DNA from: Octopus sinensis
Taxonomy: Eukaryota
NCBI RefSeq assembly: GCF_006345805.1
Contig: NC_042997.1
Coordinates: 81,468,001 to 81,532,000 of the forward strand
Length of the DNA: 64,000 nt
Direction of reading: 5' to 3'
The notes beneath the pieces were generated by a model. The model was not told the origin of the DNA. It was given only the letters and a program-made list of their open reading frames with translations, and did no database searches. Position 1 is the first letter of the stretch. Every line of letters begins with the position of its first letter. A program made the translations under genes and the position numbers. Below, in pieces: positions 1-64,000 of the stretch.

Positions 1-924
1 AAACCCCATTCTAATCAACATTTTCCATCCATCAAGAATCCTGATTGTTTAAAATTGTTTGATGAAACTATTAGTACAGTTCTTCCAAATCAGATTTAGA
101 ACTTGTAAGTAGCAAATAAAGATACATTTTCCAGTATATAAATGATGAAAGAGATGAAAGTCTTATCTTTTCCATATGTTGTCAGCATAACTTAATGAAT
201 AGAGTGCCAAATGAGAGAAATGATTTACTTCTAAAATTCTAGTCAACTATATTTTTACTGCTGAATATCTGCACACCAGTACTGACATATTATTTTAAAG
301 AAAGGAAAACAGCAAAATTGGTCTGTGATTGAAATTATAGTGTATTTTGTAACGATGATATATTTTGTATAACAAAGATTTTAAAAGACAAGGGGGTAAA
401 ATACTTTCAAATAAAATTTAAGAACTGATATTCTAAGATATTAAATGAATTATCAATACAGAAACTTGTTAGACTGAATTAATGTGTAAATAGGTACAGT
501 GAAATATTTGGTTAATTTACTTGGCACCTCATTTGAAATGAAATTAAAAAGACACCTATATAGACTTCAAAACATGGTCTATGTATGTGAATTAAGTGAT
601 TATCTCCCTGTTCTGCCGAGGCTTAGCTTTTAGCACTACATGGCTTGAATTTCATGTTCAAAGAAGTAAGGAACTGTTTTGTCTGCACTTGTTCTAAAGT
701 TGGGAAGTAATTTTGAAAAAAAATATCCAAGCAGCTTCAAGTTTATGAAGTGTATACATCTTGAATAATCATTACCATTGTTATAATGATTCCTCAGTAG
801 AATCACATATGTTTGTAATTATATATTATGTGCTTCATAAGAGAGGCAGCATTTACCATGATAATAATGCTTCAATGGTATATTGCTTCTGAGACATGGA
901 ATATATGTTTATAGGTGCGAAAAC

Positions 925-968
<44 letters not shown>

Positions 969-2156
969 ACTAGTACAAAAAACCCACAATACATGCATAC
1001 ATAATTACACACACACATAGAAACATGCACAGAAACACACACACACACACACTATTTTGAACACTAAGACCAGTCCCCAAAACCACTGAATCACAACAGA
1101 CTAGCCCCCCCCCCCACCCAAATCCTTTTGATTCCACAACGCTCTCCCCCACCAACCAACTTCCCACACTGTGTTTAATAATAGCAAACATCTCTCATAC
1201 ACACACTAGAAGACAAGATGATGAATGGAAAAGTTGGTCATTCTCCTAGAATTCTGTATAAATACTTAAATACATTTCCTTCTGTATATATGCTTCTAAT
1301 ACAACCATGATTTTTGATGAACTTAAAATAACTATAAATTTATTTTACTACCTGTTTTGAACACTTTCATGTAAACTGTTTAAACAAAAAGCCCCTCTTA
1401 ACATTTTCATATCATTCATTGTCATTGATTCTATTTTTTAACATTTTCTTATCATTTTCAAAGAATGTATAACTGTATTTTAATACAATTATGAAAATCA
1501 TTTTTAACACAACAAAGCTTATACAAAGCTTTACATTTTACTTTTGATAATCTTTTTTTAAAAAAGTGAAACCACTCGTGTCAATAAACATCTTTAAAGA
1601 CCTCTGCATTTTCAAACTCTCTTTCTTACATATTTTCACTCATGCAGTACCTTGCAAGTTTACATTCTTATATATATATATATATAATACACATAGCATG
1701 GGCATGTGCGCACACACAAACATACACACATACATGCACACATACATGCACACATACATGCACACATACATGTATGTGTGTGTATCAATCAATATGTGAA
1801 TGTAAGTCATGTAAAATATGACTTAATAAACATGTTTAGTTTCATACTTAATAAATGTATTATTGAATCTTATTGCAAAAACAGAACTCATGGATAAACT
1901 TCTGGAGCTACAGTTTATGGAAGTGAAAATGAATCTAATTTTTTTCCCTTTATTAGAGATCTATCATGGATCACTTACCCCATCTTCTATCTGCTAATGA
2001 TTAAAAGCCTACAGCTTTATAAAAGCAAATATAAACAAATTATGTTTGTTGTAATTACATGTTTATGCATGTATGTATGTATGTATGTATGTATGTATGT
2101 ATGTATGTATGTATGTATGCATGCATGTTATGTATGTATGTATGTATGTATGTTAT

Positions 2157-5100
2157 GTCAGGTCACTTCTGAGTGCTACTGGTAACATGTAACCCAGTAC
2201 AACGTGTTGTATGGTCGGGTCATCGGCGACTAAACCGGCAACCCCACCAAGCTTACTTGGTGAGGAGGGTGTTTATTGGACACCCTGTGGGATGAGAAAC
2301 AAAACCTGTCAAAGGCCGGAGGACCTCTTGAGAGTCAATGGCCATCCAATAAATGTTAGCACGGGTACGCAGAAATTCCGGGATGGTGTCTGGCGTGCTG
2401 AAAGACCACAGGGAGTGAGGCGCCCCTTAGCTTTTATTAAAGCATGTCTCTAGGAGAAGGTCACTCTGATATAAAACCAGATATGCAGGGAATGGCATTG
2501 GACATTTTGGGGATCTTTGGTTTGTGCTAGAGATCACGGTGCTCCCACATCCCTGAGTCTGCGACTCATATTGGCACCAGACATCTTGCTCCGGCTTGTC
2601 TCTGGATAATGTCAATAAAGTGGAGAGGGTCCATGAGGTGTTGTGCAAGACTTATTGGACCAAAAAACTCTGCACAGGCATTGCCGACCTCTGCTCGATA
2701 TGTGCATTTTTTTTCTATATATATTTATCTTATTTTTAGTATATATTTATCTTATTTTTAGTATATATTTTCTTCATTTTTATTATATATTTTTATTTTT
2801 ATTTTTTTATTCGGAAGTCCTGCGATGATGGGGAGGTGGTGAAGCATGCAGACCTGATGGGTTGGAAGCATGTAGTCAGCGACCTGCACGTAGGCGGCCC
2901 ATGCTAGATATAAAGTTGTCTCCTTGTCACCCAAGACAGCAGTAGGATTCGGTTGCTGCATGGGTGTCTGAGCAGCTCCATTTGGAGAGGGCACTGCTCA
3001 CCTGGAGACCAGGGATGTTCTAGAAAAGGTGAACCAAAAATTGCCTGTCTTTCTATATCTGGTCAGTTTAGCGCGACTGATGGCTGTCCACCCTGCGCTT
3101 GAAAAACAAAGAGTCTTTTATCTATAAAATCTGGATGGAACTTTAACATTTCATGTTGGAATGTGTGCACTCTGTTGGACAACAAGAGTGATTGCAGGCC
3201 TGAAAGACGCACTGCACTTGTTGCTCGTGAGCTGAACCGTTATAAAATTGATATAGCTACACTCTCAGAGACTTTTATAGAAGGTGATGGCTAGCTTGAG
3301 GAAATAGGAGGTGGATACACCTTTTTTTGGAAAGGAAGGCAGAAGGAGGAGCGCAGAGAAGCTGGTGTTGGTTTTGCAGTCTGATCTGATATCCTTAAGA
3401 AGTTGGAAGAGCTCCCTGTTCCTATAAATGAATGTATAATGACGCTATGGTTGCACTTGAAAGGAAAGCGGTTTGCTACTCTGATAAGTGCCTATGCACC
3501 TACTTTGACTAGCTGTGATGGAGATAAAACAATCTTTTATACCCAGCTAAGAGCCATACTTAGAAAAATCCCCAATTCTGATAAAGTCATTCTACTGGGG
3601 GATTTTAATGCCAGGGTTGGAACAGACTGGCAAACATGGAACCCTCTAGAACGTTTTGGAGTAGGGAAAATGAATAGCAATGGTCTCATGCTACTGGAGC
3701 TTTGCGAAGAACATGGACTTTACATTGCAAGCACGCATTTTGTGCACAAAGGTGATCACACAACATGGATGCATCCAAGGTCCAAAGTTTGGCACTTGCT
3801 GGATTATGTTATCATCTGCAAGTGCGACATTTATGACATCTGTAATGTCAAGTCCTTGCATGGATCAGAATGCTGGACAGACCACAGTCTGGTGTGAGCA
3901 AAGTTCTGAATGGGGATTAGGGCGAAAGAGAGAAAAGGACCAGTCAGCATTCCTCACCGTCTAAATGTCCACAAAGTACATAATGTTGTGGTTAGGAAAG
4001 AGCTTCAGACTTGCTTGTCCAGCATTGAAACTGCTGCAGTATGGGAAGATTTTCGAGACCAGGTTGTTCAATGTGCAGCCGAAACACTGGGGTATGTTAC
4101 TGCCAGACACAGACTAGTTTGATGAGAATGATGCTGAAATTCAGCGACTATTAGTGGTAAAGCGCCATGCCCACAGTGTGTTGCTGCACAGAGAACTTTC
4201 TACTGTGCAGCGAAGTCTGACACTTGCCCACTATAACAGTGTAAAATCACTACTGCAGCGATCTCTCAGGAAGATGCAGAACACTTGGTGGAAGGATCTT
4301 GCTTGTGATGTTCAGGCTGCTGCTGATGCAAATGACAGCAAGAAGCTTTACCATTTTATGAAGCGAGCTTATGGACCTAAGAGCTCCACATCAGCTCCTT
4401 TGCTTTCCAAGGAGTCTTCCACCCTGTTTACTAAATCAACAGAAATCACAGGTCGCTGGATCGAACACTTCTCTGAACTCCTAAACCATGAGTCAGTTGT
4501 GGATGAAACAGTGATTGATACTATGCAACAAAGACCTATCATTGGCTCCTTAGACTCCCCGCCCTCAATAGATGAAGTAATGACATCAATAAGTAAATTG
4601 AATCTTAGTAGGGCACCTGGAAAGGATGGAATTTGTGCTGAGGTCTTGCGATTTGGTGGTAATTACATCACACAGTCCCTTCATGAACTTATTAGTGCAG
4701 TCTGGGGGGATGGTACAATCCCTAAGGACTGGAAGGATGCAATTATTCTTCCTCTATATAAAGGAAAAGAAGCCAGAACAATGTGTGGTAACTACAGAGG
4801 TATTGCTCTACTATCAGCTGCTGGCAAGATTCTGGCAAAAATTCTTCTTACCCGTCTGAACGGGTGTCTCGTAAATGATGTCCTATCTGAACCTCAATGT
4901 GGCTTCCGATCTGGTAGAGGGACAATGGATATGATTTTCACAGCAAGACAGATGCAGGAGAAGTGCTATGAGCAGAATATGGATCTTGTCCAGGTATTCA
5001 CTGATTTAACAAAGGCCTTTGATACTGTAAATAGGGCCTTTCTATGGAAAATACTTGGCAAACTTGGATGTTCGGATCACTTTGTATCTATAATTAAATC

Positions 5101-6383
5101 CTTTCATGATGGGATGGAGGCTTGGGTCAATGTTGGTGGTGCCATGTCGGGACCCATTCCTATAGAGAATGGTGTCAAGCAGGGTGATATCCTTGCCCCA
5201 ACTCTCTTTTCTTTATACTTTGCTGCTGCTTTTACTCTGCTTTTGCTAAGGTTAGCTCTCTGGGAATATATGTCAGATATTGATCTTCTGGCTGCCTCTT
5301 TAATCTTCGCCGATTTGCTGCCAATTCAAAAGTTTTCCAGTCTATTATTCGTGACCTCCTTTATGCAGATGACTGTGACTTAGTCACTCATACAGTGGAT
5401 GACATGCAAATACTCATGAATTGCATTTCTGCTTCTTGCAGGGCATTTGGACTCAACATCAGCCTGGACAAGACTGTTGTAATGTTCCAGCCTGCACCAG
5501 GAAATTCATATATGGAACCAGATATCTTGGTTGAGGGAACAATTCTGAAGGTACTAGACAAGTTTGTCTACCTGGGCAGCACACTCAGCCGGTCTTACTC
5601 CCTGGATGGGGAAATATCTTTCAGGTTGCAGAGAGCAACTAATTCCTTCCGGTCCCTTCAGTCTCGTGTCTGGTCCCAGCATGGCATCGTAAGATGAACA
5701 AAAGTTGCTGTGTACCTTGCTTGTGTACTAACATCGCTCCTCTACTCATGTGAGACATGGACTCTGTACAAACGTCAAGTAAGGATCCTTGATTGCTTTC
5801 ATTAGAGATGTCTCAGACACATTCTCAATGTTGGCTGGACCTCAAAAATTTCAGACACATAGGTCCTGAGGACAGCTGATATCTTGAGTATTGAGGCGAT
5901 GGTGCACAAGCACCAGATACATTGGACTGGACACCTTATTAGAATGAAGGATAGCAGGATTCCTAAGCAGATGCTCTATGGAGAACTTGTGAATGGAAGG
6001 AGACTCCGGCAGAAACCAAGGCTGCGATTTAAGGACTGTGTCAAGTCCTCATTAAAGGCCTGTGATATGCAGGACACTGACTGGGAGAACAATGCCTGTC
6101 ATCGCCACAGATAGAGGAAGCAGGTTAAGGAGGGGATCGACACTTTTGAGAGAGCACGTATCCAGCATGAAGAACTTAAGCGAGCTGCACGAAAGCGCAC
6201 GGCTCGTATAGTGAATGGGGAAAGTTTGGTCTGTAATGTTTGCAGTTATGTATGCCTGTCAAGAGCAGGGCTCATTAGCCACCAACAGAGCTGCAAATGC
6301 AAAATATAAGTTAGTTCTAGAGTGCACAATATTCCTGAAGGTCAGCAATGGTCTTCCTCGGTCACGAGTGGATGGCCATCATC
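2157..6383 (+). mobile_element. Near full-length RTE-clade (BovB-like) LINE inserted in a (TATG)n tract
   Basis: About 1 kb hairpin-rich 5' region, then APE endonuclease (WNVCTLLD...RPERRTALVARELNRYKID from ~3145; VILLGDFNARVG; WHLLDY), RT (NYRGIALL, QCGFRSGRGT, DLTKAFD, GVKQGDILAP, frameshifted LLYADD), C-terminal CxxC...H..C finger and a 3' end GGATGGCCATCATC. (TATG)n on both sides. Confidence 0.92.
3130..6310 (+). pseudogene. RTE ORF (endonuclease + reverse transcriptase), broken by stops and frameshifts
   Basis: ORF-track pieces 3403-3897, 3910-4122, 4154-5383, 5395-5697 and 5884-6114 are consecutive parts of one EN-RT protein. Confidence 0.9.
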
Positions 6384-6842
6384 ATGTATGTATGTATGTA
6401 TGTATGTATGTATGTATGTATGTATGTATGTATGTATGTATGTATGTATGTATGTATGAATGTGTGTGTGTGTTTCTGTGTGCAATGTGTGTGCATGCAT
6501 GCATTTCAGTGTACATGCACATACATATGTATGTTCTTATGTGCATGTACACTGGAACACACACACACACACACACATTAACTGTAACAAATAGAAGTAA
6601 AGTACCAGAGGTATATAAATAAATAAATTCAGTCAGTCAGAAGCAAACCATTTTAACTGTAAATTTAATTTAATGTATTAAACATTTGAATCTTGAGTCA
6701 ACTATTTTAATTAAAGTCATGCAGTAATAAGCTTCATGGTGGGCAGAGCATTATCTTCTGAATGGTCAGTACAAAATTCTTGTTGGAATGATGATATAGA
6801 ACAACAGAGGTCACTCTCTGAAGAGTTAAAAATTTTAAATTA

Positions 6843-7056
6843 TCATTTACTTGTTTCAGTTATTTGACTGTGGCCATACTGGGGCAGCTCTTGAAGAGAT
6901 TTTAGTTGAACAAATTGACCCCAGGACTTTTTTTAACCTAGTAATTACTGTACAGGTCTTTTTTTGCTGAGCTGCTAAGTTATAGGAGCATAGAGACACT
7001 GATTGTTAAGTGGTGATTGGGGGATAAACAGATGCAAAGACTCATATACATAGATA

Positions 7057-7094
<38 letters not shown>

Positions 7095-7235
7095 GCTTCT
7101 TTCAGCTTACCAAATCACAAGGCTTTGATTGGCCAAAGGCTATAGTAGAAGACACTTGCCAAAAATGCCACAAAGTGGGACTGAACTCAGTACCATGTAA
7201 CTGAGGAACAAGCTTCTTATCACACAACCATGCTT
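6843..7235 (-). mobile_element. tRNA-derived SINE, family A (degenerate)
   Basis: Reverse complement of the head/core (ggttcagtcccact...ttggcaagtgtcttctactatagcc) and tail seen in better copies at 33.1 and 43.0 kb. Ends approximate. Confidence 0.75.
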
Positions 7236-8074
7236 GCACCTATATGTAAAATTAAGAAACAAAGGGAAATGATCAAAGTGAATTTGTATATGGACCAGTT
7301 GTTCAATTCTGAAAACCTGTACCATCAGGCACAAGCAAATAACCCATTTGCTGCATTCTCTTGCATATATGCACATTCTTGTATAAGTATATATAGTGTC
7401 TATATTACTCAACAAATGTATAAACATAATTATGGACAGGAAAGACAGTGATCAGCTGGTAGAATTGTTAGTGAGTCAGGCAAAATATTTAGAGGCATTT
7501 CTCCCAGTTCTTTATACATTCTGGGTTCATTTATACATTCTGGGTTTAAATTTATACATTCTGGGTTCAAATTATGCCAAGGTAAACATTGCATTTCATC
7601 CCCTTTGAGGTCAATAAAATAAGTACCAATTGAATATTGGACTCAATGTAATTGATTTACCTTTGTCATTTAAATTGTTGGCCTTGTGCTAAAATTTGAA
7701 ACCATAATTATGTACTTGAAACATATACTTGTCTATAATTACAATTGTAGCTAATACATATTAGTGTGTACAGTGAGTGAATAATGATAATTGATGAATA
7801 GCAACTCGAGAAATAATTAATTCTGTTCATCACCACATTGACATATTTATAATGTAGTCTATGCCTCTGCATATCTCCATTTCCATGCATCCTCATAGGT
7901 ATATTTTTGTTAACTCACATGTATTCCCTGTAGGTATACACATATGCTCTGACATTCATGAACTGTGTATGTTTGCAATGCATACACCAGTTGGAATACA
8001 TTTTTCCATTACATACCTATAAATGTGCATATTCATGCACACATTTTTTTTGCATAATTTTACATGCTGCTGCC

Positions 8075-8305
8075 ACATATCAAGCACCCATGCTAGTGCC
8101 ATGTATAAAGTACTGATACTGATTCCACATAAAAAAAAGCACTCAGTACATTCTGTAAAGTGGTTGGCATTAGGAAGGGCATCCAACTGTAGAAACCATG
8201 CCACACCAGACAATTGGAGCTTGGTGCAGCTCTCCAGCTTGCCAGCTCCTGTCAAACTCTCCAATTCATGCCAGTATGGAAAATGGATGCTAAATGATGA
8301 TGATG
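8075..8305 (+). mobile_element. RTE 3'-tail fragment or RTE-tailed SINE
   Basis: gtggttggcattaggaagggcatcca...gctaaatgatgatgat matches the 3' end of the RTE copies at 32.0 and 35.6 kb. Confidence 0.7.
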
Positions 8306-9109
8306 AATCTCACTTGGTCAGATATTTACGCATGCATCCAAACAGGAACTTTGCTTGTCTTGTATGCAAGAAGTCTGAATATAAGTTATATCAATTTAAC
8401 ATCTTGGATTACATGGCTTATCTTGATAGAAATAGGGTGTAATAAGATATAATAAAATGAAATAACCATAGAGCAGTCATTTTCAATTAGTGCACGGAAA
8501 GGGGTATTTAGGTGCCTCATAAAATATTTTAAATGTATTCTAATGCTTAAGAAAATACTAATGCTTGAGCATCTTGAGAAACATGTCAGTCATAATTTTC
8601 TTATACATGTTTGCATTAATAAAACAAGGCAAGTAATAGTTTTCTACACTTTTCAAAATTTTAACTTTGAAAGATAATTCTTATATCATTGTACTTTTTA
8701 TGTGAAGTGTTCTGGTAATTTTTAATTTGCCATGCATAGTACATCAGCAGTTTTTTTCTTCTGTTGGTTTGATCTGCAGTGAGCCATCCACAAGATGAAA
8801 ACGATTGAGAATTGCCACAAGGTGTTCTAGGGGTTATACTGTCACATAGATTAGACTAGGAATATCTCGAAAGAAATTGCGGAAATAGGACAAAAACATT
8901 TCACAGGGGTTACTGCAGTGGTGATTGATTTACTCAAAGTGTCAAAAAGAAGGGTAGACACTCAGACATCACTTAAGAGCAATGGTTGAGACCTACCCTA
9001 TTAGGTAGACTCCACAGTCTGAGTGGTAGATACATGTTTGGAAATATGGAAGTATAGGATCATCCCATAAATAATGTTTTTTTTTTATACTTCTTTTATT
9101 TTGGAAAAT

Positions 9110-10200
9110 TAAGATAAACAAAGTTCTTTTTTAATCTAAAATATACTCCCCTTCATTTTCAACAATGCTCTTCCATCTATCTGGTAGGCTTACAAGGCCC
9201 CTCTTCCAAAATTCACTTGTCCATGATGAAAAATATTCCTCCAGTACTGTGCTGACCTCATTTACAGAATTTATATTTTTTCCGTCCAAATGATTTTGAA
9301 GACTACAGAATAAAAGATAATCAGGTGAGGAAATGTCCAGTGAATATGGTGGTGGGTGGGGAATCGTTACCCATTCAAACTGCTCCAGCCTTTGGAATGT
9401 CATCCTTGCTGTATGTGGCTGAGTATTATCCTGATGGAAGAACACCTTTCATCTTGAAAACAAAGATGATCGTTTTTCTTCTAGTGCTGACCTAAGCCAC
9501 TCAAGCCGCTCACAGAAGATCTCCTTTCTTATCATTTGGTTTGGGTTTACAAGTTCAAAGTGGACTAATCCTTTCATATCCCACCAAACAGATAACAACA
9601 CCTCATGTGGGTGAAGACCTTTGTTAGCCTGGGGTGCCGGTGTTTCTCCTTTCCCTACCCATTATCTTCAGCATTTGACATTTTTATAGAGAACCCATTT
9701 CTCATCACCAGTCACTATTCAGTTCAAAAATGCTTCATTTGTGAGATGTGACAGTAAAGAAAAGCACATATTCACTCTCTGTGCACAAGTAGACTCGGAA
9801 AGTTTGTGAGGAACCCATTGACCCAATTTTCTGACTTTTCCAATGGCACGCAGGTGTTGAAGAATAGTTGAATGACCAAATCCAAGCTTCTCTGCTAGTT
9901 ATTTAACAATTACAGTGGAATTTTGTTCCACCAGGATATGCAGGACATTCTCATTGAGCTCTGATAGACTACAGATCTTCTAGGATGAGGTTCATCTTCT
10001 AGGCTGCAGTTTCTGGCTCGTAATTTCTGGAACCACAGTTTGACACTGGCTTACACTTATTGTCCAATCCCCATCTACTGCATTAATATTCCTTGCACTT
10101 ATTGTCTTTATTGCCTTGTTGCCTTTGTTGAACTAATAAAGCAAAATATGCTGAACATAATGTAATTACACTTTATAGAGTAAAAAGAAAGGAGAAGGAG
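9110..10200 (-). mobile_element. Decayed mariner transposon (different family from the 13.2/45.5 kb copies)
   Basis: Minus-strand translation gives WVPHKLSE, DEKWVLY, WWDMKGLVHFEL, FHQDNTQPH, HPPPYSLDISSPDYLLF and GLVSLPDRWKSIVENEGEYI, i.e. mariner WVPHEL, D..D and YSPDL motifs. Ends approximate. Confidence 0.85.
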
Positions 10201-10764
10201 GTAGGCTCAGCAACTGAAGGTGGCTAATGATGATAAGAGAATACAAGTGAAACCTTCCAAAGGCAAAAACTAGTTCAATCCTCCTTGCTGACTCACTCAG
10301 GCAAAGCATACAGGCTAGGGGCAAAACATTTGTGACCCTGAAGTACCTGCTGATAATATGAAAGTGTTTCCAACATTGTGATGGATTTAAAATAGCTTGC
10401 AGAATTTTTATCGTCTGTATAACATATGGAGAAATCATTGCTAGTGAACTTTTTGATAAAATGATTTTTTTCAGTTGCATTTTGGTAGAGAACACAGTCA
10501 CGTTTCACCATAAGAAGACACAATCGAAGACAAAGAAAAAAGCTAGCTAACAAACAAACAGATGGTCATGAGAAAAGCAAACTTTTCTTCTCCATGAACT
10601 CCTGTCGCATTTAGGTCAATGAGTTATAATTTGATGGCTTGGTTATGGTAAAAGATAAATATATATTGACAGAAATTCAGTGAATAATTAACAAGCAAGC
10701 AACGGAGAATATTTTTCGCTGATTTCCATTAAGTTATTACTATAATTATCATTAAAATTATTAT

Positions 10765-11239
10765 CCTTATTATTCAAGGCAGAATTATTTGACTGCTGGA
10801 CAAAAATGCTTTGCAGCCTTTCTTCCAGTTTTACGTTCTGAGTCTAAATTTTATTGAAATTAATTTTGTCTTTCATCCTTTCAGGATCAATGAGATGAGT
10901 ACCAGTTGAGCACTGGGTCAATGTAACAATGTAATCAGCTAACCCCTCCCATAAAATTTCAGAAAGCATTATTATTGTTGTTGTTTTTGTTGTTGTTGTT
11001 ATCATTATTATTATTATCATTAATAAGGTGGCAAGCTGGCAGAGTCATTAGCACACTGGGTGAAATCCTTAGTGATATTTTGCCCATCGCTACATTTTGA
11101 GCTCAAATTCTGCCAAGGTCAACTTTGCCTTTTATCCTTTCAGAGTTGATAAATTAAGTACCAGTAAAACACTGGGGGGTGATGTAATCGACTAGTCACC
11201 TCCCACAAAATTTCAGGCCTTGAGCCTATAGTAGAAAGG

Positions 11240-11272
<33 letters not shown>

Positions 11273-11462
11273 ATTATTATTAATATTATTATTATTAGAA
11301 TTTTGTTCATTTTTATGTTCTGGGATCAAGTTCCAACTAGATCAACTTTACTTTTTACCCTTTCAAGGTAGATAAAACATGTACCAGCCGAGCACTGGAG
11401 GTCAATGTAGTTGACTTACCAACTCCCCTGAAATTGCTGGCCTTGTGCTAAAATTTGAAACG
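10765..11462 (+). mobile_element. Cluster of three head-to-tail SINE family B copies separated by (TTA)n
   Basis: Best copy starts ggtggcaagctggcagagtc at 11027, with a B-box-like gctcaaattc and the core tttcatcctttc...aagtaccag...cactgggg seen three times. Confidence 0.75.
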
Positions 11463-13174
11463 ATTATTATTAACATCATATGTATGGGGTGGTAGGGAGA
11501 TTTAAGAAGGGAAAAGATTGTTGTGAGCCAGTGCTTAGCTACACTCAGGATGAGATGTACACAAGAGATAAGAGTGACTCAGTTCTGGATGTGAGTCTGG
11601 CACAGGTAATATTTCTACATGCTCTTGTGTCTATTTCTGGCTACCAGATGATGTTAGAAATATAAAACAAAGGGATTCTCTCAGAAACATGTTTAAATAA
11701 CAACAACAACAACAACAAGAGAACTAAGTAGCTATAAGTTGCAAGGTCCAGTACCTTATCCTTTTGACCACTTTGTCTTCTACTCTTTATCTTTCTCTAC
11801 AAAGAGAGAGAGAGAGAGAGAGGGAGAGAGAGTAACAACATGTGCATGTTCAGACAGGTACTGAAATCAAAATGAATAATTTAAAAACTAAATGAAGATT
11901 ATCATTATCTTTGTACATTATTTTGTACATGAAGTGGAAGAACTGGTCTAAAGCCAGGATGAATGTCTCAGAGCATTTACTAGTGACTTTCTACAATTTG
12001 AGTTCAAATTCTGATGGTTAACAAAACAAACATAGGTCATTAAGTAAGATGCTTACAGAGCGTAAACTCCTTTTCAGTAAATGTGTAACCATGTACTAAT
12101 AATGTAAATGATTAGTATTTTATTAATCTTTGATGTAATTTGAACTTGGAATAATGTAAAGATATTGTGAAATATCTTGTCAGTTGCTTCAGTCATAAAA
12201 ATTCTATTACTCATCTTATATAGGGCTGAGCCTTCTAGTTAATCACAGTGAACCCAATGTACTTCACATTCAGCTTATTTATGTGATATGGTACACTGTA
12301 TATCTATCTTCTCTACACATGTTTCATATAATCAACCTAAAAGTCAATAATGCTATTTATAAGCAACCACAAAACAAATACTTGTAAAGAATCCCTTTGT
12401 TGTTGTAATAAACCAAAGCCTTTCTCTTGAACTAACTGAAGAATCCTGCTCCTTACACTACTAACAATGCTTTCACACTCCTATCCATAATGATTAAGTT
12501 ACACAAATGTGATAGTTTATCAACTATTTCATGCTACAGCGGAGGAAATGTATAGAATGGATAGAACTATAGAGAGTGTCTGAAAAGATCTGTCAGTTGT
12601 GACAAGATATTTAAGGAACAGCAAGTTTTCATGTATTAACATGTGTGATTGTTTTCTCCCTTCCTTCACCCCTCTCCCTCTTTCCCTATCATCTCTCCAC
12701 ATACACACATATACATGAAACAACTGGATGGATAGACAAACTGAGTGGTAAATAAATAAATAAATAAATAAATAAATAGACAGAGACAGACAAATAGTAA
12801 ATTTATTCTTATCCTGTTCTAAAATAATTGGAACTCTTAAGAAAGTAACCCCTAGAAAAACAAATAAATAATAAAAATAATAATTTTGCATTTGCATTGG
12901 TTCAAATTTGGTGCCAAATGATAGTCCTAGCACCAGCCACCTGGTGTCAGCTGCAGTAAGTCACTCACATGTTTCATTTATAGTTTATCCATAATCAAGT
13001 ATTTCCCAAAATTTTCTTGGAATGTAACACTCATCAATAACAATGACTTTACTGATAGATCCAAGAGAGTATAGTACTCACCTTTAAGCAGAAAACAAGG
13101 ATGGGTCATTTGAAGTTTTCTTTCCTCAGTCAAGTACTAGATTATCTTCGCAATTTCAGCTGATTATATATATA

Positions 13175-14467
13175 CGAGGGGCGTTCAATAAGTAATGCCC
13201 CTGACCCACTTGCCATAGCAGTAGAGCAACGAAACTTGGCACAGTTATTAGTCTTTTTCTACATAGGAACCACCCAGAGTTACGCATTTCTCCCATCGTT
13301 TGATGCAGCTCTGAAGACCGTTTTTGTAGAAGACCCCAGCTTGGTCCTCCAACCACGATGTGACTTCAGAAATCAAGGCTGCATCATCTGGGAAACGCTT
13401 TCCTTTCAAAAACAACTTCATGGCTGGGAAGAGGTGAAAATCAGGGGATGCAGGTCAGGAGAGTAGGGAGAATGGGGGATGAGTTCATAGCCGCACGCCT
13501 GTGCTTCTGATCTGGCGACACGCGAGTTGTAGATCGGGGCGTTGTCCTGCAGGAGGAGGATGCCTTTGCTGATCTTGCCCCGCCTCTTGATTTTGATAGC
13601 TTCTCTTAATTTCCTCAAAAGTGAAGCATAATAGACTCCTGTAATTGTGGCACCCTTTGCCAAGAAATCTGTCATCACTACTCTGTCCTGGTCCCAGAAG
13701 ACTGTGAGCATGACCTTGCCAGCGGAGGGCTGCACCCTTGCCTTCTTTGGAGGAGGTGAGTCACGGTGCTTCCACTGCATTGACTGGGCTTTGGTCACTG
13801 GATCATAGTGATGGACCCAGGTTTCAACCTGTGTAATCAGTCTTTTGAAAAATTTTGACTCATCTTCTTGGCACATCTTCAAATTCATCCTCGCGCAATC
13901 GACGCGTTCTTGCTTCTGGAAAGGTGTGAGCAGCCTGGGAATCCATCTGGCAGACACCTTTTGCATATGCAAATGGTCATGAATGATAGTTTCCACAGAC
14001 CCGGTACTAATCTTGACCTCATGGGCTATTTGGCGAATAGTTATGCGTCAATCTTCCAAAATGGCAGCCTCAACTTGACGGAGAGATGCCTCATCAATGG
14101 CAGAAGGGGGGTTGACCAGATCTGGGAGCTGTTTCCACAGAGTTCCGACCATGTTTGAATTCACGATGCCAGCGTTTTACAAGGTCATATGATGAGGCAT
14201 CATCACCATAAGTTACTTTTATTTCATCAAAAGTCTCCCGTGGTGTGCGTCCTTTCAAATACAAAAACCGCATCACTGCTCGACACTCAACATGCTCCGT
14301 TTCACACCTGACTCAGTTCAAACACCTGTAAAGCAGAAACCACAATTAGTTCAGAGCTGTAATTTGCCACTTAATCTATAGAGATATAAATAATTGCTCA
14401 TGCAAAATTTCAGCTAGATCAAACAATTGCAAGTGGGTCAGAGGCATTACTTATTGAACGCCCCTCG
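13175..14467 (-). mobile_element. Full-length mariner transposon (1293 bp) with defective transposase
   Basis: TIRs CGAGGGGCGTTCAATAAGTAATGCC flanked by TA on both sides. WIPRLL, ITQ(V)ETWVHHY, LLQDNAP and HSPYSPDL motifs. First catalytic D reads V, start codon reads ACG, and there are frameshifts. Confidence 0.95.
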
Positions 14468-14607
14468 TATATATATATATATATATATATCAACAATCAA
14501 GGAACGGCCATAATAGGCCATTCACCCACTAGAAATAACAGCCAAAGCTTCAACCGCAAATAAAAGTCAATTCCGTAAACAGGAGAAAATTTAAAAAACA
14601 TTTACCC

Positions 14608-14725
14608 TGTAATTTCTTATACGATGCACCGTTTCGTCTGCTGTTTAATGGTAAACTAACCTGATTAAATTAAATCAAGCCAATCTTCCATAGGCCCTCA
14701 GATTCTTCAGTAAGAAATAGCCACA
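14608..14725 (-). ncRNA. Type I hammerhead ribozyme motif (unit 1)
   Basis: Minus strand reads UGUG-GCU-AUUUCUUA-CUGAAGA-A-UCUG-(58 nt)-CAGA-C-GAAA-CGG-UGCA-UCGU-A-UAAGAAAU-UACA. Conserved core, stem III, GUA triplet and perfect 8-bp stem I are all present. Position 10.1/11.1 is A.C instead of G-C. Confidence 0.82.
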
Positions 14726-15096
14726 AGTCGGAACAGATATTTTCACGAGGCATTTCCGACCCTGCCAAGTTAATATCTGACCTAAAATTTTCAAATCATC
14801 GCACTCGCGCCAAATTTATCGGCAGCAAATAAATATAAGCCGTCGATTCCATTACGGAATTAACCAGAAAATTCATAATTAATCAATATAGGGTGGCAAA
14901 AAAATTTTGTAGATTTTTTTGCCACCAGCGGCCTAGTGGGAAAAAATTAAATAGTCATGGACCATTTTTAAGTTCAACATCAACAATCAAGGAACGGCCA
15001 TAATAGGCCATTCACCACTAGAAATAACAGCCAAAGCTTCAACTGCAAATAAAAGTCAATTCCGTAAACAGGAGAAAATTTAAAAAACATTTACCC

Positions 15097-18000
15097 TGTA
15101 ATTTCTTATACGATGCACCGTTTCGTCTGCTGTTTAATGGTAAACTAACCTGATTAAATTAAATCAAGCCAATCTTCCATAGGCCCTCAGATTCTTCAGT
15201 AAGAATAGCCACAAGTCGGAACAGATATTTTCACGAGGCATTTCCGACCCTGCCAAGTTAATATCTGACCTAAAATTTTCAAATCATCGCACTCGCGCCA
15301 AATTTATCGGCAGCAAATAAATATAAGCCGTCGATTCCATTACGGAATTAACCAGAAAATTCATAATTAATCAATATAGGGTGCCAAAAAAATTTTGTAG
15401 AATTTTTTTGCCACCAGCGGCCGAGTGGGAAAAAATTAAATAGTCATGGACCATTTTTAAGTTCAACATCAACAATCAAGGAACGGCCATAATAGGCCAT
15501 TCACCCACTAGAAATAACAGCCAAAGCTTCAACTGCAAATAAAAGTCAATTCCGTAAACAGGAGAAAATTTAAAAAACATTTACCCTGTAATTTCTTATA
15601 CGATGCACCGTTTCGTCTGCTGTTTAATGGTAAACTAACCTGATTAAATTAAATCAAGCCAATCTTCCATAGGCCCTCAGATTCTTCAGTAAGAAATAGC
15701 CACAAGTCGGAACAGATATTTTCACGAGGCATTTCCGACCCTGCCAAGTTAATATCTGACCTAAAATTTTCAAATCATCGCACTCGCGCCAAATTTATTG
15801 GCAGCAAATAAATATACGCCGTCGATTCCATTACGGAATTAACCAGAAAATTCATAATTAATCAATATAGGGTGCCAAAAAAATTTTGTAGAATTTTTTT
15901 TGCCACCAGCGGCCTAGTGGGAAAAAATTAAATAGTCATAGACCATTTTTAAGTTCAACATCAACAATCAAGGAACGGCCATAATAGGCCATTCACCCAC
16001 TAGAAATAACAGCCAAAGCTTCAACCGCAAATAAAAGTCAATTCCGTAAACAGGAGAAAATTTAAAAAACATTTACCCTGTAATTTCTTATACGATGCAC
16101 CGTTTCGTCTGCTGTTTAATGGTAAACTAACCTGATTAAATTAAATCAAGCCAATCTTCCATAGGCCCTCAGATTCTTCAGTAAGAAATAGCCACAAGTC
16201 GGAACAGATATTTTCACGAGGCATTTCCGACCCTGCCAAGTTAATATCTGACCTAAAATTTTCAAATCATCGCACTCGCGCCAAATTTATCGGCAGCAAA
16301 TAAATATAAGCCGTCGATTCCATTACGGAATTAACCAGAAAATTCATAATTAATCAATATAGGGTGCCAAAAAAATTTTGTAGAATTTTTTTGCCACCAG
16401 CGGCCTAGTGGGAAAAAATTAAATAGTCATAGACCATTTTTAAGTTCAACATCAACAATCAAGGAACGGCCATAATAGGCCATTCACCCACTAGAAATAA
16501 CAGCCAAAGCTTCAACCGCAAATAAAAGTCAATTCCGTAAACAGGAGAAAATTTAAAAAACATTTACCCTGTAATTTCTTATACGATGCACCGTTTCGTC
16601 TGCTGTTTAATGGTAAACTAACCTGATTAATTAAATCAAGCCAATCTTCCATAGGCCCTCAGATTCTTCAGTAAGAAATAGCCACAAGTCGGAACAGATA
16701 TTTTCACGAGGCATTTCCGACCCTGCCAAGTTAATATCTGACCTAAAATTTTCAAATCATCGCACTCGCGCCAAATTTATCGGCAGCAAATAAATATAAG
16801 CCGTCGATTCCATTACGGAATTAACCAGAAAATTCATAATTAATCAATATAGGGTGGCAAAAAAATTTTGTAGAATTTTTTTGCCACCAGCGGCCTAGTG
16901 GGAAAAAATTAAATAGTCATAGACCATTTTTAAGTTCAACATCAACAATCAAGGAACGGCCATAATAGGCCATTCACCCACTAGAAATAACAGCCAAAGC
17001 TTCAACCGCAAATAAAAGTCAATTCCGTAAACAGGAGAAAATTTAAAAAACATTTACCCTGTAATTTCTTATACGATGCACCGTTTCGTCTGCTGTTTAA
17101 TGGTAAACTAACCTGATTAAATTAAATCAAGCCAATCTTCCATAGGCCCTCAGATTCTTCAGTAAGAAATAGCCACAAGTCGGAACAGATATTTTCACGA
17201 GGCATTTCCGACCCTGCCAAGTTAATATCTGACCTAAAATTTTCAAATCATCGCACTCGCGCCAAATTTATCGGCAGCAAATAAATATAAGCCGTCGATT
17301 CCATTACGGAATTAACCAGAAAATTCATAATTAATCAATATAGGGTGCCAAAAACATTTTGTAGAATTTTTTTTGTCACCAGCGGCCTAGTGGGAAAAAA
17401 TTAAATAGTCATAGACCATTTTTAAGTTCAACATCAACAATCAAGGAACGGCCATAATAGGCCATTCACCCACTAGAAATAACAGCCAAAGCTTCAACCG
17501 CAAATAAAAGTCAATTCCGTAAACAGGAGAAAATTTAAAAAACATTTACCCTGTAATTTCTTATACGATGCACCGTTTCGTCTGCTGTTTAATGGTAAAC
17601 TAACCTGATTAAATTAAATCAAGCCAATCTTCCATAGGCCCTCAGATTCTTCAGTAAGAAATAGCCACAAGTCGGAACAGATATTTTCACGAGGCATTTC
17701 CGACCCTGCCAAGTTAATATCTGACCTAAAATTTTCAAATCATCGCACTCGCGCCAAATTTATCGGCAGCAAATAAATATAAGCCGTCGATTCCATTACG
17801 GAATTAACCAGAAAATTCATAATTAATCAATATAGGGTGGCAAAAAAATTTTGTAGAATTTTTTTGCCACCAGCGGCCTAGTGGGAAAAAATTAAATAGT
17901 CATAGACCATTTTTAAGTTCAACATCAACAATCAAGGAACGGCCATAATAGGCCATTCACCCACTAGAAATAACAGCCAAAGCTTCAACCGCAAATAAAA

Positions 18001-19142
18001 GTCAATTCCGTAAACAGGAGAAAATTAAAAAAAATTTACCCTGTAATTTCTTATACGATGCACCGTTTCGTCTGCTGTTTAATGGTAAACTAACCTGATT
18101 AAATTAAATCAAGCCAATCTTCCATAGGCCCTCAGATTCTTCAGTAAGAAATAGCCACAAGTCGGAACAGATATTTTCACGAGGCATTTCCGACCCTGCC
18201 AAGTTAATATCTGACCTAAAATTTTCAAATCATCGCACTCGCGCCAAATTTATCGGCAGCAAATAAATATAAGCCGTCGATTCCATTACGGAATTAACCA
18301 GAAAATTCATAATTAATCAATATAGGGTGGCAAAAAAATTTTGTAGAATTTTTTTGCCACCAGCGGCCTAGTGGGAAAAAATTAAATAGTCATAGACCAT
18401 TTTTAAGTTCAACATCAACAATCAAGGAACGGCCATAATAGGCCATTCACCCACTAGAAATAACAGCCAAAGCTTCAACAGCAAATAAAAGTTAATTCCG
18501 TAAACAGGAGAAAATTTAAAAAACATTTACCCTGTAATTTCTTATACGATGCACCGTTTCGTCTGCTGTTTAATGGTAAACTAACCTGATTAAATTAAAT
18601 CAAGCCAATCTTCCATAGGCCCTCAGATTCTTCAGTAAGAAATAGCCACAAGTCGGAACAGATATTTTCACGAGGCATTTCCGACCCTGCCAAGTTAATA
18701 TCTGACCTAAAATTTTCAAATCATCGCACTCGCGCCAAATTTATCGGCAGCAAATAAATATAAGCCGTCGATTCCATTACGGAATTAACCAGAAAATTCA
18801 TAATTAATCAATATAGGGTGCCAAAAACATTTTGTAGAATTTTTTTTGTCACCAGCGGCCTAGTGGGAAAAAATTAAATAGTCATAGACCATTTTTAAGT
18901 TCAACATCAACAATCAAGGAACGGCCATAATAGGCCATTCACCCACTAGAAATAACAGCCAAAGCTTCAACCGCAAATAAAAGTCAATTCCGTAAACAGG
19001 AGAAAATTTAAAAAACATTTACCCTGTAATTTCTTATACGATGCACCGTTTCGTCTGCTGTTTAATGGTAAACTAACCTGATTAAATTAAATCAAGCCAA
19101 TCTTCCATAGGCCCTCAGATTCTTCAGTAAGAAATAGCCACA
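15097..19142 (-). ncRNA. Nine further hammerhead motifs, one per unit
   Basis: 15097-15213 (one A missing in stem I), 15587-15704, 16079-16196, 16570-16686, 17060-17177, 17552-17669, 18042-18159, 18533-18650, 19025-19142. Core nucleotides are the same in all. Confidence 0.8.
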
Positions 19143-19715
19143 AGTCGGAACAGATATTTTCACGAGGCATTTCCGACCCTGCCAAGTTAATATCTGACCT
19201 AAAATTTTCAAATCATCGCACTCGCGCCAAATTTATCGGCAGCAAATAAATATAAGCCGTCGATTCCATTACGGAATTAACCAGAAAATTCATAATTAAT
19301 CAATATAGGGTGGCAAAAAAATTTTGTAGAATTTTTTTGCCACCAGCGGCCTAGTGGGAAAAAATTAAATAGTCATAGACCATTTTTAAGTTCAACATCA
19401 ACAATCAAGGAACGGCCATAATAGGCCATTCACCCACTAGAAATAACAGCCAAAGCTTCAACCGCAAATAAAAGTCAATTCCGTAAACAGGAGAAAATTT
19501 AAAAAACATTTACCCTGTAATTTCTTATACGATGCACCGTTTTGCCACCCTATATTGATTAATTATGAATTTTCTGGTTAATTCCGTAATGGAATCGACG
19601 GCTTATATTTATTTGCTGCTGATAAATTTGGCGCGAGTGCGATGATTTGAAAATTTTAGGTCAGATATTAACTTGGCAGGGTCGGAAATGCCTCGTGAAA
19701 ATATCTGTTCCGACT

Positions 19716-19833
19716 TGTGGCTATTTCTTACTGAAGAATCTGAGGGCCTATGGAAGATTGGCTTGATTTAATTTAATCAGGTTAGTTTACCATTAAACAG
19801 CAGACGAAACGGTGCATCGTATAAGAAATTACA
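19716..19833 (+). ncRNA. Type I hammerhead ribozyme motif (inverted unit 1)
   Basis: Stem I 19723-30/19822-29; CUGAAGA 19731-37; stem II 19739-42/19801-04; GAAA 19806-09; GUA 19819-21, predicted cut after 19821. Confidence 0.82.
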
Positions 19834-20206
19834 GGGTAAATGTTTTTTTAATTTTCTCCTGTTTACGGAATTGACTTTTATTTGCGGTTGAAGCTTTGGC
19901 TGTTATTTCTAGTGGGTGAATGGCCTATTATGGCCATTCCTTGATTGTTGATGTTGAACTTAAAAATGGTCTATGACTATTTAATTTTTTCCCACTAGGC
20001 CGCTGGTGGCAAAAAAATTCTACAAAATTTTTTTGCCACCCTATATTGATTAATTATGAATTTTCTGGTTAATTCCGTAATGGAATCGACGGCTTATATT
20101 TATTTGCTGCCAATAAATTTGGCGCGAGTGCGATGATTTGAAAATTTTAGGTCAGATATTAACTTGGCAGGGTCGGAAATGCCTCGTGAAAATATCTGTT
20201 CCGACT

Positions 20207-20324
20207 TGTGGCTATTTCTTACTGAAGAATCTGAGGGCCTATGGAAGATTGGCTTGATTTAATTTAATCAGGTTAGTTTACCATTAAACAGCAGACGAAA
20301 CGGTGCATCGTATAAGAAATTACA
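20207..20324 (+). ncRNA. Type I hammerhead ribozyme motif (inverted unit 2)
   Basis: CUGAAGA 20222-28, GAAA 20297-300, predicted cut after 20312, exactly 491 nt after the previous site. Confidence 0.82.
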
Positions 20325-20689
20325 GGGTAAATGTTTTTTAAATTTTCTCCTGTTTACGGAATTGACTTTTATTTGCGGTTGAAGCTTTGGCTGTTATTTC
20401 TAGTGGGTGAATGGCCTATTATGGCCGTTCCTTGATTGTTGATGTTGAACTTAAAAATGGTCTATGACTATTTAATTTTTTCCCACTAGGCCGCTGGTGG
20501 CAAAAAAATTCTACAAAATTTTTTTGGCACCGTATATTGATTAATTATATATATATATATATATACACATACATACAAATGCAAGCAAAGCAATATCAGC
20601 TTGAAACATAATGCAAGTTCTGCAAGTGAAGCAAACAATGAACAATTCTTCACACGACATGACATAACTTTTGTCTTGCATCTTCTATC

Positions 20690-20894
20690 TTTTACTTGCT
20701 TCAGTCATTAAACTGCAACCCTGCTGGAACATCACCTTGAAGAATTTTTAGCCAAATGATTTGACCCAAGTACTTATTTTTTGTTGAAGCTGGTATTTAC
20801 TCTATTGGTTCCTTTCACTGAGTAGCAAAGTTATGGGGACATAAACACACCATCATTAGTTGTTCAGCAGTAGTGGGGGACAAACACAATGACA

Positions 20895-20900
<6 letters not shown>
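20690..20900 (-). mobile_element. SINE family A tail fragment
   Basis: tttacttgcttcagtcattaaactgc...gcaaagttatggggacataaacacacc matches family A tails. Confidence 0.65.
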
Positions 20901-20964
<64 letters not shown>

Positions 20965-20980
<16 letters not shown>

Positions 20981-21195
20981 TGAGAATGTGTGTCTGTCTG
21001 TCTGTTTCCCTAAAACTTGAGAACTACACAACCAATTTCATTCAAATTTTACACATGCCTTACTTGGGGTCCATGTAGTGTCATGGGCAAAAAAAATGTT
21101 CAACTTCTTGCCTAGGGCGAGCTCATAGCAATATCATATCTTCTCCACTATTTCAGTATTACATGTTAAAAGTGAAACAAAAACATCTCTCTATT
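20965..21195 (+). mobile_element. Non-autonomous Helitron-like 5' fragment
   Basis: (TA)nTAAAA start followed by (CTGT)n, a common non-autonomous Helitron 5' signature. A related copy lies at 24811-25048. No 3' hairpin/CTRR found. Confidence 0.55.
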
Positions 21196-21533
21196 TTATA
21201 TCAGATACTTTCACTTTAACAATAAAAATTAGAGATAATAATAACAATTGAATTATATGAAGTAAGTAATAATTAAAATCAAACTAAAGTATAATATAAT
21301 AATTAAATCGTAACATAACAATTAAAAGTAAAAATAGCAATTGGTATAAAATTGCATCAATGACTTGAACTTGAATAAGTGGTTTCACGTGAATGGGAAT
21401 AAATTAGAAATAAAATTAAAGTGCAGAAATGGAATAGTCCAGATGGAGTTGTGCACATACCCTTTACCACAGCTTTTACATTAGATTTTCTGCTAATTAG
21501 CTAGCATTAAGTATCTATATGAAGTTTGGCTGT

Positions 21534-23187
21534 AGTCGTTTTCTGGCACCTGTGTGTAATTGCTTTGCCTGTTATTGTTTATTAAATTTTGTTAAATAGT
21601 ATTGTTGAATCTTGTCTGTCTGTATTGAGATAAACAAGGAAAAACCAGTTTGCCCCTCCCTAAGGGAGAAAATGGCAAGGAAAAATGTTTTTTACAAGCC
21701 TCAGTGAGTCGGACCTGTCGACCTCTGAGGAGGAACTGGAAAAGGCAGTGAGAAAATTGGACAGAGCACTCGAAGAAAAAATAACATACGTGCAAACGAC
21801 GAAGTCAATGGAAAAAGAGATAGACCTGGCTAAGTTGCCAGGTTATCAAAAATTTGTTACGAAAGTCGGTGGTGAAGTTGAATTGTCGCCGCCAAGGAAA
21901 AGAAGAGACTGGTATGAGAAGAGGACCATTACGTATAGAGTATTTGCCAACAAAAAAAGGAGAATAGAGTTGGTCGGCATGGAAATGGTAAAGGAAGCAC
22001 TGAGAATAACGGAAAAGGAGGTAGCGTTTCTCGCAAGAGGCGTTGGGTACAGCACCGTGGTTTTACAATTTAAAACTGAAAAAATGGCAAGGAGAAGGTC
22101 GGCGAAAACAATAAAGTCAGAGAAGGTATTCCTTCTGCCCTCGTATCTGGGAAGGAGGACGACCCGGATCAGGGTGGAAAGAATACCACCAGACATAGAC
22201 GGAGAGTGGATTATGGCAGCTATCATCAGTGCTAATGAAGATAAGGTGGACATTCTTCATGCCACGGTGAAGGACGAGGGAGGATGAAGAGGAGCAGTAC
22301 TGGAGATGAATGTCCAGGCGGAATCGGAGGTGTTGAAACAACTGGCCGAGAATATAACAATGGGAAACATCATTATGAGAGTATGGGTGGAGGGCAGAGC
22401 TCCTCGTTGTTACAAATGTGGCTTGAAGGGCCACATAAGAGCTAACTGTCCTCCCCCAACAAAAGAACAAAGAAAAGAACCAGCAAGAGAGGTAGAGGAA
22501 CCCCAGGAGGAGCAGAATACAGCGGAAGAGAAGCAAGTGGACAAGGAGGAATTACTAGCAGAATGGGAATCCATGGGAAGAAGGAGGAAGAGAAGGAGAA
22601 AAAAGCAAACTGTTCTGAACCCCAACCCACCTCATCACCACCCGCACCCTTTGTAGCCCACCCTTCCTCTGCAGATACTGAACCCACCTGCTCCCCACCA
22701 AGAAAACAAAAAAAAGATAACACAGACACACAGGATAACTTTTAAAATTCTTGTCCCCATATATTAGGTGTAATAAACAAGGAAGAAATATGTGAAATAT
22801 TGAGGGACTGGGGAAAGGGGGAATTGCAAGACAGCTGGGATATGGCGGGGTTGATGTATGTAGTAATATCAGAGGACCAAGAAAACGAACTCAAGGAAAA
22901 ACTTTAAAAAAGTTATAAATTGATTAGGAAAATAATTGAACTGGATAAGAGATATGAACTGGAATAAATATATGGGATGAAACTGGAGGACTACTTGTTT
23001 TTTATATTGATATAGGGAAGAAGGACAGGTAAGTGATGTTATCGGATGGGGCCGTTAACATCGTTTTCATTTCTCATTTTCTCAATTTTTCATCTTTCAT
23101 ACGTTTCTGTATTTTTGTGATGTTTTGTGTCCCCAATGTTTGTAATGCCCCCCTCTATGTAAGCCCTTTATAGGTAATAAAAAATAA
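21534..23187 (+). mobile_element. ORF1-only (gag-like, CCHC zinc knuckle) non-LTR-type element
   Basis: One ORF1-like frame, then about 500 bp, then AATAAAAAATAA at ~23177. No endonuclease or RT motifs. 5' end inferred from similarity to the start of the next element. Confidence 0.55.
21685..22656 (+). pseudogene. ORF1/gag-like protein with a single in-frame TGA (22285-87) and CX2CX4HX4C knuckle
   Basis: ORFs 21685-22287 and 22306-22656 are in the same frame (...DEGG*RGAVLEM...). RCYKCGLKGHIRANC is followed by an acidic then basic tail (RRRKRRRKK). Confidence 0.75.
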
Positions 23188-23188
23188 G

Positions 23189-24050
23189 TAATGTCTGTTT
23201 TCTTGAACATACGCTTCCACTGAGTACTGCTTTTGGTTTATTTCTTATCCATAAAGGGCTATAGCTTTTGCTGAGTACTGCTTTTTGATTCACCATAAGG
23301 TTTGTTATTATTATTATTACTGTTTAACTATTATCACATTTGTTGGTTCCTCGTAAGGGAAGCGTTGTTGTGTTGCATTTGTTAAATAATTGTAAACCGT
23401 AACCCTCCCCCTTTGAGAGAAGAAGCTTTGGTTATTGTTTAAAAATTGAATTGTGTCCCTGTTTGGGGAAATTGACAATATTTTCACCGTTTATATGGAA
23501 GTATTTTTGTTAATATGCCTTCGATAGAAGAAAGTCCAAAAATGAATTTCGCTGCAGCCATCGGCGGGCGCGAACTCATTAAAATTAAAATGGAAGAAAT
23601 ACAAACCTATTTCGGAATGATCCCCGACAAAGACGGTAAATCTAGGATAACACCACAAACGAAATAAAAAATTAAATTAAAGAAAAGACTATTGTCTATA
23701 AAGTATACAATGTAGAGAAAAAAAAAAGATTTGAACACCTGGAGGAAAGCACCATCGAAAAGTGTCTTGGTGCGACTATGAAAGATATCAAGTATCTAAC
23801 TAGAGGCGGTAAATTCACCACAATAGAAGCAAGGTTCGAGTCAACGGAGCGTGCAAGGGAGTACTCGACTCGAACCTTGCAAAGTGGAAATATTTTATTT
23901 CTACCTTTATATCTGGGACGTAGGACATCCCTGATAAAAATTTAAAATGTCCCCCCAGAAGTAGAGGTAGGCTGGATTGTAGCCACACTTCTATACAAGA
24001 GGGAGGACAAGATACAATTGATCGAAATTGCAAGAGACAGACCTACAATT
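23189..24050 (+). pseudogene. Second, diverged ORF1/gag-like copy, 3'-truncated
   Basis: Frame from 23679: KEKTIVYKVY..KKKRFE...YLTRGGKFTTI..F...FLPLYLGRRTSLIKI*NVPPEVEVGWIVA aligns by eye with EKRTITYRVF..KKRRIE...FLARGVGYSTV..F...LLPSYLGRRTTRIRVERIPPDIDGEWIMA of the upstream ORF. Confidence 0.75.
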
Positions 24051-24220
24051 CCAGTCTGTTATATATTTTGAGTATTGTTATCACTAGCGATATCAAGATA
24101 TAACTTTGTATTTTGTATTTTATGTGTAGATATATATATATAGATGTACATGTAATATGTACACATATATATATACACATATATACATGCATAATATAGC
24201 CACCCATACACACATACATA

Positions 24221-24357
24221 GGAGCAGGTGTGGCTGTGTAGTAACAAACTACGTTCCAAACACATGGTCCTGGGTTCAGTCCCACTGTATGGTGACTTGG
24301 CATGTGTCTTCTGCTATAGCCTCAGACCAACCAAAGCCTTCTCAGTGGATTTTGTAC
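24221..24357 (+). mobile_element. SINE family A head
   Basis: ggagcaggtgtggctgtgtagtaa (A box)...gggttcagtccc (B box)...gtgtcttctgctatagcc. Confidence 0.8.
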
Positions 24358-24810
24358 ATATATACAGGCATACATACATATATATACGTGCATATGTACA
24401 TATTCAGCATAAACACTCTACCACTACTACTAATAACTGTTGGGAACACTTTCAAACCTGCCTTATATTCGAACCGGAATCTCAAAAACATTGTCCTCTT
24501 ACATCTCATTCTCATTTCATTCCCAACACAGAGAAATAAAACTTACTTCTCACTACAGGACAATGGAAGATGGTAACAGATATTTACCACATCCTGCCTT
24601 ATCAAGTGAAGTATATTGTCATCCACTTCACCTCTAACCTTCATAGCGTAGGGACAATTCAAATGACCCCACACCACTATACCACCACTGATACCTTCAT
24701 CCTTCTAGCTGTCTACTTTCTTATAAATACGACAGAATTCATTTCCAGCCAAATAATATTCGCAACACAATTCATAATCACTCCGTCCGTTCCTATTACT
24801 ATTTCTCTCG

Positions 24811-25047
24811 TCTATATATATAAAAGTGAGAATTGTGTCTGTCTGTCTGTCTTTGTGAATCCCTAAAACTTGAGAACTACACAACCGATTTCATTCAAAT
24901 TTTAGACATGCCTTACTTAGGGTCCATGTAGTGCTATAGGCAAAACAAAATGTTTAACTTCTTGCCTAGAGCGAGCCCACAGCAATATCATATCTCCTCC
25001 TCTATTTCAGTCTTATGTGTTAAAAGTGAAACAAAAACATCTCTCTA

Positions 25048-25048
<1 letters not shown>
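24811..25048 (+). mobile_element. Non-autonomous Helitron-like fragment, related to 20965-21195
   Basis: TCTATATATATAAAA start, (CTGT)n, and shared cctaaaacttgagaactacacaacc body. Confidence 0.6.
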
Positions 25049-25097
<49 letters not shown>

Positions 25098-25112
25098 ATA
25101 TATGGATGTATA

Positions 25113-25203
<91 letters not shown>

Positions 25204-25260
25204 ATATATATATAGCTGTATATGTATACATGTATATGTATAGATGTATTTCTATAGATA
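25048..25260. repeat. (TA)n-rich microsatellite (representative of many (TA)n, (CA)n, (TATG)n, (TAA)n and (GAT)n tracts)
   Basis: Direct reading. These tracts generate most of the YI-, VC-, THT- and SL-repeat ORFs in the track. Confidence 0.95.
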
Positions 25261-25395
25261 TACATGTATGTGTATACATGTATATCTAGATGTATATATA
25301 TATAAATGTACATGTAATATGTACATATATATACACCCATATACACACATACACACATACCCACACACACACACACGCACGCACACACATACATA

Positions 25396-25715
25396 GGTGC
25401 AGGTGTGGCTGTGTGGTAACAAACTTGGTTCCAAAACACATGGTCCTCAGTTCAGTCCCACTGTGTGGTAACTTGGCATGTGTCTTCTGCTATAGCCTCA
25501 GACCAACCAAAGCCTTGTCAGTGGATTTTGTAGACAGAAACTGAAAGAAATCAATTGTATGTATATGTATATATGTAAGTCTATGTCTGTGTCTTTGTGT
25601 TTCTCTCTCATCACTGCTTCACAACTGGTGTTTGTTTATTTACATACCCATAACTTACTGGGTTCACAAGAAGAAACTGATAGAATAAGCACCAGGCTTA
25701 TCAAAATATAAAAAA
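25396..25715 (+). mobile_element. SINE family A
   Basis: Head, core and partial tail. Shares private variants with the 24221 copy. Confidence 0.8.
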
Positions 25716-25802
25716 GCACTACGCAGTGTCTCATATTTTTGTTTGCCCACTCAGTTGTATCTATCAATTTATCTTGTGTGTGTGTGTGTGTGTGTGTGTG
25801 TA

Positions 25803-25864
<62 letters not shown>

Positions 25865-25910
25865 GGATTTCGTAGACAGGAACTGAAACAAATCAATCGT
25901 ATATATATGT

Positions 25911-28548
25911 GTGTGTTTTGGTATTGGCAACATGAATGACAATGGTCAGAGACTACTTGAATTTTGCACATACCATAACCTGTGCATCACTAACACATTC
26001 TTTGCCAACAAGACATCCCACAAGGCATCTTGGAGACATCCAAGATCGCACCACTGGCATCAGCTGGATCTCATCATTACACGAAGATCCTTTCTGAATT
26101 CTGTTCAACTGACCCATAGTTACCACAGCATGGATTGTGATACAGATCATTCACTAATAAGAAGCAGGGTGAGGATTCTGCCTAAAAAAGACCATCACGC
26201 CAAGAAAATGGGCCGACTACGCATTAACACTGCCAGAACCTCGGACCCTACACTGCGACAATGTTTTGCCGTTTCTATCAAGGTTGCCCTCAGTAGCTGC
26301 CCAACCTCCTCTGCTGAAAGTAGGTGGAATTATATTAGGGAAGCTTTGTATACCATATCAATAGATACTTTCGGCATGAGAGAAAGACAAAACCCAGATT
26401 GGTTCAGTGCTGGGCTCTCAGAGCTGGAAGCAGTTATCGAAGCAAAGCGTGCTGCTCTGATGCTATACAAAAGTGATTCTTCTACAAAGTCACTCGAAGA
26501 ACTCAGAAAGGCAAGAAATAAAACCCAACTGACTGCCAGACGCTGTGCAAATAGGTATTGGCAGGAAATCTGTCAGAGCATCCAGTCAGCTGCTGACAGT
26601 GGCGACACCCGTGGGATGTATGCCGGTTTGAAGAAGGCCCTCGGTCCATCCACAACCAAGTAAGCCCCTCTGAAATCAACTACTGGAGATCTCATCAAGG
26701 ACCAAAGCAAGCAGATGGATAGATGGGTGGAGTACTACCAGAATCTCTACTCACGGGAGACCACGGTAGCTGAGTCTGCAATCGAATCTTGCCAGTCATG
26801 TGCGAACTTGACAGTCTGCCATCTATAGCAGAGCTCACCATGGCTATTGACTCCCTAGAAAGTAACAAGGCTCCGGGAAAAGACAGCATCCCCTTAGAGA
26901 TCATCAAAACCAGCAAAAACATCATCCTGCTTTGGCACCTTCATGAGCTTCTGTGTCAGTGCTGGGAAGAGGGTACAGTCTTTCAGGATATGCGGGATCC
27001 TAATATGATTACGATTTACAAATACAAAGGTGACCGTGATGATCGTAACAATTACCATGGAATATCGCTTCTAAGCACTGTTGGAACGGCCTTTGCTCAC
27101 ATTATCCTGTCCAGGCTACAACTGCTAGCTTCTCGAATTTATCCAGAATTGCAGTGTGGCTTTAGAAGAAGTAGATCAACTATTGAAATGATATTCTCCA
27201 TACGCCAACTTCAGGAGAAGTCCAGAGAGCAGAAAATGCCATTATATATGGCTTTCATTGATCAAACACAGGCCTTTGACTTGGTAAGTAGAAAAGGCCT
27301 CTCCATCCTGCTCCAAAATATCGGATGTTCACCAAAGCTGCTGAGGATCATCAAATCTTTCCATGATGATCTGCAAGGCAACATGCAGCACAATGGTTCA
27401 ACATCAGCCGCCTTCCAAATAAAAAATGAGGTAAAGCAAGGTTTTGTCCTTGCTCCTACATTATTTGGTATCTTCTTGCTGCTGCTGTCACATGCCTTTG
27501 AAACATCAGATGATGGAGTATTTCTGCACAGTAGAAGTGATGGGAAACTGTTCAATCTCTCGTGTCTGCATGCCAAGACCAAAATCAGAAGCGTCCTGAT
27601 CTAGGAGATGCTATTTGCTGATGATGCCACTCTGGTATCACACACAGAAAAAGCCATACAAAGGCTCATCAAGCATGTGGCAACTTTGGCTTAGTTATCA
27701 GCCTCAAGAAGACCAACATCATGGGTCAGGCTACATCAGACATCCCAAACATACATATTGGAGATCACAGACTACAAGAGGTGGAGAAGTTTACCTATCT
27801 TGGCTCTACCGTCACCTACAACCTATCCCTTGATGTTGAGCTCAATAAGCTGACCAAGACCACAAAAATGAAGATTTACCAGGCATGTGTACTTAGCACT
27901 CTACTGTATGGAAGTGAGACTTGGATGCCATACACACACCAAGAGCTTCACCTAAATATCTTTCACCTGTGCTGCCTCTGGAAAATCCTTCGCATCAAAT
28001 GGCAGAATCATGTCCCCAACAAAGATCTCCTCAAGCAAGCAGGAATACCAAGCATGTTTGCACTCCTCACACAAAGACATATGAGATGGCTTGGACATGT
28101 ATGGAAGATGGCAGAATCCCCAAGGACATACTCAACGGAAAGCTTGCTAGGGGCACTAGATCTGTGGGAAGACCGTTCTTACGATACAAGGATATTTGCA
28201 AAAGGGACATGAATGCCTGCAACATCAATATTACCAACTGGGAAGCAGTTGCCAGCAACCGTGGACATTGGTGACGTACCATAAAAGAGGGAACACAAAG
28301 GAGTGACATAGAGAGAAAGAGAAGAAATGGAAAGACAAGAAAAGACGTCAACAAGAAACTATGACATTACAACCAGCCAGGCAAAGTCTTCGTTATATTT
28401 GCGACACCTGCCAGAGGGAGTGTTTGCCCAGGATAGGACTACACAGCCAAAGCAGCAAATGTATTAGGACATGAAATGTAAAAGCCAGACTAGATTATTT
28501 TATGCACAATTCCATTGTCTTCCGAGACAAAAAGGATGCCAACAACAA
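25911..28548 (+). mobile_element. 5'-truncated RTE (BovB-like) LINE with (CAA)n tail, ORF disrupted
   Basis: End of endonuclease (HWHQLDLIITRR, DTDHSLI), RT (NYHGISLL, QCGFRRSRST, VKQGFVLAP, LFADD) and tail gatgccaacaacaa. Flanked by an identical 50-54 bp direct repeat. Confidence 0.92.
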
Positions 28549-28830
28549 TATATATGGATTTCGTAGACAGGAACTGAAACAAATCAATCGTATATATATG
28601 TATGTATATATGTAAGTCTATGTGTGTGTCTTTGTGTTACTCCCTCATCACTGCTTCACAACTGCTGTTCATTTATTTACATCCACATAACTTACTGGTT
28701 TCACAAGAACAAACTAATAGAATAAGTACCAGGCTTATCAACATAAAAAAAGCACTAGGCTGTGTCTCATATTTTTGTTTGCCCACTCTATCTATCAATT
28801 TATCTTTGTATGTGTGTGTATATATCTATA

Positions 28831-30155
28831 TCTATATATATATATATATATATAAAGCACCCTAATGGGAGCCTTAACTCCCAAATTTTAGTCATTTCTT
28901 TTATGATCCAAAACTAGGTCAAAAGTACTGAATGGATCTTTACGAAATTTGGAAATTATATTCTATGCATAAGGGCCATAACCCCCATGACAATTCATAT
29001 ATTTGTGCTGTTGATGAAATTTTAACCATAGATATTAGACACAAATGAAGTAATATTTATAAAATTTCATCTTCTTACAAGTTAGGAAGACCCTGCCATG
29101 GGGACTTAACATCCACAATTTTGTTATTTTATCTAAGCAAAAACGAATACAGTTGTGCTCTTGGAATCTGTAGGGTTACCTGACCATAAAAGTTGGGCAT
29201 TATTTCTTATTCAATGGTACAACAGAGTAACAATTTGCTTTGACATACACTTACATTGTGATTTCTGTAATGTGGTGCATAAATTGTCAAGTAAATGAGA
29301 GGCATCTTTGCCTCCACTGATTCAGTTGCAAAGTGTTGAGTAAAGTTATTTGATTGCACACCTCCTTTCAGTTTTTTTATTATCACGCAGTCACACATAG
29401 TCCCCGGATGGTAACATTCATTTCATGGCCTTCCCAGATGAGTAACTGGTTATTCAAAGACATTTATAGATTGTAAATTTATTTTGTCCAGTTACGTATC
29501 AGTATAGTCGTCATTTGCAAACTCCAGAGATGACACTTTAATTTCCCCTTAGCCCTCACGTCACACAGTTGTTAATATTGATTTCAGTTGGGTCACACCC
29601 TTCCAATTGCTATAGATTCGCAATGCATCTTACGGCTGTGCCTGTCACCTGGATAGGGATCCTACATTGGGAGTGGTAACGACTAGGACAGGGTAACTGA
29701 CTGCTTATTGCAATCATTCGTCTTTTGGTTTCCTGTAGCTTTGCTCTCTTTTACAAACCCAGTGGACATATATTTCCTATTTCAAAGAAATTCAAACAAT
29801 AGATATAAGACCCAAGTTAAAAAGATTCTCAACAATTCAACTTCTCTTGTTGACATTAAGATGCCCACCCCCAACAGGGGCCTTAACTCTCACATGACCT
29901 TCATTTTTCAGGAGCAAAATCTTTTTAACAGGTTCTTTAAGACTGGAATTTTGGAATATGCGCATAAAAGTCAGTAGTATAGGATACATGTGGCACGATT
30001 ACAATTTTTTAGGGTGTGTAAAGAGGGAAATGACCCTCATCTGTAATTTTGATGAAATTCGAAACATAGATATTCCAGTTCATTACAGAAAATATAACAG
30101 AAAAGTCTAATTCTTCAATTGAATGTAACCGGGCAACGCCAGGTATCTCTGCTAG
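28831..30155 (+). mobile_element. Non-autonomous Helitron (~1.3 kb)
   Basis: A|TCTATATATA 5' end; 3' hairpin CCGGGCAACGCCAGG then TATCTCTG-CTAG|T. AT insertion site, no TSD. Confidence 0.75.
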
Positions 30156-30183
30156 TATCTCTCTCTCTCTATATATATATATA

Positions 30184-30330
30184 TACGACAGGCTTCTTAC
30201 AGTTTCCATCTCCCAAATCCGCTCACAAGGCTTTGGTGAGCCTGACGCTATAGTAGAAGACACTTGTCCAAGATGTCATGCAACGGGACCAAACTAGGAA
30301 CCATGTGGTCGGGAAGCAACTTCTTACCTC
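30184..30330 (-). mobile_element. SINE family A head
   Basis: Reverse complement of head/core, as in other copies. Confidence 0.75.
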
Positions 30331-31059
30331 TGTAAAATCTTTCTTGTATCTAATTGCTAACATAATTTATTGATTTGAAACCTAATGAAATTTCATTATT
30401 TCACTCATGTATCATTAGTCTGAAATTTATAGCAGATTTGAACTTCCGTCATTTTTTTATAGGTGTGAAACTTATTGAATATTTGAATTTTTAGCATGTA
30501 ATTTTGCTAAGAAACCTATCGGACATTCGATTTTTAAGGATGTTTTATCACTCTAAAACTTTCTCTTCTGCATTGTCTTTCTTTTAAACTTTTTTTTAAT
30601 CTTATATTTACTGTTGAAAAAAAAGCAAGAAATTGTTGAGACAAGTATGTTATATTAATATCCCTTCTCTTTTTAAAAATTTAAAAGATACAGTTCATTT
30701 TAAGATTCAGGTGTATTGTTAACCCCAAAGCCAATTCTCCTACATTCTTGTGTGGAAGTAAATCCTTTTTCACTTGCACACACACACACACACACACACT
30801 ATCATCATCATCATCATCATCATTTAACGTCCAACCTCCATTCTGGCATAGGTTTGATGGTTTGACAGGAGATGGCAAGCCAAAGGACTGCGTCAAGCTC
30901 TCTTGTTTACTTGGCATGGTTTCTGCAGCTGGATGCCCTTTGTGATGCCAACCACTTTACAAAGTGGACAGGATACTTTTTACTTGGCACCAATACCAGC
31001 AAAGTCTGCCTTAGCATGGTTTTACAATCCAGTGTGACTCAGTGATTGATGTTCAGAGA

Positions 31060-31318
31060 CCAGACATTGATATTGTGAATGAAGGAAGAAGGAAGCCAAG
31101 ATCATAAATATTACCATATCTGGAGATGCATGAGTTGGTGCCAAAGAGCTGGAAAAGACTGAAAAGTGAAAGCTACTAAAAGATGAAATTGCACAAATGT
31201 CAGCAAAGAAAAGAGTAACTGTCATCCCAGTAGTTGCAGGGGCACTGTTTGAGAAATTAGTTGGAGAAATTGGGATTGACATAAGGGTAGAACATGCTCG
31301 TAAAATTATATTGTTATA
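31060..31318 (+). mobile_element. Restriction-like endonuclease (R4/Dong-type) LINE fragment
   Basis: PDIDIV...AKELEK...LLKDEIAQM..KRVTVIPVVAGAL resembles the PD..D...EK..KY..L...IP(V/I)VGALG domain also seen at 62.1-62.4 kb. Confidence 0.65.
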
Positions 31319-32180
31319 CTGGGCAAAGTTCAGAAAGCTCCTACCCCTACTGGCAACAAAAGGTCTCTCCCTCAGAGCAAAAGGTAGATTGTATGATGCA
31401 TGTGTGCGAACTGCCATGCTTCACGGTAATGAAACATGGGCTGTGACTGCAGAAGACATGCGTAGACTTGAAAGAAATGAAGCTAGCATGATCCGCTGGA
31501 TGTGTAGTGTCATGTGCACGCAAAACAGAGTGTAAGTATCCTGAGAGAAATGCTGGATATAAGAAGCATCAGATGTGGTGTGCAAGAGCGACGCTTGCGA
31601 TGGTATGGTCATGTGCTGCGGAGGATGAAGAGAGATGTGTGAAGAAGTGCCACTCCCAAACAGTTGAAGGTATCAGGGGGAGAGGTAGACCCAGGAAGAC
31701 ATGGGATGAGGTGGTCAAGCATGACCTCAGAGCATTGGGCCTCACTGAGGCAATGGCGAAGGACGAGATCTCTGGAGATATGCTGTGACTACAAAGACCC
31801 GGGCTGCTTTCTGCAGCAATTCCACATACCCCCTACCCATTCTAAGTACCCTGGATCCCCAAAGTACCCTGGATCCCCAAAGTACCCCGATCCCCAAAGT
31901 ACCCCGGACCTCGTTGCCCCGGCCGCTGACACGTTAAAATGCTCGAACCGATCGTGACGATGCCGGACCCTCCGGCCCCTGTGCAGGTGGCACGTAAAAA
32001 GCACCCAATCCACTCACGGAGTGGTTGGCGTTAGAATGGGCATCCAGCCGTAGAAACTCTGCCAGATTCAGACTGGAGCCTGGAGCGGCCCCTGGCTTCC
32101 CAGACCCGGTCGAACCGTCCAACCCGTGCTAGCGCGGAAAGCGGACGTTAAACGATGATGATGATGATGATGATGATGAT
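31319..32180 (+). mobile_element. RTE family 2 3' fragment with (GAT)n tail
   Basis: WAKFRKLLPLL...RGRGRPRKTWDEVV, then 3' UTR ending ggacgttaaacgatgatgat. Contains three ~19-bp repeats AAGTACCC(T/C)G(G)ATCCCCA. Confidence 0.9.
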
Positions 32181-32736
32181 TGGGGACAGCAAGGATCTTG
32201 AGATTGGTACTTGTGGAAAGAGACCATGTGAGACCTTTGACAACAGGTTGTTGTCCACTCTTACATAATTAACTGGAGCAAGTGAAATTGAGAGCTCCAA
32301 GGTGTGAAATGCAAATAATAATAAACCTGTTGCACCCTGTATATATTGCCCTGTCATCTACTTTTGAAAAGATAGATTTAACCATTGAGAGTTAAGTATC
32401 TTAAACTAGAATGCAGCACAGTGGCAGTGCTAAGATAGAATATGCCAACATTTCTGCTGATTGTAGTTATTGTTTAGTCCAAGTTAGCTTGGAACAAAAT
32501 CTTATGGCCGAAGACATTTAAACAGTGATATTCTCATCTTTTTCCAGTATTCAGTATCCCCAGGTCCCCATTATCCCAAATTTTCTTTTCTATGTCTGGC
32601 ATTTTCTATTGTCTTTCATTTGTATAATAAAACTCAACTGTGTGTGTGTGTGTGTGTGTGCATGCGCGCATGTGTGTGTGAGTGTGTGTATGTGTGTGTG
32701 TGTGTGTGTGTGGTGTGTGTGTGTGTGTGTGTGTGT

Positions 32737-32777
<41 letters not shown>

Positions 32778-33098
32778 TCCCTCTTTCTCTGCTTTAAAAT
32801 GGAAGAAACAATATTTAAAAACAGTACTTAAGTCATACTAATTGATTGTGATGGTCAAACAAACAAAAGCCAAGCTGGATAAAAGATTTCCTACTAAAAG
32901 CTCAATCTTTGTGAAATACATTATAAATCTTGTTATTAATCATGTTAAATAAAGATTAATTTTTTTTCACAAACCACAACAATTTAAAGTTATTGCTGTT
33001 TAAGAGGATGAGAGATAAATCTTCCCTTCAGTGAGCACTAGTTCTATTGCAGATTACTTTACAAAGTGAATTGTGTATCTGTTTTCCAGTTAGATATA

Positions 33099-33517
33099 CT
33101 CTTTTACTCTTTACTCTTTTACTTGTTTCAGTCATTTGACTGTGGCCATGCTGGAGCACCGCCTTTAGTCGAGCAACTCGACCCCGGGACTTATTCTTTT
33201 TGTAAGCCCAGTACTTATTCTATCGGTCACTTTTTGCCGAACCGCTAAGTGACGGGGACGTAAACACACAGCATCGGTTGTCAAGCAATGCTAGGGGAAC
33301 AAACACAGACACAACAAACACACACACATACACATATATATATATACATATATACGACAGGCTTCTTTCAGTTTCCGTCTACCAAATCCACTCACAAGGC
33401 ATTGGTCAGCTCGGGGCTATAGCAGAAGACACTTGCCCAAGATGCCACGCAGTGGGACTGAACCCAGAACCATGAGGTAGGTTAGCAAGCTACTTACCAC
33501 ACAGCCACTCCTGCGCC
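33099..33517 (-). mobile_element. SINE family A, near full length
   Basis: Minus strand: ggcgcaggagtggctgtgtggtaagtagc (A box), gggttcagtccc (B box), core, internal microsatellite and tail ending (aaagagt)n. Confidence 0.88.
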
Positions 33518-34290
33518 TTAGATATACTAATGAAATAGATATACTAATAAAATTAAAATGGTTTCCTTGATTAAGAAAACATTGTCTTGTTATACGAATT
33601 TATCTGCTGGAACTTAATCTCCTTAACTGTATGACTACTATAATCATATGAGTTTATTTCAAAAAAAATTTACATGCATAAATTTTGTATGGTTTGCATA
33701 CACTCATGCACATTAACACACAAAAACATATGCATGAAAACCAAACTCTTATGATCAGATACAAAACCACATACAGTCAACCAAACCCGTGTGTGTGTAT
33801 TACAAACTATGATGACTTTTTATGCTGAGGTCAGCCTCATGCTGTGTCTGACAGAAAATATGTATAAATTGCTCAGATTTATTTAAGAATATGAGGATGC
33901 ACAGGAAAAATCATCAGAATGATCCAGAGCAACCAAGAAGTCAGAAGAATTTGTTAGAATGTCAAACCTCCAACAAGTTGCTAGTAGGATTCAGGAACCA
34001 TTGTCATTCTCACATGTGATGCAGGGATATATTTTATTTATTCAGCCATGGTTATACTTGTCTAATGAATCAACAACTGTTATATATGTACATATGCATG
34101 CCACCTTCTCCAAACACTATTACTGAGTTGTTATTGGAGTAGAATCCTCAGGCACCACTTTCATAGGGTCCTATCAGAAGCAACCATCATTACACATTTT
34201 CCAACTGGATTTACAAGTATGACCAACTGAAATGATGGATATAACCTGACAGTCTCATTCTTGATCTACCCCTATATATTCTTTTATCCT

Positions 34291-34513
34291 TCTTTTAGTT
34301 GTTTCAGTCATTAGACTGTGGCCATGCTGGAACACCACCTTGAAGAGTTTCAGTTGAACACATTGACCCCAGGACTTAATATTTTTAAGCCTGGTAAGCT
34401 TTTTTATTTTATCAGTCTCTTTTGCCAAACTGCTAAGTTACAGGGACATAAACACACCAACAAAGGTTGTCAAGCAGTGTTGGGGGGACAAGCTCAGACA
34501 CACACACATACAG

Positions 34514-34589
<76 letters not shown>

Positions 34590-34747
34590 ATGATGGACTT
34601 CTTTCAGTTTCTGTCTACCAAATCCATTCACAAGGCTTTGGTCGACCCAAGGCTAGAGTAGAAGACACTTGCATAAGGTGCCACACAGTGGAACTGAACC
34701 TGGAACCATATAGTTGAGAATGAAGCTGTGTACCGCACAGCCATGCA
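34291..34747 (-). mobile_element. SINE family A
   Basis: Same head/core/tail order as 33099-33517. Confidence 0.8.
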
Positions 34748-34807
34748 GGCACACACACACACACACACACAGATACACATGCACACACACACATATGCAC
34801 ACACATA

Positions 34808-35255
34808 TATAATTATAAATAAGGGCAAAAGAAAAAAATTTTCAATGCCAACAAGCTAAAAAATAGACTTTAGATCATCTAACTACATACAATATTTTTC
34901 ACTATAAACACACAGCATGTTGAAACAATGAAAGCAAGCAAACAGAAATTTTTTAAATTCGTTATTCTAGGATTTGACCGTTTTCTGGATTAATCCAAAA
35001 GGATTCTTCCTTCTTCAGTGAGAAATGAAGTGTTTCTTGCTGAAGAAGGAAGAATCCTTTTGGATTAATCCAGAAATCAGTTTGATTTGGGAATAACGAA
35101 TTTTAAAAAAATTTTGTTAGCTCGCTTTCCTCATTTCAGCACACTGTGTATTTATAGTGAAAAATAATTGAATGTGGTTAGACAATCTAAAGTCTATTTT
35201 TCAGCATGATGGCATAGAAATTTCTTTTCTTTTGCCCTTGTTTTTAATTGTTTAT
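34808..35255. mobile_element. ~450-bp fold-back element, probably back-to-back PLE pseudo-LTRs, with a decayed hammerhead-like core in each arm
   Basis: Arms of about 215 bp are reverse complements to within a few bases of the centre (~35028). Each arm reads CUGAAGA-A-GGA...UCC-A-GAAA outward from the centre. Confidence 0.6.
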
Positions 35256-35386
35256 AATTTTCACCTTAAAAGGTATTTTAGTATGTTAGCCACTGATAAA
35301 AAATTTTTTTTGAAAAATGTTATCCTTATATTAGAAGTATATATATGTATGTATGTATATGTGTGTGTGTGTGTATGTGTATATAT

Positions 35387-35420
<34 letters not shown>

Positions 35421-35592
35421 CATACACACATACATACACACAAACACATGACAGGCTTCCTTCAGTTTCAGTGCACTCACAAGGCTTTGGTCAACCCGAG
35501 GATATAGCAGAAGACACCTGGCTAAGGCAGGTACTGAATCTGGAACCATGTGGTTGGGAAGCAAGCTTCATACCACACAGCCATGCCTGTAT

Positions 35593-37740
35593 ATCATCAT
35601 CATCATCATCATCATCATCATCGTTTAACGTCCGTTTTCCGCGCTAGCACGGGTTGGACGGTTCGACCGGGGTCTGGGAAGCCAGGGCCCGCTCCAGGCT
35701 CCAGTCTGATTTGGCAGAGTTTCTACGGCTGGATGCCCTTCCTAACGCCAACCACTCCGTGAGTGGATTGGGTGCTTTTTACGTGCCACCTGCACAGGGG
35801 CCGGGGGGTCCGGCATCGGTCACGATCGGCTCGAGCTTTTAACGTGCCAGCGGCACGGGGGCAACTGGGTCCAGGGTACTTTGGGGATCCGGGGTACTTT
35901 GAATGGGTAGGGGGTATGTGGAATTGCTGCAGAAAGCAGCCCGGGTCTTTGCAGTCACAGCATATCTCCAGAGATCTTGGTCCTTCGCCATTGCCTCAGT
36001 GAGGCCCAATGCTCTGAGGTCATGCTTGACTACCTCATCCCATGTCTTCCTGGGTCTACCTCTCCCCCTGATACCTTCAACTGTTTGGGAGTGGCACTTC
36101 TTCACACATCTCTCTTCATCCATCCGCAGCACATGACCATACCATCGCAAGCGTCGCTCTTGCACACCACATCTGATGCTTCTTATATCCAGCATTTCTC
36201 TTAGGATGCTTACACTCTGTCTTGCGTGCACACTGACACTACACATCCAGCGGATCATGCTAGCTTCATTTCTTTCAAGTCTACGCATGTCCTCTGCAGT
36301 CACAGCCCATGTTTCATTACCGTGAAGCATGGCAGTTCGCACACATGCATCATACAATCTACCTTTCGCTCTGAGGGAGAGACCTTTTGTTGCCAGTAGG
36401 GGTAGGAGCTTTCTGAACTTTGCCCAGGCTATTCGTATTCTAGTGGTGATACTCTCTGTGCATCCACCTCCGCTACTAACTTGGTCACCCAGGTAGCGGA
36501 AACTATCAACTACTTCTAGTTTCTCTCCCTGGAGTGTGATGGACTCTGTTTTCTGAGTGTCTGTTGTGTCTATTGTCCCTGTGCATCTGCCGCACATGAA
36601 AGCTATCCTATCTGTTAATTTCCCTTTAATGTTGCTGCACCTCTTATGTGTCCATAACTTACATTGGGTGCATCTTATGGAGTTTCTACCTGTACCTTTC
36701 CTACAGATTGAGCAGGGCCACCTACCCGAGGGGGTGTGTGCTGAGTACCTCTTGCTGCTTACTAATACTTTGGTCTTTGCTACATTTATTCTAAGGCCCT
36801 TTGATTCCAACCCTTGCTTCCACACCCGAAATTTCTCTTCTAGTTCCGGTAGTGATTCTACTATGAGAGCTAGGTCATCGGCATAGAGGAGCTCCCAGAG
36901 GCATCCCGTTTTGAATTCCTCTGTTATTGCCTGAAGGACTATGATGAATAAAAGGGGACTGAGGGCTGAGCCCTGGTGCACACCTACTTCTACCCGGAAT
37001 TCTTCACTATATTCGTTGCCAATCCTAACCTTGCTGACAGCCTCTCTGTATAGAGCCTGTACAGCCCTTATTAGCCATTCTTCAATCTCCAGTTTCCACA
37101 TCGACCACCAGATGAGGGAACGGGGAACCCTGTCAAAGGCTTTCTCCAAGTCTACAAAAGCTATGTAGAGGGGTTTATCTTTAGCTAGGTACTTCTCCTG
37201 CAGTTGTCGGACCAGGAATATAGCATCAGTGGTGCTTCTACCTGGTACAAAACCGAACTGCATTTCATCTAAACAAATTCTCTCCTTAATGAGATGGGTT
37301 ATGACCTTCTCTGAGACCTTCATCACCTGGTCCAACAGTTTGATACCTCTGTAGTTATTTCTATCTAGAGCATCACCCTTACCCTTGTAGCAGTTGACTA
37401 TGGTGCTGCTGCACCAGTCATTGGGTATGACTCCATTGTGAACTACCTGGTTTACAATGCGGGTGACTATGGTATAGCCCACATAGCCAGCTGTTTTAAG
37501 CATCTCAGCAGTGATTCCTGATAGGCCAGGGGCTTTGCCTGGTTTCATATCCTTAATTGCCTTATCTACAAGGGAGCTGTCTATTCGGGTAGCTTGTCCC
37601 TCTACTGGGTCAACATTTGGCAGGCTCTCCTCCTCCCATTCATTCTCCTCATTCAGCAGTCTTTCATAATGGCTTCTCCAAGCCTCTTTCTTTTCACTAG
37701 CAGTAAAAGCAAGTGCCCCATCATCCATGCGGACACATTT
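35593..37740 (-). mobile_element. Young 5'-truncated RTE family 2 LINE
   Basis: (ATC)n tail at 35593; uninterrupted RT-containing frame; no endonuclease domain present. Confidence 0.93.
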
Positions 37741-37758
37741 ATATAAAACTATATTCAT
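35839..37758 (-). pseudogene. Open 639-codon frame: RT + PHD-like Cys/His module + C-terminus (endonuclease missing)
   Basis: NYRGIKLL, QFGFVPGRSTTDAIF, FVDLEKAFDRV, GVHQGSALSP, LLYADD, then CSIC...CTQC..WTHKRC...CGRC. The N-terminal MNIVLY comes from flanking DNA, so it is probably not a real start. Confidence 0.88.
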
Positions 37759-37919
37759 AACTATAGATAACTATATCACTGTATTGAGCAGACTACTGAT
37801 TATTGCTATACACCACTGATCACAATATGCCTTCTCACATTGTTATAGCTTTCAAATGATTCTAATCTGCTGGTTTAGTGAGCAGGCCAATATTCCTCCT
37901 GAAGTAAGAGTTCAGAGTA

Positions 37920-38365
<446 letters not shown>

Positions 38366-38413
38366 AAAAACAAGGAAGTATCCCTAAGATCATTACACTG
38401 TGTTCTTCCTAAA

Positions 38414-38632
38414 CCCTTTAACATTTTAACTGACCATATCTGGTCAAAATATTCTACCTGTTTTATGTTCAAACCAGCCAGATTTGGTCTCTCACATCTA
38501 CCCTACAATGTCACTCTAAAACTGAACATCACATAACTGAAATCTTGATGCTATGAGATAATGCATGATTAATTCAAAACAATGTGGATAAATAAGCTTC
38601 ACATTTAACAGAGTAATCTGAATGCTAAAGGG
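38414..38632. mobile_element. piggyBac-like MITE (219 bp)
   Basis: TIRs CCCTTTA(A/G)CATT...AATGCTAAAGGG; TTAA on the right, TAAA on the left. Confidence 0.65.
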
Positions 38633-39511
38633 TTAACGTGCCAGAGTATAATTTGAGAAAGAATTATTTCTATCAAATTCAGCAATCTCATATGATTTTA
38701 TGTCAGGTTAGCCATTGATAATACACAGGTATTATCATAGGTCAGAAATATTTGGTGTGATTGTAGGAAGGACCCAACAGAATATCTGACAGTATAATCC
38801 AAGATATACAGAAAGATAGTATGGCTATGGCTGGAAAGCATTTGGTTTTTAGAGGTCTGCTCAATCAGGGTTGACATTAAGTTATGCTACGGAGTAAAAA
38901 TCAATTTAGATTTAGTTTATGCTTAATGCTTCATTAATAAACTCATCTAGAAAAGCTTACATAAAATAGAAGTAATCATACTATGGTATTTTTTTCATCA
39001 TATGTGAATATTAATATTGCAGACATAAAAGTGTGTTAGTAGATAAACTTGACAAACAGCTAACAAGAATTAAACAGGTCTGTGCATGTATAGCATGTGT
39101 TTTCTCTTGATGGGTGTTCTAAGTACCAACCACTCAATCATGAATAGAGCTGGTCGTTTGCCAAGTAGAGACATGCCTACTTATTACAAATGAGAATACT
39201 GAAATATGTGTGAGTGTATGTGTGATGTTTTGGATTGCAAGATACTTATTTATTGTTAGTAGGCATATGTGTGTGTGTGTGTGTATGATATTAAGTATTA
39301 AAAGCACCAAATATATATATATACATAGAGAGAGAAAGAGAGAGAGAGAGTGAGAGAGAGAGAGAGAAGTTTTCATACAACAAAGGGGATAAATATTCAT
39401 AAGTATATATATTTTAACATTTTAGTCAACAGGAGTTTCACAGTTACCTCAAGGACTGAAAGTTTTAGCCCTTGAGTCACCTTGTAACTCTTACTGATTA
39501 AAATAATAATA

Positions 39512-40417
39512 ATCCTTTCTACTAAAGGCACAAGGCCTGAAATTTCGGGAGAGGGTACTAGTTGATCATATTGACCCCAGTGTTTTACTGGTACTTAATT
39601 TATCGACCCCAGTGTTTAATTTACTAGTGCTTAATTTATCAACCCCAAAAGGATGAAAGGCAAACTCGATCTCGGCAGAATTTGAACTTAGAAATGTAGC
39701 AAAGGGTGAAATACTGCTAAGTATTTCATCCAGTGTGCAAATGATTCTGCCAGTGTACAAAAGATTCTGCCAGCTCGCCACCTTAATAATAATAATAGTG
39801 ATAAAAATGATGGTTTCAAATTTTGGTACAAGGCCAGTAAGTTCAGGGAAGGGGGAAAATCAATTACATTGACCCCAGTGCTTTACCGGTACTTATTTTA
39901 TCAACTGCAAAAGAATGAAAGGCAAAGTCATCCTCAATAGAATTTGAGTTCAGTAAAGACAGACAAAACACTGTTCAGCATTTTGCCTAGTGTCCTAACA
40001 ATTCTACCAGTTTGTTAGTAATCCTTTCTATCATAGACATAAGACCTGAAACTTTGGGGGTGGGGGCTAGTTGATTACAGAGACTCTAGTATTCACCTGG
40101 TACTTATTTCCTTGACACTGGAAGGATAAAAGATAAACCTGACATTGACAAAATTCGAGCATAAAGACAGATGAAATGCCACTAAGCATTTTGTATGGCA
40201 TAATAATAATTCTGCCACCTTACTACCTTGACAATAGATGTTTCTATTAATGGTACAGGCTAGCAATTTAGGGTGGAGAAAAGTCAATTCCAACCCCACC
40301 ATACCTGACTGGTGCTTTATTTTATTGATGCCAAATGAATGAACAGCAAAGTTTACCTTGGCAACTCAGAACATAAAGAGCTGGAAGAGATGCCACTGAG
40401 CATTTTCTCCAACTCAC

Positions 40418-40483
<66 letters not shown>

Positions 40484-40715
40484 TGACAACAACAACAATA
40501 ATAATAATACCAATAATAATAAGCACAATGCCTGATATTCGTGAGGAGAGGGTAAGTCAATTACATCGATCCCAGTACTTGACTGGTACTTGTTTTATTG
40601 ACCCCGAAAGGATGAAAGATAGAATTAACCTCTGTGGAATATGAACTCAGAATGCATATAATCTGGTGAATGCATTTTGTCTGGTGTACTGATGATTCTT
40701 CCAGCTCACCACCTT
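39512..40715 (-). mobile_element. Four head-to-tail SINE family B copies separated by (TAA)n
   Basis: Repeated ctggtacttaattt/att...gaaaggatgaaag...gaatttgaact...ccaccttaataat at about 39512-39784, 39810-40020, 40020-40225 and 40540-40715. Confidence 0.8.
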
Positions 40716-40782
40716 AATAATAATAATATTAATAATAATAATGATGATGATGATGATGATAATAATGATGATGATGATAATA

Positions 40783-40818
<36 letters not shown>

Positions 40819-41922
40819 TATTAAAAAATATAAACACTGCATATATAAATGCATGCACACACACACACACAGTGTATGTGTATAAAGACAATAAATTTTT
40901 AAAAAGGACAACACAAACATTTTTGACAGTAAATAGTATTCATTTAATGATTTCAATGGAAAAAAGCGTGACTTCACATGTTAAACATTAGTTTTCATCA
41001 GAAGAAAAGAGAGGGAGAAGAAAAGAGAAATAGGCAAGGTATGTATAGAAAATAAAAAATGGGAAAGGCACAGCAAGAAGTATAAGGGTTAGAAACCAGG
41101 TGAAAATTCTATTCTATAGATAGGTTGAGCTTAATTTAAAAAGAGAGGAAGGTGTGGGTGAATAGCAACATGTATCATAGTGTGTCTGTATGTGTGTGGA
41201 AATACACAGACACACACACATACACACCACCAACGTCATATATATATATATATTGAGAAAAAGGAGGCAGTCAGAATTTTGGATAATTCTTTATTAGTAC
41301 TTTCATTTGTTTATTGAACTAGTCGAGACAAAATCAAAATGATATAAAACAGAACCTTTCCTTGTTCATTTATATGAATTGGATGTTTTTTGCTTTTACC
41401 TACAGACCCTGTAGCCCTGATGGGAAATAATTATTTGCTCTTAACATATTGGGCTTCCAGACTACTTGTCTAGGCGATGTTTTCTTTCCTTTTACTTCTT
41501 CCTTTTGTTCATATTATATAGTCTTGTTCTTCACTCTGATGAAGATCCATTGCCTTAATTTGAATGCCCTATGAAGATGAATAATTTTATTCTCGCATAT
41601 ATGTATAGACTGCATTTTGGCAATCTGATCAGTAATAGCCGTAAGATATGTTATGTCATCTATTTTGTTATGTCATGCTTTGTATATTACAAAATAAGCT
41701 ATAAATGTGGTCCAATTGATGTGTTGGTTAATCTGTGGTTTTCTTCATTTTCTAATTATTTACATTGGCTCCTAATAAACTCTTGTTTATCCTGTTGTTA
41801 CCTGTACTCTATGTGTATGGTGTGCTTGCACACCATTGCTTGGGGATAATACAGGTAACGGATACTGATAGTATATACGGATATTTTTATCCCTTAGTCA
41901 ATTACTATAACCGCTAACTCTG

Positions 41923-41987
<65 letters not shown>

Positions 41988-42280
41988 GTATATATGTGTG
42001 TGTGTGTATACATATATATATATATGTATATGTATATATATACATATATATATATATATACATATATGTGTGTGGTGTATAAATAATCTCTTAAATACTA
42101 AGATGAGAGAGTCAATATACACTCTATACCCTTTGTGTGAAAAATGTTAAATGTTAAATTCTATCTTAATTTTAATTCACTTGAAGAAATTTTTTTTTAT
42201 GTGATGTAATTGATCTGTTCATTAATAAAAACACATCTGAAACAGTTGTAGTGAACCTCAGCCCATTAGCGTTATTTTAC

Positions 42281-42324
<44 letters not shown>

Positions 42325-42980
42325 TTTATGCCTGATGACTGTGTTGGGATGTTACACATGTTATAATTCATTGTTTCACATGTATTGTGTCTATTAAATT
42401 ATATACACATGCACGCGCGCACACACACACACACACACATACACAACACACATATATATATATGCTTGTGTATCTGTGTATTGATGTTTATTTCTATATC
42501 AAGTTTTATATACAAACAACCTTCAAGTGAAGTCTTACTCAATACAGTACATGTTTATTAAATACAGTCTTACTCAATACTGTATATTACAGTACATGTT
42601 TATTAAACTTTTACAAGAAGAGGGGTGACAGTAACTTTAGCTTGCTAGCCTTTGTCATACAGTACTATACTTAGGTTCCTTTTAGCTTTAGATAGTCTTT
42701 GACAAGTTGTGTTTTCAGGGGTAGGTGAGGTTACGTGAAGTGATAATTAAGTTTGGTGTATGTAAGGTTTGGGAAATGCATGTGTGTGTGTGTGTGTGTG
42801 TAGTTATGGATATGCATAATGCCCTAAAGTTACATACATATATCTATCTAAAATAATATAATGTGACTATACTATAAAACGACTAGAAAACCCCAATGAA
42901 TACTTATAGCAACCTAGCTACATAGGTACAAATAGGTTTTACTGTTAAATTTCAAAGTGCTCAAATGAAATAATGAAATA

Positions 42981-43408
42981 CTCTTTACTCTCTCTTTTAC
43001 TTTTTTACTTGTTTCAGCCATTTGATTGCAGCCATGTTGGAGCACTGCCTTTAGTCGAGCAAATCGACCCCAGGACTTATTCTTTGTAAGCCTAGTACTT
43101 ATTCTATTGGTCTCTTTTTGCCAAACCACTAAGTTACGGGGATGTAAACACACCAGCATCGGTTTCAAGCAATGTTGTGTGCGTGTGGGGGGGGGGGTCA
43201 AACACAGACACAAATATATACACACACATACATATATATATATACATATATACGATGGGCTTCTTTCAGTTTCCATCTACCAAATCCACTCACAAGGTTT
43301 TGGTCGGCCCGAGGCTATAGTAGAAGACACTTGCCCAAGGTGCCATGCAGTGGGACTGAACCAGGAACCATATGGTTGGTAAGCAAGCTACTTACCACAC
43401 AGCCACTC
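42981..43408 (-). mobile_element. SINE family A, near full length
   Basis: Head, core, microsatellite and tail, as at 33.1 kb. Confidence 0.88.
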
Positions 43409-43498
43409 ATTTTCAAAATGAAGATAAATATTAGGTTTACACAACTGAAGCATTATGGAATTAAAATAGGCATCTGTGTGTGATACTTAGTGTACGTA

Positions 43499-44195
43499 CA
43501 GAGTGCAATGGGTAAATTGTCACCATTTTATATCTTTAATTTTGTACATGTGCATTATTTGGTTTTGGTTTCGTCAACTACACAGTATGTTAGAGTTAGT
43601 TGGGTACTGTCTGTGAGAAAAACAACACCATGATGCAATTCACTCAGGCAGAAATTTGGAAACGACTTGTTGTACTGTTTGGCATTTGCACCTGAAGCTC
43701 CAATATAAACATTTCAGAGTATTTGGGCATCAATCTGAGGACTGTGCATGTACCAAGAGTGATAAAAATCAAACATCCAGTCAGCATCATGATATTTAGA
43801 GTGATCACTAGTGATGGTGATGTTATGCCTCTATTCATCTTCCCACACAGCCTCAGACTCAACACAGAGGCTTACATCAAGTGCCTGGAGGAGGTAGTGC
43901 TGCCCAGGGTCAAGAGGGTGGCTGCTGAAAGAACCTATGTCTGGCAACAGGACTCTGCACCATGTCATAGAAGCAGGAAAATCCAGTCATGGCAGTCAGA
44001 CAATTTCTGTGACCACATCACCTCTAACATGTGGCCACCTAACTCCCCAGACTGCAACCCCCTTGATTATTATGCATGGGATGCAGTTGAATGAGAGAAA
44101 AACAAAACTCCATGTAATACCAAAGATGAACTGAAGGCAAGGATTACAGCAGCTTTCATCAACTGAAACAAGGAGACCATCCAGAAAAGTTGCTG
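43499..44195 (+). mobile_element. Internally deleted maT-type (DD37D) Tc1/mariner transposon
   Basis: WQQDSAPCH...WPPNSPDCNPLDY with 37 residues between the last two catalytic Asp (counted). N-terminal domain and first D missing. Starts TA|CAGAGTGC. Confidence 0.8.
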
Positions 44196-44349
44196 GCACA
44201 GGAGTGGCTGTGTGATAAGAAGCTTGCTTCCCAACCACATGGTTCCAGGTTCAATCCCACTGCATGACCCTTGGGCAAGTGTCTTCTACTATAGCCTTGT
44301 GAGTGGATTTAGTAGATGGGAAATGAAAGCAGCCTGCCGTATGTATGCG

Positions 44350-44382
<33 letters not shown>

Positions 44383-44960
44383 TATATATAATATATATAT
44401 ATATATATACAGTTGCAGCATGGAAGGTGTTTATAAGCCATTTAAGAAACATACAAAACCGTTCGATTCACTTCAACATTTAAATTTAATTTGTCAAAAT
44501 CTTTTTGTCGCTTTGAGACCGCGACCTGTTCACTGACAAAGCTTCGTGCTGCATAGATTTTACTGTTAAATTTCAAAGTGCTCATATGAAATAATGAAAT
44601 ACTCTTTACTCTCTCTTATACTCTTTTACTTGTTTCAGTCATTTGATTGCAGCCATGCTGGAGCACCGCCTTTAGTCGAGCAAATCAACCCCGGACTTAT
44701 TCTTTGTAAGCTTAGAACTTATCTATTGGTATCTTTTTGCCGAACCACTAAGTTACGGGATGCAGCACGAAGCTTTGTCAGTGAACAGGTCGTGGTCTCA
44801 AAGCGACGAAAATATTTTGACAAATTAAATTTAAATGTTGAAGTGAATCTAATGGTTTTGTGTGTTTCTTAAATGGCTTATAAACACCTTACACGCTGCA
44901 ATTGTTTTCATTCCAGCACATGATCTCAGATCAAGTCACTCGCTATGCAAGTACATCTAT

Positions 44961-45050
<90 letters not shown>

Positions 45051-45061
45051 GTATGTATGTG

Positions 45062-45126
<65 letters not shown>

Positions 45127-45310
45127 GATATATGTATGTATGTATGTATATATGTATGTATGTATGTATGCATGTATATGTATGTATTTGTGTATCTATG
45201 TTTGTGTCCCCACCATCACATGACAACTGATTTTAGTGTGTTTACATCTCCGTAACTTAGCAGTTCAGCAAAAGAGACTGATAGAATAAGTACTAGACTT
45301 ACAGAAAATA
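44196..45310 (+). mobile_element. SINE family A split by (TA)n expansion and a MITE
   Basis: Head/core 44196-44342 and tail 45185-45310 lie either side of the MITE. Confidence 0.7.
44410..44904. mobile_element. MITE with ~145-bp TIRs and a captured 207-bp spacer
   Basis: TA|CAGTTGCAGC...GCTGCA (44410-44553) and TGCAGC...GCTGCAATTG (44761-44904) are reverse complements. Confidence 0.85.
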
Positions 45311-45534
45311 AGTTCTATCTTTTCTACTTTTTCATCCTCTTCTGCATATGTTTAGAGCATGCTTAAAGAACAGTGTGTCTTTACATATTGTTTTCATTGA
45401 TTTCATTATAACAGTTATATAGCTATTTTGTTACAATTTCTTTATACACCATCAGTTCTGTTACAATAGAATGTCACATGTATATGTATAGTTGGAAATG
45501 TGCAGAAGTTCATCATATACATGACACAGACAGA

Positions 45535-46814
45535 CGAGGGGCGTTCAATAAGTAATGCCCCTGACCCACTTCCTATAGCAGTAGAGCAACGAAACTTGGC
45601 ACAGTTATTAGTCTTTTTCTACATAGGGACCACCCAGAGTTACGCGTTTCTCCCATCGTTTGATGCAGCGCTGGAGACCGTTTTTGTAGAAGACCCCAGC
45701 TTGGTCCTCCAACCACGACGTGACTTCAGAAATCAAGGCTGCATCATCTGGGAAACGCTTTCCTTTCAAAAACAACTTCATGGCTGGGAAGAGGTGAAAA
45801 TTGGAGGGTGCAAGGTCAGGAGAGTAGGGGTGGGGTGGGGGAGGAGTTCATAGCTGCACGCCTGTGTTTCTGATCTGGCGACACGCAAGTTGTGGACCGG
45901 AGCGTTGTCCTGCAGGAGGAAGATGCCTTTGCTGATCTTGCCCCGCCTCTTGATTTTGATAGCTTCTCTTAATTTCCTCAAAAGTGAAGCATAATAGACT
46001 CTTGTAATCCTGAAATCTGTCATCACTACTCCGTCCTGGTCCCAGAAGACTGTGAGCATGACCTTGCCAGCGGAGGGCTGCACCCTTGCCTTCTTTGGAG
46101 GAGGTGAGTCACGGTGCTTCCACTGCATTGATTGGGCTTTGGTCTCTGGATCATAGTGATAGACCCAGGTTTCATCCTGTGTAATCAGTCTTTTGAAAAA
46201 TTTTGACTCATCTCTTGGCACATCTCCAAATTCATCCTCGAGCACTCGATGCGTTCTTGCTTCTGGAAAGGTGTGAGCAACCTGGGAATTCATCTGGCAG
46301 ACACCTTTTTCATATGCAAATGGTCATGAATGATAGTTTCCACAGACCCGGTATTAATCTTGACTTCATGAGCTATTTGGCAAATAGTTATGTGGCGATC
46401 TTCCAAAATGGCAGCCTCAACTTGACGGACAGATGCCTCATCAATGGCAGAAGGGGGGTTGACCAGATCTGGGAGCTGTTTCCACAGAGTTCCGACCATG
46501 TTTGAATTCACGATACCAGCGTTTTACAAGGTCATATGATGGGGCATCATCACCATAAGTTACTTTCATTTCATCAAAAGTCTCCCGTGGTGTGCGTCCT
46601 TTCAAATACAAAAACCGGATCACTGCTCGACACTCAACATGCTCCATTTCACACTTGACTCAGTTCAAACACCTGTAAATCAGAATCCACAATTAGTCCA
46701 GAGCTGTAATTTGCCACTTAATCTACAGAGATATAAATAATTGCACATGCAAAATTTCAGCTAGATCAAACAACTGCAAGTTGGTCAGGGGCATTACTTA
46801 TTAAACGTCCCTCG
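45535..46814 (-). mobile_element. Second copy of the 13.2-kb mariner family, defective
   Basis: Same TIRs; ITQDETW and LLQDNAP intact; frameshifts and a small deletion; left TA changed to GA. Confidence 0.95.
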
Positions 46815-46829
46815 TATCTATGTGGTGAA

Positions 46830-47584
46830 GAACTTTGCTTTACAAATGTTTTCTACAGTAGCATTAATGTCGACTGATAACTTATAAAATTTGGATAGGA
46901 GCTAACAGAAGGCTTGATAAATGGTCTGTTGGAGGGGTAGGATGGAAGAGTGATAAGTGAAGAGAAGAGGAAGGTGGGTAAGGATGGTGGTGGGTTTAAG
47001 GGAGAGAGAGCAGAGGAACAGTCAGTGGATCGTGCATGAGCAAGGGCAGTTTGGATAATGGTGAGGGGATATCCATGTAGAATGAAGTGAATTGAGACTG
47101 AGACTGAAAGTGAGTAGAGACTGGGTCTCAAAGTCATGGTCGGCACTGCAGAGCTGATGTAGATAGAGGAAGTGGATGCAGGTGTGGATATGGTGGGAGG
47201 AGGAGAGGTTGAGATAGGAGTCTGTGTGTTTGTAGTTGATGGAGGTGGTAAGAGCAGAATGGTGGATGCTAACAGAAATGTCGAGAAATTCAATGGTAGA
47301 GTTGGAGACAGTGCAGGAGAATTCAAAGACAGGATGAAAGGACTGGACGAAGGAGAGAAAGGAGTCAAGATGTTCATGGGAGAGTGAAGTTGCATCGATA
47401 TAATGACCATATAACTCAGGAGTAGGACAGTGAACTGTGAGAATATTTGGGCCTCAACATAGCCACCAGCGAACAGGTTTGCATAGTTGGAGCCCATTCT
47501 CATTCCCATGGCCATTTCTGAGATCTGATGGTAAAAATCTCTTGCAAACAAGAAGCAGTTGAGGAAGAGGATGTGTTCAGCCAT
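46830..47584 (-). mobile_element. Penelope-like element reverse transcriptase fragment
   Basis: FYHQISEMAMGMRMGSNYANLF, then in a shifted frame PTPELYGHYID, FHPVFEFS, IEFLDISV, TSINYKHTDSYL and GYP: the PLE RT motif series. Confidence 0.88.
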
Positions 47585-48937
47585 GTATGTATGTATTGAA
47601 ATAAAAATTTAAAAACAAAATGAAATTAGCAAAAGTAGTTCAGGAGTACCAAACTTATCTCTTTGCACATATATTATGTTGCTAAAATGTAAATAAAGTA
47701 CTACTATAGTTCAACGTTATTTATCTTGTACTTGTTTCAGTCACTGAGCTACAGCCATGCCAAACTGCTAAGTTATAGGACACAAACTAATCAACCCCTG
47801 ATGCCAAGCTGTAGTGGGGTATATACACACACTATATGGCAACCTTCTTTCAGTTTCCATGCACATAGAGTTTAACTGTCTGACAATGGTAAGCATGGAA
47901 ACACAATGCACAGCTGTCTCAACATTCAACCTGGCAAGAGGCAAGACATGTGAATGAGTTGGCTGATCTCAATGCTCTGCAAAGAATGTTGACACAGAAG
48001 CAGCATTTTGTTGGATACAAGCAGAAGATTGAATCGTGCGATAGTTTCATGCTGATTGGTTGCTTAATAGACTGAGCATGTGAAACAGTCTTGATATTTG
48101 ACCAGCATTTACCAAGCATTTCAGTTTCGAATCACCACCACAACCCTTTTCAGTCTTGCAAACCCTAGATTTAATAGAGCCCGTCTTATGTTTTGAATTA
48201 GAAAAGTTATCAGGGCCTCCAAAATCTATTGATCCAAGGGCCCCACTAGATCCAACTTCCACTGATGTGGACATATAGGACTATAACCAGTAGAGATAAG
48301 CCAGTTGCAGTATACTGAAGTGTTCTCATTAAATATGCTAATGCTAACCTAACTATTATTTTTAATGCAGATAGTGTCCCCAAGTAATTAACCTCAGTGA
48401 TTTTTTTAAATACCTCACTCTTTCTTAATCCATCCATCCATACATACATACATAATGATTGTTCCATCTTCACTGATGATTGCCGTCTCTTTGTGTTGCC
48501 TTGTTGTCAATAGCATTTCTGACTTCCTGTCCATGACCTCTCAGGTGACTGTTCTGTTACAGAATTTTCAAACACTACAAATATCTTAAGAGCTATGAGT
48601 AGGGATTGGATGGGTAAAATTGGTAAGTAGAGCAAAACTAGTAATTTCTCATTTCTCATTTTCTCCCTGCCTGTTTGAAATCATTACATTGCATGTATTG
48701 CATCATCATTTTGTATTGTTGCATCATCTTTAGGAGTAAAAATTGGTCAGCATAGCTGTTGTTGTTGGAAATTGAAAGAGTTTCAAACAGTCAGGTGACA
48801 AGTACTTTTTTTCAAGAAATTTTTCCTCAATTTTGACTCAATTGCAATTGAGGTTGTTAATAAAATATCTGGATAATTTTTGGTGTTCAACAATTAAAAT
48901 TCTTTTCTCTGTTGGATTGCAAGTCAATATTTCCCCA

Positions 48938-50598
48938 CATCATCATCATCGTTTAACATCCATTTTCCAAGCTAGCATACGTTGGACGGTTCGACCAGGG
49001 TCTGGGAGGCCAAGAGGCTGCACTAGGCTCCAGTCTGATCTGGCAGTGTTTCTACAGCTGGATGCCCTTATAATGCCAACCACTCCAAGAGTGTAGTGGG
49101 TGATTTTTACGTCACCAGCACAGGGGTCAGAGGAGGCTGACAACGGCCATGATTGGTTGGTGCTTTTTACATGCCACTGGCACGAAAGCCAGGCAAGGTG
49201 GTGCTGGCATCAGCTATGTTCAGATGGTGCTTTTTACATGCCACCGGCTTGGATATCACAACTACAATTTCCATTTGATTTTCATTTTGATGTTGATGTA
49301 CTTGACTCAATAGGTCTCCTCAAGCACAGCAGGTCGCCCTACGATCCAAGGTACTTTTAATTGGGCTGGGGCAGGTTATGGAAAACTAGTGTAGGATACA
49401 GCCGTGAACTCACTTTATTTGCCAGGTCTTCGCGGTCACAGCATATCTCTAGAGGTCTCGGTCTTTTGTCATTGCCTCTGTGAGGCCCAACGTTCGAAGG
49501 TCATGCTTGACCACCTCAGCCCATGTCTTCCTGGGTCTACCTCTACTCCGGATTCCTTCAACTGTATGGGAGTGACACTTCTTCACACATCTCTCCTCAT
49601 CCATCCATAGTACATGACCACACCAGCGCAAACATCTCTCTTGCATGCCACATCCTATGCTTCTTATGTCCAATATTTCTCTCAGGGCACTTACACTCTG
49701 TTGTGTGTGCACACTGACATTACACTTCCAGCGGATCATGTTAGTTTCATTTCTTTTGAGCCTACGCATGTCCTCCGCAGTCATGGCCCATGTTTCACTG
49801 CTGTGAAGCATGGCAGTTCGCACACATGCATCGTACAATCTACCTTTCACTCTGAGCAAGAGGCCCTTTGTTGACAGTAAGGGTAGAAGCTTTCTAAACT
49901 TTACCCAGGTTATTCTTATTCTAGTGGTAACACTCTCTGAGTATCCATCCCCACTACTAACTTGGTCACCTAGGTAGCGGAAGCTATCGACTACTTCTAG
50001 TTTCTCTTCCTGGAGTGTGATGGAATCTGTTTTCTGAGCATGTGGTGTCTATTGCCCCTGTACATCTGCCGCACACAAAAGCTATCTTCTCAGTTAATCT
50101 TCCTTTGATGTTGCTACACCTCTTATATGTCCATAGTTTACACTGAGTACATCTTATCAAGTTTCTACCTACACCTTTTCTACAGATCTAGCAGGGCCAC
50201 CTACCTGAGTGGGTATGTGATGTGTTCGCCTTCCTACTTACTAGAACTTTGGTCTTTGCTACATTGACTCTAAGGCCTTTTGATTCTAAATCTTGCTTCT
50301 ACACCCAAAATTTTTTTCTAGTTCTGGAAGTGATTCTGCTTGAGGAGCAACGCATCTTGAATTCCTTTGTTATTGCCTGGAGGACTATGTTGAATAAGAG
50401 GAGGCTGAGGGCTGAACATTGGTGGACCCCTACTTCTACCTGGAATTCTTCACTATACTCATTGCCAATCCTAACCTTACTAATGGCCTCTCTGTATGGG
50501 GCCTGTACAACCCTTATCAACCATTCGTCAACCCCCAGTTTCTGCATCGCCCACCAGATTAGGGATCGGGGGACCCTGTCAAAGGCTTTCTCCAAGTC
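48938..50598 (-). mobile_element. Older RTE family 2 copy, 5'-truncated and disrupted
   Basis: (ATC)n tail; EKAFDRVPRSLIWW, GVHQ, GRLYDACVRT and RPRKTW pieces. Confidence 0.88.
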
Positions 50599-50689
50599 TG
50601 ATCTTTCTGGTGCCTAAAGATGTATATTGATGTGTATGGGTTTTTTTTCAAACGTAATTCTAGGGAATTGAAGAGGCAAATTTATCTTA

Positions 50690-52950
50690 CCTTGTCTTAG
50701 TCATTTTGCTCTAGCTAAATTCGTTTCAAAGAGAAAGGAAATAATTTTCTGAAATAGTGTTCTAAATATGTTATAGTGTTTTTAATACATTTAGAGAATG
50801 TTGTTTACTTAGCTAATATAGTTTTTGTAAGGTAGTGAACATTCGTAAAAAGTATACCTTTTCATAAAGGCAAAAATGCAGTAAATATTCCTCATTGTGC
50901 CCCACCGCCAATATAAAATTTGCAGTTTAGGTCATAAAAATAGAATATTTTGTTAATATAATAACATCTTATTTAGTTGAAGAAATTTGATGAGAGTATG
51001 AGTTGCTGTGACAGAGAAACCTGACTTCATTTTATGTATTTATTTCTAACGTGAAAATAGTTTATAACTGTCCGAAACATTTACTAAATTTACCGTGTTT
51101 TGTGAACGTTTCGTTGTTAGTATTTGTCGATACAGAGCATCACTAGTTTTCTAGGCTGCAACTATTTTAATTATTTATATATTTTACCTGGTATTGAAGT
51201 TATGCTTTACAATTGTGGTTTAACTACAGTTTGGTGCCCATAACTTCGTTTCCTCATAATATCGTCAAAAAAGCATATCTTTTAAATTTAAATCTTTCGG
51301 AAACACGTTTTTTAAGATGTAAATTGTTATTATGCTGATAAACTTAGGAAAAAAATTAACAGAAAAGTGAATTTTGTGTAGTTTTTCACTCCCACCCTGA
51401 GCTTTGTTATCACTATTTTCCATTAAGTTTCACATTACATCATAAATTTCTTTTTCCAGATTTCTGTTGGAACATCAACATTAAGTAAACTATACGTTCA
51501 ACGTTATTAACGTAATTGTAATCTGTATCTTTAAAAACATATCCCTGCAAAATTGAATTTTAAAAATGTCGATAGGGCGGAGGAGCAACAAACTGTAGTT
51601 ATGCCAGCGATCTCTCGCAGAGAGAACTGGTGCAAAGATAAATTCATATTCTTATAATGACTTGAAATATCGTGTGTATGTGAGCAGGCTTCCATATCAA
51701 AGGTATTCAATGTTCTCTTACACCAAACAGTCATAAAAGAAACACAAACAGACGTTTGTAGAACACTCACCCGCAAATAAGTAAACATAACACTCTCTCT
51801 AAATAAAAAAAAGACAGACACACACGCAAATGGGATTTGCAAAGTACTGAATGAAAGAAAAAAAGTAAAGCGAGGAATGTTCCAGGTGTGTTTTAGGTAC
51901 CTAAGAATCAGACAACCGTTTTAATAACAATCCGAATGTTTACTTTAGAAATTAAAAACATTGGTTTGACAGTATTACCGGAAACGGAAGTGACTTCTAT
52001 GCCATGCCTTCATTAACGAAGGTGAAATATTAAATCCAAACATTTTGATCACCTATTTTGGTAGGTATTTAAATATATTCTTGTGAAAAAAGTTTCTCCC
52101 TAGAATACATTTAATATAAATGGATTAGAAAAGAAATCAAGACTTAATTAAAATCAAATGTTTTCATATAAAAATAGATTTTATTCTTTAGCATTTCTTC
52201 ACTAAAATATTTTGTTTTGTTTTCGTTATGATATGTCAACTTAAGTTTTAGTTATAAACATTTTTTAAAGCACAAAGGCAATGAGATAGTTTATACATTC
52301 GGAAAATTTAAAAATATATTTCCATTATACAAAATAGCTATCCTTGAAGAGATATCTGAAATATTACTGTTTTAAATTTCTTAGATACAACAAAATCTAT
52401 ATTTAAAGTTCAAACCGAAATCTAAGGTTGTGTTTCTCAAAGATTCGTGTCGCAAAGATACGATTACTGATGAACTTCGCATGAACAGCTAATAAAAATA
52501 TTTTAAGGTTACAAATTCAGTGAAAAGAAATAAGGTAAAAAACTGTTGCTTCCTTTATCTTTTTAACCATACTTTATTGTATTGATTATAACGTTTTTAA
52601 CACAAAAAACCCCCCAAGTTATAGTTACCAAAACCTGCTGCATTGAAGAATAAGCCCCTTAACGATTGCAAATATTGTTCTCGATAAATCGTTAACTAAT
52701 TCCCCCGTCTTCCCGAAATTTGCTGGTTTCCCAACCCAAACTATTTCGAAAGCCAAGCCGCGCTATTTTTATTAATCCCAAACACAAAACACCGTTTTCC
52801 TTCACAAAAGTAGAACTATATAGGCAATTGAATAATCCTTAAAATTGTTTGTGGACGTTGATTATCACAACACACGCTGTTGTTTCCCTTTAGTACGAAA
52901 ATGTAAAACGAGATAAAGATTATCAGTTTGCTAGCTCCCTTAGCATTCCA
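50690..52950. promoter_or_regulatory. Candidate promoter region (possibly bidirectional) with a candidate first coding exon on the minus strand
   Basis: Repeat-free, CpG visibly retained. GGGCGG 51575-80, near-palindrome TCTCTCGCAGAGAGA 51611-25, tandem ETS-type CCGGAAACGGAAGTG 51978-92. Minus-strand AAAATG-ACT-AAG-ACA-AG|GTAAGA at 50704-50685. Confidence 0.4.
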
Positions 52951-53884
52951 AAGTTCACTTCCATATCAGTGAAAACTGTGAAACGATCTGATATTGTATA
53001 TTTACTCTGAATTGTAATAAACTTTATAACTGCTTTATCTAAAACTTTGGCTAAGGTAGGTTATGAATATTGTAACTGCCAGGGTTTTCCCTTGCTCTAT
53101 TATATAATACCTTTGACTCTAAAAAAATAAAGATAGGCTCAATTCTAAGTTATCTTAACATTTATTCTGCTTCTGAGGACAGTCTATTGGTTGACGACTT
53201 TCTCATTTATTGATCAAAGCAAAACTGAACACCAGACAGTCCTCCAAAAAATTCAAGCTGGCTCTTCGTCTTTTGAATTTTTAGCCAACTTATTTGTCAA
53301 GGCACTCAATGATGCTATCAACTCTGGGGCATGGTAGCAATTTATCCTTAGGTTCTACAAGACAAATTCAATAATGCATTGTCTATGACAAACATAATTC
53401 AAATCCAAATTTTCAATGAATAGCCTTCAACAATTCAACTACCATTGCTCCTGCAGCCATGCCTTCTGATATAAAGTACATAAGTATCAAATTAACCATC
53501 ACTAGCAAACTACAGGAATTCAGTATGAAAGGTGCAGTACTGATTTTTTTCTTTTTCTGTCCCTCAAATAGGCACTCTTTGGAATTATTTTCAGCTTCTC
53601 CAGTCTTCTCTTGCCTAATACTGAATCCATTTCTGTAATCCAGATTTCATCAGTCAGTGTCAAGAAAGTTTGTGATACAATTCTTTCATTCGCAGATGGT
53701 TCTTGATCCTGTGCTAACAGTTTGCACCTCCTGCATACCAAAGCTTATCTTCCAATATGGAGTAAAATGACAAACAATTTCATTTGTTGTCACTATATTT
53801 ATCAATACGGTCTTTAAAGGCATTCTCCCAGATCTCAACAAATTCATTTTCACCCAATTTGAACCTTAACCAAAACTAACAAGG

Positions 53885-54100
53885 ATCTTTTCTACTCTAG
53901 GCACAAGGCCCAACATTTATGAGGAGGGGGCCTGTCGATTTGATCGACCCAAGTACACAACTTGTACTTAATTTATCGACCCTGAAAGGATGAAAGGCAA
54001 AGTTGACCTTGGCAGAATTTGAACTCAGAACAAAAGCAGGTGAAATACTGCTAAGTCTTTCACCCGGCATGCTAATGTTTCTGTCAGCTCGCCGCCTTCC
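53885..54100 (-). mobile_element. SINE family B
   Basis: Same core and head as the 39.5-40.7 kb copies. Confidence 0.8.
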
Positions 54101-54443
54101 AAAACTAACAATAATATCTACCTATTTACTATTGGAAACATTTACTGTCATTTAGCCACTCCTAATTTTTGCTTTCCACATGATCAGGAATTGGTGCTCC
54201 ATTATGTTGTGAGGCTACCATCCATACAGCATACAAATTAATTCACCAGAATTTGTTACCAAAAGTAATTATGCAAAAAAGTGCTTTTAGCTCTGTCAGA
54301 TATAGTGCTATAATGAGACATGCTACCAGTAAGCATTTATCACTGTACCAACTGGTTGGGGAATCAGTCTTGTCAGTTTGAATTTTATTATACTGACCTT
54401 AAAATTTAACCCCAATTTAGGGTAAAAAAATATTAAACTTTAC

Positions 54444-54569
54444 CTTCTTTGCATGAAGTGCGTTGTATGCTCCAGCCATCATACTGATTGGCTGACTGTC
54501 TGTTACAATTTGATTTTTTGGTACACTATTGTTTTTCATCCTCTTCAGTGCTGATTTGTCTGATCTATC
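54444..54569 (-). other. Possible 126-nt phase-0 exon (DRSDKSALKRMKNNSVPKNQIVTDSQPISMMAGAYNALHAKK)
   Basis: tcttacatgtctccag|G acceptor, AAG|gtaaag donor, open frame. No recognisable homology. Confidence 0.2.
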
Positions 54570-54720
54570 CTGGAGACATGTAAGATATAGAGGTCTGATA
54601 TTCTTTTGTCACTTGACCTCTCCTTCTGCTTTGTGTCTTTTCTCCATGCTTATGGTACTCTAGCTAACTGCTTATTGTCTTCCATAATAGATGTATCATA
54701 GTTTCAAGATATTGAGAATC

Positions 54721-54956
54721 TTGCAGTTCTATATTTAAGAGATGAGGAATTATGTACATTATTTACAATTGACAGATATCTGTCCTCATCTTGTTAACAC
54801 AATGTTTCGGCTGATATATCCTCCAGCCTTCAGGTGTCTTGGGGGAAAATTTCCCCAAGACACCTGATGAATTCTGGAGGGTATATCAGCCAAAATGTTG
54901 TGTTAACAATAAACAAGATGAGGACAAATATCCGTCAATTGTAGATAATGTAAATA
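54721..54956. mobile_element. Back-to-back PLE pseudo-LTR pair with decayed minimal hammerheads and a 10-bp TSD
   Basis: Near-perfect palindrome centred at ~54849; ATTGAGAATC at 54711-20 and 54957-66; CUGAUGA 54864-70; GAAAC on the minus strand at 54804-08. Confidence 0.8.
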
Positions 54957-55005
54957 ATTGAGAATCCTATCAAAGTGAGCTTAGTATGAATATTGAATAA
55001 AAAAC

Positions 55006-57062
55006 ATCATCATCATCATCATCGTTTAACGTCCGTTCTCCATGCTAGCATGGGTTGGACGGTTCGACCGGCAATCTGGGAAGCCAGAAGGCTGCACCAG
55101 GCTCCAGTCTTATCTGGCAATGTTTCTACAGCTTGATGCCCTTCCTAACGCCAACCACTCCGTGAGTGTAGTGGGTGCTTTTTACGTGCCATCTGCACAG
55201 GTGCCAGGCGAGGCTGGCAACGGCCACGGTCGGATTGGTGCATTTTACGTGCCACCGGCACGGAAGCCAGTCGAGGCGGCGCTGCCATTGGCCACGATTT
55301 GGATAGTGCTTTTTACGTACCACCAGTCCAGGGGTCCTGGCATCTGCCGGGTGCCAGTCATAGGATTGGTTCAATTTCGATTCCGATTCCAATTTCACTT
55401 GCCCCAACAGGTCTTCGCAAGCAAGGGGGGTTGGCATGGGTGCCTGTTGTTGGATGAGGTTCGATATCGACTTCGCTTGCCTCAACAGGTCTTTGTGTGT
55501 CCAAGAGAAGAAAGGCATGCATAAGTGGGCTGGACTTACTTGTCCTGCCTGGTCCTCTCACGCACAGCATATTTCCAAAGGTCTCGGTCGCTGGTCATTT
55601 CCTCAGTGAGGCCTAAAGTTCGAAGGTTATGCTTCACCACCTCGTCCCAGGTTTTCCTGGGTCTACCTCTTCCACGGGTTCCCTCAACTGCTAGGGATTG
55701 GCACTTTTTCACACACCTATCTTCATTCATTCTCGCCACATGACCATACCAGCGCAATCGTCTCTCTTGCACACCACAACTGATGCTTCTTAGGTCCAAC
55801 ATTTCTCTCAAGGTACTAAAGCTCTGTTGAGTATGCACACTGACATTACACATCCATCAGAGCATACTGGCTTCATTCCTCGCGAGCTTACGCATGTCCT
55901 CAGCAGTCACGGCCCATGTTTCACTGCCATGTAGCATGGCTGTTCATACACATGCATCATACAGTCTGCCTTTTACTCTGAGCGAGAGGCCTTTAGTCAC
56001 CAGCAGAGGTAAGAGTTCCCTAAACTTTGCCCAGGCTATTCTTACTCTAGCAGTTACACTTTCAGCGCACCCACCCCAACTACTGACTTGGTCCCCTAGA
56101 TAACGGAAGCTATCAACTACTTATAGTTTTTCCCCCTGGAAAGTGACGGAAGTTGTTCTCTGCAGATTTTCAGAGTTTATTGCTCCTGAGCATCTGCCAC
56201 ATACAAAAACTATCTTCCCAGTTAGCCTTCCTTTGACATTGCTGCACCTCTTATGTATCCATAGCTTACACTGGGTACATCTTATAGAGTTTCTACCTAC
56301 ACCTTTTCTACATATCGAGCAGGGCCATCTTTCTGAAGACATTTGTGGTTTGTCTACCTTCCTACTTATTAGTACTTTGGTTTTAGCTAGGTTGACTCTA
56401 AGGCCCCTCGATTCTAATCCCTCCTTCCACACCTGGAACTTCTCCTCCAGTTCTGATAGTGATTCAGCAATTAGAGCAAGGTCGTCAGCATAGAGGAGCT
56501 CCCAGGGGCAACCTATCTTGAATTCCTCCGTAATTGCCTGGAGGACTATGATAAATAGGAGGGGGCTGAGTACTGAACCCTGGTGGACCCCAACCTCTAC
56601 TTTGAATTCTTCTGTGTACATGTTGCCAACCCTAACCTTACTTACGGCATCCCTGTACATGGCTTGCACAGCCCTCACCAGCCATTCATCTATTCCTAGT
56701 TTCCTCATTGACCACCAGATAAGGGATCGGGGGAACCTGTCAAAGGCTTTCTCCATGTCAACGAAAGCCAGGTACAGGGGCTTATCTTTGGCTAGGTATT
56801 TCTCCTGCAGCTGTCTCACCAGAAATATGGCATCAGTGGTGCTTTTCCCTGGCATGAAACCAAACTGCATCTCATCCAAGTTGACTCTCTCCCTAATCAG
56901 TTGGGCTATGACCCTCTCTGTAACCTTCATTACCTGATCCAACAGCTTGATACCTCTGTAATTATTTGTATCTAGAGCGTCTCCTTTACCTTTGTAGCAG
57001 TTGACTAGTATGCTGCTACACCAGTCATTGTGTATGACTCCTTCGTGTATCACCTGGTTAAC
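55006..57062 (-). mobile_element. RTE family 2 copy, 5'-truncated
   Basis: (ATC)n tail; 326-aa RT frame 56121-57101 (LLYADD, Cys/His module); TSD TTGAATAAAAAACA at 54993-55006 and 57087-57100. Confidence 0.92.
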
Positions 57063-58518
57063 TATTGAATAAAAATTGAATAAAATTTGAATAAAAAACA
57101 ATAGAAAAAGGAAATTCTGGGAAATTATTATTTAATTTCTTAAAATTATAGAAGATAGAAAACACATTGATATCTTTGCTTGCTTATGTTTTATTGCTCT
57201 AACTGATGTGTTATGGTCAAATCACTCCAATTTTGTTATTAATCACATTACTCCTAGAAAGTTGTCCAGTTCAAGATATGCATCTAGATTGGTTTTTCAA
57301 AAATGCCTCTACTTTGGCAATCATACTATAACAGGGATTCTTTTTCAATCAGATTTCAAATCTTAAACTATATAGAATGGTTGTGTCTCATTTATCCCAA
57401 GATCAAATCTGATTAAAAGATTTATGATCAAAGACATTTCACTGGTGATCACCCTATGTTTTTGGAGTACGTCTAAGTCTGTATTATCTAATATATCTTT
57501 TCTTTGTTTAAGATGGTAGGGTATGATTTATTTCCTGTAGCTTCAGTGGCCTCATAGAAGCACCTTTAATGGTCTATGTGTTTGCATATATTGTGAGTGG
57601 GTGTTTGATGTATCATTACTAAATTCAAAATAAACATGTAGCTTGAACTAGCAAGAAATTTGGAAAACTTGTGCTCAGAATGTAAACCTATTGACCTTCA
57701 GCCACCAACCAGTCCCATATTTTATTATTAGACATCCTACTAGTCTTCTACAAGTCTCATATCATTACCTGATTCATCTCCTATTGAACCTTAAATTGAC
57801 ATAGGGCAACTATGACCATGCATAGTTGTTCCAGTTAGATTTTATCCTTAAAAAAAATAACTTGGTGAAGAAAAACATTTCGTCATTTTTTGTTTTTGTT
57901 TTTTTCCTCCTAGAAAATGTTGTTCATATGGTCAGACTCAACAGATCATGAATATCAAGTGACCTTTATATCTGATTCCACAATCATTGATAAGATGGTT
58001 TTGGTTGCCCCCCCACCACCACCACCACCACCAAATGGCACTTAATCAAGCATCCAAATGCAACTTTTACCTCATTTTAATTGCTAACATTAAATGTTAT
58101 CAACTCAAAGTATTTTACAAGCTATTCAGATATATTATCTGAGCAACTAGCTTTCTATATTTGCCTTTACATAATATCTTTATAACTGTACAAAATTTGA
58201 TATAATGTCAATTATTATTATTTTTGGCTTTTTTATTGCGATTGTGTTTTTGACCTGCTGCATCAAAACTGTTGGCTATATATCTTAAATAACAGTTTTA
58301 TTCTTTCAGTATGGATATAGTCACAAATAAACTCAACATTATTTTCATGTCTGTTTTTGTCAAATCATTACATCATTTAACTATCAAATTCTTCTTTCTT
58401 TCATCCAAGCCAACAAATGTTTCCTGTTGTTTTTTTATGATTATAATTTTTACACTTGAGAATTTTATATATTATTTATTTATTATTGTCATCATAGAAT
58501 TTCTAATTTATATAAGTA

Positions 58519-58930
58519 CTAACAGCTAAGCCCGGTTTCACCCGGTCTGTTTAGATGATGTGGCTGTGATCGTTTTTGGTTAGGCATAATTTATAACAGT
58601 GTTTCTCAACCCTATCATTTCGGGTCCCCTGTTTCAATTGGAGCCTCCAGCTGTATGAAAATTTCCTGACTCCTCAACCCCTGTCAGAAAACAGCTTCAG
58701 GAATTCTGAAGAACGAATTTGTATGTAGTCTGGGGAAATTCCATTAGAACGTTTTAATCGATTTTCTCGATAACTATGGGGGCTAGGAACAAAATACAAA
58801 CCGCATTCCAATCTATGCACCCATCTCCACATGTGTGCCATTTTTCATGCGAATCCACCCAGCTGTTTGGTTGTGAACCTCAAGACAAGAAAGAATACAA
58901 CGATCACCCATGTCCAATTTATATTATAGA
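58519..58930 (-). mobile_element. Non-autonomous Helitron (412 bp)
   Basis: Minus strand: A|TCTATAATATAAA 5' end; 3' hairpin CCGGGTGAAACCGGG then CTTAGCTG-TTAG|T. Confidence 0.75.
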
Positions 58931-59261
58931 TTAATGGTAATAAAACTAAAAAGTCTACTTATCATCATCATCATTGTTTTAACATCCACTTTTCCATACT
59001 TGCATGGGTCAGATGGAATTTTGTTAAGGCAAATTTTCTATGATTGTATGCCCTTCCTGTCGCCATCAGGCAGTTGTTTCCAAATAAGGTAATATTTCCC
59101 TGTGATATGACACATTTTCATGAAAGATTGGAAATGAAGGACAGTGCTTGCATGATGGAGACATTTGTTTACAATTATCATGCCATGTCAAGACAAGGAG
59201 AGTGTAACACATGCTACCTGTATATATACAGTATATGTCTGTGTGTGTGTGTGTGTATAAA

Positions 59262-59858
59262 TATAATATGCTCCGCTGGATGTGCAATGTATGTGTACGC
59301 ATGCTACAGAGTGTTAGTATATTGAGAGAGAAGTTAAGCATAAGAGGAATTAGATGCAGTGTGCAAGATAGAAGACTGTTCTGGTTTGGTCATGTGATGC
59401 AGATGGATGCTGACAGCTCTATAAAGAAGTGCCATTAACTCAAAGTGGATGTAACTTGTGGAACAAGGAGACCCAGAACGACATAGGATGAAGTACTGAA
59501 GGATGACCTCAAAATGCTGAACCTTTCAGATAAGATAACAAAGGATCAAATTACCTAGTACCTTGCTGTCATCAAAAAGACCCATCCTCCGCAGCAGAGG
59601 TGTGAAGGCTGCATCCCTGATGAAGAGGATTAGCCTGCAAGAGTCTTGTGCTGGTGCCTTGTAAAAAGCACTCATGCCAATGGCACATTAAAGCATGCAG
59701 CACACATGGTAAAGTGGTTAGCATTAGGAAGGGCATCCAGCCATAGAAACCAAGCCAAATCAGAGTGGAACTTTGTGCAGCTTACCAGCTCTGGTCAAAC
59801 CATCCAAGCCATGCCAGCATAGAAAATGGATGTTAAAGGATGATGATAATGATGATGA
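59262..59858 (+). mobile_element. Old RTE family 2 3' fragment
   Basis: MLRWMCNV...RRLFWFGHV...RPRT, shared 3' tail and (GAT)n. Confidence 0.75.
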
Positions 59859-61986
59859 TATGTGGCCAGCTCCTGTCAAATTGTCTATCCCATGGTAGCA
59901 TGGAGAACAAATGTTAATTGATGATGTTTTGGTATGATTTTACCTACTCAGTAATAGGTGGCACCACAGTTATTCAAAGCTCAACAGGAACTGCTGTTCT
60001 TATAGAGAAAAATTGCAAGCAGAACATTTGCTAATATGTGTAGAGGCTTACTGAGCTGAAATTAATTTAATATAATCAAATGAAGCTGTCAAGATCAAAA
60101 TAAGTGGTACATTTTTAACACATTCCCGTACATTAGAATGTGAATGGGATTCACTGCAACATTTTGTGTCAGAGAACCAAATTTCTCTTTATACTGTCTG
60201 TGTAAAAACAGATGAAGCTCCAAACAACTTCATCAGAATACCAGGCATGTTGTTTCAGCATGATTCACCTCCTGGCACTCTACAAGCATAGAAGTGCTGC
60301 TAGGCAGGACTATCTGAGATGCATGCAGAGCAACAAAGCTGTTCTGCATGAACTTGTACAGTGCTTGAGTATTGCCTACTTATGGAGTTATGTCAAAAGG
60401 CTGTTAATCATGTGTAGGACAAATTCGACTATCAGCTGAATTCACTGTGAGGACCTTTGACAAGGCAGGGCAGGTGGTATTCCTCTGTCTAGCAGTTTTG
60501 GCGAAAGAGGTTGTGTGGTAGACAAGGTTGAAAAGATTGAGGAAAGACACTTTTCTCTTTAGCCAAGCTCTCATCACCTTGGAAAGAAAGAGGGAACTTT
60601 TGTTTTCATAGCTCTAATGTATTATAACACTCTTTCACTTGAACATGCATTGCTTAATTGCTGGTTATATTTCAGTGTTTTTCTAAGCAGAATAGAATAC
60701 CTCCAAGAACTTTTTGGAGAAATTATATTATTATATAACAATCATTTAATTTTAATTAAAATTTTATATAACAGTGCCAATCAATTATTGTACTTTTTTT
60801 GTCACTGCTCTCATGGATTTCTATGATTCTCTGTCACCATCCAATTCCATTATTATGAATTTGAATTGAAAGCTTGAGTCATAGTGAATCTTTCAGTACC
60901 TGAGTACACAACCATGGACACACCCCTATGAATGTGTTGCAGTTACTCTCTTGATAGAGCTTGGTGATCCTAATCATTGATCTTCTAAGGATTCCTCTTC
61001 TCAGCATCAGTATAAGAAGCACCATTGGCTCAGTTGAGCTCTATCTCTTCACAATCTGCCAAGCTGCAGTTCCATGATCTCACTGTATCCTTAGCAGGGT
61101 GGATGTATGGGTGCTATGCCTCGCCAAATGGCAGCCAGTAACTGTGCAAGGCAAAGTTGTCAGTCTGTGAGGTATTTTCAAAATACCAACATACCAATCC
61201 ATTAATATACAACTGAGCTCAATGATAATGATTTATTAATGATTATCAGTTAGCAAAATGTATCTTTCACAGACTTTTTTGTAGTAAGCATCAAGACACG
61301 CACTGTTTTCTATTTAGTAGATATTTATTAGGTAGGTGACTAAATTTTCTCTTTGGAGAAATAAAACTAATTCGTAAAATGATTCAGTATTTGACTTTTT
61401 GTAATTGTTTTATTTCCTGCAAAGTTCAAATGAGAACCATGATGAAATAATGCTCTAACATTTGGAGCAGTGATGCTGCTACGCATACAAACATCTCTGT
61501 CTATTCTGTGATGACTACATTGGCTTCTACTCTTGTTAATTAAGTACCTTCATCCAGGGTCACCTGATATACCATCCTTTCCTCCTCTATTATATCTTCT
61601 TTCCTAGGTTTTCTATTAACCACTTCACCTAATCCTTCCTAGAATATCAACTTACTGGCATTCTATATCTTCTTATGTTCTTCCTGCTGACATTGAAATT
61701 TTCATGCTAAGCAAACCATACAACTTGAGTTGAAGAAACAGGAAAATAAAAGAATTATATCCTGTAATCAACAGGCACATTTGTCCAATTCCAGATAAAA
61801 TCAAAATCATCATTGTCCTCATTGTGACTTCAAAGCAAAATCCATCCCAGAACTCAAATTGCATTCATACATCCTTGCAAATAAAAGCTTTGCAGTTTCT
61901 TTTATTTTTAAACCTTCTTTTTTATAATCTTTTCCTTCAAACACACATGCATCAAAATTGACATGAGTGATTATATCATCATCATC

Positions 61987-62029
<43 letters not shown>

Positions 62030-62032
<3 letters not shown>

Positions 62033-62402
62033 TAGCTTTATTTTTATAGCGTGCTTTCACTTCACTACCGAGCGCAGCTCTGTGTGCCTTGGGTATGTGC
62101 TGTGATTTGTTGTGATGCTCTGATGGTTATTGTATGGAAAGTGTTCTGCGTAGGATGTGTGCAGTGCCTAGTAGTGCAATTTTCTGTATGTTATATGTGT
62201 TTGTAAGTCCTGGTGTTTTTGTTATGTATTTGTCTGAATATTTTTTTATCAAGCCTAATGCACCTACTATGATAGGAATTGTTTCTGTTTTCAGATTCCA
62301 CATTCTAGTTACCTCTATTTCCAGGTCTTTGTATTTTGAGAGTTTCTCCATTTCTTTTAGAGACACGTTGTCATCAGCCAGTATTGATACATCAATTAGA
62401 AA
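62030..62402 (-). mobile_element. R4/Dong-type LINE 3' fragment in (TAA)n
   Basis: LIDVS...SLKEMEKLSKYKDLEIE...TIPIIVGALG...QKIALLGTAHILRR (restriction-like endonuclease); (ATT)n on both sides. Confidence 0.85.
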
Positions 62403-62430
62403 GCATTATTATTATTATTATTATTATTAC

Positions 62431-62475
<45 letters not shown>

Positions 62476-62670
62476 GGTGGCAAGCGGGCAGGATCATTAG
62501 CACACCAGGTCAAATGCTTAGCGGTATTTTGTCTGCCGCTATGTTCTGAGTTCAAATTTCACTGAGCTCAACTTTGACTTTCATCCTTTCAGGGTCGATA
62601 AATTAAGTACCAGTTGGACACTGGGATTGATGTAATCGACTGCCCTTGTGGCAAAATTTGAAACCATTAT
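62476..62670 (+). mobile_element. SINE family B
   Basis: ggtggcaagc...ctgagttcaaattt...ctttcatcctttcagggtcgataaattaagtaccag. Confidence 0.82.
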
Positions 62671-62741
62671 TATTATTATTTTAAAAGGTTTAGCATAACT
62701 CCTCACAAAGATAAATAGACAATAGAAGAGTGTGATGCAAT

Positions 62742-63544
62742 TGCAATAGATATTTTATTGGTTTGAACAATATTGACAGAATGACATCATCAGTCTTCAA
62801 TTTTCAAGTTTACAACTGGCAAAAGGAAAAAAAAAAAAAGAAGAATATTTAATCAAACAGTTTTGTGTAAATATGATGAAATTTCCCTGTCATTTTGTTC
62901 ATCCCTTCAGGGTATGATGTTAATAATTCACAAACATATTTCTCCTCATGCATTTTGAGGACTGAAAGTGTACATGTGGGACAGAGATAACCATTTGGTG
63001 TACACAGCAGAATGCGCCAAACACAACTTGATTTATGTTGGTTGTACAACAGAACAACTAAACAAAAGATTCAATGGACACAGATAGGATGTCAAGCACA
63101 ATAACAGTAGTTCGACAGAACTTGCTGAACATTTTACATTAAATGGCTGGAATTGTGAAAAAGACTTGAAAGTACATATTCTCAGAAAATATTCTGAATC
63201 TGCTACACTTTCAGTCCTCAAAATGCATGAGGAGAAATATGTTTATTAACATCACTCCCCAGAGGGGTGAACAAAATGACAGGAGAATTTCATCACATTT
63301 ACACAAAACTATTTGATTGAATTTTCTTTTTCTTTTCTCCCACACCTTTTTTCTTTCTTTTTCTTTTTGCCAGTTGTAAACTTGAAAATTGAAGACTGAT
63401 GAGGTTATTCTGTCAAGGTTGGAACACAGTTTGCCCCATTCAAATTTTTAAATTTAAATTTCTATGTATCACTTTTCATTTTGAACTTGACAAAGACAGG
63501 CAAGCTGTTGCAATATTGTTCAAACCAATAAAATATCTTTTGCA
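62742..63544 (+). mobile_element. Penelope-like 3' end: GIY-YIG endonuclease plus inverted terminal copy
   Basis: VYTAECAKHNLIYVGCTTEQLNKRFNGHR*...LAEHF...HEEKYV from ~62998. 62742-62972 is the reverse complement of 63204-63416 plus 63511-63544. CUGAUGA is present in both termini. Confidence 0.85.
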
Positions 63545-63572
63545 TTCATATTATTTATTATGACTATTATTA

Positions 63573-63770
63573 AGGCAGCAAGGTAGCAGAATCGTTAGCG
63601 TGCCAGACGAAATGCTTAGCGGTATTTCACACTTCACTACATTCTAAGTTCAAATTACCTTTCGTCCTTTCAGGGTCAATAAAATAAGTACCAGTTGAAC
63701 ACTGGTGTCAATGTAATCAACTCATCCCCTCCCCCAAATTGCTGCCATTGTGACAAAAATTTTAAACCAT
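63573..63770 (+). mobile_element. SINE family B
   Basis: Head gtagcagaatcgttagc...gttcaaatt and core. Confidence 0.8.
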
Positions 63771-64000
63771 TATTATTATTATTCACATACACTCAACAGA
63801 TTAGACTGTTGGAAAAGAAAAGCATCCTAATATTGGGCTACAACAAGTAGCTTTACATACCAAGAACCCTTCTATTGGATTACAGCAAGTTTCTGTTCTC
63901 TTTATCTACTACTACCAAATCAGGCCTTCTAGCTTCTATTACTCTGTCAGTCTGAATGTTAAAGTCTCACATCTTGTATTTCTTACCTTCTAATACTTTA

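What the first reader, a model, noticed from the sequence alone, without database searches (positions are those of the whole stretch)
19716..19833. A type I hammerhead ribozyme is hidden in every unit of the 491-bp tandem array
Seen: AUUUCUUA (19723-30) pairs perfectly with UAAGAAAU (19822-29) to form stem I, which extends across a GCU bulge (UGUG/UACA). CUGAAGA follows, then stem II UCUG/CAGA, then GAAA, then stem III ACGG-UGCA-UCGU and A17, giving a GUA cleavage triplet. Twelve complete copies exist (10 on minus, 2 on plus). Established: CUGANGA, GAAA, NUH and three helices define hammerheads, and an open stem I defines type I. Inference: the repeat is not passive satellite DNA but encodes a self-cleaving RNA. 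I do not recognise this family and cannot check whether it has been reported.
Basis: partly seen in the sequence, partly recalled or inferred. Interest (0 to 1): 0.95.

Follow-up and report, generated by a model that had tools for sequence, protein, structure and literature searches.

The report
Hammerhead ribozyme motif in animal tandem repeat
Every unit of a 491-bp tandem repeat in this animal (probably crustacean) genome carries a statistically convincing but slightly unorthodox self-cleaving "hammerhead" RNA motif, which makes it a new example of an already well-known class of ribozyme-bearing repeats (animal retrozymes) rather than a new kind of thing.

Summary
Ten copies are identical and two carry 1-nt deletions.

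The match is far beyond chance. A descriptor scan finds only these 12 sites in the window. In 1600 simulated windows nothing reached stem I of 7 bp or more. A generic type I hammerhead covariance model built from synthetic sequences scores each copy 37 bits (E~1e-8), against 15 bits for the next-best hit.

Rfam finds nothing, most likely because helix II is a 62-nt hairpin that short models cannot span.

Two features are unorthodox: an A·C mismatch at the usually G-C 10.1/11.1 pair, and no canonical loop 1/loop 2.

The context matches animal non-LTR retrozymes: non-coding, 36% GC, a strongly self-paired unit (z=-4.9), and an array inserted in a (TA)n tract.

No relatives were found anywhere, and the copies are about 99% identical. 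Conservation, covariation and cleavage are therefore all untested.

Verdict: probably a genuine type I hammerhead in a retrozyme-like repeat, a new member of a known kind. Its activity is unproven.

The parts
14489..19542 (-). Minus-orientation sub-array of the 491/492-bp unit: 10 full units plus a 131-nt partial at the left end and a 15-nt partial at the inversion junction
   Evidence: TRF period 492, 10.3 copies, 99% matches. BLAST of the monomer against the window gives unit boundaries at 98.4-99.4% identity.
19540..20548 (+). Plus-orientation sub-array: 282-nt partial, one full unit (19822-20312), 236-nt partial
   Evidence: TRF period 491, 2.1 copies; BLAST.
19716..19833 (+). Reference hammerhead copy (118 nt). 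Stem I is 19716-19719/19830-19833 plus 19723-19730/19822-19829, with the GCU bulge at 19720-19722. Core CUGAAGA is 19731-19737. A10.1 is 19738. Helix II hairpin is 19739-19804. C11.1 is 19805. G12-A14 are 19806-19808. Helix III is 19809-19820 (ACGG-UGCA-UCGU). A17 is 19821. The predicted cut lies between 19821 and 19822.
   Evidence: Sequence. Constrained fold -28.7 against MFE -29.5 kcal/mol. Synthetic model R2 aligns 19725-19827 end to end at 37.1 bits.
20207..20324 (+). Hammerhead copy, identical to the reference; predicted cut 20312|20313
19025..19142 (-). Hammerhead copy, identical to the reference; A17 at 19037
18533..18650 (-). Hammerhead copy, identical
18042..18159 (-). Hammerhead copy, identical
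17552..17669 (-). Hammerhead copy, identical
17060..17177 (-). Hammerhead copy, identical
16570..16686 (-). Hammerhead copy with a 1-nt deletion in the apical loop of helix II (117 nt)
   Evidence: R2 score 34.5 bits
16079..16196 (-). Hammerhead copy, identical
15587..15704 (-). Hammerhead copy, identical
15097..15213 (-). Hammerhead copy with a 1-nt deletion in the 5' strand of stem I (AUUCUUA). The uninterrupted part of stem I drops to 6 bp.
   Evidence: the descriptor reports stem I = 6
14608..14725 (-). Hammerhead copy, identical
19528..19542 (-). Truncated 13th copy: only AAACGGUGCAUCGUA (unit positions 477-491), cut inside GAAA at the head-to-head inversion junction. The 3 nt TTT/AAA at 19540-19542 are shared with the plus sub-array, which begins at unit position 210.
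14468..14489 (.). (TA)11 tract abutting the left end of the array. A mariner copy at 13173-14470 ends in it.
20546..20565 (.). (TA)10 tract abutting the right end of the array

Best explanation
The 6-kb array is a retrozyme-like tandem repeat of an animal genome, probably a malacostracan crustacean. Each 491-nt unit encodes one type I hammerhead ribozyme of unusual build:
- Helix I has 8 bp, a GCU bulge, then 4-6 more bp.
- The catalytic core is fully consensus.
- Helix II is a 66-nt rod-like hairpin whose first pair is an A·C mismatch.
- Helix III has 4 bp and a UGCA loop.

Proposed mechanism:
1. The sense strand is transcribed. That is the window's minus strand for 10 units and the plus strand for 2.
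2. Each hammerhead in the multimeric RNA cuts after GUA17. This releases 491-nt monomers that begin UAAGAAAU with a 5'-OH and end CAUCGUA with a 2',3'-cyclic phosphate.
3. The monomers fold into a highly base-paired RNA that keeps both ends together in helix I.
4. They can then be circularised by an RtcB-type tRNA ligase.
5. They may be copied back into DNA by the reverse transcriptase of an autonomous element (LINE or Penelope-like), giving tandem insertions such as this one in a (TA)n tract.

Shown here: the motif, its statistical significance, its thermodynamic accessibility, the structured non-coding unit, and the (TA)n-flanked insertion.

Inferred from the known biology of animal retrozymes: transcription, cleavage, circularisation and retrotransposition.
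For: - Coordinates and pairings are verified.
- All hammerhead core positions are consensus. Model R2 flags only one non-standard pair, 10.1/11.1.
- The descriptor finds only the 12 copies in 64 kb. In 1600 simulated windows there were 8 hits with stem I of 5 bp or more, 2 with 6 bp or more, and none with 7 or 8 bp. By extrapolation that is about 4e-5 per window and about 3e-7 per repeat unit.
- A candidate-blind synthetic type I model with an uninformative 60-nt spacer scores 37.1 bits, E about 1.7e-8, against 15.3 bits for the next-best hit.
- The hammerhead fold is 0.8 kcal/mol above the MFE. Forcing only the core to be unpaired regenerates all three helices.
- Helix II folds as predicted in the unconstrained MFE; z = -2.7 for the 118-mer.
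- The circular 491-nt sense RNA folds at -140.1 kcal/mol against -107.9 +/- 6.5 for shuffles (z = -4.9). Helices I and II are retained in that fold.
- The unit is non-coding, with a longest stop-free stretch of 52 codons, and has 36% GC.
- Both ends of the array abut (TA)n.
- The literature gives direct precedents. Type I hammerheads sit in 150-450-bp tandem repeats across animals, crustaceans included, and are expressed as circRNAs (PMC7229834). Retrozyme consensus lengths range from 51 to 972 bp. Natural hammerheads with a mismatched 10.1/11.1 pair exist.
Against: - No Rfam hammerhead model reports the site even at E<=10 on a 151-nt slice.
- The 10.1/11.1 pair is A·C in all copies. The documented natural mismatch is U·U, said to be the best-tolerated one, so activity may be low or absent.
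- There is no canonical loop 1/loop 2 pair. Helix II, about 27 bp, is far longer than the 4-5 bp typical of type I hammerheads.
- Copies are about 99% identical. Only 2 of 19 variable columns fall in the motif against 4.6 expected, which is not significant. So there is no evidence of selection on the motif.
- No relatives were found in metagenome, viral or prokaryote-genome DNA, or in the protein collection.
- There are no expression data, and only one array is visible.
Confidence: 0.65

Rival explanations
1. The motif descends from a real hammerhead, but the present sequence is catalytically dead or nearly so. The causes would be the G10.1-to-A change and an overgrown helix II without loop-loop contacts. 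The array would now persist and grow only by DNA-level processes such as unequal crossing-over, replication slippage or eccDNA reinsertion, as ordinary satellite DNA.
For: - A·C at 10.1/11.1 in all 12 copies.
- This pair is described as the most conserved one after 15.1-16.1, with U·U the best-tolerated mismatch.
- A weak 3-unit higher-order pattern of shared variants suggests in situ block duplication.
- The variable sites give no sign of constraint on the motif.
Against: - Every other core position and all three helices are intact in every copy, and 10 of the 12 copies are identical.
- A still has the N7 that G10.1 uses for metal binding, and an A+·C wobble is isosteric with G·U (general knowledge).
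- The axolotl HHR_Amex2, with a U·U mismatch at the base of helix II, still cleaves, and does so efficiently as a dimer.
- The array looks like a discrete insertion in (TA)n rather than an old decaying satellite.
Confidence: 0.28
2. Chance resemblance: a hairpin-rich satellite unit happens to place CUGANGA, GAAA and UH around a three-way junction and has no evolutionary link to hammerheads.
For: - Rfam is silent.
- The unit is rich in hairpins, which makes helices cheap.
- By extrapolation, a genome of gigabase size would contain on the order of one chance match at this stringency somewhere.
Against: - The expected number of matches in this 491-bp unit is about 3e-7.
- The synthetic model gives E about 1e-8, or about 1e-6 after allowing for the post hoc choice of spacer length.
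- The match lies in exactly the genomic context where type I hammerheads are known.
Confidence: 0.03
3. The hammerhead is real but does not act alone. It would need two units (a double hammerhead) or a protein or ionic cofactor, as in newt and axolotl repeats, so that only multimeric transcripts are processed.
For: - Vertebrate retrozyme hammerheads cleave poorly as monomers and well as dimers.
- The mismatch at the base of helix II parallels HHR_Amex2.
Against: Dimeric action in those cases is tied to a very short helix III of 1-2 bp. Here helix III has 4 bp and a tetraloop, like the efficiently self-cleaving invertebrate motifs.
Confidence: 0.04

Closest known systems
Animal non-LTR retrozymes (type I hammerhead tandem repeats of corals, mussels, axolotl and many invertebrates including crustaceans; Cervera & de la Pena 2020, PMC7229834; Li et al. 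2026 preprint)
   Same: - One type I hammerhead per unit of a short, non-coding, AT-rich tandem repeat.
- A highly self-paired monomer RNA.
- The array looks like a discrete insertion with long repeated flanks.
- Helix III of several bp, as in invertebrate motifs.
- The unit length of 491 bp lies within the reported 51-972 bp.
   Different: - Helix II is a 66-nt rod instead of 4-5 bp plus a loop.
- The first helix II pair is A·C.
- Stem I is 8 bp up to its bulge.
- There are no recognisable loop 1/loop 2 nucleotides.
- The sequence matches no known family.
- Only one array has been seen.
- Expression and circularity are untested.
pDo500 satellite of Dolichopoda cave crickets (Rojas et al. 2000; PMC2837043)
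   Same: An arthropod satellite of almost the same unit length (463-505 bp) with one hammerhead per unit. Transcripts are processed to monomers.
   Different: The pDo500 hammerhead is a compact 49-nt motif (68 nt extended) with C1.1-G2.1 and a G10.1-C11.1 pair that covaries. The present motif is 118 nt, has U1.1-A2.1 and A·C, and is not detected by Rfam's Hammerhead_1.
Newt satellite 2 and Schistosoma Sm-alpha hammerheads (the classical Rfam Hammerhead_1 type)
   Same: Type I topology, the same catalytic core, and residence in transcribed repeats.
   Different: Those have short helices II and III and defined loop-loop contacts. This one has a long helix II and a stable helix III, and Rfam gives no match at E<=10.
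Minimal hammerheads in the pLTRs of Penelope-like elements (PMC4209133)
   Same: Type I hammerheads linked to retroelements. Proposed as the parents of non-LTR retrozymes.
   Different: PLE motifs are minimal variants arranged in tandem inside an autonomous element. No PLE reverse transcriptase or GIY-YIG ORF was seen in this window; the RTs present belong to APE-type LINEs.

Membership tests
Hammerhead ribozyme, type I | Conserved 5' core C3-U4-G5-A6-N7-G8-A9 | tested here: met
   CUGAAGA at 19731-19737 in all 12 copies
Hammerhead ribozyme, type I | Conserved G12-A13-A14, A15.1-U16.1 pair, and a non-G residue at position 17 | tested here: met
   GAA at 19806-19808; A19809 pairs with U19820; A17 at 19821, giving the GUA triplet
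Hammerhead ribozyme, type I | Three helices around the core, with helices II and III closed and helix I open | tested here: met
   The constrained fold at -28.7 against MFE -29.5 kcal/mol regenerates all three helices. Full-length alignment to the generic type I model.
Hammerhead ribozyme, type I | Watson-Crick 10.1-11.1 pair (usually G-C) closing helix II | tested here: not met
   A19738 and C19805 are flagged as a non-standard pair. Natural exceptions with U·U are known, so this is quasi-conserved rather than absolute.
Hammerhead ribozyme, type I | Tertiary contact between loop or bulge of helix I and loop of helix II | tested here: inconclusive
   There is no canonical loop 2. The GCU bulge (8 bp from the core) and a 4x4 internal loop in helix II (about 8 pairs from the core) lie at matching distances. 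Nothing could be tested for lack of covariation data.
Hammerhead ribozyme, type I | Detection by curated covariance models (Rfam RF00163 and related) | tested here: not met
   No hammerhead hit at gathering score or at E<=10. A short synthetic model also fails to span the motif. The same model with a 60-nt spacer scores 37 bits.
Hammerhead ribozyme, type I | Core conservation and compensatory changes in the stems among relatives | tested here: inconclusive
   The copies are nearly identical: 2 of 19 variable columns lie in the motif against 4.6 expected. No relatives were found.
Hammerhead ribozyme, type I | Site-specific self-cleavage giving 5'-OH and 2',3'-cyclic phosphate ends | not testable with these tools
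   Needs in vitro transcription or RNA from the organism
Animal non-LTR retrozyme | Tandem units of a few hundred bp, each with one type I hammerhead, non-coding, GC below 50%, no LTR/PBS/PPT | tested here: met
   Unit of 491 bp, 12 motifs; GC 36%; longest stop-free stretch 52 codons; no tRNA-like element
Animal non-LTR retrozyme | Monomer RNA predicted to be highly self-paired | tested here: met
   Circular fold -140.1 kcal/mol, z = -4.9, 60% of bases paired
Animal non-LTR retrozyme | Target-site duplication flanking the array | tested here: inconclusive
   (TA)11 on the left and (TA)10 on the right. This fits either a duplicated target or an insertion into a pre-existing microsatellite. No empty site is available.
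Animal non-LTR retrozyme | Many dispersed arrays in the genome and abundant linear and circular monomer RNAs | not testable with these tools
   Only this window is available. There is no second locus in it.
pDo500 satellite (Dolichopoda) | Compact 49-nt hammerhead with C1.1-G2.1 within a unit of 463-505 bp | tested here: not met
   The unit size is similar, but the motif is 118 nt with U1.1-A2.1, and there is no Rfam Hammerhead_1 hit.

The most novel reading that the evidence does not exclude
This may be a distinct, functional hammerhead architecture that current annotation misses. In it a long rod-like helix II, with an internal loop taking over the role of loop 2, and an A+·C wobble at 10.1/11.1 would give a working, perhaps pH- or metal-tuned, ribozyme. 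On this reading the array itself would be a molecular fossil of one retrotransposition event from a multimeric or circular ribozyme RNA. The signs are its head-to-head inversion with 3-nt microhomology, both sense 3' ends facing outward, and (TA)n on both flanks, which is the geometry expected from twin priming during target-primed reverse transcription.
Probability: 0.2. Interest if true: 0.55.

Novelty: new member of a known kind. Interest (0 to 1): 0.35.

Why it matters
If the motif cleaves, the repeat is a source of small self-processed, possibly circular, RNAs rather than inert satellite DNA. It would add a crustacean-type family to the animal retrozymes.

The practical lesson is methodological. 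Rfam's five hammerhead models give no hit at all, yet a descriptor, or a model that tolerates a long helix II, finds the motif with very high significance. Model-based genome annotation may therefore undercount hammerheads with expanded peripheral helices.

The A·C at 10.1/11.1 offers a natural test of how strictly that pair is needed in a full-length ribozyme.

The (TA)n-flanked, head-to-head array is a useful specimen for working out how such repeats are inserted.

None of this changes the established picture, so the finding is of moderate interest.

Tried and rejected
1. Rfam at gathering score on the whole window, at E<=10 on 14000-21000, and at E<=10 on 19700-19850. There was no hammerhead hit, only weak miRNA and CRISPR-repeat noise from low-complexity and palindromic DNA.

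2. My first gapped pattern search used too small a gap and found nothing.

3. Within-array variation as a test of constraint. Two of 19 variable columns fall in the motif against 4.6 expected, which is uninformative.

4. Search for relatives, all negative:
- Two metagenome scans, one viral scan and two prokaryote-genome scans with the 3' half and the 5' half of the motif. The only hits were the same 21-mer in a Nitrosopumilales coding region (L002 = L005), a chance match.
- Exact look-up of the 39-aa ORF of the unit.
- A protein search with all stop-free six-frame stretches of the unit joined together.
- A full-text search for the motif strings.

5. Organism identification.
- The RT ORF was uninformative.
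- The mariner ORF gave its best named relatives in Oratosquilla (86%), Scylla (79%) and Penaeus (57-61%). A malacostracan crustacean is therefore likely but not proven, since mariners can transfer horizontally.
- The contig look-ups gave no organism names.

6. pDo500 identity was considered because of the unit size. It was rejected because that hammerhead is a different, compact motif.

7. tRNA- or SINE-like origin: no tRNA was found.

8. A first synthetic spacer alignment was staggered by MAFFT and discarded.

9. One literature search on decapods was badly posed and returned nothing relevant.

Full report
**What is there**

The window is eukaryotic. It holds many microsatellites, decayed LINE reverse transcriptases with APE-type endonuclease, and mariner remnants. 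It has no tRNA genes and no Rfam family at gathering score. The best named relatives of a mariner ORF are in Oratosquilla oratoria (86%), Scylla paramamosain (79%) and Penaeus (57-61%). A malacostracan crustacean is therefore the likely source, with the caveat that mariners move horizontally.

Between 14489 and 20548 lies a tandem array of a 491/492-bp unit. There are 10.3 units in minus orientation (14489-19542) and 2.1 units in plus orientation (19540-20548). The units are 98.4-99.4% identical to one another.

**Check of the observation**

- Distal stem I: UGUG 19716-19719 with UACA 19830-19833. It can be extended by two more pairs.
- GCU bulge: 19720-19722.
- Proximal stem I: AUUUCUUA 19723-19730 with UAAGAAAU 19822-19829, 8 perfect pairs.
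- Core: CUGAAGA 19731-19737.
- Helix II: UCUG 19739-19742 with CAGA 19801-19804.
- GAAA: 19806-19809.
- Helix III: ACGG-UGCA-UCGU, 19809-19820.
- A17: 19821.

The 118-nt motif occurs 12 times, 10 on the minus strand and 2 on the plus strand. Ten copies are identical. One has lost a U in the 5' strand of stem I (15097-15213). One has lost a U in the apical loop of helix II (16570-16686). A thirteenth copy is cut off inside GAAA at the inversion junction (19528-19542).

- A19738 (position 10.1) and C19805 (11.1) cannot form a standard pair.
- The sequence between the helix II strands is not a loop. It continues helix II as a long imperfect hairpin: 4 bp, a tandem A·G/G·A, one G-C, a 4x4 internal loop, 4 bp, a 1x1 mismatch, 14 bp and a 6-nt loop.
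- Rfam sees nothing there.

**Is it more than chance?**

I wrote a deliberately permissive type I descriptor. It requires CUGANGA, then helix II of at least 3 bp with a mismatched first pair allowed and up to 90 nt in all. It then requires GAAA, helix III of at least 3 bp with a loop of at most 12 nt, then UH and stem I.

In the real window the descriptor hits only the 12 array copies. In 1600 simulated 64-kb sequences with the window's dinucleotide statistics it gave:
- 43 hits with stem I of 3 bp or more;
- 8 with 5 bp or more;
- 2 with 6 bp or more;
- none with 7 or 8 bp;
- one hit in 1600 windows when helices II and III of at least 4 bp and stem I of at least 5 bp were all required.

By extrapolation, a match as good as the real one is expected about 4e-5 times per window, or about 3e-7 times per repeat unit.

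As an independent test I built covariance models from 40 synthetic sequences. These carry only the textbook consensus: fixed core, randomly covarying stems and random loops. No candidate sequence went into them.
- The compact version (R1, 47 positions) cannot span the site and returns only an 11-bit truncated local alignment.
- The same design with 60 uninformative loop-2 columns (R2) aligns all 12 copies end to end at 37.1 bits, or 34.5 for the copy with the loop deletion. The rough E-value is 1.7e-8.
- The next-best hit in the window scores 15.3 bits. It is an unrelated palindrome at 34990-35085.
- Allowing a factor of about 90 for choosing the spacer length after the fact still leaves E near 1e-6.
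- The only pair R2 flags as non-standard is 10.1/11.1.

This contrast also explains the Rfam silence. The curated models are probably built on compact hammerheads and cannot accommodate a 62-nt insertion in helix II. I could not inspect the Rfam models directly, so this last step is an inference.

**Folding**

- The unconstrained MFE of the 118-mer is -29.5 kcal/mol (z = -2.7). It already contains stem I and the long helix II.
- The full hammerhead fold costs only 0.8 kcal/mol more, at -28.7.
- Forbidding pairing of the 13 core residues is enough to make all three helices appear.
- The whole 491-nt unit, folded as a circle, reaches -140.1 kcal/mol against -107.9 +/- 6.5 for dinucleotide shuffles (z = -4.9, 60% of bases paired). 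Helices I and II are kept in that fold.
- The antisense strand is also structured (z = -5.4) but 36 kcal/mol weaker in absolute terms.

**Context**

- The unit is non-coding, with a longest stop-free stretch of 52 codons, and has 36% GC.
- Both ends of the array abut TA microsatellite: (TA)11 at 14468-14489 and (TA)10 at 20546-20565. Such tracts cover under 2% of the window. The array therefore looks like a discrete insertion into a (TA)n site, or one with a (TA)n target duplication.
- A mariner copy (13173-14470) ends in the left tract.
- The two sub-arrays meet head to head. The minus one starts at unit position 477 and the plus one at position 210, sharing 3 nt. Both sense 3' ends point outward. 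This geometry is what twin priming during target-primed reverse transcription produces. That reading is my inference. Fold-back rearrangement or misassembly are alternatives.
- Shared variants hint at a 3-unit higher-order period.

**What could not be tested**

- With about 99% identical copies, the variable sites say nothing about constraint: 2 of 19 lie in the motif against 4.6 expected.
- No relatives were found. I tried five collection scans with motif patterns, an exact ORF look-up, a six-frame pseudo-protein search of the 5.8-billion-protein collection, and a full-text search of papers.
- The only DNA hits were one 21-mer in a Nitrosopumilales coding region, present in two collections.
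- Conservation, covariation and activity therefore remain open.

**Comparison with what is known**

- Type I hammerheads inside tandem repeats of 150-450 bp are widespread in animals, from cnidarians to amphibians and including crustaceans. They are now interpreted as non-LTR retrozymes whose transcripts self-cleave, are circularised (most likely by an RtcB-type tRNA ligase) and accumulate as abundant circRNAs (PMC7229834).
- A 2026 preprint reports retrozyme consensus lengths of 51-972 bp and links these elements to Penelope-like elements.
- The present repeat meets the structural criteria of that class: unit size, composition, non-coding nature, one type I motif per unit, a self-paired monomer and repeated flanks.
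- It differs in the ribozyme's periphery. Helix II has about 27 pairs where 4-5 bp is typical. There is no recognisable loop 1/loop 2. The 10.1/11.1 position is A·C.
- Perreault et al. describe 10.1/11.1 as the most conserved pair after 15.1-16.1. They note that natural U·U mismatches occur and are the best-tolerated mismatch.
- The axolotl HHR_Amex2 has such a mismatch. It cleaves weakly alone (22% in 1 h) but efficiently as a dimer.
- The cricket pDo500 satellite has nearly the same unit length (463-505 bp) but a compact 49-nt hammerhead with different stems, so this is not that family.

**Verdict**

The motif is real and almost certainly of hammerhead descent. The chance explanation gets about 3%.

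The most likely account (0.65) is a functional type I hammerhead in a retrozyme-like repeat. The main rival (0.28) is a relic crippled by the A·C mismatch and the overgrown helix II.

This is a new member of a known kind. Its interest lies in the atypical architecture, in its invisibility to standard annotation, and in the informative structure of the array, not in the principle.

Noticed in passing
window 14468-14489 and 20546-20565: The whole 6-kb array is bracketed by (TA)11 and (TA)10. It therefore looks like one discrete insertion into a TA microsatellite, or one with a TA-repeat target duplication, rather than an array that grew in place.
   Followed up: partly
window 19528-19545: Head-to-head inversion junction. 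The minus sub-array begins at unit position 477, inside the GAAA of the ribozyme. The plus sub-array begins at unit position 210, inside a palindrome. They share 3 nt (TTT), and both sense 3' ends point outward. This fits twin priming, but it could also be a fold-back rearrangement or an assembly error.
   Followed up: partly
window 20005-20040 (and the same place in every unit): A 36-nt near-perfect palindrome, GGTGGCAAAAAAATTCTACAAAATTTTTTTGCCACC, in each unit. It causes the weak mir-5728 'hits' in Rfam and carries several of the variable sites, including a C/G polymorphism split 7:6 among units.
   Followed up: no
window 15599-19036: Shared variants (alignment columns 188, 190, 209, 216) and unit lengths of 492/491/490 recur every third unit. 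This hints at a roughly 1.47-kb higher-order repeat.
   Followed up: partly
window 13173-14470 and 45534-46817: Two copies of one mariner family. They are 91-92% identical to a 218-kb ENA contig (L003) and 93-94% identical to a Logan contig. The best named protein relatives are in the mantis shrimp Oratosquilla and the crab Scylla, which is the only clue to the source organism.
   Followed up: partly
window 21685-28212: A LINE lies 1.1 kb to the right of the array. It has a gag-like ORF1 (200 aa) followed by a CCHC zinc-knuckle ORF, then endonuclease and RT fragments, and is interrupted by long microsatellites. Further RT-PHD LINE fragments lie at 35839-37758, 49449-49859 and 56121-57101. No Penelope-like element was seen.
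   Followed up: partly
window 34990-35085: An inverted repeat of about 38 bp per arm that happens to contain CUGAAGA. It is the second-best hit of the synthetic hammerhead model (15.3 bits) but has no hammerhead 3' half. It may be a foldback or MITE-like element.
   Followed up: partly
L002 2233-2253 and L005 2822-2842: The 21-mer TTACTGAAGAATCTGAGGGCC occurs by chance in a protein-coding region of a marine Nitrosopumilales archaeon. The same sequence is present in both the metagenome and the genome collection, at 99.7% identity. It is unrelated to the repeat.
   Followed up: yes
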